Part shown: positions 1-64,000 of the stretch, piece after piece | How the letters are laid out: every line of letters starts with the position of its first letter | Numbering within the stretch: the first letter of the stretch is position 1 | Assembly (NCBI GenBank): GCA_963811105.1 | Contig: CAWEPZ010000011.1 | Coordinates: 1,120,001 to 1,184,000 of the forward strand | Length of the DNA stretch: 64,000 nucleotides | Direction: 5' to 3' | Origin: Candidatus Bathyarchaeota archaeon | GTDB lineage: Archaea > Thermoproteota > Bathyarchaeia > Bathyarchaeales > Bathycorpusculaceae | Program-made: the position numbers and the translations under genes | The notes under the pieces: generated by a model | The model's input: the letters and a program-made list of their open reading frames with translations, nothing else | Database searches by the model: none | Told to the model about the DNA's origin: nothing

Positions 1-1343
1 ACTGTTGCTGCTCCTGTAGCTACGTCCCCGCCTGCGTAAACTCCATCTAAGCTCGTTTTGCCTACTTCGTTGACGCATATTGTTCCGTGTCTTGGGTCGC
101 TTTGTAAGCCGTCTGTGGTTCGCTGTATGATTGGGTTTGGTGTTTGTCCGATGGCAACGATTACTGTGTCAACATCCATTGTGAACTCGGAGCCTGGAAT
201 CTCTTTTACGCCACGCCTACCTTTTGCGTCAGGTTCAGTGAGTTCCATTGCGATGCATTTCATGCTTTTAACCCAGCCTTTCTCGTCACCGTAAAACTCG
301 ATTGGTGCACCAAGGAACTTGCAGACCAAGCCTTCTTCTTCGGCATTCTCGACTTCTTCATGTCTTGCAGGCAGCTCAGCGCGTGAACGTCTGTAGAGTA
401 AACAGACTTCAGAGCCAAGTCTCATGCTGCTTCTTGCGCAGTCCATGGCAACGTTTCCGCCGCCGATAACAACTACTTTTTTGCCTATGCGTATTGGAGT
501 GTCAGATTCGGGAAACTGGAATGCCTTCATAAGATTAACGCGTATCAGGAACTCGTTGGCTGAGTAGATTCCGCCTAGGTTTTCTCCTTTGCAACCTGTG
601 AATTGCGGTAAGCCCGCACCGCTTCCAATGAATACTGCGTTGTAGCCGCCTTCTTTCATGAGTTCGGGAATGGTGTGGATTCTTCCAACGAGATTGCCTA
701 GGCGCAAGTCAACGCCCAGTTTCTGGATATAGGTTATTTCGTTTTGTACAATGGCCTTTGGTAAACGGAACTCTGGAATACCATATGACAACACACCGCC
801 GCCAACATGCAACGCCTCAAACATTGTTATTTCGTGACCAAGCTTCACCAGGTCAGCCGCCGCTGTTAATCCTGCAGGGCCAGCTCCGACAATTGCTACT
901 TTCTTGCCTGTTGCCGCTGCTTTAGGTGGAAGCGCGGATCCGTTATCACGTTCCCAATCTGCCAGAAAACGTTCAAGTCGTCCGATGCTAAGTGGGTCAC
1001 CTACTTTTCCAACGATGCATTTAGCTTGGCATTGTACTTCTTGAGGGCAAACTCTACCGCAAACTGCTGGCAACGCATTCTTCGATTTTATTAGAGCAAT
1101 GGCTTCAGCATACTTCTTGTCTCTAAACAGTTTAATGAATTCTGGAATAGGGACTTCCACTGGGCAACCAGTCATACATTGAGGCTTTGGACACTTTAAG
1201 CATCGACTTGCTTCTTCCTGTGCTTCTTCTTCAGTGTACCCTAAAGCAACTTCACTAAAGTTTTTAGCGCGTACTTTAGGCTCTTGCTTTGCCATTTCAA
1301 CAGCTTTCTTATTCAACTTTGGTTTAGGCTTTGCTTCCGCCAC
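1..1343 (-). CDS. sudA: NfnB/SudA-type (GltD-like) NADPH-dependent oxidoreductase large subunit, runs off the window's left edge
   Basis: Manual translation from GTG at 1343: MAEAKPKPKLNKKAVEMAKQEPKVRAKNFSEVALGYTEEEAQEEASRCLKC...; CGRVCPQEVQC, IVGAGPAG and VIGGGNVAMD motifs; overlaps the sudB stop. Confidence 0.9.
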   Translation of the reverse strand, partial: MAEAKPKPKLNKKAVEMAKQEPKVRAKNFSEVALGYTEEEAQEEASRCLKCPKPQCMTGCPVEVPIPEFIKLFRDKKYAEAIALIKSKNALPAVCGRVCPQEVQCQAKCIVGKVGDPLSIGRLERFLADWERDNGSALPPKAAATGKKVAIVGAGPAGLTAAADLVKLGHEITMFEALHVGGGVLSYGIPEFRLPKAIVQNEITYIQKLGVDLRLGNLVGRIHTIPELMKEGGYNAVFIGSGAGLPQFTGCKGENLGGIYSANEFLIRVNLMKAFQFPESDTPIRIGKKVVVIGGGNVAMDCARSSMRLGSEVCLLYRRSRAELPARHEEVENAEEEGLVCKFLGAPIEFYGDEKGWVKSMKCIAMELTEPDAKGRRGVKEIPGSEFTMDVDTVIVAIGQTPNPIIQRTTDGLQSDPRHGTICVNEVGKTSLDGVYAGGDVATGAAT

Positions 1344-2169
1344 ATTTACAACCTCCATCCATTTCCCACAATACTGAACTTAATCTTTCTTCAGGCAACA
1401 TTGTGCGTTGACGTATAATTAACTCGTCAAAGTCAGTTTTGTGACCATCAAATTCTGGACCATCAACGCACCCGAATTTCATTTTGCCATCAACTGTAAC
1501 CCTGCAAACACCGCACATGCCCATACCATCAATCATTATGGGCGTCAAGGTTACAATTGTTGGAATGCAATAGGGCTTGGTTATTTCACTAACATCCTTC
1601 ATTAGGATAACTGGACCCATTACAACGCAACGGTCAAACTTTTCCTTTTTCAACAAATCTTTGAGGAAATCCAATCCTTTGTAACCTTTTGTTCCATCGT
1701 CGGTTGCAACATAAACTTTATCACTTAGGGCATTAGCTTCATTTTCCATCATTATGAATTCCTTCGTTCTTGCACCAAGAATTGTGGTAACTTGATTGCC
1801 TGCTTCTTTCATAGCTTTAGCCTGCAACAGCAAAGGTGCAATCATAACACTTCCACCGACACAGAGAACTTTGCCGAAGTTTTTGACTTCAGAAGGATTG
1901 CCAAGTGGACCAGTAACATTGTCAAGACATTCGCCTTGGTTTAGTAAACCTAAAGTTTTGGTTGTTTTGCCAACTTCATGAAATGCAAATGATACGGTTC
2001 CTTTTGCCTTGTCATATCCGCAGATTGTCAACGGAACACGTTCTCCAGTTTTGCCGTGTATAACGATTAGAAATTGTCCGGCTTGAGCTTTAGCAGCAAT
2101 GTCTGGAGCGTCAACTTCAAACAGTTTTATTTTTGGTGCTAGTTCCGTTTTAGTTACTATTTTGTACGT
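1324..2169 (-). CDS. sudB: NfnA/SudB (PyrK-like) FAD/[2Fe-2S] small subunit; true start probably the non-canonical ACG at 2169
   Basis: DGMGMCGVC...CVDGPEFD motif; the conserved N-terminus YKIVTKTELAPKIKLFEVDAPDIAAKAQAGQFLIV...ERVPLTI extends 46 codons upstream of the ORF-track TTG. Confidence 0.88.
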   Translation of the reverse strand, partial: TYKIVTKTELAPKIKLFEVDAPDIAAKAQAGQFLIVIHGKTGERVPLTICGYDKAKGTVSFAFHEVGKTTKTLGLLNQGECLDNVTGPLGNPSEVKNFGKVLCVGGSVMIAPLLLQAKAMKEAGNQVTTILGARTKEFIMMENEANALSDKVYVATDDGTKGYKGLDFLKDLLKKEKFDRCVVMGPVILMKDVSEITKPYCIPTIVTLTPIMIDGMGMCGVCRVTVDGKMKFGCVDGPEFDGHKTDFDELIIRQRTMLPEERLSSVLWEMDGGCKCGGSKA

Positions 2170-3383
2170 TTTGCAGTCGCCTCCACAGCTATTTCACGTT
2201 TAGGTAACTCTGAAATTCTCTTATAGAAAGCATCAAGTTTTGCATTGAAGTCGCCCTCGCATCGTGGTGACTCCTCATAGAGTTCGAATCGATCAAGCAG
2301 ACCCTTCTTCTTTAGCACATTTATCATTACGCCCAAGTTGCGCTCTGCAGTATCTCGTCCTTCTTGAAGCTTACAATCTTTAGATGAACAAACGACCGCC
2401 ATGACACCATCAAATCCGCAGTTCAACGCATTGACCACGTGCACTGGATCAAGGGATTTGAAGCATGGAACCTCAAGTGCCAAAACATTTTTCCCTGCAA
2501 ATACGCTATTCGGGTTATCTAAGGCCGAAAATTCTGACCATTGACAAACAAACGCAAGAACCGCTGGTCCTTTGTTCTTGGCTTTTAATATAGCTGCAGA
2601 ACTTCCATAACGGTCAACTACATTTTCAAACTCGAATCCTTTCACTTGAATAGCATGATGCGGACAAACCAATTGGCAAGCGCCACAGCCAACACATTTC
2701 TCCTCATTTACTTTTGGAGTAGCAAACGACTCAAACTCAATTGCGTCGTATGGGCAAATAAAGATGCATTTATCACAGCCCACGCATGCTTGAACATCAT
2801 AAACAGCTTTGCGTGAAAACTTTACAACTCTAATTGCATTGTCATCAAAACCCAGTTGTTTGAGAACACTTCTTGCTAAGACAAGTCTTCGAGTGTTAAT
2901 TTTCGTTCCTTCTTTGTAGCGGCAGAATGGATCTTCACATTGAACGGAAACAATGTTTTTTACTCCTGAATTCAATGCTTCAAAAATAAAGTCCGTCGGA
3001 ACTCTTCCAGCACACGGCAACCGCAAGGCAATGTAGTTGTTAACTTTTAGACCTTGCTCTTTAAAGATGTCTTGAACTTCTTCCGTTGAAGGTGAGTTTC
3101 CTCTGCACATCAAAACAAGCGTGTCAACGCCGCTTTTGGCTTTGGCAAGTGCATCTTTAACATATTTTGAAAGATTATCGTAAGTATAATATTCCATTTT
3201 TATGGCTGCAGATGGGCAAGCACTGTAACAGATACCGCAAACCTGGCAATCCTGACTGTTAATTTCCACTTTTCCAGCTGAATCAGCCTTTATGGCTTCA
3301 TAAGGACAAATTGATTTGCAAACATAACATCGGCTACATAAGTCTTGATCGATTTCCACTACAGCGAGACATTTTTCACTCAT
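2157..3383 (-). CDS. Tandem (2x[4Fe-4S] ferredoxin + MvhD/FlpD-like) x2 iron-sulfur protein
   Basis: Four CxxCxxCxxxCP motifs in two pairs; two MvhD-like modules (LPCAGRV...QCEDPFCRYKEG; VCQWS...VPCFKSL...VCSSKDCKLQEG). Confidence 0.8.
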   Translation of the reverse strand: MSEKCLAVVEIDQDLCSRCYVCKSICPYEAIKADSAGKVEINSQDCQVCGICYSACPSAAIKMEYYTYDNLSKYVKDALAKAKSGVDTLVLMCRGNSPSTEEVQDIFKEQGLKVNNYIALRLPCAGRVPTDFIFEALNSGVKNIVSVQCEDPFCRYKEGTKINTRRLVLARSVLKQLGFDDNAIRVVKFSRKAVYDVQACVGCDKCIFICPYDAIEFESFATPKVNEEKCVGCGACQLVCPHHAIQVKGFEFENVVDRYGSSAAILKAKNKGPAVLAFVCQWSEFSALDNPNSVFAGKNVLALEVPCFKSLDPVHVVNALNCGFDGVMAVVCSSKDCKLQEGRDTAERNLGVMINVLKKKGLLDRFELYEESPRCEGDFNAKLDAFYKRISELPKREIAVEATAKRTK

Positions 3384-3498
3384 GATGAAACCTCTTTCCA
3401 TACACCGCTGCTAACTTTAAACTCAAAGCATGCAAGATGCTAGCTTAGAGCCTATTGAAAGCATGAAAAGGGCTTTAGAATGATATAATCCTTTCTCT

Positions 3499-4440
3499 CT
3501 ATTTTTTGTAATAGGGTCGTTTGATGAAGCTGTAGGCTTCGAGGGCTGCAGTGATGCCTTGGCCAACGGCGGTACCTACTTGTTTTATGGGTTGGTCGGT
3601 TACATCGCCTGCTGCAAAGATTCCAGGGAGGTTTGTTTGTTGACGATGATCAACTTTGATGTATCCGTGCTCATCTGTTTCTACTCCAGCAGCCTTGGCG
3701 AGTTGGCTGTTGGGAGCTTCACCAATTTGCACAAAAACTGCATCAACCTCTAATTCAAAGGTTTTGTTAGTAATGTTATCTATTAAAGTGACCGTTTTGA
3801 CTTGTTTGTCGCCTTTAATTTCTTGAATTTCAGTATTCCATATTATGTTGACATTGCTTTTTGCCGATATGTCAGTCACTAAACTTTCTTCAGCTCTGAA
3901 AGCTTGCCTCCTATGGATCACAGTAACCTGCGAAGCCAACCCTGAAAGGTAAAGTGTAGTGATACAAGCAGTGTTTCCACCGCCAACAACAAGCACTCGT
4001 TTGCCCTTAAAAAAAGGTCCATCACAAACGCCACAATAGCTTACTCCCCTACCGCGGAAGTCTTTTTCTCCTTTGACACCGACTTCTTTGTAATGCGACC
4101 CTGTTGAATAGATTATTGCCTGAGCCTCATAAGTTGTTCGTGAAGTTTTAACAATTTTCTTTTCACCCATAATCTCTAACTCATTAACAGACTCTAAGTC
4201 GTGAATTGTTGCGCCGACCTTTCTGCAATGTGAAGCCATTTTTTCCGCAAGCTCTCCACCACTGATTTCGGCAAAACCGGGGTAATTCACAACTGTTGAA
4301 GCGTCAGCTATTGTTCCTCCGGCAAATTTCTCATCTAAAATCAGCGTGGTTAATCCGCTTCGGACAGTATAGATTCCAGCTGACAGCCCTGCGGAGCCAG
4401 CACCGATTATTATTATGTCCCAGTTCTCCATAAACGGCAT
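3499..4440 (-). CDS. trxB: Thioredoxin reductase
   Basis: IIGAGSAG, GVSYCGVCDG, VGGGNTA, GIFAAGD motifs. Confidence 0.92.
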   Translation of the reverse strand: MPFMENWDIIIIGAGSAGLSAGIYTVRSGLTTLILDEKFAGGTIADASTVVNYPGFAEISGGELAEKMASHCRKVGATIHDLESVNELEIMGEKKIVKTSRTTYEAQAIIYSTGSHYKEVGVKGEKDFRGRGVSYCGVCDGPFFKGKRVLVVGGGNTACITTLYLSGLASQVTVIHRRQAFRAEESLVTDISAKSNVNIIWNTEIQEIKGDKQVKTVTLIDNITNKTFELEVDAVFVQIGEAPNSQLAKAAGVETDEHGYIKVDHRQQTNLPGIFAAGDVTDQPIKQVGTAVGQGITAALEAYSFIKRPYYKK

Positions 4441-4562
4441 CTCTTTGCCTAAAATAATGGATTGAGAAGTTTATGAATTGTTCTGTTATTTTGAAGCATC
4501 CAATAAGCAGATAAAGCTGAAATTATCTAGTTTAGTATCAGCAGTTTCTGAGGTGTAGGTTT

Positions 4563-6323
4563 TTGGGAAGATATAGGTGCACAGTTTGCAATTATGTCTA
4601 TGATGAAGTTAAAGAAGGAAAGAAATTTAGTGATTTGCCTAAAGAGTGGGTTTGCCCAGTTTGTGGAGCGCCTAAATCAGTTTTTGTACTCTTAACTGAG
4701 CAGGTTGAAGAGAAAAAAGTTGACCGTACTGTTTCTCAAGTTCTCATTGACCAAATCGCCGCTTGGGGAGTACAATACGTCTTTGGTATACCTGGTACTT
4801 CAACACTTGGCATCGTTGACGCAATACGGAAAAGCAATGGTAAAGTCAAGTATTTCCAAGTCAGACACGAGGAAACCGCTGCATTTATGGCTTCTGCATA
4901 CGGAAAACTCACTGGGCATGTTTCCGCTTGTCTGGGAATTTCTGGCCCCGGCGCAACAAACCTGGCAACTGGCTTATACGATGCAAAGCTTGATCATTCG
5001 GCGGTTTTAGCCTTAACAGGAATGGTGCCAAGACCACAGATTGGTACAGGTTCAATTCAGGAAGTTGACCAATATGCCTTTTTCCAGCCAGTGTGTGTTT
5101 TTAACAGCGTTCTAATGGCGGAGAATCAAACAACTTCGGTTGCCACTTTGGCAATTAGGCATGCACTTTTGAATCAGGGGGTCGCGCATATTGGTATTCC
5201 AAATGATTTGCAGAAGTTGCATTACGAAACTGCGATTTTGCCGTTTGAGGGCAGAATGCCTAATCTTGCTTATGGTCAGGAAGGATATGTGATTGAGAAG
5301 GCAGCAAGCGTTGTTGACGAATCGGTTAGACCTGTTATTCTTGCAGGTTTCGGATGCCGAGGTCAAGGCAACAAACTTCTGAAGTTAGCTACAAAGATTT
5401 CTGCTCCAATAATAACAACATTTAGAGCAAAAGGTGTTATTGACGAGCATGAAGCGTTGGATGTTGGTTGCCACGGTGGAGTTGGTTCGACTGCGGCTGC
5501 AGAGCTTATGCAAAAAGCTGATTTGCTCATAGCTATTGGTGCTTCGTTTTCTGATTTATCGTTAATTCCTCAGAAAAAAACTGTTCAGATTGATATTAAT
5601 CCACTAATGGTTGCGCGCCGTTACCCAGTTGAAGTCGGATTGATTGGCAACAGCGCCGTGCTGATTCCAAAGTTAACGGAGAAAGTTCATGAAAAAGAGA
5701 ATGCAGATTATTTGGCTGAGATTATTAGGTTGAAGCGAGATTGGTTAAATCAACTGGGAAGAGAAGCCGACTCAGCCTCGACGCCTATTAGGCCTCCTTA
5801 CATAATTAAGGTGTTGAATGACAAAGTCTCTGACGACGCTGTGATTTCTTTGGATATTGGTGAGAACTGTTGGTGGTTTGGCAGGAATTTTATGATGAAG
5901 AAATCGCAGAAATTTGTGATGAGCGGCGCATTGGCTTCAATGGGTTTTGGTTTGCCGGGTGCTATGGCTGCTGCATTGGCTTATCCGAACCGCCAGATTG
6001 TTTGCCTGACGGGTGATGGTGGGTTAACGATGGTTTTAGGCGACTTTCTAACCGCGTTGAAGTACAAATTGCAGGTTAAAGTCTTCGTTATGAACAATAA
6101 ACGACTTGGAATGATTATGCAGGAGCAAAAGGTTGAGGGTTATGAGAGCTGGCAAACGGACTTGTATGACTACAATTTCGCTGATTTTGCTGAACACTCA
6201 GGCGGCATGGGCATTAAAGTGACTGAGCCAAGTGAGCTTGAATCAGCCGTTGATAGGGCGCTCTCAGCCAAGGTTCCTACGATTGTAGATATTGATACGG
6301 ATCCAAGAAGATTCTTAATGTGA
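4563..6323 (+). CDS. ThDP-dependent pyruvate oxidase/acetolactate synthase family enzyme with N-terminal rubredoxin domain
   Basis: [11 protein letters not shown]...WVCPVCG rubredoxin; [20 protein letters not shown]...NN ThDP motif. Confidence 0.88.
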
Positions 6324-6333
6324 GGTGAACATT

Positions 6334-6750
6334 ATGAGTAAAAATCAAGGAACAACATTTGCCTTCATTGTGTCGCTGCTGGGGGGCTTAATAATCTTCA
6401 TAATCAGCACACTAAACGTTTTGTGGTTCAGTTCAGGCGCAACAAACTTTGGTGGCTACGGCAGCTTCATGCGAGGAGCGATGGACGGCTACCACAATTT
6501 CATGGGCACATACGGCGGTTCAACAAGCTTTCTTGCAGGCATTTCAGTGATAGGTGTAATTTGCGGAATCATAGTTGTAATTGGCGCCATTATGCTGCGG
6601 GTACAGCCGCATCAACATGTACCGTGGGCTATTCTTATCATAGCATTCTCGCTCGTCAGCTTTGTAGGCATGGGCGGATACTTCATCGGAGCCGTACTAG
6701 GCATTATCGGCGGAGCATTCGAATTAAGTGTCAGAAGAACAAACCCATAA
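6334..6750 (+). CDS. Small multi-pass membrane protein
   Basis: About four hydrophobic Gly-rich helices; SD GAGGTGA before ATG. Confidence 0.7.
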   Translation: MSKNQGTTFAFIVSLLGGLIIFIISTLNVLWFSSGATNFGGYGSFMRGAMDGYHNFMGTYGGSTSFLAGISVIGVICGIIVVIGAIMLRVQPHQHVPWAILIIAFSLVSFVGMGGYFIGAVLGIIGGAFELSVRRTNP

Positions 6751-6992
6751 TCGCAATGCGGTTTGAAAATTTCTCTGTTTCTTATCCTACGCGCTTCAGA
6801 GTTAAGAAGCGCAATTTATCAAAGCTTTTGCATTTCAGGGTTAATTTTAAAGAAGAAGAAACTTAGCGGGAGCCCACTTCTTCTTCCACTATTTTGGAGT
6901 TGCGTGACCTATGCAAAATATTGCGAGTAACGCACATAAATTGTTGTGCGCAAACGTGAATTAGAATACTCTAAAACAAGTATGAAAAAATT

Positions 6993-7071
6993 TGGTAGCG
7001 GGGAATAGATTTGAACTATCGATCTCTGGGTTATGAGCCCAGCGGGTTAATCCTGGCTACCCCACCCCGCT
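6993..7071 (-). tRNA. Initiator tRNA-Met (CAU), CCA encoded
   Basis: Revcomp AGCGGGGTGGGGTAGCCAGG...CTGGGCTCATAACCCAG...GTTCAAATC...CCCGCTACCA; A1-U72 and three G-C pairs in the anticodon stem. Confidence 0.95.
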
Positions 7072-7179
7072 ATATCTTTGTCCATAATTTTTTTAGCAAC
7101 CTATTACTCTTATCTGTCGAATATTAATAGTTTCTTTTCATAATTTCGCAAAAGGATTTTAGAGGCGACTATTACTTGT

Positions 7180-7869
7180 TTGGCGAAGGATGATTACTTG
7201 ATTGACAATCCCTATTTGCGTAAGCTTTCAAATCCAACCCTTGTGAATCCTGTTTTTGTTCAGGGATTGCCAGGCTTTGGCAATGTTGGCAGAATTGCAG
7301 CGCATCTTCTAATAAAGTTTTGTGACGCTAAGCTTTTTGCGGAACTGTATTCTCCAACTTTTCCAGATTACGTATCTATAGATCCTAAAGGTATTTGCAG
7401 TTTGCCAAAATACGAGTTTTATTATGCTCCGATGGACAAGAACAACTTGGTTATTATGACAGGGGAAATTCAGCCTTCATTTGATGATGTGGTTGCTCAC
7501 TACGAGGTTTGTGACGAAATAATTGATTTTGTTGAGTCGTTAGGTTGCCACTTCATTGTAACCATGGGGGGGATTCCAATAACTGAGGAAAAAACCCAGG
7601 TTTACATAGCTGCAACATCGCAAAGGTTAGCCACAGAATTTATGGAAAAAGGTGCAGTGATTTACAGTAAAGGCAGAATCGTAGGTGGAACAGGGCTTAC
7701 CTTGGCATTAGCCAAAGAAAGGAAACTTGAAGGAGTAAGCATTTTGGGAACTACGACGGGTTTTAAGGCTGACCGAGAAGCTGGATTTTCAGTTTTCAAA
7801 TTTCTAATGAAAGCTTTAGGAAAAGAGATAAAAGAAGGTTTAGTAGAAAACAATGCACCAGAAGAATAG
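7180..7869 (+). CDS. PAC2 family (proteasome assembly chaperone-like) protein
   Basis: GLPGFGNVGRIAA, MTGEIQP, TMGG motifs. Confidence 0.85.
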   Translation: MAKDDYLIDNPYLRKLSNPTLVNPVFVQGLPGFGNVGRIAAHLLIKFCDAKLFAELYSPTFPDYVSIDPKGICSLPKYEFYYAPMDKNNLVIMTGEIQPSFDDVVAHYEVCDEIIDFVESLGCHFIVTMGGIPITEEKTQVYIAATSQRLATEFMEKGAVIYSKGRIVGGTGLTLALAKERKLEGVSILGTTTGFKADREAGFSVFKFLMKALGKEIKEGLVENNAPEE

Positions 7870-7880
7870 CTAAGGCGCGG

Positions 7881-8117
7881 TTGATAATGACTGAAACTGA
7901 AGAAGATATTAATGTTGGCGGCTACTCCAAATTTTCGAGAATTACCATGATAATTGTTTCGATGCTTCTGATATTTGGCGGTCCAACTTACGTTCCATAC
8001 CTAATGTACAAACTTAACATAGATTATGTCGCGTCAGTAGGCGTCGGTGCTGTTCTGTTCATTGTAGGATTACTGTTCATGATATTCCTTATCAGAAAGA
8101 AAGTAATTACACCGTAA
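7881..8117 (+). CDS. Small membrane protein (two TM helices)
   Basis: Two hydrophobic segments, basic C-terminus, co-directional with PAC2. Confidence 0.65.
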   Translation: MIMTETEEDINVGGYSKFSRITMIIVSMLLIFGGPTYVPYLMYKLNIDYVASVGVGAVLFIVGLLFMIFLIRKKVITP

Positions 8118-8297
8118 GTTTTGCCTCAGATACCCTAGGGTGCATCATTCAATCAGCAAATTGTTTTCTTCATCGGCGGCTCTCTATAGACAGACCCATT
8201 TTATTAACTATTCTTACAGCGTTCTAAAAAATACTGACCTTAAATACACTTTCAAAATACATAAGGCATATTAAATATTCACCTTAGAATAGATGTT

Positions 8298-8885
8298 ATG
8301 CAGGTTACCAACAGAAGACCGCTTAATTTTCCAAAAGAGAAAAATGAAGAAGCAAAAAGAACCACAATCATTCTGGAAAAAAGCGAAAGAGACTTCATTG
8401 AATTATTAATCAAAGATGGCAAAGAGCTTGGAATCAAACCGCTCATATCCAAAATGCTCGACATTTACAAAAACATGATGATTTACGAGTGGCATTTCCC
8501 AGGTGAATATTACTGTGGAATAAGCCGCATCGCCCTTGTAAACGTTGAACTATTCAACATTTTAACCCAACAAATTCCCAAAGAAAAATGGCGTGACCTC
8601 GGCAAAAAAATGGGTGACGCCCTAAAAGTGTCAATCCAAGCAACCTTAGGAATCGAAGCAGACCAGCAGGAAAATTGGGAAAAAATATTTGAACGCCTAA
8701 AAGTGCAGGGATTCGGAGACTTCTACCTTAAAGACAAGTTTTTGCTACTAAAAACACCCTTCATTAACGACTGCGAAATTTGGCAGGGCATAATGGAAGG
8801 ATTATTGGGCATAGAATTAGAAACGAGAAATTCGTTGCCACCGTTTGTTTTTGAAATTAGAAAACCTAAACAGCCTCCAGTTTAA
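8298..8885 (+). CDS. Hypothetical protein, possibly a regulator (short N-terminal DNA-binding-like region + V4R-like domain)
   Basis: Intact 195-aa ORF with TATA upstream; LGKKMG, QGFGDF and GIMEGLLG resemble V4R-like folds (inferred). Confidence 0.55.
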   Translation: MQVTNRRPLNFPKEKNEEAKRTTIILEKSERDFIELLIKDGKELGIKPLISKMLDIYKNMMIYEWHFPGEYYCGISRIALVNVELFNILTQQIPKEKWRDLGKKMGDALKVSIQATLGIEADQQENWEKIFERLKVQGFGDFYLKDKFLLLKTPFINDCEIWQGIMEGLLGIELETRNSLPPFVFEIRKPKQPPV

Positions 8886-8932
8886 CGTCTTTTTGCGATT
8901 CGACAGTTAAATATGAGGAAACAGATTTATTA

Positions 8933-8957
8933 GGAAGACAGTTGTCAGGTGTCTTCC
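8933..8957. promoter_or_regulatory. Inverted repeat, candidate operator upstream of the his operon
   Basis: GGAAGACA-N9-TGTCTTCC right after a TATA-like TTTATTA. Confidence 0.45.
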
Positions 8958-9128
8958 AGTGGTATATGATGAGGGATTGCGTTCATACAAGGCGATTACA
9001 TTCATTAAGAGCAATCCAAACCGCTCAAGCATAAAAACCAAAAACTATTTGTTATCAGGCACATTCCTCTGGAGCACCATTTTGTCAAAAACTCTCAGTG
9101 GTTTCTCTAAAAATTTAGGTGAAAAATT

Positions 9129-10130
9129 ATGGATAAAGTAAAATTTGCTATACCAGCAGGCTCCCTTTCAAAAGCAACAGCAGAGTTCTTTGCGCGGTCA
9201 GGCTACAAAATTTCAGGAACTGACCGCACGTATCGCCCCGCAATAAATGACCCGCAAATTGAAATGAAGGTTCTGAGGCCCCAAGAAATCCCCGTCTTTG
9301 TCAATGAAGGCTTACAAGACATAGGCATTACTGGGGAAGATTGGGTCAAAGAAAACCATGCAGATGTAGAAATCCTGCAGAATCTAGAGTATGGAAAAAT
9401 CAAGCTTGTTGTCGCTGTGCCGAAGTCTGTTCCCGAAAACAGCACGATGGGTGACTTTATGGAGTCAATTTGGAGCCAAGACAAAAACTTTCGAATAAGC
9501 ACCGAATACCTCAACATCGCCTCTGAATACTTAAGAAACACCGCTCAATACAAGAAGCGCTTCGGCAACGCAGACCCAATGATTGTGACGCCTTGGTGGA
9601 AAAAAGGTGACAATACAAGAGCCAAAATTTTCTTGTCCTTTGGCGCAACTGAGGCTAAGCCGCCAGAAGATTCAGACTGCATAATGGACGTAACTGAAAC
9701 TGGAAGCACTATTGAAGCTAACAACCTAAGAATTATAGATACCGTCATGAGGTCAGCGGCTGTGCTTATTGCCAACAAAAAATCTCTCGAAGATGCAGAG
9801 AAACGAGAAAAAATCTACGACATAGTTGCCCTGCTCAAAGGCGTAGTGGATGGTTCAAAAAGAATTCACATATTTGTCAACGTAAAAAAAGCAAACCTAC
9901 AAAAACTTTTGACTGAGTTGCCAGCACTAAAGAATCCGACGATATCTCCGTTGGCAGATGACACTTGGGTTAGTGTTAACACCGTAATTGAGAAAGACTG
10001 CTTAATCGAGTTGCTTCCGAAAATCCGCAAAATTGCCCAAGGCTTAGTAGTATATGAGCCACGGCAGGTTCTGGCTTTAGATGAGATTGGAAAGAGAGAG
10101 GAGAAGTCATGCAAACCCAAAGCCAAGTAA
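9129..10130 (+). CDS. hisG: ATP phosphoribosyltransferase (long form)
   Basis: AIPAGSL, RPQEIP, DIGITGEDW, GATE...DVTETGSTIEANNL, C-terminal regulatory domain. Confidence 0.95.
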   Translation: MDKVKFAIPAGSLSKATAEFFARSGYKISGTDRTYRPAINDPQIEMKVLRPQEIPVFVNEGLQDIGITGEDWVKENHADVEILQNLEYGKIKLVVAVPKSVPENSTMGDFMESIWSQDKNFRISTEYLNIASEYLRNTAQYKKRFGNADPMIVTPWWKKGDNTRAKIFLSFGATEAKPPEDSDCIMDVTETGSTIEANNLRIIDTVMRSAAVLIANKKSLEDAEKREKIYDIVALLKGVVDGSKRIHIFVNVKKANLQKLLTELPALKNPTISPLADDTWVSVNTVIEKDCLIELLPKIRKIAQGLVVYEPRQVLALDEIGKREEKSCKPKAK

Positions 10131-11410
10131 AAGTCTACAAATCAGAAGAGTTGCCCTCAGACTGGTTTAAACGTCAAAAGGCAGACTCAAAAGCAGCCCA
10201 GCAGCTTGAAATTGACGTTAAAGTTATAGTAGATGAAGTGAAAGAAAACGGCGACCAAGCGTTAATTTATTACGCCGACAAATTCGACAAAGTCAAACTT
10301 AACAAAAAAACAATCAGGGTCAAGGCGGAAGAATTCAAAGAAGCATACAAAAAAACTAGTCTCGAACAGGTTTGTGCCCTTAAATTCGTGAAAGAAAGAG
10401 TCTTGACATTCCAAAAACAGCAGCTCACCCAAACAGAAATCAATACCTCAGGTGATGGCATATGGATTCAGACTGTTTTGCGGCCAATTGAAAGTGTTGG
10501 CTGCTATGTTCCAGGAAGGCAAGCCGCTTACCCAAGTACGCTTGTCATGACTGCTGTTCCAGCAAAGGTTGCTGGTGTCCCAAGGATTGTTGTTTGTTCA
10601 CCCTCAGACGCAAAAGGCAAAGTTAACCCACTTGTTCTTGTCGCAGCTGATATTTGCGGAGTCGATGAGGTTTACAAGGTTGGCGGAGCCCAAGCCATAG
10701 CCGCTTTAGCTTACGGAACAAGAAGCATAAAGCCTGTACGAAAAATCGTTGGTCCAGGCAGCAAATATGTGACAGCGGCGAAGGTTCTGGTTTCAAAGGA
10801 TGTGGCGATTGATATGCCTGCTGGACCAAGTGAAGTTCTCGTTTTGGCCGATGAATCAGCTGATGAGCGGTTCATTGCTTTTGATATGGTTTCGCAGGCT
10901 GAACACGGAGGAGACAGCGTTGCAGGACTAATAACAACGTCTGAAAAAGTTGCTTTGCAGGTTCAAGAGAATCTCGTTCGGCTTGCGGCCTCGGCTGAAA
11001 GAGGCGAAAAAGTATCAGAGGCACTATCCAAATATGGTTTCATAATTATCTGCAAAAGCATTGAAGAGGCCGTCAGTTTAGTTAATCAGTTTGCCGCTGA
11101 ACACTTAGAAGTCATGACTGCTAAACCCAAGGAGATTGCAGAGAAACTAACCGCTGGCCTGATACTTCTAGGACCATACAGCCCAGTTGCCCTAAGCGAT
11201 TACGGCAGCGGAACAAACCACGTCTTGCCAACAAGCGGTTTTGCCCAATCGTTCTCAGGCTTGTCTGTTTTTGACTTTATGAGACGAGTAAGCATAGTTG
11301 AAAGCTCAAGAACTGGTTTGGAAAGAGTACGAGACAGCATCAAAGTTATTACGGAAGCAGAAAACCTTCCAAATCACTACAAAGCAATACAAGCAAGGTT
11401 TGAAAAATGA
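10109..11410 (+). CDS. hisD: Histidinol dehydrogenase
   Basis: GCYVPG, GGAQAIAALAYG, IDMPAGPSE, QAEH, GTNHVLPT. Confidence 0.96.
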   Translation: MQTQSQVKVYKSEELPSDWFKRQKADSKAAQQLEIDVKVIVDEVKENGDQALIYYADKFDKVKLNKKTIRVKAEEFKEAYKKTSLEQVCALKFVKERVLTFQKQQLTQTEINTSGDGIWIQTVLRPIESVGCYVPGRQAAYPSTLVMTAVPAKVAGVPRIVVCSPSDAKGKVNPLVLVAADICGVDEVYKVGGAQAIAALAYGTRSIKPVRKIVGPGSKYVTAAKVLVSKDVAIDMPAGPSEVLVLADESADERFIAFDMVSQAEHGGDSVAGLITTSEKVALQVQENLVRLAASAERGEKVSEALSKYGFIIICKSIEEAVSLVNQFAAEHLEVMTAKPKEIAEKLTAGLILLGPYSPVALSDYGSGTNHVLPTSGFAQSFSGLSVFDFMRRVSIVESSRTGLERVRDSIKVITEAENLPNHYKAIQARFEK

Positions 11411-12525
11411 GTGCAACCTACAAAACATGGCTCAAAAATAAATTCGACAAGCTTCAAACAATAGAATGCTATACTGCGGGAACCTCTCCTGAAACTATTG
11501 CGAAGCAAATAGGCGTCCAAACAAAACAAATAATCAAACTAAATTTTAACGAGAACCTATTTATTCCAAGAAAAAAACAAGCTAAACTCCTTGAAGAGTT
11601 GGCTGACGAGATTGATTTGCGGCTGTATCCTGAGGATGAAGAGGTTAAACTGCGAGAAAAGATCAGCATATACATTGGCGCTCTCCGAGATTACATTGTT
11701 GTTGGTAACGGTAGCGATGAGTTAATTGACCGAATCGTAAGGCTCTTTGTGGATAAGGGTGAAGCGGCGCTTTCATTTGCGCCAACGTTCGCTATTCCAC
11801 CGCTTTGTGTTAAAAGACAAGAAGGCGAATACATCACTGTGCCACTTTTAAGCAACCTGCAGATAGACGTTAAGGGACTCATTGCAAAGTTTTCAGATAA
11901 AACCAGGCTACTCTATCTTTGTTCACCTAATAACCCGACTTCAACACAGTACAAGATAGAGGATGTTGAAACTTTAGCCAAGACATTCCCAGGCATTGTC
12001 ATCTTGGATGAGGCTTATGGCGAATTTGCTGATTACTCGTTTGTGCCACGAATCAAGGAGTTTCAGAATATGATTATTCTGCGAACATTCTCCAAAGCTT
12101 TCGGATTAGCTGCGCTGAGGCTTGGTTACGCCGTGGCAAATCCTGAGTTAGCGAAGATTCTGAATGAAAAAGCGCCGCTACCATACCCAGTTAGCGGTTT
12201 TACGCTCATGATGGGTTCTAAGATGCTGGACAACACGGAATTGATGAAGGATTCCGTGGCGCAAGTGAAACGAGAGCGGGGAAAACTGATAAAAGAACTA
12301 AACGAAATAGAAGGCGTGCAAGCTTTCGATTCACAAGCAAACTTCCTTCTAATCAACACACAAAAGCCCGCTGACGAAGTCAATGAAAAACTGCTTAAAC
12401 GTGGCATTATGCTTAAGAAATGGGGCAAAATCCTGCAATACAATAACTGCTTCCGAGTCACAGTAGGCTTGCCAGAAATGAACACTAAACTGGTTGAAGC
12501 ACTAAAGCAAATTCAAAGTGATTAA
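11407..12525 (+). CDS. hisC: Histidinol-phosphate aminotransferase
   Basis: LNFNEN, GNGSDELI, CSPNNPT, DEAY, RTFSKAFGLAALRLGY. Confidence 0.95.
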   Translation: MSATYKTWLKNKFDKLQTIECYTAGTSPETIAKQIGVQTKQIIKLNFNENLFIPRKKQAKLLEELADEIDLRLYPEDEEVKLREKISIYIGALRDYIVVGNGSDELIDRIVRLFVDKGEAALSFAPTFAIPPLCVKRQEGEYITVPLLSNLQIDVKGLIAKFSDKTRLLYLCSPNNPTSTQYKIEDVETLAKTFPGIVILDEAYGEFADYSFVPRIKEFQNMIILRTFSKAFGLAALRLGYAVANPELAKILNEKAPLPYPVSGFTLMMGSKMLDNTELMKDSVAQVKRERGKLIKELNEIEGVQAFDSQANFLLINTQKPADEVNEKLLKRGIMLKKWGKILQYNNCFRVTVGLPEMNTKLVEALKQIQSD

Positions 12526-13102
12526 GATGAGGACAGAAGAAGTTTTCCGAAAAACCAAAGAAACAGAAGTTAAAGTAAAAGTCAACTTGGACGGGGACGG
12601 AAAAATCAGCATAGCTACTGGTGTACCCTTCCTTGACCACATGGTAACCAGCCTCGCCACACATAGCCTAATCGATATAGCCGCGCAAGTGAAAGGCGAC
12701 TTGGTGCACCACTCAGTAGAGGATCTAGCCATAAGCTTAGGAGAAGCACTAAACAAAGCCTTAGGCACCCGAGAAGGCATCACTCGCTTCGGCAACGCCG
12801 CGGCACCTATGGATTGTTCTTTGGCTTTTGCAGCCGTAGACCTAGTAAAACGGCCATACTTCAAAATTGACCTAAAACTAAGAGGTAAAAAAGTTGAAGA
12901 CATGCCAACGGAAGACATCAATCACTTTTTCGAGTCATTCGCCACATCATTGCAGGCCAACGTGCATGTTTTTGTCGAGTACGGAAGCAACGACCACCAC
13001 AAAGCAGAAGCAGCAACCAAAGCCCTAGCCCTATCGCTTAGACAAGCAGTAGCTATAGACCCAAGACGCAAAGGCGTTCCAAGTTCCAAAGGAGTCATCT
13101 AA
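12518..13102 (+). CDS. hisB: Imidazoleglycerol-phosphate dehydratase
   Basis: RKTKET, TGVPFLDHM, HHSVED, NDHHKAEA, PSSKG. Confidence 0.95.
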   Translation: MIKMRTEEVFRKTKETEVKVKVNLDGDGKISIATGVPFLDHMVTSLATHSLIDIAAQVKGDLVHHSVEDLAISLGEALNKALGTREGITRFGNAAAPMDCSLAFAAVDLVKRPYFKIDLKLRGKKVEDMPTEDINHFFESFATSLQANVHVFVEYGSNDHHKAEAATKALALSLRQAVAIDPRRKGVPSSKGVI

Positions 13103-13104
13103 AA

Positions 13105-13710
13105 GTGGCAAAAGCCATAATTTTCGATTACGGAGTAGGCAACCTGCTCAGCCTAAAGACCGCGCTGGAAAAAGCAGGCTTAGAAGCATCAATCGGTACT
13201 TCCGCAAAAGAATTAGCCTGTGCAGACGCTATCGCTTTGCCAGGTGTCGGAGCTTTTTCCCCAGCAGCTGCAAAACTTAATTCAGTCAAAAGAACCCTGA
13301 TAAGCAAGGTGGAAGAGGGTACCCCATTGTTAGGCATATGTTTGGGGCTTCAGCTTTTCTTTGAAGTAAGCGAAGAGGGATCTGGAAACGGCTTAGCACT
13401 CTTCAAAGGCAAAACCGTCCAGTTGCCAAGCACTGTTAAGGTACCTCATATGGGCTGGAACACATTAGACATTATAATGCAAAACGAGCTTTTCGATGGA
13501 GTAGCCGAAGGCAGTTTCGTCTACTTCGTGCACTCACTCTACCCAGTGCCATGCGACGAAAGTATAGTTTGCACAAGAACCGAATATGGCATAACCTTCA
13601 CCTCAGCGGTAGCCAGCAAAAACATTTATGGTACACAGTTTCACCCAGAAAAATCAGGCGATATCGGGTTGAAAATCCTGCAAAACTTTGCAAAAATAGT
13701 GGTTAGGTGA
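13105..13710 (+). CDS. hisH: IGP synthase glutaminase subunit
   Basis: DYGVGNL, PGVG, GICLGLQ, PHMGWN, QFHPEKSG. Confidence 0.96.
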   Translation: MAKAIIFDYGVGNLLSLKTALEKAGLEASIGTSAKELACADAIALPGVGAFSPAAAKLNSVKRTLISKVEEGTPLLGICLGLQLFFEVSEEGSGNGLALFKGKTVQLPSTVKVPHMGWNTLDIIMQNELFDGVAEGSFVYFVHSLYPVPCDESIVCTRTEYGITFTSAVASKNIYGTQFHPEKSGDIGLKILQNFAKIVVR

Positions 13711-13716
13711 TCTTGG

Positions 13717-14442
13717 GTGCAGTTGATTCCCGCAATCGATTTGATGAATGGCAAAATCGTTCGCTTAACTCGTGGAGAACAAAGCACAGCTAAAAGCTAC
13801 GAAAAACAGTTCGGAACCCCATTGGAAGCTGCCAAGCGATGGCGTGACGAAGGGGCTGGCAGATTACACATCATTGATTTGGATTCAGCTTTTGTGATTG
13901 GCAATAATCACTTGGTTATAGCTGAGATTGCAGAAAACATAAAATTACCTATTCAAGTCGGTGGTGGAATACGCAACTATGAAAAAGCGGAAAAACTCTT
14001 CCAAACAGGCGTAACCCAAGTAATCCTCGGAGCTTTAGCCTTCAGCGACCCCTCAGCCATCGGCAAAATCCAGAAACGGTTTGGCTCTGATTCAGTTATC
14101 GTTGCCTTAGACAATAAAGAAGGGCTTATCATGGTTGAAGGCTGGAAAACCGCAACCGCAATGACCATAGACGATGCACTTGAAAAGTATACTCAACTTG
14201 GCGTTCGCCACTTTCTGATAACATCTATTGCCCAAGATGGGATGCTTACCGGCCCAGACCTACAAACGCTAAGTGCAGCCACGCTATATCCCAACGCCAA
14301 AATCATTGCGGCAGGCGGAATCGGCAGCATAGGAGACTTGGCAGCGCTCAAAGAAATTGGGGTAGAAGGAGCAGTCATTGGGAAAGCCCTTTATGAAGGC
14401 AAATTCACTCTCAGGCAAGCAATCAAAATCATGGGAGCATAA
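13717..14442 (+). CDS. hisA: ProFAR isomerase
   Basis: [33 protein letters not shown]. Confidence 0.95.
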
Positions 14443-14444
14443 AG

Positions 14445-15248
14445 ATGCCACTAGCCAAACGCATTCTTCCATGCTTAGATGTTGACCACGGAAAAGTAGT
14501 GAAATGCATAAACTTCCTCAATCCAAAGCATGCAGGCGACCCAGTAGAAATGGCAAAACGCTACTCCGACGACGGCGCAGATGAACTAGTGTTCCTTGAC
14601 ATAACAGCCTCTTCAGAAAAAAGAGACATCTTACGAGGTGTTGTTGAAGGCGTAGCTAAAGCAATCAACATTCCATTCACTGTAGGTGGTGGAGTCAGAA
14701 ACGTTGCTGACGCAAGGCTGGTTTTATGCAGTGGCGCAGACAAGGTTTCCATCAACACGGCAGCGGTTGAAGATCCCAAAGTCATAAATGAATTAGCGGA
14801 CGTTTTTGGGCGTCAATGTATAGTGTGTGCTATTGATGCGAAAAGAAACCGCACGCCAAGCGATGGCAAGATTATGATTGATACCGGCGAGGGAAAATTA
14901 TGGTTTGAGGTTGTCACTTACGGCGGACGCAAGCCAACGGGCATCGACGCCATCGCGTGGGCGCTACAGGCAGAGAAGCTTGGAGCGGGCGAATTTCTGG
15001 TTACTTCAATGGATAAGGATGGCACAAAAGACGGTTACGACATCGAGTTAACCCGAGCCATTTCGGAGAGTGTTAACGTTCCAATTATCGCGAGCGGAGG
15101 CGCAGGAACACCCCAGCATCTCTTTGAAGTATTTACTGAGGGAAAAGCAGACGCGGCACTGGCAGCTTCAATCTTTCACTACAACCAGTACCCTGTTCCA
15201 GTTGTGAAGGATTACCTGCGCAAGATGGGGGTGACAATAAGACAATGA
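14445..15248 (+). CDS. hisF: IGP synthase cyclase subunit
   Basis: [46 protein letters not shown]. Confidence 0.96.
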
Positions 15249-15577
15249 CAACAAATGAGCTACTTGATAAACTGGATTTCAAAAAAGGCAACGGACTTAT
15301 CCCAGTGATCGTGCAAGATGCTAAAACTAAGGAGACGCTCATGCTGGCTTATGCCAATAGGGAAGCCGTAGAGAACACGCTTACTACGGGCAATGGTACT
15401 TATTGGAGTCGCTCCAGAAACGAATTATGGGTTAAAGGGAAAACCTCGGGACACACACAAAAAATCGTGTCCGTTTCAGCTGACTGCGATTTTGACGCCC
15501 TGTTGTATGTGGTTGAACAGAAAGGCGCGGTATGCCACACTGGAGCAGTCACTTGCTTCCACAACAATCTCTTGTAG
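15245..15577 (+). CDS. hisI: Phosphoribosyl-AMP cyclohydrolase (stand-alone)
   Basis: [31 protein letters not shown]...CF. Confidence 0.95.
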
Positions 15578-15628
15578 AATGTTTTTAAAGAAAAACATCC
15601 TTCTATTATTTGGGAATAGTGAGAATTT

Positions 15629-16684
15629 ATGTCACTTCATGAAGCCATGCTTTACAGTAGGCTTGAAGAGAACAAAGTAAAATGCAGCTTATGCGCCAGG
15701 CGGTGCCTCATAAATGAAGGCGCAACAGGCTTTTGCTTGGTGAGAAAAAACCAAAGCGGAACACTCTATACCTTAAATTATGGAAAAGCTGTGTCAGCTG
15801 GCGTAGATCCAATCAGCAAGAAACCGCTTTCACATTTCAATCCTGGCGCGTTGGTTATGTCGGTTGCGGCGGCTGGCTGCAATTTCCGCTGCCAATTCTG
15901 CGACAACTGGATGATAAGCCAAGACAAAGAAATCGCAGGCAGACCTTTTCCCCCTGAAGAAATAGTGAAATCAGCGAATGAGAGCAATTGCCAGGGAATA
16001 AGCTACACCTACACTGAACCCACCATATTCATGGAATACGCTTACGACACCGCTAAGCTTGCTCGAGAATCAGGGTTGTTTAACACTTTCGTCACGAATG
16101 GTTACGAGACTCCTGAAGCCGTCAAGACTATTGCGCCCTACTTGGATGCGGCAACAGTTGATTTCAAAGGAGGCGGCGACCCAGACTTCTACAAATCAGT
16201 CTCAGCAGTGCCGAATGTCGAAGCCATATATGAATCCCTAAAAGAGTTCAAAGTTAACGACGTTCACATAGAAATCACGAATTTGGTGGTTCCGAAAGTG
16301 GGCGATTCCATGGACAGAATACGAGCTATGGCCAAGTGGATAAAAGAATATCTAGGTGCAGATACGCCCTTCCACCTGCTCCGTTTTCACCCAGACTATA
16401 AGATGACAACGATTCCAGCGACCGAAGTTCAAGACATGGAAAAAGCATTATTGACAGCGAAAAACCAAGGATTGAACTACGTTTACCTCGGCAACATTCC
16501 AGGCCACCCAGCAGAAAACACTTACTGCCCCAAATGCGACACAGCCATAATCAAACGATACGCCTTCGAAATCACCGAGTGGAAACTCACCAGCGACATG
16601 AAATGCCCCGTCTGCGGAAATCAGATTCCAATAAAAGGAAAAATCTACCAGAATAACCTGCGTTTTCCGTACTCACTGTTTTAA
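15629..16684 (+). CDS. AmmeMemoRadiSam system radical SAM enzyme
   Basis: CSLCARRC, DPISKKPL, GCNFRCQFCDNWMISQ, YTYTEP, NTYCPKC. Confidence 0.9.
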   Translation: MSLHEAMLYSRLEENKVKCSLCARRCLINEGATGFCLVRKNQSGTLYTLNYGKAVSAGVDPISKKPLSHFNPGALVMSVAAAGCNFRCQFCDNWMISQDKEIAGRPFPPEEIVKSANESNCQGISYTYTEPTIFMEYAYDTAKLARESGLFNTFVTNGYETPEAVKTIAPYLDAATVDFKGGGDPDFYKSVSAVPNVEAIYESLKEFKVNDVHIEITNLVVPKVGDSMDRIRAMAKWIKEYLGADTPFHLLRFHPDYKMTTIPATEVQDMEKALLTAKNQGLNYVYLGNIPGHPAENTYCPKCDTAIIKRYAFEITEWKLTSDMKCPVCGNQIPIKGKIYQNNLRFPYSLF

Positions 16685-16783
16685 ACGCTATATTGTCTTC
16701 AAGCAACTCTGCTACCGCATGTTATAACAAAATTAAGCCTTTATTAGGCAAAGCAGAAACTTGCATTTGTTAAGTGCCAATCA

Positions 16784-17638
16784 ATGACCAAGTATAACGC
16801 CTTAGCGATAACGACCAACTACTGGAAACCAGGCGATGACTACACCGACAAAGTAATAACCGCTGTAGAGAACAAAATTGAAAATGGCGATTTTGTGGTT
16901 ATTTCGGAGAAAGCAATTTCAACCGCAATAGGCACCATGGTTGATGAAAGCATCATAAAACCAAGCCGAAATGCAAAGGTGGTTGCTCGTTTTTGGATGC
17001 GGCTTGTCTGGGGCTATCCTTTTGGGATATTATGCCATTTTGGACAACGCCTGTTGCGCAGATTAAGAAAGTATCCGCTTGAGTCTGGAAGCCGCCATAA
17101 ACAAGTAACTCTTGAACAGGCTGGCCTTTTGCAGTCACTCATGTTTGGTTCTGAAGGCGGCATTGATGGCTCCAATCTGCCGTACGCCTACGTAAGCTTG
17201 CCTTTGAAAAATGCATATGAATTAGCGTATGAAATTCGGAGGCAAATCCGTCTGAAACTGCGGAAGGAAGTTTGTATTATAATTGCGGATACGGATAAAA
17301 CTTACAGGTTTAAGAATTTCTTTTTTACCCCAAGACCAAAAGCTATGAAAGGCATACATTCCTTCGGCGGATTCATCGCATACATTTCGGGCAGAGTCCT
17401 GAAGCTAAAAAAAAGTTCAACTCCATTAGCGGTTGCAGGCTGTGTTCTTCAAGCCAGCCAAGCGTTAACAGTAACCAATATTGCTGATAAAGCCAGGGGT
17501 CCAGGGTCAGGCGCTACAGTTTGGGATATGGCATCACGGTTTCAAGTGGAGGTCGATGGTGTAAGCTGGGAAATGCTCCAAAAAATCAGACATAAACCTA
17601 TCGTTATAGTTAGAAGAAAGGAAGCCAAAGAAAGTTAA
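16784..17638 (+). CDS. CofE-like (F420-0:gamma-glutamyl ligase family) protein
   Basis: VVISEKAIS, GGIDGSN, IIADTD motifs. Confidence 0.8.
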   Translation: MTKYNALAITTNYWKPGDDYTDKVITAVENKIENGDFVVISEKAISTAIGTMVDESIIKPSRNAKVVARFWMRLVWGYPFGILCHFGQRLLRRLRKYPLESGSRHKQVTLEQAGLLQSLMFGSEGGIDGSNLPYAYVSLPLKNAYELAYEIRRQIRLKLRKEVCIIIADTDKTYRFKNFFFTPRPKAMKGIHSFGGFIAYISGRVLKLKKSSTPLAVAGCVLQASQALTVTNIADKARGPGSGATVWDMASRFQVEVDGVSWEMLQKIRHKPIVIVRRKEAKES

Positions 17639-17736
17639 TAGATTGGAACATTTACTCCTTATTTGAAAGAGTTTTTTTGAAGGGTAAAACATAAAAACGA
17701 GACTTCGAAGCCTCTAAGCTGAACAGTGAAGCAGTT

Positions 17737-19242
17737 ATGGAAGAAGCATTACAGAAATTAGACACATTCTTCAACCCACGGTCAGTCGCCGTTATCGGTG
17801 CCACAAAAAAGGTTGACAAAGCAGGTCACGTCATTTTCAAAAACTTCTCAACTAACAAGGAACGCGGAGTCTTCAAAGGAAAACTCTACCCCGTTAATCC
17901 AGGGGAAGATTCAATTTTAGGTTTCAAATGTTACCACTCATTATGTAATGTTCCCGACGAAGTCGAATTAATTGTTGTTATTATTCCCGCTAAAGCGGTA
18001 CCCGCCATCATAGAGGAAGCTGTTGATAAAAAAGTCAAAGCTGCAATCATAATTAGTTCAGGCTTCAAAGAAGTTGGCAATATTGAACTTGAAGAACAAG
18101 TAGTAGCTATAGCCAAAAAAGGCGGAATACGAATTTTAGGACCCAACTGCCTAGGCATTTACTACTCTAAAACGGGAATGGATACCTTGTTCCTACCAGA
18201 AACAAAAGTTCTAACCACAGGTGAAGAAGTGGTGGCTACTCCCAGACCCTTACCCGGCAATATCGCCATGATTACACAAAGCGGCGCCTTCGGAGTCGCA
18301 GCCCTCGACTACTTGACTGGACGCCAGATGGGTGTCAGCAAATTCGTGAGCTTCGGAAACAAATGCGACGTCACCGAATCCGACATCCTCCACTACCTAC
18401 TACACGACAAAGAAACCAAAGTCATTCTCGCTTATTTGGAAGATGTAAAAAATGGGCGGGAATTTCTCAAGATATCTAAGAAAGTTACGGCCAAAAAACC
18501 CGTCGTCGTCATCAAGTCAGGTCGAAGCGCTGCAGGCTCAAGAGCCGCAGCTTCACACACAGGCGCCATTGCAGGATCAGACAAAATCTACGATGCCGCG
18601 TTTTTACAGGGCGGAGTTATTCGGGCTCGTGACATGGAGGAGTTCTTTAACATCGGTAAAGCCTTAGCCATGCAGCCGCCAGCTATTGGTAAAAACATCG
18701 GCATACTTACCGATGCAGGTGGACCAGGCGTAATGACTGTTGACGAATGCGAAGCCTTAGGCTTAACGGTGGACCGTTTCTCCGAGGAGGCGACGCAGAA
18801 ATTCCAAGAACTAAAAGACCAAAACATCATCTTAAAGATTGCAGCTACCTCAAATCCCGTGGACCTCACTGGTTCAGTGACTGATGAAATGTTTGTTATG
18901 GCTGCTGACCTGATGTTCCAAGATCCGCAGATCTGTGGCATAATCCTTTTGGGGCTTCATCACATGCCGGGACTCCGAGAAGTGTACATCGATGGCATAG
19001 TAAAAGTAGCCTCAAATTACACCAAACCCATCGTGATGTGCGATATCGGCGAAACAGAAATGGCTCTCTACACACGATCACGATTCGATAAACTCGGCGT
19101 TCCCTCGTTCGAATCACCTGAGGATGCAGCACGCGCCATGAATGCGCTGGTAACCTATGGTGCATACTTGAAAAAAAGCAATTGTGCAGATGAATATATC
19201 GCGTCCCTAAAAAAAACAGGCAGCACTACAGGTCAACGATAA
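17737..19242 (+). CDS. acdA: Acyl-CoA synthetase (NDP-forming), alpha subunit
   Basis: PRSVAVIGA, GPNCLG, TQSGA, SHTGAIAGSD (phospho-His), NPVDLTG. Confidence 0.9.
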   Translation: MEEALQKLDTFFNPRSVAVIGATKKVDKAGHVIFKNFSTNKERGVFKGKLYPVNPGEDSILGFKCYHSLCNVPDEVELIVVIIPAKAVPAIIEEAVDKKVKAAIIISSGFKEVGNIELEEQVVAIAKKGGIRILGPNCLGIYYSKTGMDTLFLPETKVLTTGEEVVATPRPLPGNIAMITQSGAFGVAALDYLTGRQMGVSKFVSFGNKCDVTESDILHYLLHDKETKVILAYLEDVKNGREFLKISKKVTAKKPVVVIKSGRSAAGSRAAASHTGAIAGSDKIYDAAFLQGGVIRARDMEEFFNIGKALAMQPPAIGKNIGILTDAGGPGVMTVDECEALGLTVDRFSEEATQKFQELKDQNIILKIAATSNPVDLTGSVTDEMFVMAADLMFQDPQICGIILLGLHHMPGLREVYIDGIVKVASNYTKPIVMCDIGETEMALYTRSRFDKLGVPSFESPEDAARAMNALVTYGAYLKKSNCADEYIASLKKTGSTTGQR

Positions 19243-19609
19243 CAGTTACTTCATTGCCGTCTACAATCTCGAGACGGTCACGTAAACACCAAGGAGCAAT
19301 AACCTCTAAAACATCAGCTGGGTAATTGGAAACCTGTGGAATAATAACCCCACATGCTAGACCCTCAACTTTTGCCCTAATTAGCACACCAGTGCAGTAG
19401 CCTTTCTCAGGGCAAATTTCAAACCGTTCTGTTTTCTCAAGCAATTTCTTTTGCATCGTGATTTCTTTGCTGAGGCGAATGTTAAGGGTTCCAGAATAAG
19501 GAGTAAAACCCAAGCTTTTTTCGATTTGATGCTTTACCCAGGGTAAATCAATAAATTTTTTTCCTTCGCCTTTGCCGGAATAAACCATGCCCTTGAAAAC
19601 TATCCGCAA
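19226..19609 (-). CDS. ribK: CTP-dependent riboflavin kinase
   Basis: GMVYSGKGEGKKF, GFTPYSGTLN, LEVIAP..LR. Confidence 0.88.
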   Translation of the reverse strand: MRIVFKGMVYSGKGEGKKFIDLPWVKHQIEKSLGFTPYSGTLNIRLSKEITMQKKLLEKTERFEICPEKGYCTGVLIRAKVEGLACGVIIPQVSNYPADVLEVIAPWCLRDRLEIVDGNEVTVIVDL

Positions 19610-19629
19610 AAAACTGCCTTCAATTGGGC

Positions 19630-20004
19630 TTAAGGCTTTGGAAGTTCTTTTAGCCAGTGTGCAACGTTTCTTAGAACTGGGTCATTTGATATATCTACTA
19701 CTGGTACAATCATTTTTTCTTTTGTTTCAATTGTTTGCGCGTATTTTGGCATAGGTGCATATCCAATGAAGGTCCAGAAAACCTTGTGATTTTCCAGCAG
19801 TTCCTTGGCGACTACAGCTGTTGAAGCCGGAAGCGGAAAATACAAGAAGACAATGCCATCAACCCAGTATAATCCTGCTAGTTTGCCGCCAGCTATAACG
19901 GAAGTGAATCTTGCTATGTCTTCAGGTGTATTAAAGTAAGTTTTTTCCATAATTACGATTTCTTTGAAAGGGGAATATGTGATGTTGACTTCTGGTTTGC
20001 TCAT
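19630..20004 (-). CDS. Conserved hypothetical archaeal protein
   Basis: Intact ORF with a LYWVDGIVFLY...IVPVVD pattern; co-directional with ribK. Confidence 0.7.
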   Translation of the reverse strand: MSKPEVNITYSPFKEIVIMEKTYFNTPEDIARFTSVIAGGKLAGLYWVDGIVFLYFPLPASTAVVAKELLENHKVFWTFIGYAPMPKYAQTIETKEKMIVPVVDISNDPVLRNVAHWLKELPKP

Positions 20005-20137
20005 AACGTTTCATCTTCGGCTGCTATGGTATTGTGTTAGCGTTCCCTTTTAATTTTGTCATGTGATTTAGAAAAAGTTATAGCGCAGGTGAACATTAAG
20101 CCTTCACTAACATAAGACTCTTGGATGGTTAAGTTTC

Positions 20138-21223
20138 ATGCCTGAAATACGTGTCGCACTTATTGGCGTTGGTAACAGCGCATCAGCCCTGATTCAGGGA
20201 ACTCAATATTATAAAAACGCTAAAGAAAACGCCACGGTGCCAGGCTTAATGCATGTAAACTACGGCGGATACCACATCAGAGATATCCATTTTGTAGCTG
20301 CTTTTGAAGTTAACAAGGCCAAGATTGGCAAAGATCTCTCAGAAGCCATCTGGGTTAAACCCAATGTGTGCGAAAAATTCGCCGATGTACCAAATCTTGG
20401 AGTGAAAGTTTCTCCGGCACCGATCCTTGATGGTGTTGCGCCTCATATGCGTGAAACATTCAATGTTTTCGACGACAGCAAAACTACAAAAGAAAGCGTC
20501 GTAAAAGTGCTTAAAGATGCCAAAACACAGGTCCTCGTGAATTATCTTCCCGTCGGAAGTCACGATGCCGTCCGATTTTATGCACAATGTGCAATCGATG
20601 CTGGATGCGCTTTTGTGAACTGCATGCCTGAATTCATCGGCTCAGACGCGACAAAAGAGTGGCCAAAAAAATTCGAAAAAGCAGGCTTACCCGTCTTAGG
20701 TGACGACATAAAAAGCCAAGTTGGTGCCACCATATTACACCGCAACCTTGTACGCCTCTGTTTAGATCGCGGAGTCATTGTTGACGAAACTTACCAGCTA
20801 AATCTCGGTGGAGACACAGACTTCCAAAACATGACCGTTGAAAACCGCTTAACCTCAAAACGCATCAGCAAAACCGAAGCCGTCACAAGCATGGTTCCCT
20901 ACGCTTTGCCAACAAGGATTGGCCCCTCCGATTTTGTGCCTTTCCTGAAGAACAAGAAAATCTGCTACATCTCATTGAAAGGCAGAAAGTTCGGTGACCG
21001 CCCAATTAACATCAGCGTTAAACTTGAAGTGGAAGACTCTCCAAACAGTGCAGGCGTAGTTATCGATCTAATTCGCGCAGCCAAAATAGCTTTAGACCGT
21101 AAGATCGCTGGCGCATTGCTAAGCATGCCATCATATTCATTTAAGCATCCTCCTGTTCAGGTGCCAGACCCGCAAGCGCGACAATGGACTGAAGATTGGA
21201 TAGCGGGCAAACGGGAACGATAA
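20138..21223 (+). CDS. ino1: myo-Inositol-1-phosphate synthase
   Basis: IGVGNSAS, NYLPVGS, GDDIKSQVGAT, YQLNLGG, DSPNSAG, FKHPP. Confidence 0.95.
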   Translation: MPEIRVALIGVGNSASALIQGTQYYKNAKENATVPGLMHVNYGGYHIRDIHFVAAFEVNKAKIGKDLSEAIWVKPNVCEKFADVPNLGVKVSPAPILDGVAPHMRETFNVFDDSKTTKESVVKVLKDAKTQVLVNYLPVGSHDAVRFYAQCAIDAGCAFVNCMPEFIGSDATKEWPKKFEKAGLPVLGDDIKSQVGATILHRNLVRLCLDRGVIVDETYQLNLGGDTDFQNMTVENRLTSKRISKTEAVTSMVPYALPTRIGPSDFVPFLKNKKICYISLKGRKFGDRPINISVKLEVEDSPNSAGVVIDLIRAAKIALDRKIAGALLSMPSYSFKHPPVQVPDPQARQWTEDWIAGKRER

Positions 21224-21304
21224 GCCCTTTCTTTTTTGTTCTTGTGAAACCTTTTAAGCTTGAACTTAAACTGGATATTTATCTATATTTAGAAGGTTCA
21301 AGTC

Positions 21305-21721
21305 ATGGTAAAAGTTGAAGCAAACGAAGTGCCGGAAGGCCTCTATTACTCTAAAGATTTTGAATGGATAAAAATCGAGGAAGACAAAGTTCGAATGGGC
21401 ATCACTGACTACGCCCAGAAGTCGCTGCGAGAAATTGTTTATGCCGAATTGCCAAGCGTCGGAACAGAAGTCAAGCAAGGCGAACCATACGGAACGTTGG
21501 AGTCTGTTAAAGCAGTTTCAGACCTAGTTGCAGCCTTAAGCGGAACAATCCAAGAAGTTAACGAAGAAGTCCAATCAAAACCTGAAACACTCAACGAAGA
21601 CCCATATGTAAAAGGATGGTTAATCGTTATCAAACCATCAAACTTACAAGCAGAACTTGCAAACCTAATGGACTTCAACAATGCGGTTGAGTGGCACAAA
21701 GCTCAATCCCAATCAAAATAG
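21305..21721 (+). CDS. gcvH: Glycine cleavage H protein / lipoyl carrier
   Basis: GITDYAQ, ESVKAVSD (lipoyl Lys), NEDPY..GW. Confidence 0.93.
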   Translation: MVKVEANEVPEGLYYSKDFEWIKIEEDKVRMGITDYAQKSLREIVYAELPSVGTEVKQGEPYGTLESVKAVSDLVAALSGTIQEVNEEVQSKPETLNEDPYVKGWLIVIKPSNLQAELANLMDFNNAVEWHKAQSQSK

Positions 21722-21737
21722 TCCGAAGGCAAAGTAG

Positions 21738-23084
21738 ATGGCCAGACGCATTATTGTTATTGGAGCTAATGCTTCAGGTGTAGAGGCAGCTTCAGCGGCA
21801 CGCAAAAAAGACCGAACAGCAGAAATCACATTGATCACTCAAGAGAAGAATGCGGGTTACTCACGTTGCGGCTTACCCTTCGTTATAGGCGGTCACATTG
21901 CAAGTTTTCATGATTTGATTGTTTACCCACCAGCGTACTTCCAAATGTTAAAGCTGAATTTACGAAACGAAACAAAAGCAACAGCAATCAACGCCAAAGA
22001 CAAAACTGTAACCATAACCACCAAAGAGGGAGCCACCGAAGTTCTCCCATACGATAGCCTAGTAATTGCAACTGGCGCTGACTCATTTACTCCTCCGATT
22101 AAGGGTAGAGAAAAACCCGGCGTCTTGAGCCTAAGAGGCATAGAAGACGGCGAAAAAATTGATGCAGCCGTCAAAGCCGGCGCAAAATCAGCCGTCATTA
22201 TGGGGGCTGGTTTAATCGGTTTGGAAGTAGGCGTTGGCTTGATGGAGAAAGGCTTAACAGTTACCGTCTTAGAAATGCTACCCCAGATTTTGCCGCAATT
22301 GCTAGATGCAGACATGGCAAAGATGGTTCAGGAGCACTTAGAACAGAAAGGTATGCGTATATTAATAAGTAAAGGCGTCGAGGAATTCTTAGGCGAGGAC
22401 AAAGTCACCGCGGTTATGGCTGGCGGCGAAAAAATTGAAGCAGACCTTTTCATCAGCGCTTTTGGCGTGAGGGCAAACACGAAGCTTGCTGCTGATGCAG
22501 GCATACCACTTGGTGAGACCAGAGCAATCAAAACTAATGGACGTATGGAAACGGACGTGAAAGATGTTTACGCTGTTGGCGATTGCGCGGAAGCTCCAAA
22601 CATGATTACGCATCGGCCTATGTGTGCTCAACTTGGCACAATTGCGGTTAGGCAGGGTAAGGTTGCTGGGGCAAACGCTGGAGGCGACTACTCGTTGTTT
22701 ACAGGCATCTTAGCTTCCGCAGTTACAAGGCTGTTTGAGATTGAAGCAGGTAACACAGGCTTAACCGAAACCTCAGCTGCACGTAACCGCATTGAAGTCG
22801 TCACTGGAGCAATAAGCAGCAAAACCAAAGCAGATTACTTCCCAGGCGCCAAACCCATCAAAGTCAAACTCGTCGTTGAAAAAGAATCGCAACGCATAGT
22901 AGGCGGCCAAGTCATCGGCGGAGAAGAAGTTACCCAACGCATAAACTGCCTGAGCTTCGCTATACAAAAAGGCATGACGGTACGTGAACTAGCCAAAGCA
23001 GATACAGCCTACGCGCCACCACTTTGCGAAACATGGGAACCCATGGTTCTAGCCGCTGAAATGGTACTAATGAAGATGCGATAA
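21738..23084 (+). CDS. NADH oxidase / CoA-disulfide reductase family flavoprotein
   Basis: YSRCGLPF single redox Cys, GAGLIGLE, VYAVGDC, C-terminal YAPP. Confidence 0.88.
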   Translation: MARRIIVIGANASGVEAASAARKKDRTAEITLITQEKNAGYSRCGLPFVIGGHIASFHDLIVYPPAYFQMLKLNLRNETKATAINAKDKTVTITTKEGATEVLPYDSLVIATGADSFTPPIKGREKPGVLSLRGIEDGEKIDAAVKAGAKSAVIMGAGLIGLEVGVGLMEKGLTVTVLEMLPQILPQLLDADMAKMVQEHLEQKGMRILISKGVEEFLGEDKVTAVMAGGEKIEADLFISAFGVRANTKLAADAGIPLGETRAIKTNGRMETDVKDVYAVGDCAEAPNMITHRPMCAQLGTIAVRQGKVAGANAGGDYSLFTGILASAVTRLFEIEAGNTGLTETSAARNRIEVVTGAISSKTKADYFPGAKPIKVKLVVEKESQRIVGGQVIGGEEVTQRINCLSFAIQKGMTVRELAKADTAYAPPLCETWEPMVLAAEMVLMKMR

Positions 23085-23158
23085 ACGATCTTTCTTTTTT
23101 TCATTTTTTTGAACCTAGTTTTATTAATTTAGTTAGCGGGTATATATCGTGAGTTAAT

Positions 23159-23716
23159 ATGAGGACTTTAATTGTTTATGGAACCCGCTACGGAGCAACA
23201 ATCACTACTTCTGAGGAAATTGCGACGGTTCTTCGTGAGCAAGGTTTTGATGTTAAAGTCGTGAATGCGAAGAAAGAGAAAATCAAGGATATCTCTCCGT
23301 TTGACCTTATCATTGTCGGAAGTGGAATGCAGATGGGCAGGTGGACGGGTGAAGCGGAGGATTTTTTGAAGAGGTTCCAGAAAGAACTCGCTCAGAAGAA
23401 AGTTGCGATTTTTGTTTCTTCAATGAAGACTGTTTCCGAACGTGAAGGGAAAACAGAAGAGTTAACAAAGTCACGTAAGATTGATTTGGACGACAAAATT
23501 GTAAAGTACGGATTGCACCCTGTCGCCGTAGGGTTTTTCGGCGGCGTTTTAGACTTCAACAAAATGAACATTATTACCCGCAGAACTTTCGGTTTTGTCA
23601 GGCCTCAGCTGGAAAAGGACGGCTTCAAAGAGGCGCCATCTGGGGTATATGATTTGCGGGACTGGGAAGAAATTCGTGGGTGGGCCAAAGAACTTGTCGT
23701 CAACGCAAAGCAGTAG
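23159..23716 (+). CDS. Flavodoxin-domain (HemG-like) protein
   Basis: IVYGTRYGAT, IIVGS, FFGG, DLRDWEEIRGWA. Confidence 0.85.
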   Translation: MRTLIVYGTRYGATITTSEEIATVLREQGFDVKVVNAKKEKIKDISPFDLIIVGSGMQMGRWTGEAEDFLKRFQKELAQKKVAIFVSSMKTVSEREGKTEELTKSRKIDLDDKIVKYGLHPVAVGFFGGVLDFNKMNIITRRTFGFVRPQLEKDGFKEAPSGVYDLRDWEEIRGWAKELVVNAKQ

Positions 23717-23757
23717 CAGACATTAATCTTTTAGCAAGTAATTTGATGAGGTGGATT

Positions 23758-25575
23758 TTAAAGGAGGTATGCTTCTGTGATGTACCTACGTACGACCCAT
23801 TGTGTTTGGAAGTAGTAGGCTATTTTTGCAATCGAGTTTTTCATGAGTGTTATCCAAGCGTCTTTTTGATTATAATAAGTTGGAATGATTAGGTATTCGA
23901 GTTTACTATAAAGGTCTTGAAGCTCTAATTCACGTCTTTCGCTTTCAATCAATAGCTCTCTAGGGTGGGGTCCTATGGCCCATCCGGTCACGCCTTCGAT
24001 GCAGCCTTCCATCCACCAACCATCTAGAACGCTAAAGTTTATGACACCATTGTGGGCAGCTTTCATACCGCTAGTTCCAGAAGCCTCTAAAGGCGGCAAA
24101 GGAGTGTTAAGCCAAACATCAACACCTGAAGTAAGCTTAGCTGCAACATCCATGTTATAGTTTTCAAGGTAAACTATGCTAATTTGATCTTTCAACATAT
24201 TTGCATAGTCGTGAATTTGCCTTATGAGTTTCTTTCCGTCGGTGTCTTTTGGGTGTGCTTTTCCCGCGAATATCATTTGGATTTTCTCTTTCCGATTGAT
24301 GTCGGTCAGCCTGTGTGGGTCGGAAAAGATTAGGGTTGAGCGTTTGTATCCTGTGGCTCTTCTAGCGAAGCCTATTGTCAAGGCTTGCGGGTCGAGTTTT
24401 ACCCCGTTTGTTTTTTCTACGAAAGTCAGCAGATTGGTTTTTGCTTTTGTGTGGGCATCCCAAACTTCTCGGTTGGGAATTTCGCTGGCTTTTGCAAGTA
24501 ATATAGGTTCGTTGGTCCAACCTTGGATGTATTTGTCAAAGAGCTGTCTGAAGTAAATGCTTGTCCATGTGTAAGAGTGGACGCCGTTGGTGACTGCACG
24601 GATGTAGCGACCTGGGAAAAGTTTTCTGGAGTAATCTACATGTGCTAAGGAGACGCCGTTAATGTATTTACTTAAGTTTAATGCTAGTAAAGCCATGTTT
24701 AGATTTTCTGTTCCTGCATATTGTTTCATGTCAGAAAGCAACATGTATTCTTTGCCTAGCACTTGTTGGACAAGTTCGTAGCTGAACTGGTCGAATGCGG
24801 CTTCAACTGGACTGTGTGTAGTGAAAACGCACAGGTTTCGAACTTTTTCTGAATCCATTCCGTTATCTTTCAAGAGTTCAAATGTTAGAAGACTGGAGTG
24901 GCCTTCGTTCATGTGGTATTTTCTGATTTTGAAGGGCAGGTTTTTTAGGACTTTGATTCCGCCTATGCCAAGAACAATTTCTTGCTTTAGTCTGTAGTTT
25001 CTATCGCCACCGTACAAGGAATCTGTGATCCGTCTGTCTTCAGGGGCATTTCCCTCCATGTCGGTGTCTAGAAAAATAATTGGGACCATTCCACCCGTGA
25101 TGCTTTGATACTCATGCAGCCAAGCTTGGACTTTGACTGGACGGTTTTCGATGGTTACAGTGACTATTTTGGGCATTCGGGTTAGGGTTTTTGCTGGGTC
25201 CCACTCATCTGGAAGCTCAAGCTGCTCCCCTAGCTCAGTTAATTTTTGTCTGAAGTAGCCTTTCCTGCTTACAAGTGTAATGGCAACCATTTGGAGACGT
25301 AGGTCTGCACTGGATTTCACAATATCGCCTGCTAAAACACCTAAGCCACCGCTGTAGGTTGGCATGTCACATGATACGCCTATTTCCATTGAGAAGTATG
25401 CAATTCTGGGATCATCCTGGAAGTGCCGTCGACAATTTTCATTGCAGAAACAGTATTTCTTGCCCCCGAACCCGTCGCATGCTACTTCCATTCTTGAGAG
25501 CGGGTTCTCCGCATCTATCTGAATTCCGCAAACAGGGCATCTTAAAGAACCAGAATTATCCAAACTCAGCACCAT
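23758..25575 (-). CDS. glgP: Alpha-glucan phosphorylase with N-terminal YHS/TRASH-like domain
   Basis: IAYFSMEIG, YSGGLGVLAGD, HMNEGH, FARRATGYKR, EASGTSGMK; N-terminal CPVCG...YCFCNENC. Confidence 0.92.
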   Translation of the reverse strand: MVLSLDNSGSLRCPVCGIQIDAENPLSRMEVACDGFGGKKYCFCNENCRRHFQDDPRIAYFSMEIGVSCDMPTYSGGLGVLAGDIVKSSADLRLQMVAITLVSRKGYFRQKLTELGEQLELPDEWDPAKTLTRMPKIVTVTIENRPVKVQAWLHEYQSITGGMVPIIFLDTDMEGNAPEDRRITDSLYGGDRNYRLKQEIVLGIGGIKVLKNLPFKIRKYHMNEGHSSLLTFELLKDNGMDSEKVRNLCVFTTHSPVEAAFDQFSYELVQQVLGKEYMLLSDMKQYAGTENLNMALLALNLSKYINGVSLAHVDYSRKLFPGRYIRAVTNGVHSYTWTSIYFRQLFDKYIQGWTNEPILLAKASEIPNREVWDAHTKAKTNLLTFVEKTNGVKLDPQALTIGFARRATGYKRSTLIFSDPHRLTDINRKEKIQMIFAGKAHPKDTDGKKLIRQIHDYANMLKDQISIVYLENYNMDVAAKLTSGVDVWLNTPLPPLEASGTSGMKAAHNGVINFSVLDGWWMEGCIEGVTGWAIGPHPRELLIESERRELELQDLYSKLEYLIIPTYYNQKDAWITLMKNSIAKIAYYFQTQWVVRRYITEAYLL

Positions 25576-25701
25576 CGAAGAAAACCCATTCTTCCCGCAA
25601 AGATATATGTCTATTGTATTGAACAGTGCATGCGCTAAAGCCCTTTAGAATTGGAATTATGAAAAAGTAAAAGAATTAAACCAAGCTAAGTTTAACCGTA
25701 T

Positions 25702-26160
25702 TTATCCTATTTGCGATGTGCCTGGCTGAGTAAATGGCTCGGTCATACCGACCAATAATTTTCCAAAAGTGTTTATATGATTCTCTTCTTCAGCTAAAAT
25801 TTCTTCCAGCATCCGTCTAGTTGTGTAGTCACCTACTTCCGTCGCAGCTTGAATTGCCTGTTTGTAAAGGGTTATGGCTTCTTCCTCGTTCAGCTCATCT
25901 TGCCTGAGCATTTCGATTAAGCTGCCTCCCACGAAAATAGGGTCAGGTTTTATCGTTGGGACGCCGTTGAGGTAGTCTAAACGTTCAGCGAGCTGTTCGG
26001 CATGTTTCATTTCAGCAATGGCTGTTTTGCGGAAAATATCTTCGACAATGACGCCGTCTGTGCCTGTTACTTGGACGTGTTGCCACATGTATTGTATACT
26101 AACTTGGAGTTCACGGGCTATGGCTTTGTTTAAAAAATCTAAAAGCTTGTTAGAAAACAA
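25702..26160 (-). CDS. Bacterioferritin/ferritin-like protein
   Basis: RELQVSIQY, EMKHA, EEEAITLY, EEENH ferroxidase pattern; TTG start after SD AGGTGA. Confidence 0.88.
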   Translation of the reverse strand: MFSNKLLDFLNKAIARELQVSIQYMWQHVQVTGTDGVIVEDIFRKTAIAEMKHAEQLAERLDYLNGVPTIKPDPIFVGGSLIEMLRQDELNEEEAITLYKQAIQAATEVGDYTTRRMLEEILAEEENHINTFGKLLVGMTEPFTQPGTSQIG

Positions 26161-26292
26161 AATTTCACCTAAAAAGAGAAAGTTGCCCGAATATTTAAAT
26201 ATCAACCAAATCAGCGATGAGCAAACCTTTCCATGCTAAACGACCATGTGATTGGTTTAATGCTTAAAAGGAAAAAAGTCTTATCTTGAGGC

Positions 26293-27231
26293 ATGGTTTC
26301 CAATTCAATTAGCCCTTTTCAAGCTTTCTTAATGGTTTTGCTGATTATTTTCTGGGGAAGCTCCTTTGTCGTTGTCAAGGAACTCTTAGGAAACGGACTT
26401 TCGCCTATTGCCATTGCTACATTTAGGTTTTTGGTTGCGGGCGCCTTCTTCCTTCTCGCCCTTGCCGCTAAGAAACGTGTAAGCCCTCATTATAAGCTTG
26501 GTGTCCAAAGAAAAGATGGCCTAACTTTGCTGGCATTGGCGTTAACTGGCGTAACATTCTTCTTCACGATCCAATACACAGGAATCCAATTAGCAGGGGC
26601 ATCGATTGCAGCAATACTTGTCTGCCTCTTATCGCCCATCTTAATCACTGTTTTTTCAACCCGACTGTTCGGAGACCATTTAAGAAAAAGACAAATCGCC
26701 GGCATAATAACCGCTGTTGTTGGCACGTTGCTAGTGGTTTCAGTTGACATTTTGAATCCGGAGGGAAGCATGACTTTTTTGCTGGGCACTTTGATTCTGC
26801 TTTCGACGCCAGTGATGTGGGCAGCATACAGCCTGCTTGGGGAGAAAATCATGAAGAAATATGATGCTTTCCTAGTGGTTGCTTACGTTAGTTTTTTGGG
26901 TGGACTATGCTTGATTCCTTTCTCGTTGGCTGACAACTCATTCTTTCAAATATTCACCTTAACAACCAGTCAGTGGCTAGGCATACTGTACCTATCTATC
27001 ACGTGTTCTCTGCTGGGATACTACATTTGGTTCTACGTACTAAAAAGCGCGGGATCAACAGCAACCAGCTTTCTGTTCGCCGAACCCCTTGTCACCGCTT
27101 TTTTCGCCGTCATGTTCGCCAACGAAATATTATATCCAGGGGTTTTTGCTGGTGCCGTCTTGATTTTTGTTGGAGTTTTCTTTGTGACGACTAAAAAGGC
27201 GCAGGGCAGAGCTAAGGCGGCAACGGTTTAG
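26293..27231 (+). CDS. EamA/DMT family transporter
   Basis: About 10 TM helices, FWGSSF...RF signature. Confidence 0.88.
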   Translation: MVSNSISPFQAFLMVLLIIFWGSSFVVVKELLGNGLSPIAIATFRFLVAGAFFLLALAAKKRVSPHYKLGVQRKDGLTLLALALTGVTFFFTIQYTGIQLAGASIAAILVCLLSPILITVFSTRLFGDHLRKRQIAGIITAVVGTLLVVSVDILNPEGSMTFLLGTLILLSTPVMWAAYSLLGEKIMKKYDAFLVVAYVSFLGGLCLIPFSLADNSFFQIFTLTTSQWLGILYLSITCSLLGYYIWFYVLKSAGSTATSFLFAEPLVTAFFAVMFANEILYPGVFAGAVLIFVGVFFVTTKKAQGRAKAATV

Positions 27232-27309
27232 AGGAAAAATTCTAATATGAACCAATGCAGTTTCTTAATCCAAACAGCTTAAATCAAGCCTCACATAAGC
27301 AAAAGGTGC

Positions 27310-27387
27310 GGGCCGGTCGTCTAGCCTGGTTAGGACGTTGGCTTTACACGCCAAAGGTCGCCGGTTCAAGTCCGGCTCGGCCCACCA
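27310..27387 (+). tRNA. tRNA-Val (UAC), CCA encoded
   Basis: GGGCCGGTCGTCTAGCCTGGTTAGGA; TTGGC-TT-TAC-AC-GCCAA anticodon arm; GGTTCAAGTCC T arm; ends ACCA. Confidence 0.95.
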
Positions 27388-27702
27388 TTCAATTTTGGCA
27401 CTCTTGATTTTGAGACTAATCTTATAAGCACAAAACCACGAAGTCGCATTTCTTCTCAGATCGAAAACGTTTCATCTACGTTAAACACCAAGTTTGGATT
27501 TTTAGTTCTAAAGAAAAATTGGAGGAAAACCTCAATGACGAACGTTGCCATAGAATACAAAAACGCAACCATGAAAAATTGCGCCTATTTGCTGCTTCTA
27601 GTAGACCCGGAGTATAGACAGTGAGAGAGGCATAGAAACCAAGAAGGCGCGAAGAAAAAAAGGGGAAATTTGGCATTGAATCTTGCCATTACATTTTGGA
27701 TT

Positions 27703-28638
27703 TTAACGCATAACTTGCTGAGAAGAGCTCCATGTGTCCTCCACTATTTGCTCAATTTCTGTTAGCACCAATGTTAAACTACGGCCACTGCTGGTTAAGC
27801 TGTAAGTTTTCGGTGTTCTCCTTAAGAAAACCAGTTTCTTGCGCTTCAAACGCTTAAGATACTTGTAGGTTCCTCGAACGCCAAACCCAGTTTTGAGTGC
27901 AAGTTTTCCAACGGAAATCCCTTCCTCCTTAGCAAGAGCATTGTAAATTTTCTGTTCTGTTGCGTTCAAGGTTTCCTTGTTTGGATCTCGCTTTGATTTA
28001 AAGAAGAATATGTACTCTCTACCTCCTGAGACATCTATCAAACCAGCTGAGAGCAGGCGTTTGAGGACTCGTGAAGTAATGTTTAGAGCCATGAACGGTT
28101 CCAATTCTTGAAACGTTTTAGGTCCCCAAAGCAAGGTTTGCAAAAGTGCTTCCTCATGGCATTCTGAGTGAGCAGATAATTTTAGGGCAAATTCTGGGAA
28201 TCCGCAGATCTCTTTGTTTATACGACAGCCAAACGAGGTTGCATAATACTCTTCGCGAGCTTCATCAGCTAAGCCTACCCCAATAAGAGGGCGAATGCAT
28301 TTTTCGTTAATGGTGTCCTGGCCATAAATGTAGCCGATTTTTCTTAGTTGCCCTTGAAGCTTGCCCACAGAACAGCGCTCATGGCTGATTGCCTGCAGAA
28401 TATAAAGCCGGGTCTCGCTTTTTAGCACGTTGAAAAGCTCTTTTACATAGTCAGGGTGATCCATGGTTTCGCTAAGTCGTCTTAGCTCGTTTTTTAACTT
28501 ATACACTTGGCAGCGTCTTATGCAGTCTAAGGGAGTAATTGGCCTGCAGTTTCTGCATTGAGCTTCAAGCGATTCTAAGGTTCCTTGAAGGCTGCGGTTT
28601 TCTTCTGTTTTTAAGACAGGCGACAATATAGTTGTCAT
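27703..28638 (-). CDS. Multi winged-helix protein with N-terminal Cys cluster (putative regulator)
   Basis: CRNC-x7-C-x3-C followed by three wHTH-like repeats (TRLYILQAI; VLKRLLSAGLI; YKYLKRLKRKKLV...YSLTSSG). Confidence 0.7.
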   Translation of the reverse strand: MTTILSPVLKTEENRSLQGTLESLEAQCRNCRPITPLDCIRRCQVYKLKNELRRLSETMDHPDYVKELFNVLKSETRLYILQAISHERCSVGKLQGQLRKIGYIYGQDTINEKCIRPLIGVGLADEAREEYYATSFGCRINKEICGFPEFALKLSAHSECHEEALLQTLLWGPKTFQELEPFMALNITSRVLKRLLSAGLIDVSGGREYIFFFKSKRDPNKETLNATEQKIYNALAKEEGISVGKLALKTGFGVRGTYKYLKRLKRKKLVFLRRTPKTYSLTSSGRSLTLVLTEIEQIVEDTWSSSQQVMR

Positions 28639-28776
28639 TGCCTATCTTCCCCAAACCCTAAGTCAAAATCGAAGTGACAAATACTCACAAAATCTAAAAC
28701 TGAAACGAGATTAAACCATTTGCTCATTCAGCTTCCTCAACAGAACCTCCATTGCCATGATGTAAAAAGGGTTCCC

Positions 28777-28820
28777 GTCAAGAATTCTTGACTTAAACTT
28801 AGTCAAACTTTCTTGACTAA
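28777..28820. promoter_or_regulatory. Tandem palindromic operators GTCAA-N6-TTGAC
   Basis: GTCAAGAATTCTTGAC (28777-28792) and TTAGTCAA-ACTTTC-TTGACTAA (28799-28820), just downstream of a minus-strand TTATAAAA. Confidence 0.7.
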
Positions 28821-28906
28821 CATTTCCGGCTAAATTTTTATAACTAGTAAGGGGTCTATCTTTGAAACTCTGGTTTGATTGCAAAAAAAGAAAAAAAGGC
28901 TATAGT

Positions 28907-30145
28907 CTAATGCCGTCTTCTTAGCAACAGAACTGCAATAATAACTGCAGCTATTACTATGACTACAACAACAACTGCATAGTAAACTAAGCTAGACACA
29001 CCTGAACTGCTTGCCAATTGACCGACTGCGTACATATTGCCGTCGTATGAGCCAAAGTATGCAACCCCATTAACTACAGCAGCAGATGAGTATAAGTTAC
29101 CGTTAGTCTGGTAGCTCCAGAGGAACTGCCCTGTTTGCGCATTAAGAGCATATGTTTTGTTATCTAAAGAACCGACATATTCGACGTTTCCAACGATTGA
29201 TGGCGCTGTAAAGATACCTGCGCCAGTCGTGTAAGTCCATTTGATAGCGCCAGTTGCAGCGTCTAAAGCGTACACATTCTTATCAAAAGAACCACCTGTG
29301 TAAACTACTCCGTTGACGAAACCTGGAGAAGCTTGAATACATTGATCGTATCCCGTTGTAACTTTCCACACAAAAGCTCCAATATCAGCATTCAACGCGT
29401 AGGTTTGGTTGTCATAACTACCGATGTAAAGGTTGCCATCACCTATAACTGGAGAAGATTCGACAACACTGTCTGTAGTGTAATTCCATTTTTCGGCGCC
29501 TGTTTGAGCGTCGACAGCGTAGACTTTATGGTCGTACGAACCAAAATAGACTACTCCATTTGATATAGACGGAGAGGAAATAACATATCCACCTGTTGGA
29601 AAGTCCCAAATGACAGCACCATTGGTTGCGTTTAAAGCATAGAGCTTATTGTCGTTTGATCCAATATAGACAATGCCATTCGAAACCACTGGTGAAGTCT
29701 GCACATCGTTGCCAGTAGTGTAATTCCAAACCAAAGAACCATCAGCCGCGTTCAAAGCGTAAACATTTTTGTCATTTGAGCCAATGTAGACAATATTGTT
29801 TATTACGGCGGCAGAAGGATAAATAAAACCACCTGTCTTGAAACTCCAGATTTGCTTGCCATCCTTAGCATTTACAGCATAAACATTCTTGTCAAAAGAA
29901 CCGAAATAAACCACTCCATTGACTACAGCGGGGGAAGACCATACCTTTCCATTAGTCTTGAAAACCCAAAGAGTCTGGTTAGTGCTAGGACCTGTATTTG
30001 TTGAGTAGCCGGTGTGCGCTAAATCATAGTGGAACATTGGCCAAGATTCTGTTTGTTGAGCATTCACAGTAAGGGCAAATAATGAAACAACCGAAATGCA
30101 CAAGATTACTGCCATTAATATTGCGTAAAATTTTTTCATTTTCAT
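28907..30145 (-). CDS. Membrane-anchored PQQ-like beta-propeller surface protein
   Basis: Signal peptide, WPMFHYD, about 8 repeats SSPAVxNGVVYFGSxDxxVYAxNA, C-terminal TM + RRRH. Confidence 0.9.
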   Translation of the reverse strand: MKMKKFYAILMAVILCISVVSLFALTVNAQQTESWPMFHYDLAHTGYSTNTGPSTNQTLWVFKTNGKVWSSPAVVNGVVYFGSFDKNVYAVNAKDGKQIWSFKTGGFIYPSAAVINNIVYIGSNDKNVYALNAADGSLVWNYTTGNDVQTSPVVSNGIVYIGSNDNKLYALNATNGAVIWDFPTGGYVISSPSISNGVVYFGSYDHKVYAVDAQTGAEKWNYTTDSVVESSPVIGDGNLYIGSYDNQTYALNADIGAFVWKVTTGYDQCIQASPGFVNGVVYTGGSFDKNVYALDAATGAIKWTYTTGAGIFTAPSIVGNVEYVGSLDNKTYALNAQTGQFLWSYQTNGNLYSSAAVVNGVAYFGSYDGNMYAVGQLASSSGVSSLVYYAVVVVVIVIAAVIIAVLLLRRRH

Positions 30146-30339
30146 CTAAAACCTATATTAACATAATCAGGTAGTCCCCCAAATAGATTTTGCCCCTAAG
30201 CAATACGGGATTTTTTTAAGCCTCAAATTGTCCTAGAAAATGCTACTTCAAATCGCCCAATGGTAAAGTTTAAGAAAACCGCAGGTTGACTATCTTTACG
30301 AAACGACATTCAAACTATTTTACCAATGGTTGGCACACA

Positions 30340-30744
30340 ATGAAAAAGAAAGTGTTCATATCAGGACCCATTCTGGGCATGGAAAACAATCAAAACTACC
30401 GACAAAAAATCTCTGAAATCATTGTCAAAGCAGGGTTTGACGTTATTGATCCGTGGCTTCGGGAGAGAATTCTCTATAATGGCGACGAAAGATGCTGGTG
30501 GGACAAAGTTCCGACATTTGATTTCGTTCAAAGAGACTTAGACGATGCTGCCAGATGCGACGTCATGGTAGTTTATTTGCCAATACTGTCGGCTGGGGCT
30601 TGTATGGAGCTTTTTTATGCTAAACGCAAAGGCAAGAAAATCATTGTAGTGTCGGAGATTGCGTGTTTAAGCCCTTGGATTATAGCGCATTCCGACATGG
30701 TACTAAAAAATTTTGACCAGCTTGCAGAAGAACTGAAAAAATAG
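30340..30744 (+). CDS. Nucleoside 2-deoxyribosyltransferase-like protein
   Basis: VFISGPI, DL..A..CD, SAGACMELFYA. Confidence 0.8.
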   Translation: MKKKVFISGPILGMENNQNYRQKISEIIVKAGFDVIDPWLRERILYNGDERCWWDKVPTFDFVQRDLDDAARCDVMVVYLPILSAGACMELFYAKRKGKKIIVVSEIACLSPWIIAHSDMVLKNFDQLAEELKK

Positions 30745-30828
30745 AACCCTAAAAATGTTTTTGCTTCTAATTATTTCTAAGTAATTATAGAAGCACTGCT
30801 TTGACGAATTGTTTTTTGGTGTTTTGAC

Positions 30829-30999
30829 TTATCTTATGGCTTCGTCTATTCTTGAATCACGCTTGGTTCTTGTGACTTCCTTGAAAAGTTCCAAGCATTC
30901 TTCCTTGGTGGGTGCTTCGATCCCAATGCTACCATAAGCACCTATGTCAATTCTATATTTTCTGTCTTTTCTCTCTCTATCCTCAACCTGCGGTTCCGT
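30829..30999 (-). CDS. Candidate small protein (56 aa) with no canonical start
   Basis: (M)EPQVEDRERKDRKYRIDIGAYGSIGIEAPTKEECLELFKEVTRTKRDSRIDEAIR; SD-like GAGGGGGAG upstream; in-frame TAA upstream leaves ACG as the likely start. Confidence 0.5.
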   Translation of the reverse strand, partial: TEPQVEDRERKDRKYRIDIGAYGSIGIEAPTKEECLELFKEVTRTKRDSRIDEAIR

Positions 31000-31064
31000 A
31001 AACTTCTCCCCCTCTTATTAGCCCTATATGGACAGTAGATTATTAGTAAATTAATGTGTACGGC

Positions 31065-31838
31065 TTATAAGTTTAATGCCGTTTCACCGATAAGTTCCGC
31101 AGTCTTTTTCGGATTATAAACAATGAAAACAGCGTTTCTCATGTATCTACCAACTACGGAAACCAACCCAGCAGCATCAGTACCAAGCTTACAAGTTAAT
31201 GCATGCTCAAACATGCCTAGCGACTCAGTAGCAATGACATCTCGGTTCAACCTCGTCCGCTCAAGCACTAATTCAACCTCGCTTAGCGAAGCGCCCAAAA
31301 TGATTAACCGGTCCAAAAGCGAATCATGCCAAACCTGGATTCTCTCCAATTGCGCCAAGGAAAGTTCTGCCTGCAAAACTTCGTCATCTATCTCTACAAC
31401 TTTTATGCTCAAAGGTAAGTTTTCACGAAAACCATAGATTTCCGAGATTTTTTTCAAGCCAATTTTTCTGCCGTCTGCAAGTTGGGCCTGCAGATAGTTT
31501 AGTGGAATTACAGCTTGAATTATCTTAGGTTCAAAAACGCCGACATCCACTCTCAATTCATTTTTGACATCATCTATCCCGGAAATGTAACCATTCAAAA
31601 CCAAAAACTTTTGAACATTTTTTATGCTTATAGGGCAAGTGCCGATTTTTTGATTGATGTAGCTTGTAGCGATGGCTTCATCTTCGCCGCTAAGAGAAAC
31701 CTGAACCCACTTGTTAACTGGAGTTCCTAAAATCTTAACATCTAAACTTAACTGGCTAAATTCAGCATTCAAAGAGTCCTCTATTTGTTTTAGATGGCGA
31801 GCATTGGAAGCTTTAACAAGCAAAGTTAATGTCGTCAT
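31065..31838 (-). CDS. DUF2110-like conserved archaeal protein
   Basis: Position after tfe-HD genes; GEDEAIA, VDVG, KLGTDAAGL. Confidence 0.75.
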   Translation of the reverse strand: MTTLTLLVKASNARHLKQIEDSLNAEFSQLSLDVKILGTPVNKWVQVSLSGEDEAIATSYINQKIGTCPISIKNVQKFLVLNGYISGIDDVKNELRVDVGVFEPKIIQAVIPLNYLQAQLADGRKIGLKKISEIYGFRENLPLSIKVVEIDDEVLQAELSLAQLERIQVWHDSLLDRLIILGASLSEVELVLERTRLNRDVIATESLGMFEHALTCKLGTDAAGLVSVVGRYMRNAVFIVYNPKKTAELIGETALNL

Positions 31839-31839
31839 T

Positions 31840-32361
31840 TCAATTGCCCAGTAGAGTAGTTATTTCCTCATGAAGCTTTCTAACTCTTTCAGCAGCATCT
31901 TTATGCTCAATTCGAAGCCGCTCAATCTCCAAGTCAATAGTGACTCTCTTTGACTGATCTATTAGTTTATCGGCATATGAGACAATTTTCTCCTCCAAAG
32001 TGATCGGCATATAAACGTCTTTTGACCAACCAAACCTCTCCGCCTCTTCAGCCGTGATTCCGCCACCCACATGTCGCTTAATAATGTTAACCACTTGAAT
32101 GGACAGACCTTCTGAATCAGCAATTTTGGCACCTTCAACGCCATGGTCAACTTTGTTGGTTTTTGAACGCCCAAGGTCGTGTAATAAAGCACCGACTTCA
32201 ACGAGTTGCAAGTTGATTTTTAAGTCTTTATTTTTTAATTTACGTGCGATTTCTAATGCAAGATCTGCAACCAGTTCACAGTGACCAATAACTGAAGAAG
32301 AGCAATTGTTTTTGCGTAGAAGCTCGATTGCTTGCTCCCTTGAAGGAAGCCGGTTACTCAC
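31840..32361 (-). CDS. HD-domain phosphohydrolase (HDIG type)
   Basis: HC, ALLHDLGR, HGVEG, RHVGGG, EEKIVSYAD. Confidence 0.9.
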   Translation of the reverse strand: MSNRLPSREQAIELLRKNNCSSSVIGHCELVADLALEIARKLKNKDLKINLQLVEVGALLHDLGRSKTNKVDHGVEGAKIADSEGLSIQVVNIIKRHVGGGITAEEAERFGWSKDVYMPITLEEKIVSYADKLIDQSKRVTIDLEIERLRIEHKDAAERVRKLHEEITTLLGN

Positions 32362-32866
32362 CGAGTTCCTTCCTTAATACGTCAACTTTGTCAGATAATT
32401 TACTTATCATTTTCTCATTTGCAAAATGTACAAGAGGTTTACTACAACCTGAACAATGAAAAACTAGTTCAACAGCCTCTTCAAAAGGAACACGCTTGCA
32501 TTCTGGACTACCGCAATAATAGAAGTCATGGTTCTTTTCATACTCCAACCTGACATTAAGTTTCTCTAGAACTCGGCGTTTTTGGCTTAAAATAAAACCT
32601 TCCAACTGATCTGGTTGAAGCTTCCAATGAAAGATAAACCATCCTGTTTTTGGATCTCTTGTTCTTCTCAAGCTTACAAGCGAATGATCGTAGAGTTTGT
32701 AGAGGATTTTGCGTACAGTATTAAGCCTAATAGCAGTTTTGTTAGCTATTTCATCATCAGTTATTTCATCTACACCTTTTAGGTGTTCAATAAGTACTAC
32801 AGCTTCTTGATCACCTAGCGCCACAGCAACTTTCAATAAGGTTGCATCATCAATAGTCGATAACAT
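32354..32866 (-). CDS. tfe: Transcription factor E alpha
   Basis: TDDEIA, LNTVRKILYKL, RDPKTGWF, Zn ribbon, FEEAVELVFHCSGC. Confidence 0.92.
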   Translation of the reverse strand: MLSTIDDATLLKVAVALGDQEAVVLIEHLKGVDEITDDEIANKTAIRLNTVRKILYKLYDHSLVSLRRTRDPKTGWFIFHWKLQPDQLEGFILSQKRRVLEKLNVRLEYEKNHDFYYCGSPECKRVPFEEAVELVFHCSGCSKPLVHFANEKMISKLSDKVDVLRKELGE

Positions 32867-32932
32867 ATTCTAATATTCCTTTTAATAATACCTATTATTG
32901 GAACATGGTTCCATAAAACCCTTCTTACATCT

Positions 32933-33523
32933 TTATGAAAAATCAACATCAGTGTTGACTTCTTTGCCCCGTTCCTTAGGAACAATTTTGATTTTGGCTT
33001 TCTCAAAATCTTTAGCTAACTCTTCCCCTTCAAAATACCGATCTAAGAAAATTGCAAGCGCCGAACACTCCGAATGCGGCTGGTTCCCAACAGACACATT
33101 AAAATTAGATACATTGCTTGAATAGAATTCACCTGGAACCTTCTGGCTACCAATTAAAAGCAAAATGTCCTTCCTTAAACCTTTAATTCGAGGCAAAACG
33201 TCGCTTGTTTGTATGTTTTCTCCGTAAGCCGTTAAATGAACAACAATACCGCCTTTAGCTCGCCATTCATGAACTGTTTTTTTCCACGAGGTGCCCATTT
33301 CAAACTGGAAGGTTCCGCCCCAACGCACAACTATCTTTCTTATTGTTTCAGCTATGTTGGGGTCTTCAACATCTGAGAGTATAAAGCCTGAAGCACATAA
33401 TGCTCGGGCAGTTAAAGCGACGTGAGTAGTTAACCGCACATCCCGCTGTGGCCTATGCCCCCACCGCAAGATCACAATTCTCTGCTGGTCATTTGGTTTT
33501 TGGGGAAGCTTCGAATTTTCCAT
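32933..33523 (-). CDS. trm56: tRNA (cytidine56-2'-O)-methyltransferase aTrm56
   Basis: LRWGHRPQRDVRLTTHVALTARA, VHLTAYG, NVSVGNQPHSE. Confidence 0.93.
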   Translation of the reverse strand: MENSKLPQKPNDQQRIVILRWGHRPQRDVRLTTHVALTARALCASGFILSDVEDPNIAETIRKIVVRWGGTFQFEMGTSWKKTVHEWRAKGGIVVHLTAYGENIQTSDVLPRIKGLRKDILLLIGSQKVPGEFYSSNVSNFNVSVGNQPHSECSALAIFLDRYFEGEELAKDFEKAKIKIVPKERGKEVNTDVDFS

Positions 33524-34760
33524 TTAAGTCTTCAACTTTTCTTTTCACTTGCTCATATAACTCCAACGGCGCACCAAACACAACCTCAATGGAATCATTG
33601 GTATAGTTTTCTTTCAAAATATCAGTCTTTTCGTGAAGCCACGAGATAAAAGGCATACTCTTACCCGTCAACGGAACAGAAAACTGCGCTTCAACGTAGT
33701 TCTCAAGAATTCTCAGGATTTCCTTCTTAAGCAAATCAAGGTTTGTTTGGCATTTAGCGGATATCAAGATGGGATTTCTCGCTTTATCTTTGAGAAATTC
33801 CAATTTCTGTTCTCGTTCACCATCATTTATCAAGTCAATCTTGTTTAGCGCAGTTATAGTTGGGATGCCTGATGCGCCTAGGCGGTCGATTGTTTCTAAA
33901 CAAACGTTGTGTTTCATCTCGATTTTTTCCACAGGCTCGCTTAAATCTAACATCAGTATTATCAAGTCCGAAAAAATAGTTTCTTCAAGGGTCGAATGAA
34001 ACGCTTCAATCAAAGCGAGCGGCAAACGATCAATAAACCCGACAGTATCCGTTAAAAGAAACTTGCGGTTCGAAAATTCCACCATCCGCGTTGTAGTAGA
34101 AAGGGTGGTGAATAATGCTTTGTCCACTTTGACAGTTTCTTCAGTTAAAGCATTAAACAAAGAGCTTTTGCCAGATTTCGTATAACCAGCTAGCGAAATC
34201 GTCAAAAAACCAAGCTCTGTTCGCCTCTCCCTATGAAGAACTCTTTTTTCCCTGATCTTTGTTAGTTTTTTAAGGATCGTTTGGACTTGCCGTTTAATTG
34301 CGTCACGGTAAACATCTGCTTCATAAGCTCCTAGACCCATAAAACCAGGTTGCTCGCTTCCCTTAGCTAACTTAACTTTTTCCTTAGCATGTTTAAGTTC
34401 ATTTCGCACCGTTGCCAACTGAATCTGGAGCTGAGCTTCGGTTGTAGTGGCCCTATTAGTAAATATTTCAAGAATAAGCTGGAAGCGATCGATAACTTCT
34501 ACATGCGTTGCTTTTGCCAGATTGTAGGTTTGACGAGTTTTTAGGTTGTTATCAAAAATTACTTTTCCGGCGCCAGTTTCCTCAACCAACTGAGTGAGTT
34601 CTTCAACTTTTCCAGCACCTATCTGATAGCGTGCATCAGGCGGACGGGTTTGCTCCAAAGTTCCGACAACTAAGTAACCAGCAGCTTCAGCTAATCGCTT
34701 AAGCTCATCCAAACTTGACTCTTCACGATTCAACCTACGCTGAACTATAACGGCTTTCGT
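33489..34760 (-). CDS. hflX: GTPase HflX; probable ACG start at 34760
   Basis: ELKRLAEAAGY, IGAGKVEE, IDRFQLILEIF, GYTKSGKS, FTTL, DTVGFI, NKID; N-terminus (M)KAVIVQRRLN. Confidence 0.92.
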   Translation of the reverse strand, partial: TKAVIVQRRLNREESSLDELKRLAEAAGYLVVGTLEQTRPPDARYQIGAGKVEELTQLVEETGAGKVIFDNNLKTRQTYNLAKATHVEVIDRFQLILEIFTNRATTTEAQLQIQLATVRNELKHAKEKVKLAKGSEQPGFMGLGAYEADVYRDAIKRQVQTILKKLTKIREKRVLHRERRTELGFLTISLAGYTKSGKSSLFNALTEETVKVDKALFTTLSTTTRMVEFSNRKFLLTDTVGFIDRLPLALIEAFHSTLEETIFSDLIILMLDLSEPVEKIEMKHNVCLETIDRLGASGIPTITALNKIDLINDGEREQKLEFLKDKARNPILISAKCQTNLDLLKKEILRILENYVEAQFSVPLTGKSMPFISWLHEKTDILKENYTNDSIEVVFGAPLELYEQVKRKVEDLNGKFEASPKTK

Positions 34761-35281
34761 TTAGTAGCCGCCTCGCCCTCGTTCTTTTCTATTTCAACCA
34801 GATCTCCTAAAGTCATTTCTTGGTTGGCGGATTTTGAAGTTGGAGGAGGAACTTTTTCTTCTGAAATTGGAACAAGCAGCTTGATTTTTAACATATGCTC
34901 GAGCTTTGACGCTAACTGGTTGTTTGGTGCCATTTTTCCAGATTCAAGATTTCTTAAAACAGAAGCTTTCTCGTTTATTTTTTTGCCCAGTTCTTCATGG
35001 CTAAGCGCCAGCTTTTCCCGAGCCACTTTAATCTTGATTGCGTAGTCTTCAGTGATTTCTTGGGTGATATTCACTGAAGGTATCATGGTTTTTTTCTGAA
35101 CCATGGTAATAGGCGCCTGCGGTTTTTTGAGGAGGGCTGCTTGCCTGGGTAAAACCATTTCTGATTCATGGATGACTTTTCCATGTTTTGAGCATTCAAT
35201 GCAGACGGTTAGCTTTGCCCCTTCGATAACTGCCGTTATTGGGTCATCATGAATTTTGTGTCCGCAAACTTCGCATCTCAA
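34745..35281 (-). CDS. mbf1: Archaeal multiprotein bridging factor aMBF1
   Basis: TTG start MRCEVCG...IEGAKLTVCIEC Zn ribbon, HTH, TLGD; the ORF-track upstream extension is spurious. Confidence 0.9.
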   Translation of the reverse strand: MRCEVCGHKIHDDPITAVIEGAKLTVCIECSKHGKVIHESEMVLPRQAALLKKPQAPITMVQKKTMIPSVNITQEITEDYAIKIKVAREKLALSHEELGKKINEKASVLRNLESGKMAPNNQLASKLEHMLKIKLLVPISEEKVPPPTSKSANQEMTLGDLVEIEKNEGEAATKRKPL

Positions 35282-35363
35282 ATAAATGTTCCCTTTTATT
35301 GTCTTTATTATAATGTTATGTTTATACTTGTCGAAAACAAAAAATCTTATCGACGGTGAAAAT

Positions 35364-35831
35364 GTGGAGAACATTCTGGGGAAAGTAAGGAGCATTGCTG
35401 ACTTCCAATTCGGGAGAGGCGTCGGTGCAATGCTGTTTCCTGAAAATATTGAGGTGCAGCTTTCTCCACGAACAGGAAGAATCCGCTTTATCAACTTAAA
35501 CGGTGAAAGGTTAGCTACGTTACGCCCCACCGACGGTTTACTCTCTCTGAGCATTAAGGCCGCAAAATTTATTGCTGAAAATCTTCCCTTCGCAAAATGC
35601 TTTGTTTCGGTCCAAAGTGATGTGTCAAAATATATCGCCGCCGGCGGAGATGTTTTTGCAGTTCACGTAGTCAAGGTTGATAATGAAATTCGGGCTAAGG
35701 ATGAAGTTATCGTTTTGGATGAAGTGGGAAATGTTTTGGGGGTTGGTAGAGCTACGCTTTCAAGCGTAGAGATGACAGCTTTTAAAACGGGCGTAGCTGT
35801 CAAGGTAAGGCACGGCGCAAAGAAAAGCTAA
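35364..35831 (+). CDS. PUA-domain RNA-binding protein (TGT C-terminal-like)
   Basis: IADFQFG, SPRTGRIR, DVFAVHV, DEVIV, GVAVKVR. Confidence 0.85.
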   Translation: MENILGKVRSIADFQFGRGVGAMLFPENIEVQLSPRTGRIRFINLNGERLATLRPTDGLLSLSIKAAKFIAENLPFAKCFVSVQSDVSKYIAAGGDVFAVHVVKVDNEIRAKDEVIVLDEVGNVLGVGRATLSSVEMTAFKTGVAVKVRHGAKKS

Positions 35832-35959
35832 GTTTATCAAACTTTTTCGTCGAGTTATTGTTTTATGTTTTTTTCCTTTCGCTGTTTAGTTTTTTTAAGC
35901 GATGGTTTTTCGGTACCTATACAAAGCCAAGAAAAAGATGCACTTGAGCCACAATGTTA

Positions 35960-36181
35960 CTATTTTCCCATGACTTTTCTAACAGCGATTTCAATATCTT
36001 CCGTCTTAATGGTCTTTCTTCCTGCATATTTAGCATAATCGAGTGCTTCTTTAGCAATCTTCATGCCAATCTCCTCAAGAACTTTTGCAAGTTCCTTCGC
36101 TGCTGCTTCACTTACCCTGTCTGCGCCAGCTTTCTCGCACAGTCGACGCATTGGAGCTAAAGCTATTTCTAATTCTTTCAT
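35960..36181 (-). CDS. Archaeal histone
   Basis: IALAPMRRL..AGADRVS...AGRKTIKTEDI histone-fold signature. Confidence 0.95.
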   Translation of the reverse strand: MKELEIALAPMRRLCEKAGADRVSEAAAKELAKVLEEIGMKIAKEALDYAKYAGRKTIKTEDIEIAVRKVMGK

Positions 36182-36309
36182 ATAGACTTTCTCCACTGTC
36201 TCTTCTTATTTTTAAGGCAGTATTAAGCTTTGTTATCTTTTTCAGCCATTTTCTTTAGCAAATTATAAATACAAATTCCTGTAATACATTAATTCCCGAG
36301 GTTGTTTTA

Positions 36310-36366
36310 ATGGCAAAGAAACCAGTTAAAAAAGAAGTAAAGAAAGCCCCGGCAAAGAAAAAGTAA
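36310..36366 (+). CDS. 18-aa Lys/Ala/Pro-rich micropeptide MAKKPVKKEVKKAPAKKK
   Basis: ATG..TAA with SD-like GAGGTTG, TTATAAAT ~45 nt upstream and a T-rich terminator after it. Confidence 0.7.
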   Translation: MAKKPVKKEVKKAPAKKK

Positions 36367-36517
36367 AACCTCGGCATAACCTACACTTATTTCTCTTTTT
36401 TCTTTTCTAAAGAATAGAACTAAAAAGAACAAAATAAATGGAGTTGGCGCCAGCTAAATCTTAGTGAGATGATTACTTTGAAAAAGTTAAGTTTATATCA
36501 AGTTCTAATGCAGAATA

Positions 36518-36901
36518 ATGAGTGAAGTGAAGTTTATGCATAAACGTATGAATCCTCGAGAGCAAAAACGCATGATGCAACGTATGGGCATGAACATGGA
36601 CTCCGTCCCAGACGTTCAACAAGTCATTATTAGAACAAGCGGCAAAGACATTGTAATCGATGAGCCTGAAGTGGCAATTCTTGAAGTGCAGGGACAAAAA
36701 ATGTACCAAGTTATTGGCGGTCAGGTATCAGAGCAAGCGCCTTCTCAACGCCAAACAGCAAATGCGGCACAGCCAGTATTCTCAGAAGAAGACGTGAGGC
36801 TGGTGGCGGACCAAACAGGTAAAAGCTTGGAGAAAGCAAAGGAAGCTCTTGAGGACTGCCAAGGCGATTTGGCGAAAGCCATACTGCTTCTTCAATCTTA
36901 G
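36518..36901 (+). CDS. nac: Nascent polypeptide-associated complex protein
   Basis: MNPREQKRMMQRMG, YQVIG, EDVRLVADQTG...GDLAKAI UBA. Confidence 0.92.
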   Translation: MSEVKFMHKRMNPREQKRMMQRMGMNMDSVPDVQQVIIRTSGKDIVIDEPEVAILEVQGQKMYQVIGGQVSEQAPSQRQTANAAQPVFSEEDVRLVADQTGKSLEKAKEALEDCQGDLAKAILLLQS

Positions 36902-36957
36902 TTTTTTAATGGTTATATCTTGGTTGAAGTATTAATGATTCTGAAGGAGTTTGGGCA

Positions 36958-37881
36958 ATGCTTCAAAACGTAGATGTAGCGGTAATTGGACATTTCTCAA
37001 TTGACACTATTTTATTGCCCAGTAGAACTGCCCCGTTTGTGGTTTTAGGCGGTGCTGCAACCTACACTTCGTTTGCCACCAAACGCTTAGGCGCAACCAC
37101 TTCTGTGATTTCCAAAGTAGGTGGCAATTTTCCTGAAGCTTATCTGTGGTGGGTAAAGCAGGAAGGAATTGACATTTCAGGCGTAACCAAACATGCAAAC
37201 GAGCCAACGACACAGTTTGAGTTGCAGTATAATGTAGATTTATCTGAAAGAACCCTAAAGTTGAAAAGTAAAGGAACGCCCATTAGCTTAGATGATTTGC
37301 CTGCAGGTTTTAAAGCTAAAGCTGTTCATATTGCGCCCATTGCCAACGAAGTATCATTCGAAGTGATTGAGCATTTGAAACATTGTGCAGATGTAGTGTC
37401 ACTTGACCCTCAGGGGTTACTTCGAAGCTTCGACCAAGCAGGAAACGTAACAGAAAACACTTCTTTAGATGCACGAATATTTAGCCTAATCAACATTTGC
37501 AAGTCATCGCAGAACGAAATCTTCAGACTGACTGGCGAGTCAGAGCTTAAGCCGGCAATAAGAGCGATTCACGACGTTGGTGTGGAAACTGTCATCGTCA
37601 CCATGGGGACAAAAGGTTCAGTGCTCTCAGTTGAAGGCGCACAATACAATATTGCGGCTTGCCCATCACAGGTTCTGGTTGACCCAACAGGGGCAGGAGA
37701 CGTTTTCATAGGCGGCTTCTTAACAGAATTCCTACGCCAAAAAGAATCAACATGGTGTGCCTGCGTCGGTTCAGCAGCTGCTTCGTTGGTTGTCGAAGGT
37801 CTTGGCCCGACTTATTTTGGCAAAAAAGAAGAAATTTATCAGAGAGCCAAGGTCTTATATGAAAAGGAACTTAAGCATTAG
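36958..37881 (+). CDS. PfkB family carbohydrate kinase
   Basis: GGAATY, LDPQG, DPTGAGDVFIGG. Confidence 0.9.
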   Translation: MLQNVDVAVIGHFSIDTILLPSRTAPFVVLGGAATYTSFATKRLGATTSVISKVGGNFPEAYLWWVKQEGIDISGVTKHANEPTTQFELQYNVDLSERTLKLKSKGTPISLDDLPAGFKAKAVHIAPIANEVSFEVIEHLKHCADVVSLDPQGLLRSFDQAGNVTENTSLDARIFSLINICKSSQNEIFRLTGESELKPAIRAIHDVGVETVIVTMGTKGSVLSVEGAQYNIAACPSQVLVDPTGAGDVFIGGFLTEFLRQKESTWCACVGSAAASLVVEGLGPTYFGKKEEIYQRAKVLYEKELKH

Positions 37882-37914
37882 CGTAAATGTAAATCAACAC
37901 AATGAGGCTAGATT

Positions 37915-38124
37915 ATGGGACGCATAGACAAAGGACAAAAATGCAGTGTTTCGGGCTGCGGCAGAGAAGCTGTACGTTCATTATCTTCTGATAAAGTCAA
38001 GGCTGCTGGTCTAAATGTTAGCAGCGGCGAAAAACGCGCTTATATTTGCAAAGAACACTACAAAGAATACAAGAAGAAAACCAAGAAAGATAAAACCATT
38101 GATAAGTGGCGTTACGGTCACTGA
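37915..38124 (+). CDS. Small basic Zn-finger-like protein
   Basis: CSVSGC...CKEHYKEYKK; SD GAGG; upstream of thrS. Confidence 0.75.
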   Translation: MGRIDKGQKCSVSGCGREAVRSLSSDKVKAAGLNVSSGEKRAYICKEHYKEYKKKTKKDKTIDKWRYGH

Positions 38125-38139
38125 GAAGAGTGAAGCATC

Positions 38140-40044
38140 GTGCGAATTTTACAGTTGCATTCTAACTTTATAGTTTTCAAACCAGTCCAAAAAGAAATCG
38201 CCATTGCTGAGGAAGCGGAACAAAAAGAAAACCGCTTAGAAGAGGTTGTAGTTTTATTTACCGCCATTGAAGAAGGCGACAATATTGCGGTTGGGCACAA
38301 AGCCATTGATGATGTCCGCAGCTTTCTAGGAAAACAGAAAGCCAATCGCATCCTAATTTACCCGTTCGCTCACCTAAGCAGCAACCTCTCAAAACCCATC
38401 GAAGCCTTAAACCTCATTAAAGACATGGAAGCCTACGCAAAAGAGAAAGGAATCGAAACTTATAGGGCTCCATTCGGCTGGAACAAACAATTCACCATTT
38501 CCATTAAAGGGCACCCATTGGCCGAGCAGGCACGCTCTTATGCTCCGACACCAGTTGCGGTTGAAGCAAAAGCTGAAGGCATATGTGAACCCAAAAAGGA
38601 AGAAGAACCTGTTTCAGCAGCACTTAAAGCCGAAGACAAGATGCAGTCATTCTGGCATGTCATCTTACCTGACGGCTCATTAGTCCCAATTGAAGAGTTT
38701 AAATTTAAAGGCCACGTTAACCTGCAAAAGTTTTCTCAATATGAAATCAAAAAGGCAAGAGCCGTCACTCAGATGCCTCCGCACGTTCCGCTGATGAAAA
38801 GGCTTGAAATTGCTGATTATGAACCTGGAAGTGACCCTGGAAACCTCCGCTGGTATCCTAAAGGACGTATGATTAAGTCTTTGCTAGAGCAATATGTTAC
38901 TGCGCGTATAGCTGCCTACGGCGGCATGGAAGTAGAAACCCCAATCATGTATGACTTTAACCACCCCAGCCTCAAAAGTTACTTAAACCGTTTTCCAGCA
39001 CGCCAATACGTCCTCAAATCGGAAGATAAGGAACTTTTCCTGCGTTTCGCAGCATGTTTTGGCCAATTCCTAATGGCACATGATGCACAATTCAGTTACA
39101 AACAACTACCCATCAAACTTTACGAATTGACCCGATACAGTTTCAGGCGAGAAAAAAGCGGCGAAGTCGTCGGCTTAAAACGTCTGCGAGCCTTCACAAT
39201 GCCAGATTGCCACGCATTCTGCACTGACCTTGACCAAGCCAAAAAAGAGTTTATGATTCGCTTTAACCTCTGCATCGACGTCTTAAGTAACATTGGATTG
39301 GCAAAGGACGACTACGAAATAGCTATGCGCTTCACCAAGGAATTCTACGAAGAGCACAAAGATTTCATCGCTGAGTTCGCCAAGACTTTTGGCAAGCCCA
39401 TGCTAGCTGAAGTATGGAACGAACGCTTCTTCTACTTCGCGCTCAAATGGGACCTAAACTTCATTGACAACCAAGACAAAGCCGCAGCACTCAGCACAGA
39501 CCAAATTGACGTGGAAAATGCCAAACGCTACGAAATTACTTTCGTAGACGAAAAAGGCGAAAAGCAGTACCCACTGATTCTACACTGTTCGCCAAGCGGC
39601 GCCATCGAACGAGATATCTACGCACTCTTAGAGAAGGCATACAGCGAACAGATGGCTGGAAAAGCGCCCATGCTTCCATTGTGGCTTTCACCGACTCAAG
39701 TAAGGCTTATTCCAATATCAGATAAATATATGGACAAGATTGAGGATCTTGCAGAACAAATTGCTAAGCACTGCATCCGCGTAGACATCGATGATAGCGC
39801 TTCAACTTTGCAGAAGAAGATACGTGAAGCTGAGCAAGAATGGGTCCCCTACATCATAGTGGTCGGCGAAAAAGAGGTTGAATCTGGAACCCTCTCCGTT
39901 CGAGACCGCGAGCTCAAAGGTCAACAACAGACCATGACATCTGAGCAGTTGATTGCGAAAGTGTCGGAGAAGATTGCAGGTAAACCTTTCAAAGCTTTGC
40001 CGTTGCCAGTTAACATTTCCAAGAGACCGCATTTTCACGGATGA
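38140..40044 (+). CDS. thrS: Threonyl-tRNA synthetase (archaeal type, editing domain)
   Basis: MRILQLHS, YPFAHLS, APFGW, RFAACFGQF, RLRAFTMPDCH, ILHCSPSGAIER. Confidence 0.96.
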   Translation: MRILQLHSNFIVFKPVQKEIAIAEEAEQKENRLEEVVVLFTAIEEGDNIAVGHKAIDDVRSFLGKQKANRILIYPFAHLSSNLSKPIEALNLIKDMEAYAKEKGIETYRAPFGWNKQFTISIKGHPLAEQARSYAPTPVAVEAKAEGICEPKKEEEPVSAALKAEDKMQSFWHVILPDGSLVPIEEFKFKGHVNLQKFSQYEIKKARAVTQMPPHVPLMKRLEIADYEPGSDPGNLRWYPKGRMIKSLLEQYVTARIAAYGGMEVETPIMYDFNHPSLKSYLNRFPARQYVLKSEDKELFLRFAACFGQFLMAHDAQFSYKQLPIKLYELTRYSFRREKSGEVVGLKRLRAFTMPDCHAFCTDLDQAKKEFMIRFNLCIDVLSNIGLAKDDYEIAMRFTKEFYEEHKDFIAEFAKTFGKPMLAEVWNERFFYFALKWDLNFIDNQDKAAALSTDQIDVENAKRYEITFVDEKGEKQYPLILHCSPSGAIERDIYALLEKAYSEQMAGKAPMLPLWLSPTQVRLIPISDKYMDKIEDLAEQIAKHCIRVDIDDSASTLQKKIREAEQEWVPYIIVVGEKEVESGTLSVRDRELKGQQQTMTSEQLIAKVSEKIAGKPFKALPLPVNISKRPHFHG

Positions 40045-40121
40045 TAAATGAAACATATGTATCACTGACACAAAATATATCAAACAATTAAACAGTTGAA
40101 ACACTGTAAGAGTGAAAAATA

Positions 40122-41006
40122 ATGAACAGCGAATTGGCAGTTTACATTGACGGAGAGTATTATCCTAAATCACAGGCTAAGATATCCGTATATGATCATG
40201 GATTCCTATATGGAGACGGAGTCTTTGAAGGAATACGCGAATACAATGGTGTTGTATTCAAGCTCATAGAGCATGTTGATCGCCTATATCGTTCAGCACA
40301 TGCGACAACGCTCAATATTCCTATAACTAAAGAGGAAATGATCAACGCTGTCCTTGAAACCCTGCGCAAGAATAAGATGAAAGACTCATACATTCGCTTA
40401 ATAGTCACAAGAGGCTTAGGCGACCTTGGCTTAGACCCACGCAAATGCCCCAAACCCACAATAATAGTTATCACCGACACAATTAACATTCGAGCAGGCA
40501 ATGCAAAAGAAACAGGTATCACAACCATGTTCTCGTGGGTTCGCAGAAACCCGGTCGACTCAACAACACACGAGATAAAATCGCTCAACTACCTAAACAG
40601 CGTCCTGGCGAAAATAGAAGCCAATGCATGCGGTGTTGACGAAGCCATCTGCTTAGAAAGTAATGGGCACATAGCTGAAGGAGTAGGCGAAAACGTTTTC
40701 ATAGTGAAAAACAGCGTACTTCTAACGCCACCAACCTCCACAGGCGCACTTGCAGGCATCACCGCCGAAGTCGTAGAGAAACTTGCAGCTAAACTGGAAA
40801 TAAAACTTACAGTAACTAATCTTACGCCCTTCATGATGTTCACTGCAGACGAAGCTTTCTTCACCGGAACAGCCATGGAAATGGTGCCCATTCGGGAAGT
40901 GAACAAACGCCAAATCGGCTCAGGTAAACCAGGACCCATTACAAAGAAATTGATGACTGAATTCCAGAAAGTAATTGAAAACCCTGCAAACGGCGTTAAG
41001 GTCTAA
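40122..41006 (+). CDS. ilvE: Branched-chain amino acid aminotransferase
   Basis: DHGFLYGDGVFEGIR, KSLNY, EGVGEN, LAGIT, TGTAME. Confidence 0.95.
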   Translation: MNSELAVYIDGEYYPKSQAKISVYDHGFLYGDGVFEGIREYNGVVFKLIEHVDRLYRSAHATTLNIPITKEEMINAVLETLRKNKMKDSYIRLIVTRGLGDLGLDPRKCPKPTIIVITDTINIRAGNAKETGITTMFSWVRRNPVDSTTHEIKSLNYLNSVLAKIEANACGVDEAICLESNGHIAEGVGENVFIVKNSVLLTPPTSTGALAGITAEVVEKLAAKLEIKLTVTNLTPFMMFTADEAFFTGTAMEMVPIREVNKRQIGSGKPGPITKKLMTEFQKVIENPANGVKV

Positions 41007-41227
41007 CCTCTTTCTACATTTGTTCTAGTAGTTTTTACCCTCACCTCTTAAATAAAAGCTCAATTTTCACAATTGAATGATCCCGCAAAAATTAACGCAG
41101 AAGCTGATTTCTCTAACCAAATGATGCTTCAGATAGGAAAAATAAAAAATCAATATATGCTACAATCAAGTTACTTCTAATTGTCAAACTGCAAAGGTAG
41201 GCAGATTGTTCACGGAGAGTTTAGCTT

Positions 41228-41878
41228 ATGGGTTTGATTCCTGACGATAAAAAAGAGCTACTTAGAAATGATTTCAAAGAAAAACTGGTTGACCCAGTCA
41301 AGATTGTAATGTTTACTCAAGAGATAGAATGCCGATTCTGCTCCGACACCCGACAGCTAGTGCAGGACATAGCTACTATAAATGATAAGATAACTATTCA
41401 AGTTTACGATTTCATTAAAGACGCAGACAAAGCCAAGGAATATGGCATCACCAAGATTCCAGCCTTAGCCATAGTCGGAGCAAAAGATTATTGCGTGCGA
41501 ATTTACGGGATACCTTATGGGTATGAACTTCAAACCTTGATTGAAGCAATAGTCAATGTTTCAAGAGGCAGAGGCAAAACTGACTTATCCGACAAAACAA
41601 AGCAGATTCTGTCGGAAATTAAAACGCCCGTTCACATTCAAGTCTTCGTCACTCTTACCTGTCCTCATTGTCCTGCAGCTGCGGCTGTTGCCCACAAATT
41701 AGCTATTGAAAGTGACATGGTCAAAGCGGATGTAATAGAAACGAGTGAGTTTCCAGATTTAGCCATGAAGTACAACGTTATTGGTGTTCCGAAAATAGTT
41801 GTCAATGAAAAAGTGGAGTTTGTTGGAGCATTTAACGAGGATTTATTCGCTGAGAATGTGTTGTTGGGCGCATTTTAA
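41228..41878 (+). CDS. Protein disulfide oxidoreductase (two thioredoxin folds)
   Basis: CRFC and CPHC active sites; GIPYGYE. Confidence 0.9.
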   Translation: MGLIPDDKKELLRNDFKEKLVDPVKIVMFTQEIECRFCSDTRQLVQDIATINDKITIQVYDFIKDADKAKEYGITKIPALAIVGAKDYCVRIYGIPYGYELQTLIEAIVNVSRGRGKTDLSDKTKQILSEIKTPVHIQVFVTLTCPHCPAAAAVAHKLAIESDMVKADVIETSEFPDLAMKYNVIGVPKIVVNEKVEFVGAFNEDLFAENVLLGAF

Positions 41879-41938
41879 GAAAACGGGGCAATTGACGAGT
41901 CAAAAAAGAAGAGAACATTAATTCTAAACCTTAAAGGT

Positions 41939-42130
41939 TTAGCAGTGCCCTCCGCAACCGCAGCTATGAGTACCTGGTTTAGCAGAACCTCCAACATATT
42001 TTGCTGGATCTTTGTCAAAGGTTGTTTTGCAGGAGGGAGCACAGAAATAGAAGGTTTTACCGTTATAGTCGGATTTTAGCTTACCTTTTTTCTCGTCAAC
42101 CATCATGCCACAAACTGGATCTTTAGCCAT
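41939..42130 (-). CDS. YHS/TRASH domain metallochaperone
   Basis: DPVCGM...FYFCAPSC...DPAKY, C-terminal HSCGCGGHC. Confidence 0.88.
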   Translation of the reverse strand: MAKDPVCGMMVDEKKGKLKSDYNGKTFYFCAPSCKTTFDKDPAKYVGGSAKPGTHSCGCGGHC

Positions 42131-42157
42131 AATTTTTTCACCTCACATTACGATATT

Positions 42158-44278
42158 TTACTGTTTTAATTTGGATGATTTAAACTTAGCCAACTTCAAC
42201 AGTGCAGAGTTACTGACGACGGTTAGGCTGCTTATCGCCATTGCCCCAGCCGCATACATGGGATTCAGCAAACCTGCAGCCGCTATTGGAATCATGATAA
42301 CGTTGTAGGCAAAAGCCCAAAACAGGTTAGTGTCAATTTTACGCATGGTTTTCTTGCTAAGTTCAACGCCTAAGGCTACATCTCGTAAGTCATCTCGTAT
42401 AAGTACTATGCCCCCTGTCTCTTTCGCAATGTCGGTTCCGCTGCCAATAGCAATGCCGATGTCGGCTTGAGCCAACGCTGGCGCATCATTGATTCCGTCA
42501 CCAACCATCGCAACTATTTTTCCTTCACTCTGCATTTTCTTTATGACATCTGATTTCTGCCATGGCAACACGTTTGCAATGACCTTGGGTATGCGTAGTT
42601 GCTGGGCGATGGCGTTTGCTGTTCTTTCATTGTCGCCTGTGAGCATGGCAACCTCCAAATTCATCTCTTTTAGGAGCTCAACTGCTTCTGCGGCGCTTTC
42701 TTTCACTGTATCCATAACTGCAACTAATCCGACAGCCACTGCCTCGACAGCCAATATCATAACAGTTTTGCCTTGTGACTCCAGCGATGTTAAATCAGCC
42801 TCAATTTCGCTTATAGAAACGTTTTGTTCCGACATTAACTTGCGATTTCCAAACAGCACTTCTTTGTCTCCGACAATGCATTGGACGCCTCTGCCAGGCA
42901 AAGCCTCAAAACTGTCGGCTTCTAGAATCTTTACTTTATCAACTTGAGCTTTGTTGAGGATTGCCTCTGCCAAGGGATGCTCTGAGCCTTTCTCAGCGGC
43001 ACCTGCAAACAGCAACACGCTTTGCTGAGTGTAGGCTTTGTAGGTTTTGATGTCGGTTACACTTGGCTCTCCCTTTGTCAAGGTGCCTGTTTTGTCAAAT
43101 ACGACAGTTGTGAGTTTTCTTGCTTTTTCAACGTATTCGCCGCTTCGTAGGAGTACGCCGTATTCTGCGCCTTTGCCGACACCTGCAAGAATAGCTGTCG
43201 GAGTAGCTATGCCCAGCGCGCATGGGCAAGAGATTAAAATAACGGCTAACAAGGATAGAAATGCTTTTGTAAAGTCGCCGCTCGCTATGAACCAGTAACT
43301 AAATGAAACTGCCGCGACTGTCAAGATGATTGGAACAAACCATTTGACTATGCGATCAGCAAATCTCTGAACTGGAGCGCTTGAAGCTTGAGCCTCTTCA
43401 ACGAGGTGAACGATTTGTGATAGGGCGGTTTCGCTGCTGAGTTTCGTGACTTTAATTGTCAGGAGTCCGGTTTTGTTGATTGTGGCGCCGATGACTTCGC
43501 TTCCGATAGTTTTCTCGACAGGAATGCTTTCTCCAGTGAGCAGTTTCTCGTCGACAGACGAGTGTCCCGCGGTTACTGTTCCGTCGATTGGGATTTTTTC
43601 GCCTGGCTTGACAAAGACTATGTCGTCTACTTTGACCTCATCAATCGGCATGTCGATTTCCTTTCCATCTTTGACGACGCGAGCCATTGTCGGTTGCATT
43701 TCGAGCAGTTTGCGTATTGATGCTGCCGAGCGCCGTCGGATTAATTCTTCTATGTATCTGCCCAGCAAAACGAACGCCAGGATGCCGATGGCTACTTCCA
43801 TGTAACCTGTGCCGGGTTGTGTGTTGGTGGTGGCAGAAGGCAGGAAGAAGACAGTTATGACTCCGTATACCCAACCCGCAACAACTCCGACTGTTACCAG
43901 AACATCCATGTTGATATTGCGGTTTCTTAAGGAGCGGTATGCACCTTTGTATATCTTGTAGCCAGCTATCCAGACAATTGGTGTCGAGACAACGAAAATA
44001 ATTATGTCATAAATTCTTAGTCCACCGACGACATCAAGATACATTATTGCGGTGATGAGACCAAACAATGTTAGCACTTTCAAAACAAGTGCCGCTATTG
44101 CCCCAGTTAAAGTGAATGTAACTCGGCGCTGCATCGCTTTTAGTTCACGTTCTGGCGCTGTGTAGACGTCGAGGCATTGTTGGCTGCAAAAGTAGTAGGT
44201 TCGGTCGCCTATCTTGGCGCTGAGGGCTGTTTCTGTGTCTACATCCATGCCGCATACGGGATCTCGTATTGTTACCAT
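42158..44278 (-). CDS. copA: Cu(I)-translocating P1B ATPase with N-terminal YHS domain
   Basis: DPVCGM, TGES, CPCALG, DKTGTLT, HP, GDGIND, YN and MxxSS. Confidence 0.93.
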
Positions 44279-44336
44279 AAACTTTCCTTCGCTATGTTAG
44301 ATTAACTGGCGCTTTAATACTTATAAATGTGTCTGA

Positions 44337-44352
44337 AAAAGATATATCTTTT
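44337..44352. promoter_or_regulatory. Perfect 16-bp palindrome upstream of the copA TATA box
   Basis: AAAAGATATATCTTTT; minus-strand TTTATAAG at ~44320-44328. Confidence 0.45.
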
Positions 44353-44409
44353 AGCCATGTCAGAGAAGCGTATACAAAAGCATCGCCCAAACCCAACAAC
44401 CTGAAGCAA

Positions 44410-45138
44410 TTAAGTAAACAAACTACGGGCCGCAATCAAAACTGCAACTACCACGGAAACAACGAAAAGCGGCAAAGAAATCATTCTAAAATTATCCGAT
44501 TCAAACTTGCCATTATCTTTCAGTAGCTTGAATATCAAAATCGCCAGACTCAACCAGAAAACGCCAAGCAAACCTGCTCCAAGAACATCGCTAAACCAAT
44601 GAACATTTAAGTACACCCGGCTAAAACCCACTGCAGAGGTTACAGTGACAGCTCCAATGCCAATTGACGTTTGAGACCTCGCAGTTTTCCAATGTTGCAA
44701 AGCAAGATAAGTAATTGAACCACAAAAAACCAGACTTCCAGCAGTATGACCGCTCGGAAAAGAAAAACCAGAGGCAAACTCTAACCCGTTCAATGGTCTG
44801 GAAGATTCAATCAAGTTCTTAAACACCGAAACAAGCAAAGCGTCGCCCCCCATCGCCCCTAGCAGAAGTAAGCTTTCGCTTCTGCGATTTTTGAGGAAGA
44901 GGTAGGAAGCAATAACTAAGGACAATAACAACAGAAAAGAGGTGTCAAAAACAACCGCAAACCCTTTTGCTATGTAGGTTAATGGGCTTGACTGAATTGA
45001 AGGAATCCAGATGCTGACTAATACGTCAAATGAGCGGAAACTTGGCCTAAGAATCGTAATAAGGAGGAAACCTACGAGAAAAACTAAGCAAATAAATGTT
45101 AGTAGCTTTTCGTTTCGAGAAAATTTTAGATTCGTCAC
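44410..45138 (-). CDS. PAP2 family membrane phosphatase
   Basis: K-x6-RP, SFPSGH, SRVYLNVHWFSDV. Confidence 0.9.
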   Translation of the reverse strand: MTNLKFSRNEKLLTFICLVFLVGFLLITILRPSFRSFDVLVSIWIPSIQSSPLTYIAKGFAVVFDTSFLLLLSLVIASYLFLKNRRSESLLLLGAMGGDALLVSVFKNLIESSRPLNGLEFASGFSFPSGHTAGSLVFCGSITYLALQHWKTARSQTSIGIGAVTVTSAVGFSRVYLNVHWFSDVLGAGLLGVFWLSLAILIFKLLKDNGKFESDNFRMISLPLFVVSVVVAVLIAARSLFT

Positions 45139-45234
45139 TTTTGATTCAACTTATTCTAATCTAATATTGGCTGGGCAACTCTATTGCAAACGATGACGCG
45201 ATGTAAAGTGTCAACTGACTATGCGAACAATAGA

Positions 45235-45510
45235 TTATTCTACCCGCTTAATTATGTGGTACCCAAACTGCGTCTTAACAGGACCAGAAATTTGGCCTTT
45301 TTCAAGCTCAAAGGCGGCTCTTTCAAACTCTTTAACCATCTTGCCCCTTGTAAAAGTCCCAAGGTCTCCACCATTTTTTGCGGATGGGCAGAGTGAAGCG
45401 TTTTTGGCTATTGCACCGAATTTTTCGCCTTTTTCTATTCGAGCTTTTATGTTTTTAGCTTCAGTCTCTGTTTTGACGAGTATGTGTGCACAGTGAATTT
45501 TATCCGGCAT
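45235..45510 (-). CDS. ppiC: Parvulin-type peptidyl-prolyl isomerase
   Basis: MPDKIHCAHILVK, SLCPS..GGDLG, MVKEFE, VKTQFGYHII. Confidence 0.92.
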   Translation of the reverse strand: MPDKIHCAHILVKTETEAKNIKARIEKGEKFGAIAKNASLCPSAKNGGDLGTFTRGKMVKEFERAAFELEKGQISGPVKTQFGYHIIKRVE

Positions 45511-45712
45511 AAAAAGGACTAAGCATAACGTTGACATATAACTGTTACCCGCAAAATAAACCAAATTTTCGCCGAAAACACGATTTATCACTCAAGAACA
45601 ATTTTTCCTAGAATATTACCCATTAAACCATAAACTAAGCTATGTAAGTTAGGTCTAACAAGCGCCAATAAAATACATAAAAATGTTAAAACGTTAAGCC
45701 ATAGTTTCCCAG

Positions 45713-45733
45713 TTACTTCGAACTTCGAAGTAA
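45713..45733. promoter_or_regulatory. 21-bp palindrome, candidate operator
   Basis: TTACTTCGAA-C-TTCGAAGTAA. Confidence 0.5.
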
Positions 45734-45778
45734 TCGCCAACATAATTGTTATAACAAAAGCAGCCATTTAGGTTGTCT

Positions 45779-45889
45779 ATGGTAACCTCTATTCAACTTA
45801 GGAACATAGAAGAAGTGCAAATCATTGATCGGACTACAGTAGAGCAAATTGCAAAAATAATTCGGTTTCTAAAAAACATAGAAGACTGA
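45779..45889 (+). CDS. Candidate 36-aa small protein
   Basis: MVTSIQLRNIEEVQIIDRTTVEQIAKIIRFLKNIED; SD-like AGGTTG; TTATAA upstream. Confidence 0.45.
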   Translation: MVTSIQLRNIEEVQIIDRTTVEQIAKIIRFLKNIED

Positions 45890-46008
45890 CACTGAAAAAA
45901 CAAAAGTTTTCAATCATTTAAAATTAAGTTCAATTAAAATAATAAAGAAGGAAATAATCTCTCAATTATCGATGAGAGATAACGCATAACTTATCGTTAG
46001 CTGCAGAT

Positions 46009-46188
46009 TTATTCAATTACTTGAATTGCGCCTTCAGGGCACTGAGCTTCACATGCTCTACAAACCAAGCACTCACTGACATTCTTCGGTGTTGATTTGC
46101 CGTCTTTAATTTCATAGACGCCGACAGGGCAAGTATTTACGCATGTTTCGCATCCAGTGCATTTAGGGTCAACAACTATTTTTACCAT
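46009..46188 (-). CDS. 2x[4Fe-4S] ferredoxin (59 aa, missed by the ORF track)
   Basis: MVKIVVDPKCTGCETCVNTCPVGVYEIKDGKSTPKNVSECLVCRACEAQCPEGAIQVIE; SD GAGGT. Confidence 0.93.
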   Translation of the reverse strand: MVKIVVDPKCTGCETCVNTCPVGVYEIKDGKSTPKNVSECLVCRACEAQCPEGAIQVIE

Positions 46189-46247
46189 TTATATTACCTC
46201 TGATTTTCTTGAAAAGCTAGTGTGTAAAATAAAAGGGTTTAGGTATT

Positions 46248-48077
46248 TCAGCGAGTTTTTTCACGTAATCTTAGCAAGATTCCGTTTATAGTTGATTCAG
46301 CTTTCTCTTTGCGTTTCTGGTATCCATTAATGCTTTCCTTGTAAGTTTCCAATGAAATTTCACCTGTTTTTTGGCGTGATTCAAGGCTCTTTATGTTTTC
46401 GTCAGCTTCAGTCAAGTCTTCTTCGGCAGAATCAAGCTGCTTAGCGATATCCGAGTAGAGGCTCCCTGAGTTTCGGAATACATCTTTAAGCTTATCAGTA
46501 CTCCTGTTGATTGTTTCTAGGCGAATCTCCATGGCTTTTCGCTGAGCCTTATATTGGCTTCTTGGAATCTTTCCTTTCTGGGCTCTTGATTCAAGCGATT
46601 TTAATTCTATTTTTAATTGTTTTTTCTCTTCGTAGGCGTCAGTGAAATCTCGAATGTTCTCAGTAGTTAATCTCTGGCCAGCCATGAGTTTAACCTCCGC
46701 AGTCTGCTTGATGGATGTTGCCTGTGTCGGCTCCTGGGAGGCAGTTTTTTGCATTTTAGGTATGGTTATTTCCTTTGTCTTGCGCTTTCTAAATATAACG
46801 GCACCTACACAACCGATCACTGCAAGAAGTGAGAGCCAAAAAGTAGGTCTGAAAGAAGCCCAAACCGGGTTATAATTATATGCGATCTGCACAGTAATAT
46901 TTTCTGGAGTGCTGTAATCCAAGTAGCTTATTCCATTTCTCATTAATGTAAGAGTTTCTTGGAAAGAATTCCTTGTTAATGTAGAAGAGGAATCAAGAGC
47001 TGACAGTTTTGGGCTTACGATTGAGGCACCTTCAGGTGGAACAAAAGTGAATGTTGCATGCTCAACAAAATAATAGAAATCTGGGAAAAGATAGAACTTT
47101 CCTATACTGTATTGGGTACCTTGAAACGTTGCACTTGGCAAATTATAGTCAGCGGTGAGAATTGTTGATTGACCACTTGATAAGAACGTAACCAAAGTAG
47201 CGTTAATAAGTTCTGCGTTATGAGTTACGTCACTACTGCCATAACTAATTGTTCCAGCTACTTCCGTTTTTAATGCTCTGTCAAATGAATCTCTGATAAC
47301 ATTGTTGGAAGAGGTAGTAGGAACACCTAAAATAAATGTTGTCATCGTAGATGGGGAGTTGTTAGTAAGGTGATACTTATCTGAAACAGCCACTACACCT
47401 GATGGCTCAATCGTAATTGTGCGATCTAAGGAACTAATTGTCGTTAACTGTAAAGTTCCTATTGATATTTGGAAAGAAGCTAATCCCACAATATTAGTAT
47501 AGGGAGCTAAGTTTTGAGCTGCATAATTGTTTCCTTTAACTTCTCCATCAGTTTTACTGATGTTTAAATTCGCGGGAGAGCTTGGAAAATTTATAGTCAC
47601 ATTACAATTTCCAATTCTTTGTGTGAGACTTGGATAAGCTGGATAATCAAGAGTATAAATCGAATCAAATGGGTTAAAACTAATAACATCAGAAGATAAG
47701 ACAAATGCGACAGTAAAAACGCTAGGTGTTTTTCCATTAAAACTTACTTGAGTTCCATAAAATTCGCTTTGGCTACCTAGTTGGACACCTAAAGTCACTG
47801 GGTAAGAATTGTTGTCATCAAATGCTACAACTCTTAGGATGCTATCACTGTACTTTGAGGGCAAACCAATCATGAAATCATCGGTAACCTGACCAGAAAC
47901 ATGAATTGTATCTCGAATGAGTACTTGCCCAGAATACATTACTTCAACCTCATGATCTATCTGAGTGACGCTATAACCTGCGCTTTGAGCGGAAACCGTT
48001 CCATTAAGCAAAACGATTGGCAAGAAAACTATTAAAAGGAAAAATGTTACCATGAAGATCGCTAAGGCTCGTTTCAC
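46248..48077 (-). CDS. Type I membrane protein, ribophorin-I-like beta-rich ectodomain with cytoplasmic coiled-coil tail
   Basis: Signal peptide, LDRTITIEPSG...VSDKYHLTN, PPEGA, TM, long charged helical C-terminus; family assignment inferred. Confidence 0.6.
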   Translation of the reverse strand: MKRALAIFMVTFFLLIVFLPIVLLNGTVSAQSAGYSVTQIDHEVEVMYSGQVLIRDTIHVSGQVTDDFMIGLPSKYSDSILRVVAFDDNNSYPVTLGVQLGSQSEFYGTQVSFNGKTPSVFTVAFVLSSDVISFNPFDSIYTLDYPAYPSLTQRIGNCNVTINFPSSPANLNISKTDGEVKGNNYAAQNLAPYTNIVGLASFQISIGTLQLTTISSLDRTITIEPSGVVAVSDKYHLTNNSPSTMTTFILGVPTTSSNNVIRDSFDRALKTEVAGTISYGSSDVTHNAELINATLVTFLSSGQSTILTADYNLPSATFQGTQYSIGKFYLFPDFYYFVEHATFTFVPPEGASIVSPKLSALDSSSTLTRNSFQETLTLMRNGISYLDYSTPENITVQIAYNYNPVWASFRPTFWLSLLAVIGCVGAVIFRKRKTKEITIPKMQKTASQEPTQATSIKQTAEVKLMAGQRLTTENIRDFTDAYEEKKQLKIELKSLESRAQKGKIPRSQYKAQRKAMEIRLETINRSTDKLKDVFRNSGSLYSDIAKQLDSAEEDLTEADENIKSLESRQKTGEISLETYKESINGYQKRKEKAESTINGILLRLREKTR

Positions 48078-48603
48078 TCGTATTCACCAATTAAGTTTCT
48101 TTAATCTTGTGTTCGCCTATTTATTACTTTGCAGTAAGATGCGCAAATTATTTATTTTTATTTTTTTTTTTATAATTTTATAGAAATAGATTAGATTGAA
48201 ATTTGAATAAGAAGCGTGGATCTTTGACTTATTAGTATTTTGCTTTTTTTTTAAAATATTTAGGGTTTGCAGTTAAGACAAAACCTGGACAACCACATTC
48301 TTCAAAAAACGAAAGTCAGTCTTTTTTTTGCTTCTATAAAGTTAAAGTGGCGAAATCATATTCTTTTTTATCGAAAAGCAGCGAGGATTTTTATTCGAGT
48401 ATATAGTAGTGTTGTAGATATAGATATTAATTATATTGTGTTTTGTGTTTTTTTTTTAATTTATATTTTAAAAAAAAGATGAGATAGAAAAAAGTTTGTT
48501 ATTTATAAGTTTTGTAAGAAATGGATAAGGAAAAATGTTAAATGTAGATTGATTGAGTGGGAGTTTATGTTAGGTTAAAGTTTAACAAAATGAAGGAAAA
48601 AAA

Positions 48604-50936
48604 ATGAATAGAAAAACAAAATTGATCGCATACTAATTGTATTTTAATGATAGCTTTTTAACTTTGTAGCAATTACAGTTAAAGCTGCTCAATACACAAA
48701 TTTGTAAGATAGCGGTGGAATATGATTGCGTAGGTGTTATGCATATCAGATAGTTCAAATAATAGCTTAAATGAGCTTCACATTAACTATAGGAATTGGT
48801 TAATAGCTTCTTAGTGAATGTATGGTTTCACTATACTTCAGGTATTCGATATATGAAGGATGCGCTTCAAGTGATTTTACAAGATTGACGGTACATAAGA
48901 TATAGTTGGTCTGTTTATATAAAGGTGATATATCAGCTTGGTTTGATTACACGCTAATCAGGTTGGCATATGGATAATCAAGTTTGATTTTTGGTGTTAT
49001 TTCAGCGGGAAACTATAGCGTAGAGATTGGAATATGTGGTGGTTCAGTGTTCAACGCTCTCTCTCAGTTACTATGCATATTCTGACGGATTTACACTTAA
49101 CTGTTCACAATATGGTAGCTTCTTGTATGCTATGCTAACTGATTACTGGATAAGATTAATATGCTGAGAATCGAGAATGGTGGTCAATGCGGAATATTGC
49201 ACTGGTATAATAGGAGGAGGACTATGGATAGCAGATATAAACACATATATGAGCAACTATAAGTTCACGCTACGTTCAAGCGCTAAGCACGCTCACATGC
49301 ATGGAGAAGGTAGATGCTCTACGGACTGTTGGAGGCATATGGGGATAACAATTATGTACAATGTACTTTTCGCAAATATACAAGTGGTCAAACATAGTTA
49401 TGACGGCAGATGCTACAAACTCTCACAAAACCAATGACAACTTTAGTGAACGGTACATGCGAACGTTCCACACCGTTGGGAAGCAATGATTGCGAACTGG
49501 CGAAGTATACTGGCATTGACAGACGTAGTTCGCTAACAATGATTTTCTATGAATATTAATGTGCTGGCACGATCCAAATCCTGGGGAGTTACAGCATCAT
49601 TGGTAGCAGTAGTGATGGAAGAATGATTAAATACGATCATTACGGAGCTGTGACAGTAACGTTCGCATATGATAACAGGTACCTTTACATGGGATAATAC
49701 TTCTTAAGCGTACAGAACTTGGCAGTGCAGGTTACGCTTAATCAACTGGACAGTGCAGGGCGATGTATCAGGTTTGGCTTTCACAACTACAGGCTAATGG
49801 TAATGAACATATAACTGGTATTCAGCAGTTTAGGCACGTAGACTACGATAGCGGCATACTGTTAACACTCAGTAGTACTTCTCTGCACGGGGTTGCAGTG
49901 ACGTGTATATACAAATTAGTTAACAACTGGATATATGCTGTGGAACGTTCAGCGGGTGGTTTTGTACTTTTCAGTGGTAGCACTCAGTGCTGATATGGAA
50001 TATACGCGTTCGCTTCGATGATGGATACTGGTACGCTGGGATTGAATTCAGGTATAAACTATGGATAGGTGAATTGACAAGCTGGATGGGGAGCTTTGGG
50101 GATTACGGCGTTGATCATACGGCGGATGATAATCTCATATCAATATGACGGCGTGCAGCTACACTGGACCAACGGATAATAGTTTGTCTACCAGATAAAC
50201 TATACTCACGAACTCCCAGAGGGGTATTATGGTTCTCAATGGGTTACAGCATCATCGCTGATGGGAAGCTTTTCACATACAACAGTGAGCACACGCAGTC
50301 AATATACAAGAGGCTGGAGATTATGCATAAACATAAACAGGCGAAGGCATTGGAACATACAGGCTCTATGGCTCAACGCAGTGGCTGATGGATACCTATA
50401 GCAGGCAACGCATATGACGGCTACATGTATGTTTCGGGAAGGGCAGAGCGCACAACAGTTTCTGCTCAGACACGGTGACTTGGACTCAGTGTTGATTAAG
50501 GTACAGTTCTGGATCAGTTCCTGCTCAGCAGGTACTCCTGTGTTCGGCAGGTCATGGCACATACATGGAGTACTTGCATATGCAGAAGCGATCCCCAGCA
50601 CTTCACTGTGACTGGTGTCTGTCAGCTACTTGCTATTGACCGAACGGAACGCAGTTAACATTGGAACGGCAACAGTGAGTAGTGGCAACTCCAGTATGAA
50701 TTTACTCCGACAATCGACGGTGTTAAAGATTACAGCCACATTACAGGCGACGATGCTTATGGCATTCATGGGTAGATACAGGACTATCAGTCGGTGTAGT
50801 GCCTCAAGCATCCCAGACTGAACTGCATAGCAACGCAAACAGATTATACCATGACAATTATTGCTGCAGCTATTGGATTAGCATTGTTGTTGTTATCTCA
50901 GTTGCCATAGCTGTTATGATACTTGAGAAACGATAA
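48604..50936 (+). pseudogene. Large PQQ-propeller/surface protein gene, shattered by many deletions and C>T changes (pseudogene or consensus artefact)
   Basis: Readable fragments: MNRKTKLIA, TDYW, REWW, NTYMSNYKFT, IIADGKLFTYNSEH, MATYMEYLHMQK, DYTMTIIAAAIG...RKR*. Confidence 0.75.
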
Positions 50937-50999
50937 ATCAATCTGACAAAACCAAAACCCCATTTTCTTTTTTTCGTTAATCAAACTCCAAAAAGAGAA

Positions 51000-51384
51000 A
51001 AAACCCAGCCCAAACGGAGGTATATCCTTTCTCTCAAGAAAAGCTGAAAAGTTTTCATTACTTACCGCATTATGCAATGATATTTGTTGTTCAATGAAGG
51101 ATCAAACATTCCCTTAATCGTAAATAGGGTGCTTATTATGCTCTGAACCTAAGCCCATAGGTTGAAAAACTGTTTCGAATTTATTCCACCGCAATATTTG
51201 TTCTTGAGTCATAGAATAGAGTACCAGTATGTCGAAATCGAGAAGTCTATCTTTTTCTCTAAGAATCCCACCAAGGCATAAATAGCATTAACTTGAACTG
51301 GAAGATCTAACTATGCATGTTTTCAATTAATCGCTCAAGATTCCTAAGAAGGGTTGACCTTCGTAGGCTATTCTTATTGGGCAT
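51000..51384 (-). pseudogene. Fragmented pol-beta-superfamily nucleotidyltransferase-like gene
   Basis: MPNKNSLRRSTLLRNLERLIE...LPVQVNAIYA[fs]GGILREKDRLLDFDILVLY (GG-x-DxD-like); 3' boundary approximate. Confidence 0.45.
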
Positions 51385-51599
51385 CGTTTAATTGATTAAT
51401 GTTGAAATTCTTTTTAAATTTAGGGCAGAGCAAGTGAGAAGTTTTTTATCTTTAAACGACTAAATATATCAATCGTTGTCTTGTTTTGTGTTGTCTTCAG
51501 AGTTAACTCTCTGTTTTGTTGTCTCCTTGATGTAAAGTGAAAAGTGATTCAAGCTTCCCTGGCTGCAAAAAATGTTTGAAGATTTCAAGGAAAAGTTGG

Positions 51600-52020
51600 A
51601 AAACTGCAAAACAAGCTCTATCAAAATGCAGGATTAATTTCTTCAGGTGAATCCCTTGGAAGACGATACGACATTGCGTTCACAGCATACTGAAAATACT
51701 CAAAACTCAACTTATGTCATTAAACGTTCAAGCAGACTACATCGAATACATGATGGGACACACCATCAGCACCTACCACGACATACAGATGAAAGGCGTA
51801 GAATTTCTACGCGCATATACGCAACTTCAGGCTTAAGCATTAAACCTAAAACACGAATCAACAAAATAGACGCACTCAAAGAAATCATAAGAAGTGAAAA
51901 CACAACGAAACCTAACCAGAGAAGCCCTAACTAAACCAAACGCAACCATCATCGAAACAAAACAAGTTGAAAACAGCCAAATAAAACAACTCAAAATAAA
52001 TATAAAAAAATAAATGCTAA
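51600..52020 (+). mobile_element. Tyrosine recombinase/integrase C-terminal fragment, frameshifted
   Basis: Across frames: LYQNAGLI...GRRYD..VHSI..KTQLMSLNVQADYIEYMMGHTISTYHDIQMKGVEFLR (HxxR-like box, GH, catalytic Tyr). Confidence 0.75.
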
Positions 52021-52025
52021 AAAAA

Positions 52026-52083
<58 letters not shown>

Positions 52084-52175
52084 ACTTTGCAGTAATCTAC
52101 GGGACATTTAGACCTAAACTATAAAAACAGAAAAATCGTAAGTGTTATGCCCCTTTTTTTCAGCATTGAACAATT

Positions 52176-52418
52176 TCATTGGCGTATTGTGCAAAGCGTT
52201 CTTTCCGCTGTCGAAGCACTAAAAAGTAAATCGTCAATGGTGGCGGTAAAAGTGGCTAGTTTTACTTCACATTTTATCAGAGTTACAACTTTTTTCTTTT
52301 CTCTCATTGTTTTAACGACAAGTCCAATTGGAGTTTTGGAGTTGTCTGGGGAAACAGCATTGGACACTGCCTCAGCTGTTTTCTCGTCAGCGTACTCAAG
52401 TGTTATCGTTGCTTCCAA
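52176..52418 (-). CDS. pcc1: KEOPS subunit Pcc1
   Basis: 80 aa, AVSPDN, TFTATIDDLL; follows rps15-DHH. Confidence 0.85.
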   Translation of the reverse strand: MEATITLEYADEKTAEAVSNAVSPDNSKTPIGLVVKTMREKKKVVTLIKCEVKLATFTATIDDLLFSASTAERTLCTIRQ

Positions 52419-53862
52419 GTTTCTCGCCTTTTAATTGTCTGCCAATTAGTTCATCCACTGTTTTAATGAAACTTTCAACCTTGTCGATTGGAGTTTGAGC
52501 TCCTGCTGCAATATTGTGTCCTCCACCTTTGCCTCCATTCGCTTCTGAAGCTAACCGCATAACTTCTCCCAGGTTTACGCCTTTGCGAATTGCAGCTTCT
52601 GTTGTTCGTGCTGAAAATTTGGCCGCCTGCTCTTTTTCAACGTTAGCAAATGCTATGAGTGGTTTTTCGTTATTGGCTAGTCCAGAGACGATTATAGACG
52701 AGATTGTTCCAATGATTTTTTCGTTTATGAAACTTTCTCCATAGATGACGTAGATATTTTGGAGCTCTCGCATACGTTCAGGTTTTTCATTGACCCAGCC
52801 CAAATACTTGTTAATGTTCTTGCGATAGTCTTCAAGAATCTTGTTAGCTTCTTCGAGAGCTACTTTGCGGTCACCCATACAGATGGCTATGCCAAGGCTC
52901 GGTCTATCCATTCTTCCAGTTGAGTTTAACACAACTGCGAATTCTCTGGCATCCCGCAACGCGGTGTTTGGCTCTTCTTTAGTTAAAACGTAGATGTACC
53001 CAATCAAACTCTCAACCGTCAAATGTAACCCCTTAGATAACAAATGGTCAGCCAAAGCAGAGCACAAACGACGTTTTTCGTCTTCGTTTAAGTCGCGCAG
53101 CGCCCTCCACTTTTCACCTTGCTTAATGGGTATGTCTAAGCTTGCTAGGAAAGCTAAGGCTTTGTCTTCTTCTCCACTTAAGCCTGGAATAAATGGGTTA
53201 GTTGTAGTAGCCAAAGTCCGATGAATTGGCCTGGTTTCTCTGCCGAAAAAGGTTAGGTCTTTTTCAACTTTGAGTATGCCAGCTGCAACGGCGTCGTCTA
53301 CTATTATCTCATTTAGGCAGCATAGTCTTCTCTGTTCATACTTATCCTGCATATCACCCAAAGCGCCAACCAATGCTACTGGGGCCAAATCCACATTTGC
53401 AGAGTTTACTGCTTTAGCTACAAAGTAAGCAACACCTGAGCCACTAACATCACTTGCCCCATCAATTCCGAATAAATGAGGGTTTACCTGAACAAAATTG
53501 GGGTTGCTCGAGGTCCCATTCATCTGATGGTGATCAAGGATAAGCAACTTAAAGTTTGGGATTTTCTCGTTTAATAGGTCAAGGTTGCCGCTTCCAAAAT
53601 CCGTAAAAATAACCAGCTGCGGTTTGTCGGCACCGATTTCGCCAACGATTTTCTCATCAAGCTGCTGAGTAATCCTTATCCGAAACTTTGCATCAAGGCG
53701 ATATAGTACTTTGCCCAATATACCTGCAGCTGCGATGCCGTCGGCATCTAAATGCGAAAAAACGAGTATAAAGCCATCTTTGTGAGCGGTTTCCAAAATT
53801 ACTTTTGACGCCTCTGATGCTTTAGCTAAGAAGCGTTCAATAGATGCTTGCTGTGCAGCCAT
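52396..53862 (-). CDS. RecJ/GAN-like DHH family phosphoesterase
   Basis: SHLDADG, TDFG, LDHH, GALGD, FSAR, GGGH. Confidence 0.92.
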   Translation of the reverse strand: MAAQQASIERFLAKASEASKVILETAHKDGFILVFSHLDADGIAAAGILGKVLYRLDAKFRIRITQQLDEKIVGEIGADKPQLVIFTDFGSGNLDLLNEKIPNFKLLILDHHQMNGTSSNPNFVQVNPHLFGIDGASDVSGSGVAYFVAKAVNSANVDLAPVALVGALGDMQDKYEQRRLCCLNEIIVDDAVAAGILKVEKDLTFFGRETRPIHRTLATTTNPFIPGLSGEEDKALAFLASLDIPIKQGEKWRALRDLNEDEKRRLCSALADHLLSKGLHLTVESLIGYIYVLTKEEPNTALRDAREFAVVLNSTGRMDRPSLGIAICMGDRKVALEEANKILEDYRKNINKYLGWVNEKPERMRELQNIYVIYGESFINEKIIGTISSIIVSGLANNEKPLIAFANVEKEQAAKFSARTTEAAIRKGVNLGEVMRLASEANGGKGGGHNIAAGAQTPIDKVESFIKTVDELIGRQLKGEKLGSNDNT

Positions 53863-53950
53863 GCTTACGTCACGCTTTGCGTAAAGGGGCTAATTAGATT
53901 TAAAGCTGGTGTATCAGCAAAAAAAAATAAACAAAACCAAGAAAGAACGT

Positions 53951-54391
53951 TTAGGTTACAGATGCTATTTTTGGTTCGTACTTCCAGTTCTTAGCGATGA
54001 CGCCTTCACGCTTGTAATACCTTGAGAGCTTGTGGATCCTTGCTTCAATGATTTGCATGTTGCGTTTGTTGTGCAAATCCTTCTTGTTTTTGTCCAAGTG
54101 AACGGCGAGGCTTTGGGCTTTCTTCATCAGGTTTGTAAGATCCTCAGGCATTGATGGAGCTAAGCCCGCGCTTTGGAGAACGTCGCTTATGCTTTTTCCA
54201 ACTAAGGGCTTTACCAGAGGAATAGCGTATTGATCTCTAAGAATGGTGCCTATGCTGCTGAGTGAATGGCCTTCTTTGGCCAATTTTATAATAAATGATT
54301 CTACTTCTTCAGGCTGATACTTGCACCAGCTTGGAGGGCGCCTGCTGACAGGTCGCATTGAATGTGATTTTCCTTTTTCCTGCTTTGGCAA
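53951..54391 (-). CDS. rps15: 30S ribosomal protein S15 (uS15)
   Basis: GKSHSMRP, IGTILRDQYAIP, MPEDL, KDLHNKR, EARIHKLSRYYK. Confidence 0.96.
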   Translation of the reverse strand: MPKQEKGKSHSMRPVSRRPPSWCKYQPEEVESFIIKLAKEGHSLSSIGTILRDQYAIPLVKPLVGKSISDVLQSAGLAPSMPEDLTNLMKKAQSLAVHLDKNKKDLHNKRNMQIIEARIHKLSRYYKREGVIAKNWKYEPKIASVT

Positions 54392-54528
54392 ATGTTACAC
54401 CTTAAACTGCACCTAAACCATAGTCCACGAATATTTAAAAGTAGCTGGTTCCAGAAGGGTGAATATCTCCACTTTTAACCTTGAAACCTCAATTTTTAAC
54501 TCTTTCAGAAGTGATTCTCTTGTCTAAG

Positions 54529-54750
54529 ATGACCGATGCATTAACCGAGTGGATTCTTTCTTTTAATTCTGGAATGATGTGGTATAACAAACTAAGTTCC
54601 CAAGCCACTAAAGATACATACTTACCAAACCCCAAAAAATATTGCGTTAAGGTAGAAAAGAATCCTGATGAGTTGATAGAGCTAAAAATTCAAGGGCTAC
54701 AAGCCATAAACACGACTAAAGAATTTCAAGCTGAAAATTTATTTGAAATA
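54529..54750 (+). mobile_element. Truncated integrase N-terminal (SAM-like) fragment
   Basis: WYNKLSSQATKDTYLPN.KKYC..VEKNPDELIELK resembles integrase N-termini; sequence then changes abruptly. Confidence 0.5.
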
Positions 54751-54779
54751 AGGAATCCAACACAACCGCCTAAAGTTTT

Positions 54780-55037
54780 TCACTCTTCTAAATTATATTC
54801 TTGTTTTACATGTTCATCATGTCTTTTTCGTCCTTGCTTCGAAGACACTTTGCGCAAAAAGTCACGGAGTTGTTCAACACATTCGTTTTTAAATAGGTCT
54901 ACTTCTATTTTTGGCATTTCAAGATTTTGGCAAACCTGATTCCATAGAGTTTTAATTTTATACTCTGAGAGGACAACTACAACCCCTTCGCTATTAATTC
55001 TTTCTAATTCTCGGTCAGACTCCTCTTTCGAAAGCAT
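54780..55037 (-). CDS. Hypothetical protein/fragment in AT-rich island
   Basis: 85-aa ORF with ATG start, probably truncated at the junction with the integrase fragment. Confidence 0.4.
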   Translation of the reverse strand: MLSKEESDRELERINSEGVVVVLSEYKIKTLWNQVCQNLEMPKIEVDLFKNECVEQLRDFLRKVSSKQGRKRHDEHVKQEYNLEE

Positions 55038-55281
55038 ATAATCGCCTTTCTGGAAGTTTTATTTAAACCTTCAATGGATAATTTTTAGTCGATATGTAAT
55101 AAAAATTGAGTTAAAAATAGACGTTTAGCGCTAGAGGATTAATTATTTAATCTGTTATTCTTACTTCAGCACTATGCTTCTTAAGTTTAGCCATCGCTAA
55201 ATAGACTTAAATTTTTAACTGTTGGTAGTTTTTTTAAGTAGGTAAACATCATACTAATCATAGAAAAAAGCGGTAATTAGA

Positions 55282-56070
55282 TTGAATTGGAAACTACTAA
55301 CGGCAAGTATTATTGCTCTTGTATTAACAGTAATCGTAATATCAAGTTATTATTTTTCGGTTGTTTCTGCATATTTAGGTGCAATTTACTCATTATTGAC
55401 ATTAAGTACACCGTTTATAATATTTTTTCTAACTGAATACTTACTAAAAACCAGAATCCGTTTAGACATTAAAAATGTTCACCTAATAGCAAAAGGGTTC
55501 GGTCAGACATTCACAGGTTACCAAGTTACTGCTTTAATAACGAACAAAGGCAAGAAAATTTGTTTTAACTTGGATGACTTGAAAGTCAAGATAAATGATA
55601 GTAAAGGCAATGCCCCTAACTTACTTAAAGTAACGAAGAAATTATCAGGACACCAAAGGGAACTCACAATAGAGGAAGAGAATTTTAGAAGTATAGGTTA
55701 CACTTCAATAGATGAAAAAGGCAACAAAATAAATACCATTGAAAAACTAAGAAAAGACGATAAATACATCTTAATTTTTCCTTACGAAACTAAGACGGAT
55801 ATAAAAAATGGCAATAAAGAAACTGGATTTTCTTCACATACGGAATATTTGCTAGACCTTAACAAGGATGAGGAATACTCAGGAGAAATAATAGTCAAGG
55901 GTGAAGATTCCGAAAAAAATACTGTTTTAAAATCTGTGTCCTTCAAGATTAAAGTATTGCCAATTGAAATTACGACTACAAAAGACCTAGATGCCATTCT
56001 TTTAATGAATCAAATCGTAGGACTAGAAAAGCGAAGTAAACCAGAAAAATTCCAGAATTCAATTTCTTAA
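55282..56070 (+). CDS. Hypothetical membrane-anchored protein in AT-rich island
   Basis: Two N-terminal TM helices, Lys/Asn-rich; a coiled-coil reading frame continues to ~56299 out of frame. Confidence 0.6.
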   Translation: MNWKLLTASIIALVLTVIVISSYYFSVVSAYLGAIYSLLTLSTPFIIFFLTEYLLKTRIRLDIKNVHLIAKGFGQTFTGYQVTALITNKGKKICFNLDDLKVKINDSKGNAPNLLKVTKKLSGHQRELTIEEENFRSIGYTSIDEKGNKINTIEKLRKDDKYILIFPYETKTDIKNGNKETGFSSHTEYLLDLNKDEEYSGEIIVKGEDSEKNTVLKSVSFKIKVLPIEITTTKDLDAILLMNQIVGLEKRSKPEKFQNSIS

Positions 56071-56871
56071 CGATAGCATTACTTTACACCAAAAAAGAAT
56101 TAATGAATTAACCAGCGATGTTATTAAGAAAGACGTTGAGATCAAACAACTTAGCAGACAAATTAGTAGTATGTCAAGCCAAGTGGAACAGGCAAAGATG
56201 CAAATTGAAAAATTAACAAGGGAAGAAGGAGAACTTATTCGAATTAATGAAAAGTTAATGAAGGATTTGAAGGAAAATCCTAGAATTATTGTTAAATGAC
56301 CTCATATTTTTGCCCTTGCTTTTTTGCCAACTTTAGAAGTGAGATGAGCGAAAAGGGAATCAAATTTGCTGACGGCATAAAGGACAAACTGCGGGGACAT
56401 TTATTGTAAGTCCAAACTTAGATGTCTCTACGGAATGAAAATTAAATGTGGATTGACATTTCGGACATTTGGAAGTAGAGCCTACAGAGAAAAAATTAAC
56501 CTTAGCAGATATGCAAGAACTTTATAGCCCAACTTCAAAAGCATCCAAAGACATGAGGAGTATAAGAAAAAAACCTTAGCTGAAAAGCATCTAGAAACTA
56601 GTGAAGAGAACTTAGACCAATCCGTTTATAGTGACGATAAAGAAGCACCACTCAAGAAAATACTGATTTAGAAGAGGATGAATCCTTTTTAGATGAAGAG
56701 GATATGGACTGGTAAATTTCAAAGTTTTTTGAATAGTAAGTTAGTAGAATATAGAAGGAAGCCAAAAAAAAATGAGAAACAAACAAGAAACCGAAAATAA
56801 AGGAAGAGTACCTCTCTGAGTTGGATTAAAAGTAATCCTTAATAATGAAAAAAGCAAGATTTGGAAAATAT

Positions 56872-57498
56872 TTAGGTCCTCTTCTTTTTATTCCACTCAG
56901 CAAATTTCCGAATAGCCATTGCCCGATGCGAGAAACCGTTCTTCTCCTTGATTGTCATTTCTGCAAACGTTTTGCTGCTTCCAGTTGGCTGAAAAACAGG
57001 GTCAAAACCGAAACATGCTTTCCCTTTTTGTTTGCGTTCGGCTAGGGTTATTTCGCCTACGGATTCGCCGCTAAAACACATCGGCTCGCATAAGGTTTCG
57101 TCTACATAAGCTATAACTGACTCGAACTTCGCCCGTCTGTCTGCCATTCCTTCCATGAGTTTGAGCATACCGCTATTGTGGATAGTCTTGTAAACGTAAG
57201 CCGCATATGGCCCTGGAAAACCAGTGAGCGTATCAATAAATAAGCCTGCGTCTTCTACAAAAATCGGAAGCTTTGTGTTTTTGTATGCATTTATTACGCT
57301 TTTTTGGGCGATTTCTTTTAGGCTATCGCTTTGAACTTCATCTCCCTTAACACGCAGCAGCGCCACTGTTAAGCCGTATGGGCTAAGAATGCTTCGGGCT
57401 TCATTAAATTTGTTGATGTTGCCCGTTGCAAAGAAGACAACCTTGTTTGATAAACCGAAGGTTCGATTATTGTTTTCTTTCTTCGACATAGCGGCCAC
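56872..57498 (-). CDS. rdgB: Non-canonical purine NTP pyrophosphatase (RdgB/HAM1)
   Basis: FATGNINK, EDAGL, GFPGPY, FGFDPVF, SHRAMA. Confidence 0.95.
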   Translation of the reverse strand: MAAMSKKENNNRTFGLSNKVVFFATGNINKFNEARSILSPYGLTVALLRVKGDEVQSDSLKEIAQKSVINAYKNTKLPIFVEDAGLFIDTLTGFPGPYAAYVYKTIHNSGMLKLMEGMADRRAKFESVIAYVDETLCEPMCFSGESVGEITLAERKQKGKACFGFDPVFQPTGSSKTFAEMTIKEKNGFSHRAMAIRKFAEWNKKKRT

Positions 57499-58126
57499 GC
57501 TTCTCTATCTCCCTGATTTTCGCATAAACGTTTTCAGCCTCCTCAACTCCCAAAACCGACGAATAGCCAGATAAGACTTTCTTGAAGCATGATTCCCAAA
57601 CCAAATAATGCGTACTCTGAAGCGCTCGCTTCATTAAATGCAAATCCACACCTTTCGCCTCCACTTCGCAGTTTTTTTCACCTAAACCGAAGTCAATAAA
57701 AAATATTTTGCCTTCAGGATTAAGAATCATGTTCGAAGTTGTTAAATCGCCGTGGATTAAGCTGTGTCTGTGAAGTTTCCCGATTAATTCGCCGATTTTG
57801 AAACATAATTCATTTCGCCTTTCTTCTGAAGCTTCATTGAGCAATTGTTTGATTTGCTCTCCCTCCACATACTCCATTATAATGGAAGCTTGGGGCACGT
57901 TAACCATATAAATCAGCGGAGTCGGCACCCCTGCTGTTTTAGCTTCATGAATCAATTGCGGTTCATGAACGGTACGATAACTCCGAATTTGCTCATCTAA
58001 TGCAAGGGGACGATATCTTTTTGGGATTCGCACCTTAATAACAACTTTCTTGCCATGCCACTCGGCAAGATAAAGACTGGCTTCTGCCCCTTTTTTAAAC
58101 AGCGTTAACTCGACTACTGTATCCAT
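57467..58126 (-). CDS. bud32: KEOPS kinase Bud32
   Basis: KGAEA, KRYR, HGDLTTSN, IDFGL, DLHL, RGRY. Confidence 0.95.
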   Translation of the reverse strand: MDTVVELTLFKKGAEASLYLAEWHGKKVVIKVRIPKRYRPLALDEQIRSYRTVHEPQLIHEAKTAGVPTPLIYMVNVPQASIIMEYVEGEQIKQLLNEASEERRNELCFKIGELIGKLHRHSLIHGDLTTSNMILNPEGKIFFIDFGLGEKNCEVEAKGVDLHLMKRALQSTHYLVWESCFKKVLSGYSSVLGVEEAENVYAKIREIEKRGRYVEERKQ

Positions 58127-59148
58127 GGTACATCTACCTTATCCACACGCCAGCGAAGCTTAACATAACTCTCATTCAAAGGAGTAACCAACCCATGACT
58201 GTAAGCCAAAACGCCCGTCCATGCAATCATTGCACCGTTGTCTGTTGCAAACTGAAGCGGAACTACTCTAAACCGTGCACTATGCTCCTGTGAAATAACT
58301 TCAAGCATAGACTGTAACCGTTTGTTAGCTGCTACCCCACCAGTTAACAAAACCTCTTTCTTTTCGGTGTGTGCCAATGCTCGCTCTGTGACTTCGGTAA
58401 CCATTGAGAAAGCATATTCCTGAAGGCTATAACACAAATCTTCCAGGCACCATTTGCCCTCATGCAGCCGGGCCGTCGCCGCCGTCAGCAAACCGCTAAG
58501 AGACAAATCCATACCTTTAACAAGATAGGGCAAAGAAACCAAATTTTCACCTTTAGCAGCCAACTGTTCTACCGCAGCTCCAAGCGGTAACCCCTTCTTG
58601 TGCTTAAGACCCGCTTCTCTTGCAAAAACGTCCAAGCAGTTTCCTAAGGCTATATCTAGAGTTTCACCAAAAACTCTGTAGCGTCCAGATTCAAAAGCCG
58701 TAACCATCGTGTTACCGCCTGAAACATAAAGAGTTACGGGGTCCTTAGCGCTGGTTTCCAGCTTCCCAATTTCAATATGCGCCACAGAATGGTTAACCCC
58801 TACAAGCGGAATGTTAAGGTAAGAAGCTAAAGCCCGAGCGACAGTTGCTCCTGTACGCAAAGAGGGTCCTAACCCTGGTCCTTGAGAGAACGCGATAACC
58901 GTTAAGTCACTTGGTTTCAAGCTTGCGGCGGTTAAGGCTTCCTTCAAGACTTTGTCAGCTACTTCAGAGTGGTGTCTTGCGGCTTCTCTAGGGTGGATTC
59001 CGCCTTCTGCAGGAATGTAGCTGTCTGATTTGTTGGCTAGTATTTTGCCTTCGAATGTCGCTATACCAACGCCAAAATCGTCTGCCGAAGATTCTATCCC
59101 TAAACTGTAAGCTCTTTCATTGTTCTGCTGTTTTTGCGTGTTCTTCAT
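58114..59148 (-). CDS. kae1: KEOPS t6A synthase Kae1
   Basis: LGIESSA, GGIHPREAA, GPGLGPSL, VNHSVAHIE, YVSGGNT, DNGAMIA. Confidence 0.96.
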   Translation of the reverse strand: MKNTQKQQNNERAYSLGIESSADDFGVGIATFEGKILANKSDSYIPAEGGIHPREAARHHSEVADKVLKEALTAASLKPSDLTVIAFSQGPGLGPSLRTGATVARALASYLNIPLVGVNHSVAHIEIGKLETSAKDPVTLYVSGGNTMVTAFESGRYRVFGETLDIALGNCLDVFAREAGLKHKKGLPLGAAVEQLAAKGENLVSLPYLVKGMDLSLSGLLTAATARLHEGKWCLEDLCYSLQEYAFSMVTEVTERALAHTEKKEVLLTGGVAANKRLQSMLEVISQEHSARFRVVPLQFATDNGAMIAWTGVLAYSHGLVTPLNESYVKLRWRVDKVDVPWIQ

Positions 59149-59233
59149 GGTATTCCACGTTTCTTAGGGGATACATATTTTTATTTGGATTCAACGCTTA
59201 TATTCTAATTGCATTATTTGGAATTGATATTAG

Positions 59234-59695
59234 ATGCCTAAGCGTAATGACCTTGAACAGAAAGCACTCCATTATGTGGTAAATACAGGTTATCAAGGAG
59301 TACTTCAATCAGATTTATGGCGTGAATTAGGTGCAAGTAGCCGAGAAGGTTCACGCGTCTCGATTAAACTGGAAGAAAAAGGGTTAATCCGCAGAGAGAA
59401 AGAACTGCAAGAAGGCAGATGGACTTATCGGCTTTACCCTAAAAGGCTTCCGGCATCCATAGAAACTATCATTGACTGTCCCTGTTTACTTTGTCCAGAC
59501 AACGCACGTTGCGACCCAACAACTGCACTTTCACCTAAAACCTGTCCAAAACTTACTGATTGGATACTCAACTTAGGAAGAGACCCCGTCGCTGTGCCCG
59601 TTACTTCTCCAACTGAACTAGACCCGCCAAGAGATCCAAGCATGGAAAGCACAGAAGAGGACGAATCAGATGCCCAAAGCTTGGATCCAAGATAG
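59234..59695 (+). CDS. TFE-beta / RPC34(C39)-like wHTH protein with Fe-S Cys cluster
   Basis: GVLQSDLWREL wHTH; CPCLLC...C...SPKTCPKLTDW; acidic tail. Confidence 0.8.
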   Translation: MPKRNDLEQKALHYVVNTGYQGVLQSDLWRELGASSREGSRVSIKLEEKGLIRREKELQEGRWTYRLYPKRLPASIETIIDCPCLLCPDNARCDPTTALSPKTCPKLTDWILNLGRDPVAVPVTSPTELDPPRDPSMESTEEDESDAQSLDPR

Positions 59696-60284
59696 AAAAC
59701 GCGAATACTACTATAAAAAAGCCAAAGAAGAAAACTACCGCTCCAGAGCCACATACAAGCTATCTCAAGCTAACGAGAAATACGGTTTTATTCGAAGGGG
59801 CGACATAGTTGTTGATTTAGGCGCGGCACCAGGTGGCTGGATTCAAGCAGCAAGAAAAATGACTGGAAAAAACGGTTTCGTTTTAGGCGTTGACTTAAAA
59901 CCAATTGACCCTTTCACTCAGGAATATATTCGAACCATAATTGCAGACTTCACGGAACCAGATATCTGTGAGCAGATAAATTCTTTTCTTCCTCGAAAAG
60001 CAGACGTCGTAATTTCTGATGCTGCACCAAACATTACTGGCGTTTGGGAAGTTGACCACGCAAAACAAATCGACTTAGCAACTAAAGCATTAGAAATAGC
60101 TCAATGCATACTACGACCAGAAGGCAATTTTTTTGTCAAACTCTTCGAAGGCGAAATGTTTAACGACTTTATTCTTACAGTAAAGGAACTTTTCGAGACA
60201 GTTAAGATTGTGAAGCCTCAAGCTAGCCGGCAAAAAAGCTCTGAAATGTACCTTTTGGCTTTAGGCTTGAAAGCCAAGGGATAA
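59670..60284 (+). CDS. rlmE: 23S rRNA Um2552 methyltransferase
   Basis: YRSRATYKL, DLGAAPGGW, ISDAAP, VKLF, KPQASR..SSEMY. Confidence 0.95.
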   Translation: MPKAWIQDRKREYYYKKAKEENYRSRATYKLSQANEKYGFIRRGDIVVDLGAAPGGWIQAARKMTGKNGFVLGVDLKPIDPFTQEYIRTIIADFTEPDICEQINSFLPRKADVVISDAAPNITGVWEVDHAKQIDLATKALEIAQCILRPEGNFFVKLFEGEMFNDFILTVKELFETVKIVKPQASRQKSSEMYLLALGLKAKG

Positions 60285-60553
60285 TGCGAAGAAGAAAGCT
60301 AATTTCTTCTCATAGCTTCGCTTTCAGTGCTGGCTAACCCATCATACACTGAGTCGTCTTTTGGTTGATAAACCCAGTTCTGAGGAGGGCTAAAAGATAC
60401 TTTAATACAAACTTCATAGTTTGGCACATAGTTTTGCATTGAGCGCCGAAAAGTGCTAACAAAGGTTAAATTGTTAGAAACGATAAACCATTGTGCGCGA
60501 GAATTTCATGCACCAAGAATTCGATCCGTGAACCAAAAGAAGGCTTACCTAAC

Positions 60554-61104
60554 ATGAAACTTGACTTGGCCTTTTGGAAAAACGCCTCATCTAAACGTAA
60601 GAGAATCTACTTCACTATCTTCATTTTTCTAGTTGCGCTTATCGTCACAGTTGTCGGGAAGTTATATACCGCTCAGTCATCAAGACGCAAAGACATTAAG
60701 TGACCAGGTAAATGCAACATTAAATACTCATAGATCAGACAATACCTTAACCCAATACATTTTTCTAAATAACTTTGAAATTTGCTTGGTAATGTTTGTT
60801 CCATTTATCGGGCCTGTAATAGGATTATTTATACTATTTGATACTGGCGTGGCGCTTGGCGCAATAGCATCTGTACAAGGCTACCCTGTATGGTTTGGTT
60901 TGCTAAACCTAATACTTACGCCTGTGTTTGGCTTGAATTTACTGCCTATTCCACTGCAATAGCAGAAAGCATCTGGCTACTCCGCAGACTAATTCAGGGG
61001 CGTTGGCGAGAACTGAAAAACACAGGGATACTAATCGGCATCTGTGCAGCATACTAATCATAGGAGCAATAGTGGAAGTTTGGCTGATAAGTATTGCTGG
61101 CTAA
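60554..61104 (+). pseudogene. SpoIIM-like membrane protein with three single-base frameshifts
   Basis: IFLNN...VPFIGP...TG...P.FWLE...GAIVE recovered by correcting indels near 60658, 60930 and 61050. Confidence 0.7.
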
Positions 61105-61129
61105 CCCTGAAGTGTCAAACAAGCTTTTT

Positions 61130-61986
61130 TTAGTCTTTTACTATTTCCAAGCTTATGTCCAGTGCCTCTACACTATGAGTAAGCGCTCCCAAACTGATAA
61201 CGTCAACTTTTGCAGTTGCATACTCCAAAAAGTTTTCGCTCGTGATTCTTCCACTCACTTCCAACAATACGTCGCCGAACCCAGACTTTCCTTAACATTT
61301 CCTCAGTATCATTCGCCTGCTGTGGAGAAAAATTATCCAGCATAACAATGTCAGCTCCTGCTTTTGCTGCTTTAAGTGCATTGTCGGCTCGTCTGACCTC
61401 AACTTCAATTTTTTTGGTGAACGAAGCAATCGCTTTTGCCTTCTTAACCACACTTTCCACGCTTCCAGCAATGGCCAAGTGATTGTCTTTAATCAAAATC
61501 ATGTCGTCCAAATGTAGCCTATGTGGGTCGCCGCCGCCAATGAGAACCGCTTTCTTGTCAAAATACAACAGCCCCGGTGCTGACTTGCGGGTAGCGGCAA
61601 TCCGAGCTTTCGAACCTGACAACTTCAGTTTCTTGGCCAACGCTCTTGTTGTTGTGGCAATGCCGCTCATTCTTGAAAGGAGATTCAGCAGTGTTCTCTC
61701 AACTTGATAAAATGGTCTGAGCATCACCAAAAACCTCGATTAAAACCTGTTTGTTTTGAATTTCGTCGCCGTCAGCAACTTTAGCTTTAACTTTCAACCC
61801 CAAATATTCAGCAAGAACAACGGCCTCTTCTATCCCGGCTACCACACCTCCCTCTTTAGCAATAACTAATGCCTTCACAATCAGTTCTGATGGAACAATT
61901 GCTCCAAATGTTACATCTCCTTGCCCAATGTCTTCCGAAAGTATTTGCTTAAGCTTCTCTTCCAGAATTTTCCGAGGAACAAACAT
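61130..61986 (-). pseudogene. nadC: Nicotinate-nucleotide pyrophosphorylase with two +1 A frameshifts (probably sequencing errors)
   Basis: EDIGQGDVT, ERTLLN, SGIAT, TRK, HR, LIKDNH, EVEV, MLDN, GALTHS; extra A near 61703 and 61290. Confidence 0.9.
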
Positions 61987-62082
61987 GACTTGTATTTTGC
62001 TGACTAAGCTTTTAAATTGCTTGCTTTTCAGGCAGAACATGGGATAATTAAAATAAACCCGCCGATCTATTCTGTAGGCGTC

Positions 62083-63222
62083 ATGCGATTATTGCTTAGC
62101 TGTTCAGAACTTGGTTTAGGCCATGTTTCCCGTATCATTCCTTTAGGAAAACGACTGCAAAAGCATGGCCATGAAATGTTCTTCTTTTCAGGAGGCAAAG
62201 CTCACGAAATACTCCAAAAGGAGTTTTCGCACGTTTACAAATGCACACCAATATCTTGGTACGAAAACGCATACGGCATTATCACTTCCGCGTCACTAAT
62301 CAACCTGTTCTTTCCTTTGCCTTTATTCAACACCGAGAAAAATAGGCTCGAGATAAAAAATTCCAACGCATGGGAAACAATACATCGCTATTACGATCTA
62401 AGAGAAAACATTCGTGACATCGCACCGGACCTGCTTATCGCTGATGGCGACATAAATGCACTTAGACTCGCTCAGAGATGGAGAATCCCTTCCGTCTATA
62501 TAGCTAACATTATAAGACCAAGTTACGGGTTCTCCGCTCTTCTTAGTCCAGGAGAACGCTTGGTTGAACGATATGTCAAAAACTGTTCAAAAATCATTAT
62601 ACCAGATAATCCGCCGCCGTACACTATTTCAGAATACAGCGTAGGAAACATGGCTGGGATGGGCTTAGATGGAAAAGTGGAGTTTACTGGAAGCTTTGTT
62701 GACACAACGTATGTAAAGGGGTCTAAAGAACACATTTTTGCACCTATAAGTGGACCGCCAGGTACAAGAGGAAAACTTCTAAAAACCCTTCTTCCAGTTC
62801 TTGAAAAACTCAAAAGCAAATGTGTCATAAGTTTAGGCACGCCAGGAAAAAAAGTGACAACAAGAATTGGAAATTGTGAACTTCATACATGGCTATCTCA
62901 AGAAGAACGAACAGCATATATGAAAAACGCTAAATTTGTCATTTTTAGCGGTGGACATGCAACATGCTTTGAAACCATCAAATATGGCAAACCAAGCATT
63001 TGTATTCCAACACAACCTGAACAATTGGGTAATGCAGCGAAACTTCAAGATTTAAACTGCTCAATTACTGCTAAAAATAAAAAAGAGTTGCAGAAGGCTG
63101 TTCAAAGAATAGAGAGTGAGCAGGAATCCTTCAATCGGAACATGTTAGCGCTCAACGAGTTCTCTAATAAGTTTAAGGGTTTAGACAGTGCGGTCTCAAT
63201 TATTGAAACCCTACTAGATTAA
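62083..63222 (+). CDS. GT-B glycosyltransferase (MurG/GT28-like)
   Basis: GLGHVSR, SGGHAT..E, IPTQPEQ..NA. Confidence 0.85.
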   Translation: MRLLLSCSELGLGHVSRIIPLGKRLQKHGHEMFFFSGGKAHEILQKEFSHVYKCTPISWYENAYGIITSASLINLFFPLPLFNTEKNRLEIKNSNAWETIHRYYDLRENIRDIAPDLLIADGDINALRLAQRWRIPSVYIANIIRPSYGFSALLSPGERLVERYVKNCSKIIIPDNPPPYTISEYSVGNMAGMGLDGKVEFTGSFVDTTYVKGSKEHIFAPISGPPGTRGKLLKTLLPVLEKLKSKCVISLGTPGKKVTTRIGNCELHTWLSQEERTAYMKNAKFVIFSGGHATCFETIKYGKPSICIPTQPEQLGNAAKLQDLNCSITAKNKKELQKAVQRIESEQESFNRNMLALNEFSNKFKGLDSAVSIIETLLD

Positions 63223-63230
63223 AGCTATGG

Positions 63231-63854
63231 TTATTTACCAAGGTGTAATCGCTTAACTTCGCCCTTTGGAGATTCTTCCTCAAAAATAATCGCGTGAAAC
63301 TTGTAAATTTTGGCGCCTTTAACTAGCCAACTATCAGGTGGAAGCCCAGCTTTGACACAGCATTGACAAAGAAATTCTTCTTCACACCAACCCCATTCAA
63401 CAGGCACCTGAGGTAAAAGCAAACCCTTAGAGTAGCCTTTTTCAATGATTAAGCCGTCTTCGCCAACCTTAATTTTGTTTAAGTACTCTTTTGGATTGTC
63501 GACGTTCACGGGTTCCGGAGGCGTTAGTACGCTTACCTCAAAAACAACCTTGCTCAATTCAGACAAAGATAATGGCTCAAACCGTGGGTCCCGCGTTGCA
63601 GCATTAATTGCAGAATCAATTACCGCTTCTACAAGGGGACTTGTAGGGTAAGGGTAACCTATGCAGCCGCGAAGCTCCTTTTCCCCACCTCTAACACTGT
63701 TTATTGTTACGAAAACGCCGCAGTGCTCGAAGAGTTTCTTTGGGGTTTCTTTTGGCGGTTGAATTGCTTTGCCAGTTTCCAAGTATTGTTTTACTACAGT
63801 CCGAGCAAGTTGAATTAGGAATTTTCCTTCTTCCAAACTTAGTTCAAATACCAT
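63231..63854 (-). CDS. AMMECR1 family protein
   Basis: GVFVT, LRGCIG, DPRF, EVSVLT, GLLLPQV, KAGL. Confidence 0.93.
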   Translation of the reverse strand: MVFELSLEEGKFLIQLARTVVKQYLETGKAIQPPKETPKKLFEHCGVFVTINSVRGGEKELRGCIGYPYPTSPLVEAVIDSAINAATRDPRFEPLSLSELSKVVFEVSVLTPPEPVNVDNPKEYLNKIKVGEDGLIIEKGYSKGLLLPQVPVEWGWCEEEFLCQCCVKAGLPPDSWLVKGAKIYKFHAIIFEEESPKGEVKRLHLGK

Positions 63855-64000
63855 AATATTACCTCGATCTTGAATCATGCACAATTGCATGGCTGGTTGC
63901 TGTTTATTAAGAATGAAATTTGTAGGAAAGAGTTTAGAATTTTATGGATTCTTCGGCGATGCCTTCCTTAGTTATTATTAGGAAGTCTATGCCGTCGCCG

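Follow-up and report, generated by a model that had tools for sequence, protein, structure and literature searches.

An 18-codon open reading frame (ORF) lying in a 64,000-nucleotide stretch of Candidatus Bathyarchaeota DNA, here called the window, is very probably a real translated gene. Its product, MAKKPVKKEVKKAPAKKK, belongs to a new, class-wide family of Lys-only microproteins absent from annotation, and in one lineage of the family the gene is coupled to a histone gene. The reading that best accounts for the sequence evidence is that the peptide is a trans-acting polycationic binder of nucleic acids, a predicted function that we put forward tentatively. Whatever that function may be, a class-wide gene of 13 to 26 codons has been missed by all annotation.

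A micro-gene head-to-head with a histone gene

As read from the sequence, the micro-ORF runs on the plus strand from an ATG at 36310 to a TAA at 36364-36366, and 9 of its 18 residues are Lys, with three Ala and two Pro. The features around it are collected in Table 1. The GAGG in front of the start codon is the GAGGU part of the Shine-Dalgarno (SD) complement to the 3' end of the genome's own 16S rRNA, ...GGATCACCTCCT. A T-rich run follows the frame, and oligo-T runs terminate archaeal RNA polymerase. Transcription would start about 26 nt past the center of the TATA box. The divergent neighbor, whose start codon at 36181 leaves a start-to-start gap of 128 nt, encodes a 73-residue histone fold (PF00808, E 6.5e-13; also PF00125 in Pfam), and its relatives carry the NCBI name 'histone [Candidatus Bathyarchaeia archaeon]'. 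Alignment shows that the block GTATTAAGCTTTGTTATC is kept in loci having the histone about 125 nt away; it is the putative histone promoter, and its position back to back with the micro-gene promoter suggests co-regulation. A preliminary description of this DNA had placed the ORF, its TATA box, SD and T-rich terminator, and a tail-less histone gene at 128 nt exactly where we find them. Its picture of a free-standing micro-gene equipped with a promoter, an SD and a terminator of its own holds, and translation is probable. In one sequencing run, probably of DNA, reads from relatives covered parts of the histone coding region and nothing beyond 36188, a pattern that bears on expression in neither direction.

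Table 1. Features of the micro-gene and its surroundings, in window coordinates.
Feature	Position	Strand	Basis or remark
Histone gene, 73 aa, no tail	35960..36181	-	PF00808, PF00125
Putative histone 5' UTR and promoter: GGAG SD (36191-36194), TTAATA-type TATA near 36221-36228	36191..36237	-	Block GTATTAAGCTTTGTTATC conserved
Promoter of micro-gene: BRE-like TTTAGCAAA and TATA TTATAAAT (36263-36270)	36254..36272	+	TATA within longer block TTTAGCAAATTATAAATAC (36254-36272); best-conserved block of the cassette, 40 aligned loci
Putative 5' UTR: SD GAGG (36298-36301, 8 nt to ATG) and 5' stem arm CCGAGGTT (36296-36303)	36292..36309	+	GAGG invariant in 40/40 cassettes; arm from minimum free energy (MFE) fold
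Micro-ORF, 18 codons and TAA, MAKKPVKKEVKKAPAKKK	36310..36366	+	Coding signature in relatives
3' stem arm AACCTCGG, directly past the stop codon	36367..36374	+	Pairs with SD region 36296-36303
Putative terminator, oligo-T / pyrimidine-rich	36387..36407	+	T-run at the same place in aligned cassettes (columns near 185-195 of the 40-cassette alignment)
NAC gene, outside the micro-gene unit	36518..36901 (start 36518/36536)	+	PF01849; own TATA-like TTTATAT near 36493

Short Lys-rich frames are common in this genome: across all 3.49 Mb, 1243 ORFs of 9 to 35 aa pass a filter of at least 40% K+R. Just two of these are preceded by an SD-like as well as a TATA-like motif, namely the window ORF and a paralogue upstream of pyrD (contig C13), and the window ORF is therefore more than a chance product of A-rich DNA.

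Two other stretches of the window are recorded here as side observations. Just upstream of the NAC gene, pieces of 25 to 47 nt from positions 36467-36518 recur at 83 to 93% identity elsewhere in several genomes of the genus, and this repeated stretch is probably a shared promoter or 5' region. At 37915-38124 on the plus strand lies an ORF of 69 aa that contains Cys pairs, is rich in Lys in its C-terminal part (…KEHYKEYKKKTKKDKTIDKW…) and matches nothing in Pfam; it may encode another small nucleic-acid-binding protein.

Selection on the frame at codon level

Of 24 other genomes of the genus, 13 gave a blastn match to the block 36253-36406, at 77 to 85% identity, and 16 genomes from other families gave none. 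The preliminary description had proposed, as a check, to look in relatives for a conserved K/A/P ORF with synonymous variation, and it is there: the frame is conserved, at 16 to 20 codons, in all 13 aligned related loci, and more loci were found later. Length variants differ by whole codons, with indels in multiples of three. The 12 ORFs that align without gaps have two variable columns at codon position 1, four at position 2 and nine at position 3. One of the two first-position changes is the exchange of ATG and GTG at the start codon, and all four second-position changes fall in four 'spacer' codons (6, 9, 10 and 15). The nine Lys codons vary between AAA and AAG only, and Ala2 uses GCA, GCC, GCG and GCT. 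Over a wider set of 71 loci, GTG is the commonest start codon (52), followed by ATG (15) and TTG (4). On this pattern, among other grounds, we regard the gene as real and translated with high confidence. That the gene is too small for annotation pipelines, as had been surmised, agrees with our finding none of eight relatives of at least 20 aa in a collection of 15 billion proteins.

A family of Lys-rich micro-ORFs sharing one cassette

Over a family-level group of genomes, blastn matched the cassette in 61 of 201, and 27 of the 30 loci examined there hold a K-rich ORF of 13 to 23 aa at the match. Matches to the promoter only also led to K-rich ORFs, at the expected distance downstream. When 40 cassettes were aligned, the GAGG proved invariant and the promoter near-invariant, followed by a start codon, a Lys-rich frame, a stop codon and a T-run. 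A sequence-only model built on this alignment finds matches at E <= 0.01 in 88 of 151 genomes of the order, with 29/35 in the home family and 17/25, 21/35 and 12/34 in other families; at E <= 0.001 it finds them in 46 of 151 genomes of the class and 50 of 151 of the phylum. Peptides at these loci include MPKKAKGKKKKGGKK, MSKSPAGKKKKISKKKTK and MAKKKSGKKGKKGKKK. The family as we describe it comprises Lys-rich micro-ORFs of 13 to 26 aa that share the promoter/SD/terminator cassette; it is found across family, order and class, at one or two copies per genome.

A pattern scan for promoter, SD and start codon, limited to one genome per species, returned at least 117 stretches; of the 80 listed, 73 bear Candidatus Bathyarchaeia or Bathyarchaeota in their titles. 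Two contigs titled Thermodesulfovibrionales bacterium and Methanocella sp. (L153 and L155) bear a typical cassette with a histone or pyrD neighbor and are probably mis-binned.

The family also has gaps. In five genomes of the genus that are 96 to 100% complete, a search without strict filters gave no convincing copy in four; the fifth, whose genome is closed and had given no blastn match, has a copy of the pyrD type. The peptide is thus widespread and not indispensable, which argues against its being a core protein of the ribosome.

One genus in another class of the phylum has an all-purine ORF of 15 codons whose product, MKKEKKEEKKEEKKK, is identical in six loci (L131, L134, L135, L141, L144 and L148, of which four belong to single-contig genomes near 2 Mb in size), the differences being synonymous and at third positions only. 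It lies about 45 nt upstream of rpl14e, which is followed by cbf5, and no histone fold was found in three complete genomes of that genus. These distant, low-complexity K/E-rich micro-ORFs appear comparable to the window gene and are candidate homologues of it. A full-text literature search, followed mostly at abstract level, listed no description of such peptides.

Histone, pyrD and ferritin-like neighborhoods

Within the genus, 12 of the 13 loci have a histone gene next to the ORF, and the genes outside the pair differ. The same association marks the KKP...KKAPAKKK subtype in the pattern scan (80 loci), where a histone gene is adjacent in 15 of 18 loci: in 12 it is divergent (nine of these at 125 to 143 nt), and in 3 it shares the strand of the micro-ORF. 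Of the three loci that lack a histone, two are cut off by the edge of a contig. The gene downstream of the micro-ORF varies between loci of this subtype and is on the opposite strand in several.

Other members of the family stand elsewhere. Peptides of the form MAKAPKK..KKAKKKK are encoded 153 to 209 nt upstream of pyrD (32/80 loci), and peptides of the M[AP]KAAKGKKKK type, with related ones, 136 to 344 nt upstream of the gene for a 326-aa protein with two ferritin-like domains (24/80 loci). This tandem ferritin-like gene also made up 14 of the 19 downstream neighbors tested in an earlier locus set; the best names for its product, bacterioferritin and Dps, are weak, and the protein has no Lys-rich tail. 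Because KKP-type peptides are found in the ferritin context too (L025, L027, L028, L166 and L186), the histone-linked gene looks like a relocated ferritin-linked copy, and the KKP...KKAPAKKK subtype would have moved beside the histone in this genus and a few neighboring genera. The ferritin-like gene of the present genome has no micro-ORF upstream.

The partnership with the histone that the preliminary description proposed is therefore true of a part and not of the whole. It stands within the KKP subtype, where it outlasts both inversion (the three same-strand loci) and change of the outer flanks. It fails for the family, and the idea of a specific histone companion goes with it: the ferritin-like and pyrD contexts are commoner, this genome carries a second histone gene without a micro-ORF of this kind, and similar micro-ORFs occur in three complete genomes of another class in which no histone fold was found.

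The remaining neighbors are diverse. In two families of the order, an Alba gene is divergent from members of the MS..KKKK type at a distance of 0.5 to 0.9 kb; these Alba genes lie at L108:726-1010, L109:401-685 and L119:2091-2381, with no called ORF of at least 60 aa in between. One member lies near a gene for an RPA-like OB-fold protein (L105), one is divergent from rpl15e (L049), one is next to the gene for seryl-tRNA synthetase (SerRS; L111) and one is next to the Trm112/Cgi121 genes (L113). Na+/H+ exchanger, Mo-oxidoreductase/LplA and PdxS genes are also found as neighbors.

The paralogue in this genome (contig C13:66075-66223; L054:1256-1315) is upstream of pyrD-pyrK and reads MAKAPKKEEKNGKRRNKLF. 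Its pyrD-linked relatives read MAKAPKK..KKAKKKK, and in the MAKAPKKEEKNGKRRNKLF copy the usual KKK-stop ending is in another frame, apparently through a frameshift or an assembly error in the A-run.

Some copies are irregular in other ways. In one species (L209:2429-3529), the reading frame that begins at the micro-ORF start (MAKK...) stays open over 366 codons and takes in the tandem ferritin-like gene, a run-on that may reflect a deletion, a fusion or an assembly error, and L217 holds another disrupted copy. A minus-strand gene with a CAP12/Pycsar-type TIR effector domain (L026:818-1324; E 1.2e-30) comes after the histone/micro-ORF pair in one genus.

Lysine without arginine

Counted over 63 distinct peptides of the class, Lys numbers 588 and Arg 3, a Lys share somewhat inflated by the choice of candidates through K filters or, later, K+R filters, the latter of which would have passed Arg-rich forms. 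The remaining residues are mostly Ala, Pro, Gly, Thr, Glu and Ser, and aromatic residues are absent; over the whole family, Lys makes up 57%, Ala 20% and Pro 5%. For comparison, K/(K+R) in the long ORFs of the genome is 0.63, and the commonest Arg codon is AGA, one transition away from AAA. Against this background, the near-absence of Arg indicates that Lys itself is selected, and not charge alone. This exclusivity is a clean selective signal. The AAG share of Lys codons is 50% in the family against 28% genome-wide, an excess in keeping with high expression or with the avoiding of long runs of A.

A stem around the ORF in the KKP subtype

In the MFE fold, the SD region pairs with the bases directly past the stop codon to form an 8-bp stem (Table 1). 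Among the rows of the KKP subtype having CCTCGG after the stop, the duplex between 5' UTR and 3' UTR exceeds shuffles (z below -1.64) in 15 of 17, with z from -0.9 to -5.7, as against 1 of 44 other rows. The pairing was accordingly rejected as a family-wide feature, and the confinement of the signal to the KKP subtype makes the stem a derived feature of that subtype. Stem substitutions in relatives comprise three one-sided changes, all keeping G-U pairs, and no compensatory double change was seen among them. By holding the SD, the stem could stabilize the tiny mRNA or limit its translation. The fold of the whole transcript is no stabler than that of shuffled sequences (z +0.83; 163 of 200 shuffles at least as good), and no alternative hairpins were seen in it. 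Rfam returned six matches only, with E of at least 1.6 and 13 to 19 bits against gathering scores of 50 to 100.

A predicted polycation acting in trans

Because KKP-subtype loci differ in their downstream gene, the product probably acts in trans. We lean, by a little, to its being a nucleic-acid polycation. The segment 36254-36407 would work as a self-contained gene, in which a strong BRE/TATA promoter gives a transcript of about 105 nt, the GAGG directs translation of the 18-residue peptide and the oligo-T run ends transcription. Removal of Met before Ala2 would leave 17 residues with nine Lys and one Glu, and a net charge of about +8; the predicted cellular form is AKKPVKKEVKKAPAKKK, with or without acetyl or methyl groups. 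With KK pairs recurring at intervals of four residues, such a product would form a disordered polycation able to bind the phosphate backbone, most probably that of genomic DNA or of histone-DNA fibers. By neutralizing charge it would favor compaction, in the manner of linker-histone C-terminal tails or histone tails, and binding through Lys alone would stay dynamic and might be open to modification.

The target is the less certain part of this reading. The histone, Alba, RPA-like and Dps-like neighbors favor DNA or chromatin, and the rpl14e-cbf5, rpl15e and tRNA-related neighbors keep an RNA or ribosome role alive, in a pattern that was recognized post hoc and has few independent relocations behind it. 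A chromatin target in preference to RNA or the ribosome is accordingly a prediction that we regard as doubtful, and within it an H1-tail-like role is plausible by analogy.

Most archaeal histones are tail-less. A wider version of the chromatin reading, which we think unlikely, would have free, highly expressed poly-lysine peptides of 13 to 26 residues act as 'histone tails in trans', a diffusible chromatin polycation in Bathyarchaeia and perhaps in much of the phylum. If true, the peptides would serve tail-less histones, Alba and Dps-like proteins as H1 and core-histone tails serve eukaryotes, their Lys residues would be available to acetylation-type control, and the window gene would be the copy physically coupled to the histone gene. 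The question addressed is how archaeal chromatin fibers are neutralized and compacted without linker histones or tails.

Alternative readings

The alternative that survives best is that the product is a polybasic microprotein bound to the ribosome or to rRNA, a functional analogue of eL41, bS22 or THX lying in an rRNA groove, so that the adjacency to the histone would be incidental. The tiny size, the extreme basic charge, the very strong promoter and SD, and the one or two copies per genome would all be at home there, as would the K/E micro-ORF MKKEKKEEKKEEKKK, which precedes rpl14e-cbf5 in genomes of another class that gave no histone-fold match, and the members near rpl15e, seryl-tRNA synthetase and Trm112/Cgi121. 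Alba, a recurring neighbor, binds RNA as well. The family itself fits poorly: it has 3 Arg among 591 basic residues and no aromatics, it is very plastic in length (13 to 26 aa) and sequence, paralogues of differing sequence occur within one genome, and four of the five near-complete genomes of the genus are without a convincing copy. The Ribosomal_L41 profile (PF05162) gave nothing over its cut-off, the best score (9.3 bits) being elsewhere in the genome, and none of 14 control archaeal genomes passed either, so that this search has no weight in either direction. We consider the ribosomal reading rather unlikely.

A cis-acting leader is more improbable still. Here translation, in need of charged tRNA-Lys, would tune read-through of the oligo-T run or an overlapping next promoter, and hence the downstream gene, with the peptide as a by-product. 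This reading draws on the 56 of 80 loci in which the micro-ORF is on the same strand as, and 136 to 344 nt upstream of, pyrD (32) or the ferritin-like gene (24), with a T-run in between, and on the fact that half of the codons (9/18) are for Lys, as in classical attenuator leaders; a sensor at codon level would also explain why Arg never replaces Lys. However, no downstream gene concerns lysine, the transcript (z +0.83) has no alternative hairpins, and in the window subtype the downstream genes vary and several are on the opposite strand, the NAC gene having a TATA-like element of its own. Moreover, the pyrD genes of 24 genomes outside the genus, and the ferritin-like gene of this genome, are without the ORF, so these downstream genes do not need it. 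The pyrD-leader idea in particular was rejected, as the ORF is upstream of pyrD only in the genus, where three of six pyrD loci have an intact copy and that of this genome is degenerate, and at none of the 24 other loci. A cis-leader role is possible for the pyrD- and ferritin-linked members and is a poor fit to the window gene.

That the transcript is a non-coding, A-rich small RNA with an incidental frame, or that the antisense Phe-rich ORF at 36255-36377 is the true gene, is scarcely credible: an 8-bp stem does join the transcript ends, the region is purine-rich and a 40-aa antisense ORF exists, but the codon-position pattern, the whole-codon indels, the conserved start and stop and the fixed SD spacing argue for plus-strand translation, purine-keeping A<->G changes giving Arg or Glu at Lys codons are absent, and no Rfam match comes near its gathering score. 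The antisense ORF was rejected because only 4 of the 13 aligned loci retain its ATG (CAT at 36375-36377).

Comparison with known systems

Attenuator leaders, such as the bacterial amino-acid and pyrBI leaders, share with the family a short ORF rich in one codon family, then a terminator, then a gene that is mostly on the same strand. The family differs from them in having no alternative hairpins and downstream genes unrelated to lysine, and in the window subtype the downstream gene varies or faces away.

The polybasic ribosomal microproteins eL41, bS22 and THX are Arg-rich, often contain Trp or Tyr and are conserved in sequence; of eL41 in particular, presence in every genome of a lineage would be expected. 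The shared features are a size of 15 to 35 aa, extreme positive charge, strong expression signals and a record of being routinely missed by gene callers. In contrast, the present family is Lys-only and plastic in length and sequence, has paralogues and is seemingly absent from some genomes of the genus, and its Arg count and distribution given above depart from the eL41 feature set.

Bacterial nucleoid proteins provide parallels in composition. The C-terminal tails of HU/Hlp, as well as Hc1 and AlgP, have Lys/Ala/Pro repeats that are fused to a folded domain and bind DNA non-specifically. Low-complexity repeats resembling AKKA or PAKK are common to these proteins, to Dps tails and to our peptide, in which, however, the repeat is a stand-alone gene product. 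A histone N-terminal tail is likewise continuous with its fold, whereas the peptide has a gene of its own, on the strand opposite to the histone gene and 128 nt from that gene's start. Of 15 longer histone predictions (86 to 124 aa) picked from the 120 best matches listed, none carries a fused K/A/P tail; their extra lengths are unrelated upstream read-through extensions. In its passages on these points, one study reports that a Bathyarchaeota histone has an N-terminal tail (Henneman et al. 2018, PMC6136690), that archaeal histones form dimers and hypernucleosomes with no defined linker or dyad site, and that linker histones homologous to H1 have not been found in archaea (PMC6136690).

The likeness to H1 drawn in the preliminary description is borne out as to the K/A/P make-up and the KKxx periodicity. 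Kinship is another matter: no homology was detected, in sequences whose low complexity precludes a homology test. For four homologues of 20 to 23 aa, Pfam gave no family at E <= 10, and searches of NCBIfam and PDB sequences with homologues of that length gave nothing but one NCBIfam match at E 1.2. The H1 C-terminal domain is about 100 residues long against the 18 of the peptide, which has neither a winged-helix globular domain nor an S/TPxK motif and is encoded by a separate micro-gene in a family whose members are mostly not histone-linked. What the two share is a K/A/P composition dominated by Lys and nearly free of Arg, a spacing of basic pairs at about every four residues and an expected disorder, and by analogy the peptide could neutralize DNA charge between or around histone-wrapped segments. 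The peptide may thus work like an H1 tail, yet it is not an H1.

Follow-up and report, generated by a model that had tools for sequence, protein, structure and literature searches.

The locus and its inserted island

The window, that is, the whole stretch of 64,000 nt analysed here from a Candidatus Bathyarchaeota archaeon (contig CAWEPZ010000011.1), carries a broken surface-protein gene and a fragment of an integrase-like gene in an island that is inserted between two exact copies of a 14-bp direct repeat (Table 1). In locus L001, which is 96.3% identical to the window in nucleotide sequence over both flanks, the window positions 48137 and 52082 map to the overlapping positions 11774 and 11787, and in L001 and other Bathyarchaeia relatives the site is empty and has a single copy of the repeat. 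The 14-bp core was found once in each of 13 related loci and twice in L002, and L002 was the only one of the 22 related loci with both flanks found that has a multi-kb insert at the site. This insert is a different element of 5.2 kb, flanked by the same 14-bp core. The 14-bp repeat is either the core of an attachment site or a target duplication. The target is intergenic, with a Pcc1-like gene on one side and a membrane-protein gene on the other, and no tRNA gene was found at the integration site. From these comparisons the island is strain-variable and is an integrated element that was acquired recently, because the site is empty in a relative at 96% nucleotide identity.

Table 1. Features of the island and of its two ends (positions in the window)
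Feature	Position	Strand	Evidence or remark
Left copy of 14-bp direct repeat TTACTTTGCAGTAA	48124..48137	+	Exact match; L001 left-flank alignment ends at 48137
Inserted island, 3,944 nt, integrated-element remnant	48138..52081	.	Absent from closest relatives; holds all anomalies
T-rich C-free left end of island	48145..48214	+	70-nt C-free run; T is 52% in 48100-48199
CC-free interval	48295..49430	+	Flanking CC at 48293 and 49431; gap 1,138 nt
C-free stretch, 39 G and 0 C, 5' of surface-protein start codon	48397..48585	+	Composition count
Broken gene for a PQQ-like beta-propeller surface protein	48605..50936	+	Family matches and profile alignment; 40-47 stops per frame
Fragment like an integrase C-terminus (tyrosine recombinase), with 1-nt deletions	51613..51960	+	77% nt identity to L002 12341-11924
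Progressive change of other bases to A, then pure A54 (52028-52081)	51961..52081	+	Alignment to L002
Right copy of 14-bp direct repeat	52082..52095	+	Exact match; L001 right-flank alignment starts at 52082

Direct repeats at both ends, exact over 14 bp, and an empty one-repeat site in relatives are shared with archaeal integrase-mediated integrative elements, and so are an integrase-like gene near one end and a second element, that of L002, with the same core. The differences are that only a fragment of the integrase is left here, with a weakly assigned family, and that the target is intergenic with no tRNA gene.

No ORF of 120 aa or more was found between 48077 and 52396. The flanking genes are housekeeping genes and their ORFs are all intact, as the earlier note on this DNA had claimed for the core genes. 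Aligned to L001, the left flank shows 16 single-base gaps over 7,148 columns and the right flank 3 gap openings over 2,369. The damage ends exactly at the repeats. The anomaly had been described as extending over 48120..50940, which falls short of its length, as it runs to 52081 and its far end is distorted in another manner, with everything changed to A. A tblastx comparison of the island with 80 loci and with all other parts of the window matched the integrase-like end of L002 and nothing else, and in an alignment the left ends of the two islands were too weakly similar for convincing homology. A Pfam search of six frames of 50941-51960 and 48138-48610 gave one sub-threshold match (Capsule_synth, E=0.032), an Rfam search gave no match and a tandem-repeat search found A and T tracts only.

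The right end of the island

The homologue of the integrase-like fragment in L002 has weak matches to PF00589 (E=0.0093, below the cut-off) and to the PHROG 216 integrase (E=1.4e-4), and the fragment in the window itself has no family match. In the L002 island the integrase-like gene is broken too. The right end aligns to L002 almost without gaps, and the part that contains the A tract is 63 nt in the window against 68 nt in L002. When the differences from L002 were counted in bins toward the repeat, those with A in the window were 7/22, 7/16, 12/24, 16/21 and 29/29, the last two bins being 51961-52027 and 52028-52081. The 29 differences in the last 54 nt are 10 C>A, 10 G>A and 9 T>A, and the L002 counterpart of the 54 A residues is complex sequence without poly(A). 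Neither the insertion of a mobile element nor its poly(A) end had been seen in the earlier note. A diversity-generating retroelement was considered for this end and rejected. Mutagenesis by such retroelements is adenine-specific and turns an A of the template into any base, whereas the changes here go toward A (A in the window versus A in L002 was 16:1 and 29:0 in the last two bins).

Base composition of the island

The earlier note had reported a stretch without C and a longer one without CC on the plus strand, with G and GG plentiful, and all of this was borne out by counting. The C-free stretch of 189 nt (69 A, 0 C, 39 G and 81 T) is the longest C-free run of the window, and the runs ranked second and third, of 70 nt (48145-48214) and 67 nt (52018-52084), belong to the same island. 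The second-longest CC-free gap, of 487 nt (49682-50169), is also inside the surface-protein gene, and no other part of the window has one above 245 nt. In successive segments GG occurs 17, 26, 37, 45 and 19 times and CC 0, 0, 6, 5 and 14 times, and the C content per segment from left to right is 0, 11, 17, 18, 19 and 22%. The C-free and CC-free runs are beyond chance expectation: the longest C-free run and CC-free gap reached 62 and 349 nt when the whole window was shuffled 300 times, and 95 and 528 nt when 48120-50940 was shuffled 2,000 times at its own C-poor composition.

A recurrent artefact of this kind was sought in 1.52 Mb of related MAG loci and none was found. The longest CC-free gap in those loci is 375 nt and lies in a stretch of 97% A+T that is also without GG, and the C-free stretches of L012 and L015 and the GG-poor stretches of L005 and L068 are either short or without both C and G. 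The C residues that survive in the damaged region are preceded by A in 38%, by G in 33% and by T in 29% of cases, which is about what is found in control genes when CC is set aside. The elimination of CC is compatible either with a preference for CC or with a collapse of C runs. General homopolymer compression was rejected as an explanation, as runs of G are normal and those of A and T are like the ones in an intact PQQ-like control gene.

The surface-protein gene

The gene was claimed earlier to be recognisable as one for a PQQ-type surface protein, and this holds, as a word-seeded search gave 64 protein matches at E<=0.01 (best 3.3e-16), mostly to proteins of about 850 aa with PF13360. The matching segments are collinear from query residue 117 to 853, and the profile alignment covers columns 1-842. 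On these matches the gene belongs to the PQQ-like beta-propeller surface proteins (PF13360), its product having a signal peptide at the start and a C-terminal membrane anchor. It is 2,332 nt long against 843 profile columns (2,529 nt), a shortfall of about 200 nt, and 206 of the 351 conserved family columns are still matched. The family has 6.7% Pro and is not notably rich in it, although it had been called Pro-rich. A Pfam search of the three plus-strand frames of the gene, with X read at stops, gave no match, and no second copy of the gene was found within the window. A HMMER scan of 1.84 billion representatives gave 13 matches at E<=0.001, of which the best non-self match had E=8.6e-14 and 35% identity, and tblastn of the family against all loci found one distant intact relative, in L005, which served as the control gene. 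No intact close orthologue of the gene was found in these searches. The earlier note had proposed to tabulate C>T changes and C deletions on an alignment to an intact orthologue; as there were only distant family members, the base changes were inferred, and this tabulation made, at the level of the protein profile.

The gene was aligned, with frameshifts allowed, to a profile of 54 family members at frameshift penalties of 10 and 12. At penalty 10 it needs 61 single deletions, 2 double deletions and 8 insertions, and at penalty 12 it needs 47 single deletions, 1 double deletion and 7 insertions, whereas the intact control gene has 0 frameshifts at both penalties. The damage is therefore at least about 55-70 frameshifts, nearly all of them 1-nt deletions, with a ratio of deletions to insertions of about 8:1. 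The cheap-deletion score was 1331 for C against 1134 for A, 1141 for G and 1129 for T, and when the 61 inferred single deletions were shared out among the bases, C received 24.8 and each other base 10.8-13.0, so that C is not the best explanation for about 60% of the inferred deletions. Among the 20 double deletions that were inferred, 8 were uniquely best restored by CC, at conserved prolines. The conserved-proline columns retained are 5 of 17 overall and 0 of 6 at or before 49430, where the CCN codons are gone, as had been stated, and many of the conserved prolines look deleted rather than converted. Judged on the profile, cytosine is the base that is preferentially lost from this gene.

The substitutions and the deletions have different distributions. 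On the profile alignment the best single substitution model is C>T and the second is C>A, and the inferred C>T events per 400 nt are 10 and 11 on the left and 1, 0 and 2 on the right; the mirror model, G>A, gives 5 events in total. The inferred deletions per 400 nt along the gene are 20, 17, 19, 20, 18 and 12, which is even, unlike the C>T gradient. Thus, of the claim that the damage fades rightwards, the rise of C and the fall of C>T remain, whereas the deletions do not fade. The C>T signal rests on the profile alignment, because a codon count on the frames supported by tblastn shows no overall excess (C>T accounts for 9 of 145 mismatches, G>T for 13 and A>G for 11). The 17 in-frame stops align with columns in which P, S, T, A, K, D, V or N is in the majority and never Q or R, and the string GGA ATT GGT TAA TAG CTT, which had been read as an altered G-I-G-Q-Q-L, has G-V-G-Q-P-L as its family consensus. 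An erasure of C by C>T, as claimed earlier, is hence right as to the best substitution model but not as to the main kind of damage, which is 1-nt deletion.

Probable origin of the cytosine loss

The most probable explanation, which we hold with fair confidence on the sequence evidence, is that the cytosine erasure is a sequencing or consensus artefact over a strain-variable island and not a property of the DNA of the organism. A badly resolved long-read patch is the most likely source because the whole element has 1-nt deletions together with odd conversions. A real and recently acquired element, with a PQQ-type gene and an integrase-like remnant between two 14-bp attachment cores, sits in a Bathyarchaeia genome that was assembled as a very long contig. 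Because the island is strain-variable it was probably supported by few reads, perhaps in one orientation only, and its consensus would have been left at or below the quality of the raw reads, with many 1-nt deletions, C and CC being dropped most, C being called as T or A, and the calls at the right end collapsing to A. The flanks, which would be common to cells without the island, would be polished clean up to the repeats. The step behind such an artefact may be low coverage, coverage of one strand, poor signal, or modified or damaged bases. The earlier note had ranked this explanation first, above its two alternatives of cytosine modification and deamination, and the order stands; the insertion with its repeats, the variability of the island, the predominance of deletions, the bias against C, the change to A and the clean flanks are established here, and from these we infer the artefact itself.

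The errors are indel-dominated and confined to a segment that other cells lack, with clean flanks, and in this they resemble unpolished long-read regions. The damage has no replicate either: among 5.8 billion clusters, an ORF of 86 aa created by it has 1 member, on a single contig of 1,498,331 nt. According to PMC11610603, the errors that remain in nanopore R10.4.1 assemblies are mostly C>T and G>A, strand-specific and modification-induced, and the errors here are likewise base- and strand-specific. The mis-called regions reported there differ in being isolated motif sites and not every C over hundreds of bases, and neither a kb-scale gradient nor a collapse to A is described. Our literature search for this artefact gave no direct match for a C-specific gradient on the kb scale with a collapse to A at the other end. 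Further points count against an artefact. General homopolymer compression is not supported by the run lengths, and the C>T signal is seen in the profile alignment but not in the codon count. It is not a routine pipeline fault, since no like case is present in the 1.52 Mb of related MAG loci; the limit of the damage at the repeats also fits a process that acted before integration; and uracil excision with translesion bypass could leave -1 deletions at C besides C>T and C>A changes.

If the damage is an artefact, strain-variable islands in long-read MAGs may be grossly distorted beside perfectly polished flanks, in a way that can pass for hypermutation, pseudogenes, poly(A) tails or odd composition, and orphan ORFs from them reach the protein databases, where the 86-aa ORF of this island already is. 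Extreme dropout of a single base, together with the density of frameshifts against a family profile, would flag such patches.

Possible modification or hypermutation of the island

A different explanation, which we regard as unlikely, is that the native DNA of the island is densely modified or damaged, with modified C, uracil or abasic sites on one strand, and that this corrupts basecalling; the underlying sequence would then be normal and the chemistry of the DNA unusual. It would account for the base and strand specificity of the errors and their confinement to a mobile element. Mobile elements can carry modification systems of their own; no modification gene was recognisable in this island by Pfam. 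The modification-induced nanopore errors reported in PMC11610603, which are strand-specific with C>T and G>A predominant, are in keeping with this explanation, but known cases are motif-specific and do not affect every C. Hypermodification of the whole element is not expected, because an integrated element replicates with the chromosome, and if both strands were modified, G should be corrupted too, unless every read derived from a single strand. Nor would modification explain the gradient or why the right end collapses to A.

Somewhat less likely still is that the cytosines were really lost through strand-specific hypermutation, in which a single-stranded-DNA cytosine deaminase like APOBEC3G or AID would act on the plus strand when exposed at entry, replication or transcription, and excision of the uracils would lead to error-prone bypass. 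The products would be -1 deletions along with C>T and C>A changes, graded by the time for which a part of the element was single-stranded, and the process would amount to an archaeal counterpart of APOBEC3G/AID in genome defence, the wreck being integrated or retained at the attachment site. In archaea, translesion bypass of abasic sites is described in PMC8721586 as causing both frameshifts and substitutions. The data agree with such a process in that C is the preferred base lost, whether by deletion or by C>T, C>A being next, that C>T falls from left to right with few mirror G>A events, that CC is gone but AC, GC and TC remain in about equal measure, that the damage stops at the attachment repeats, and that ordinary decay is inadequate for a recent insertion. 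A strand-specific and graded loss of C with elimination of CC resembles deamination by APOBEC3G/AID, and bypass of abasic sites could in principle account for -1 deletions occurring together with C>T and C>A. Deamination alone is insufficient, because it can give neither deletions nor a conversion of everything to A: in place of one-strand C>T without indels, at least 47-61 single-base deletions were found, against 0 in the control. Many deletions are away from C and off the gradient, T>A and C>A are as frequent as G>A at the right end, which ends in 54 A residues with no deaminase route to them, and the C-free stretch lies 5' of the gene and not inside it. No deaminase was found among the 21 window ORFs (36958-63890) and 6 L002 ORFs scanned against Pfam, and the damaged sequence has no independent copy. 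Our literature search found no case of deaminase hypermutation in archaea and no precedent for a saturating loss of every C over 189 nt. If real, the loss would be the first evidence for targeted strand-specific DNA hypermutation of archaeal mobile elements and would bear on genome defence and on the origin of AID/APOBEC-like editing.

Repeat-induced point mutation (RIP) of fungi is similar in that mobile or foreign DNA is made A+T-rich through loss of C. It needs a duplicated sequence, hits both strands, makes only transitions and prefers CpA, whereas the window has a single copy, the loss is restricted to C and CC of one strand, with G and GG left as they were, and the damage includes many indels and shows no preference for a neighbouring base beyond that for CC. 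It was rejected.

Pseudogene decay and retroposition as doubtful alternatives

That the island is an old dead mobile element in ordinary pseudogene decay is very doubtful. There is no intact gene in it, its integrase is reduced to a fragment and the related island of L002 also has a broken integrase-like gene, all as decay would have it. However, ordinary decay cannot explain the damage because the insertion is recent, and yet the gene, with so many of its conserved columns still matched, carries no fewer than about 55-70 frameshifts. The strong excess of deletions over insertions, the extreme base and strand bias and a pure A tract of 54 nt in place of complex sequence in the related element also speak against it.

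Insertion of a reverse-transcribed copy by target-primed retroposition, with a poly(A) tail and a target-site duplication, would place the A tract directly 5' of the right repeat copy, where it is, and non-LTR retroposition was nonetheless rejected as barely credible, since the tract is collinear with complex L002 sequence and preceded by a gradient of changes to A, no reverse transcriptase was recognisable in the island by Pfam, and the same core flanks the different element of L002, whose homologous end has no poly(A). Whether the damage is artefactual or real, the intergenic 14-bp attachment site, which lies beside a KEOPS and RecJ-like cluster, serves at least two different Bathyarchaeia elements.

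An integrated element at an apparently reused attachment site

Eighty related loci were retrieved by way of the neighbouring RecJ-like DHH protein, the genome of the window belonging to the Bathyarchaeia. When the window was aligned to L001, the closest of these loci (98% amino acid and about 96% nucleotide identity), the alignment of the left flank stopped at 48137 and that of the right flank began at 52082 with an overlap of 14 nt, and therefore window 48138-52081 is an insertion of 3,944 nt. Among the 22 loci in which both flanks were found, a multi-kb insert at this site was present only in L002, where it is a different element bracketed by the same 14-bp core; thirteen loci have a single copy of the core and L002 has two. 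Window 51613-52027 is homologous to the right end of the L002 element (77% nucleotide identity), and the protein encoded there in L002 is weakly integrase-like (PHROG 216 integrase, E=1.4e-4; PF00589, E=0.0093, below the cut-off). Because the site is empty in L001, is flanked by repeats in the window and holds in L002 an element homologous at its right end, we conclude that the island is a real, recently acquired integrated element. The 14-bp core appears to be a reused attachment site and not a tRNA gene.

Coordinates of the island repeat and of the related element in L002
Feature	Sequence	Locus	Positions	Remark
Direct repeat	TTACTTTGCAGTAA	window	48124-48137 and 52082-52095	exact copies flanking the island
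Different 5.2-kb element		L002	11865-17082	bracketed by the same 14-bp core
14-bp core	TTACTTTRCAGTAA	L002	11851-11864 and 17083-17096	intergenic

The intergenic core TTACTTTRCAGTAA is thus shared by two different integrated elements, one in each of two Bathyarchaeia genomes, and brackets both. The integrase-like fragment of the island has 1-nt gaps relative to L002. In L002, too, the integrase-like gene (11981-12503) is interrupted, by a 2-nt gap compared to the window, and therefore the L002 island is also broken or imperfectly assembled.

On one side the island adjoins a Pcc1-like gene next to the RecJ-like gene and on the other a gene for a 609-aa membrane protein, and the housekeeping genes around it are intact, as had been claimed. 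Window 52176-59148 has Pfam matches to the KEOPS components Pcc1, RIO/Bud32-type kinase and Kae1/TsaD and also holds the RecJ-like DHH protein, ribosomal protein S15 and Ham1, all of them intact. The alignment to L001 has 16 single-base gaps over 7,148 columns of the left flank and 3 gap openings over 2,369 columns of the right, and therefore the distortion is strictly local to the island. L001 has no blastn match to window 54443-56826 or to about 60308-60927, and these are further strain-variable regions; ORFs 54481-54939 and 55282-56070 match no Pfam family. In another related locus, L012, an unrelated second island of 6.2 kb (278-6462) lies at the site equivalent to window 59169-59184, where the flank alignments of the window overlap by 16 nt, and within it a 333-nt stretch (3774-4106) is 97% A+T with no C and few G.

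Loss of cytosine within the island

The earlier note had reported a stretch free of C and a longer one free of CC, and direct counting bore out both: 48397-48585 (189 nt) has 39 G and no C, and CC is missing between 48293 and 49431 (1,138 nt), where GG is still frequent. These are the longest runs of their kind within the window. The next C-free runs, of 70 nt (48145-48214) and 67 nt (52018-52084), and the next CC-free gap, of 487 nt (49682-50169), lie inside the same island, and the longest CC-free gap outside it in the window is 245 nt. In 300 shuffles of the whole window the maxima were 62 nt C-free and 349 nt CC-free, so that the observed values were never approached, and in 2,000 shuffles of 48120-50940 at its own composition they were 95 nt and 528 nt, respectively. 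No comparable anomaly was found in the 1.52 Mb of related MAG loci, where CC-free gaps reach at most 375 nt, the longest lying in a 97% A+T stretch that also lacks GG. Short, natural-looking stretches with a strong strand asymmetry do occur in three of these loci, L015 (5663-5790, G+T-rich), L068 (18000-18200, A+C-rich) and L005 (7614-8042, GG-free), none of which comes near the length of the anomaly in the window.

The proposed left-to-right gradient was also seen, with C climbing from 0 to 22% across the gene. The surviving C shows no preference for its neighbours except that CC is missing. Runs of two or more make up 5.4% of the C runs of the gene compared to a mean of 19.7% (minimum 11.7%) in 39 genes of the window. 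General homopolymer compression is unsupported, as G runs are normal and A/T runs are like those of a PQQ-like control.

Type of damage in the surface-protein gene

All three plus-strand frames of 48605-50940 are broken, with 40-47 stops per frame in 778 codons, and a Pfam scan of these frames gave no match. They do, however, match PQQ-like beta-propeller proteins of about 850 aa, the kind of surface protein that the earlier note had recognised (64 matches at E<=0.01, the best at 3.3e-16, most with PF13360). These matches stay collinear from the signal region at the N-terminus to the membrane anchor at the C-terminus while switching frame repeatedly. Since no close intact orthologue was found among 1.84 billion representatives, all damage was inferred against a family profile (54 full-length members, 843 match columns, mean pairwise identity 49%), which exceeds the length of the island gene by about 200 nt. 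One family member of 862 aa, P0030, is intact and is recorded on a contig that equals in length (1,498,331 nt) the one with the damaged ORF described below, and therefore the genome may hold an intact paralogue elsewhere; the identity of P0030 to those parts of the damaged gene that can still be read is only about 33%.

C>T changes had been taken to be inferable; a C>T signal is seen in the profile alignment, but a reading by C>T alone fails at the codon level. Allowing C to be read as T aided the profile score most (+124 with cheap deletions and +153 without) and allowing it to be read as A came second (+69 and +110, respectively), and the C>T events deduced in this way fade rightwards (10, 11, 5, 1, 0 and 2 per 400 nt). 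In combined models the C version scored 952 in the island gene versus 771-780 for the three mirror models, and an intact PQQ-like control gene in L005 (5000-7795) showed no base preference (646, 629, 624 and 642). In the tblastn-supported frames 206 of 351 conserved columns equal the family consensus, and C>T alone explains 9 of the 145 mismatches (G>T 13, A>G 11, C>A 10). For none of the 17 in-frame stops is the family majority Q or R; it is P, S, T, A, K, D, V or N. The supposed absence of CCN codons holds for 12 of 17 conserved-proline columns, including all 6 at or before 49430, but CCN is kept in the other 5. Some lost prolines are TCA, CTA or TTA, which is C>T-like; others are TGA, TAT, ATA, CAT, TAA, GTA, CAG or CGA and are easier read as loss of one or both Cs.

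When the gene was aligned to the profile allowing frameshifts, at penalties of 10 and 12 where the control gene needs none, 61 single and 2 double deletions with 8 insertions were required at penalty 10, and 47 single and 1 double deletion with 7 insertions at penalty 12. Cheap deletion of one base lifted the score from 736 to 1331 for C and to 1134, 1141 and 1129 for A, G and T, versus 158 for C and 82, 139 and 115 for A, G and T with a reversed profile. The best-fitting missing base at penalty 10 was C in 24.8 of 61 deletions (G 13.0, A 12.3, T 10.8). As a calibration, 60 known bases were removed from the control gene in each of three trials, and the correct base was picked for 34-58% of the events called; set against this, the deletions in the island look like a mixture in which those of C are the largest class but not the sole one. 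CC at conserved prolines was uniquely the best restoration in 8 of 20 putative double deletions. Several results thus indicate that C was lost more often than any other base. The deduced deletions run flat along the gene (20, 17, 19, 20, 18 and 12 per 400 nt) whereas C>T falls, which separates the damage into a uniform background rich in deletions and a gradient of the C>T type.

Conversion to A at the right end

The right end of the island aligns almost ungapped to that of the L002 element. The share of differences with A in the window climbs toward the repeat, from 7/22 through 7/16, 12/24 and 16/21 to 29/29, and those in the opposite direction, with A in L002, number 4, 4, 5, 1 and 0. The island closes with 54 nt of A alone; L002 has complex sequence of almost equal length at this place, and the changes are 10 C>A, 10 G>A and 9 T>A. 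We know of no deaminase pathway that converts T and C to A.

Origin of the damage

The most economical reading, and probably the right one, is that the consensus over a strain-variable island stayed very poor. The island would have been backed by few reads, possibly in one orientation only, and the flanks, which are shared with island-free cells, would have been polished. The damaged sequence creates an 86-aa ORF (P0068) that has a single database member, on one contig of 1,498,331 nt; the damage is thus not replicated independently, and the assembly is one of long contigs. In nanopore assemblies DNA modification induces strand-specific C>T and G>A errors, according to PMC11610603. A variant of the consensus error, which we regard as unlikely, is that unusual DNA chemistry of the island caused the miscalls.

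Less likely still is real deamination of cytosine on a single strand, followed by uracil excision and archaeal translesion bypass, which could leave C>T and C>A changes as well as -1 deletions at C. Also reported are the A-rule and, for polymerases of the DinB class, -1 deletions. Deamination could yield a gradient and stop at the ends of the element, and PMC8721586 discusses frameshifts and substitutions that arise when Dpo4 and Dpo2 bypass abasic sites. However, the deletions do not track the C>T gradient and many are not at C, the right end was turned to A from all bases, and the fully C-free stretch lies upstream of the gene.

Ordinary decay is very improbable: the empty site in a relative with 96% identical flanks marks the insertion as recent, too young for neutral decay to have made 55-70 frameshifts. 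Retroposition is hardly credible since the A tract, collinear with the complex L002 sequence, is not a retroposition tail.
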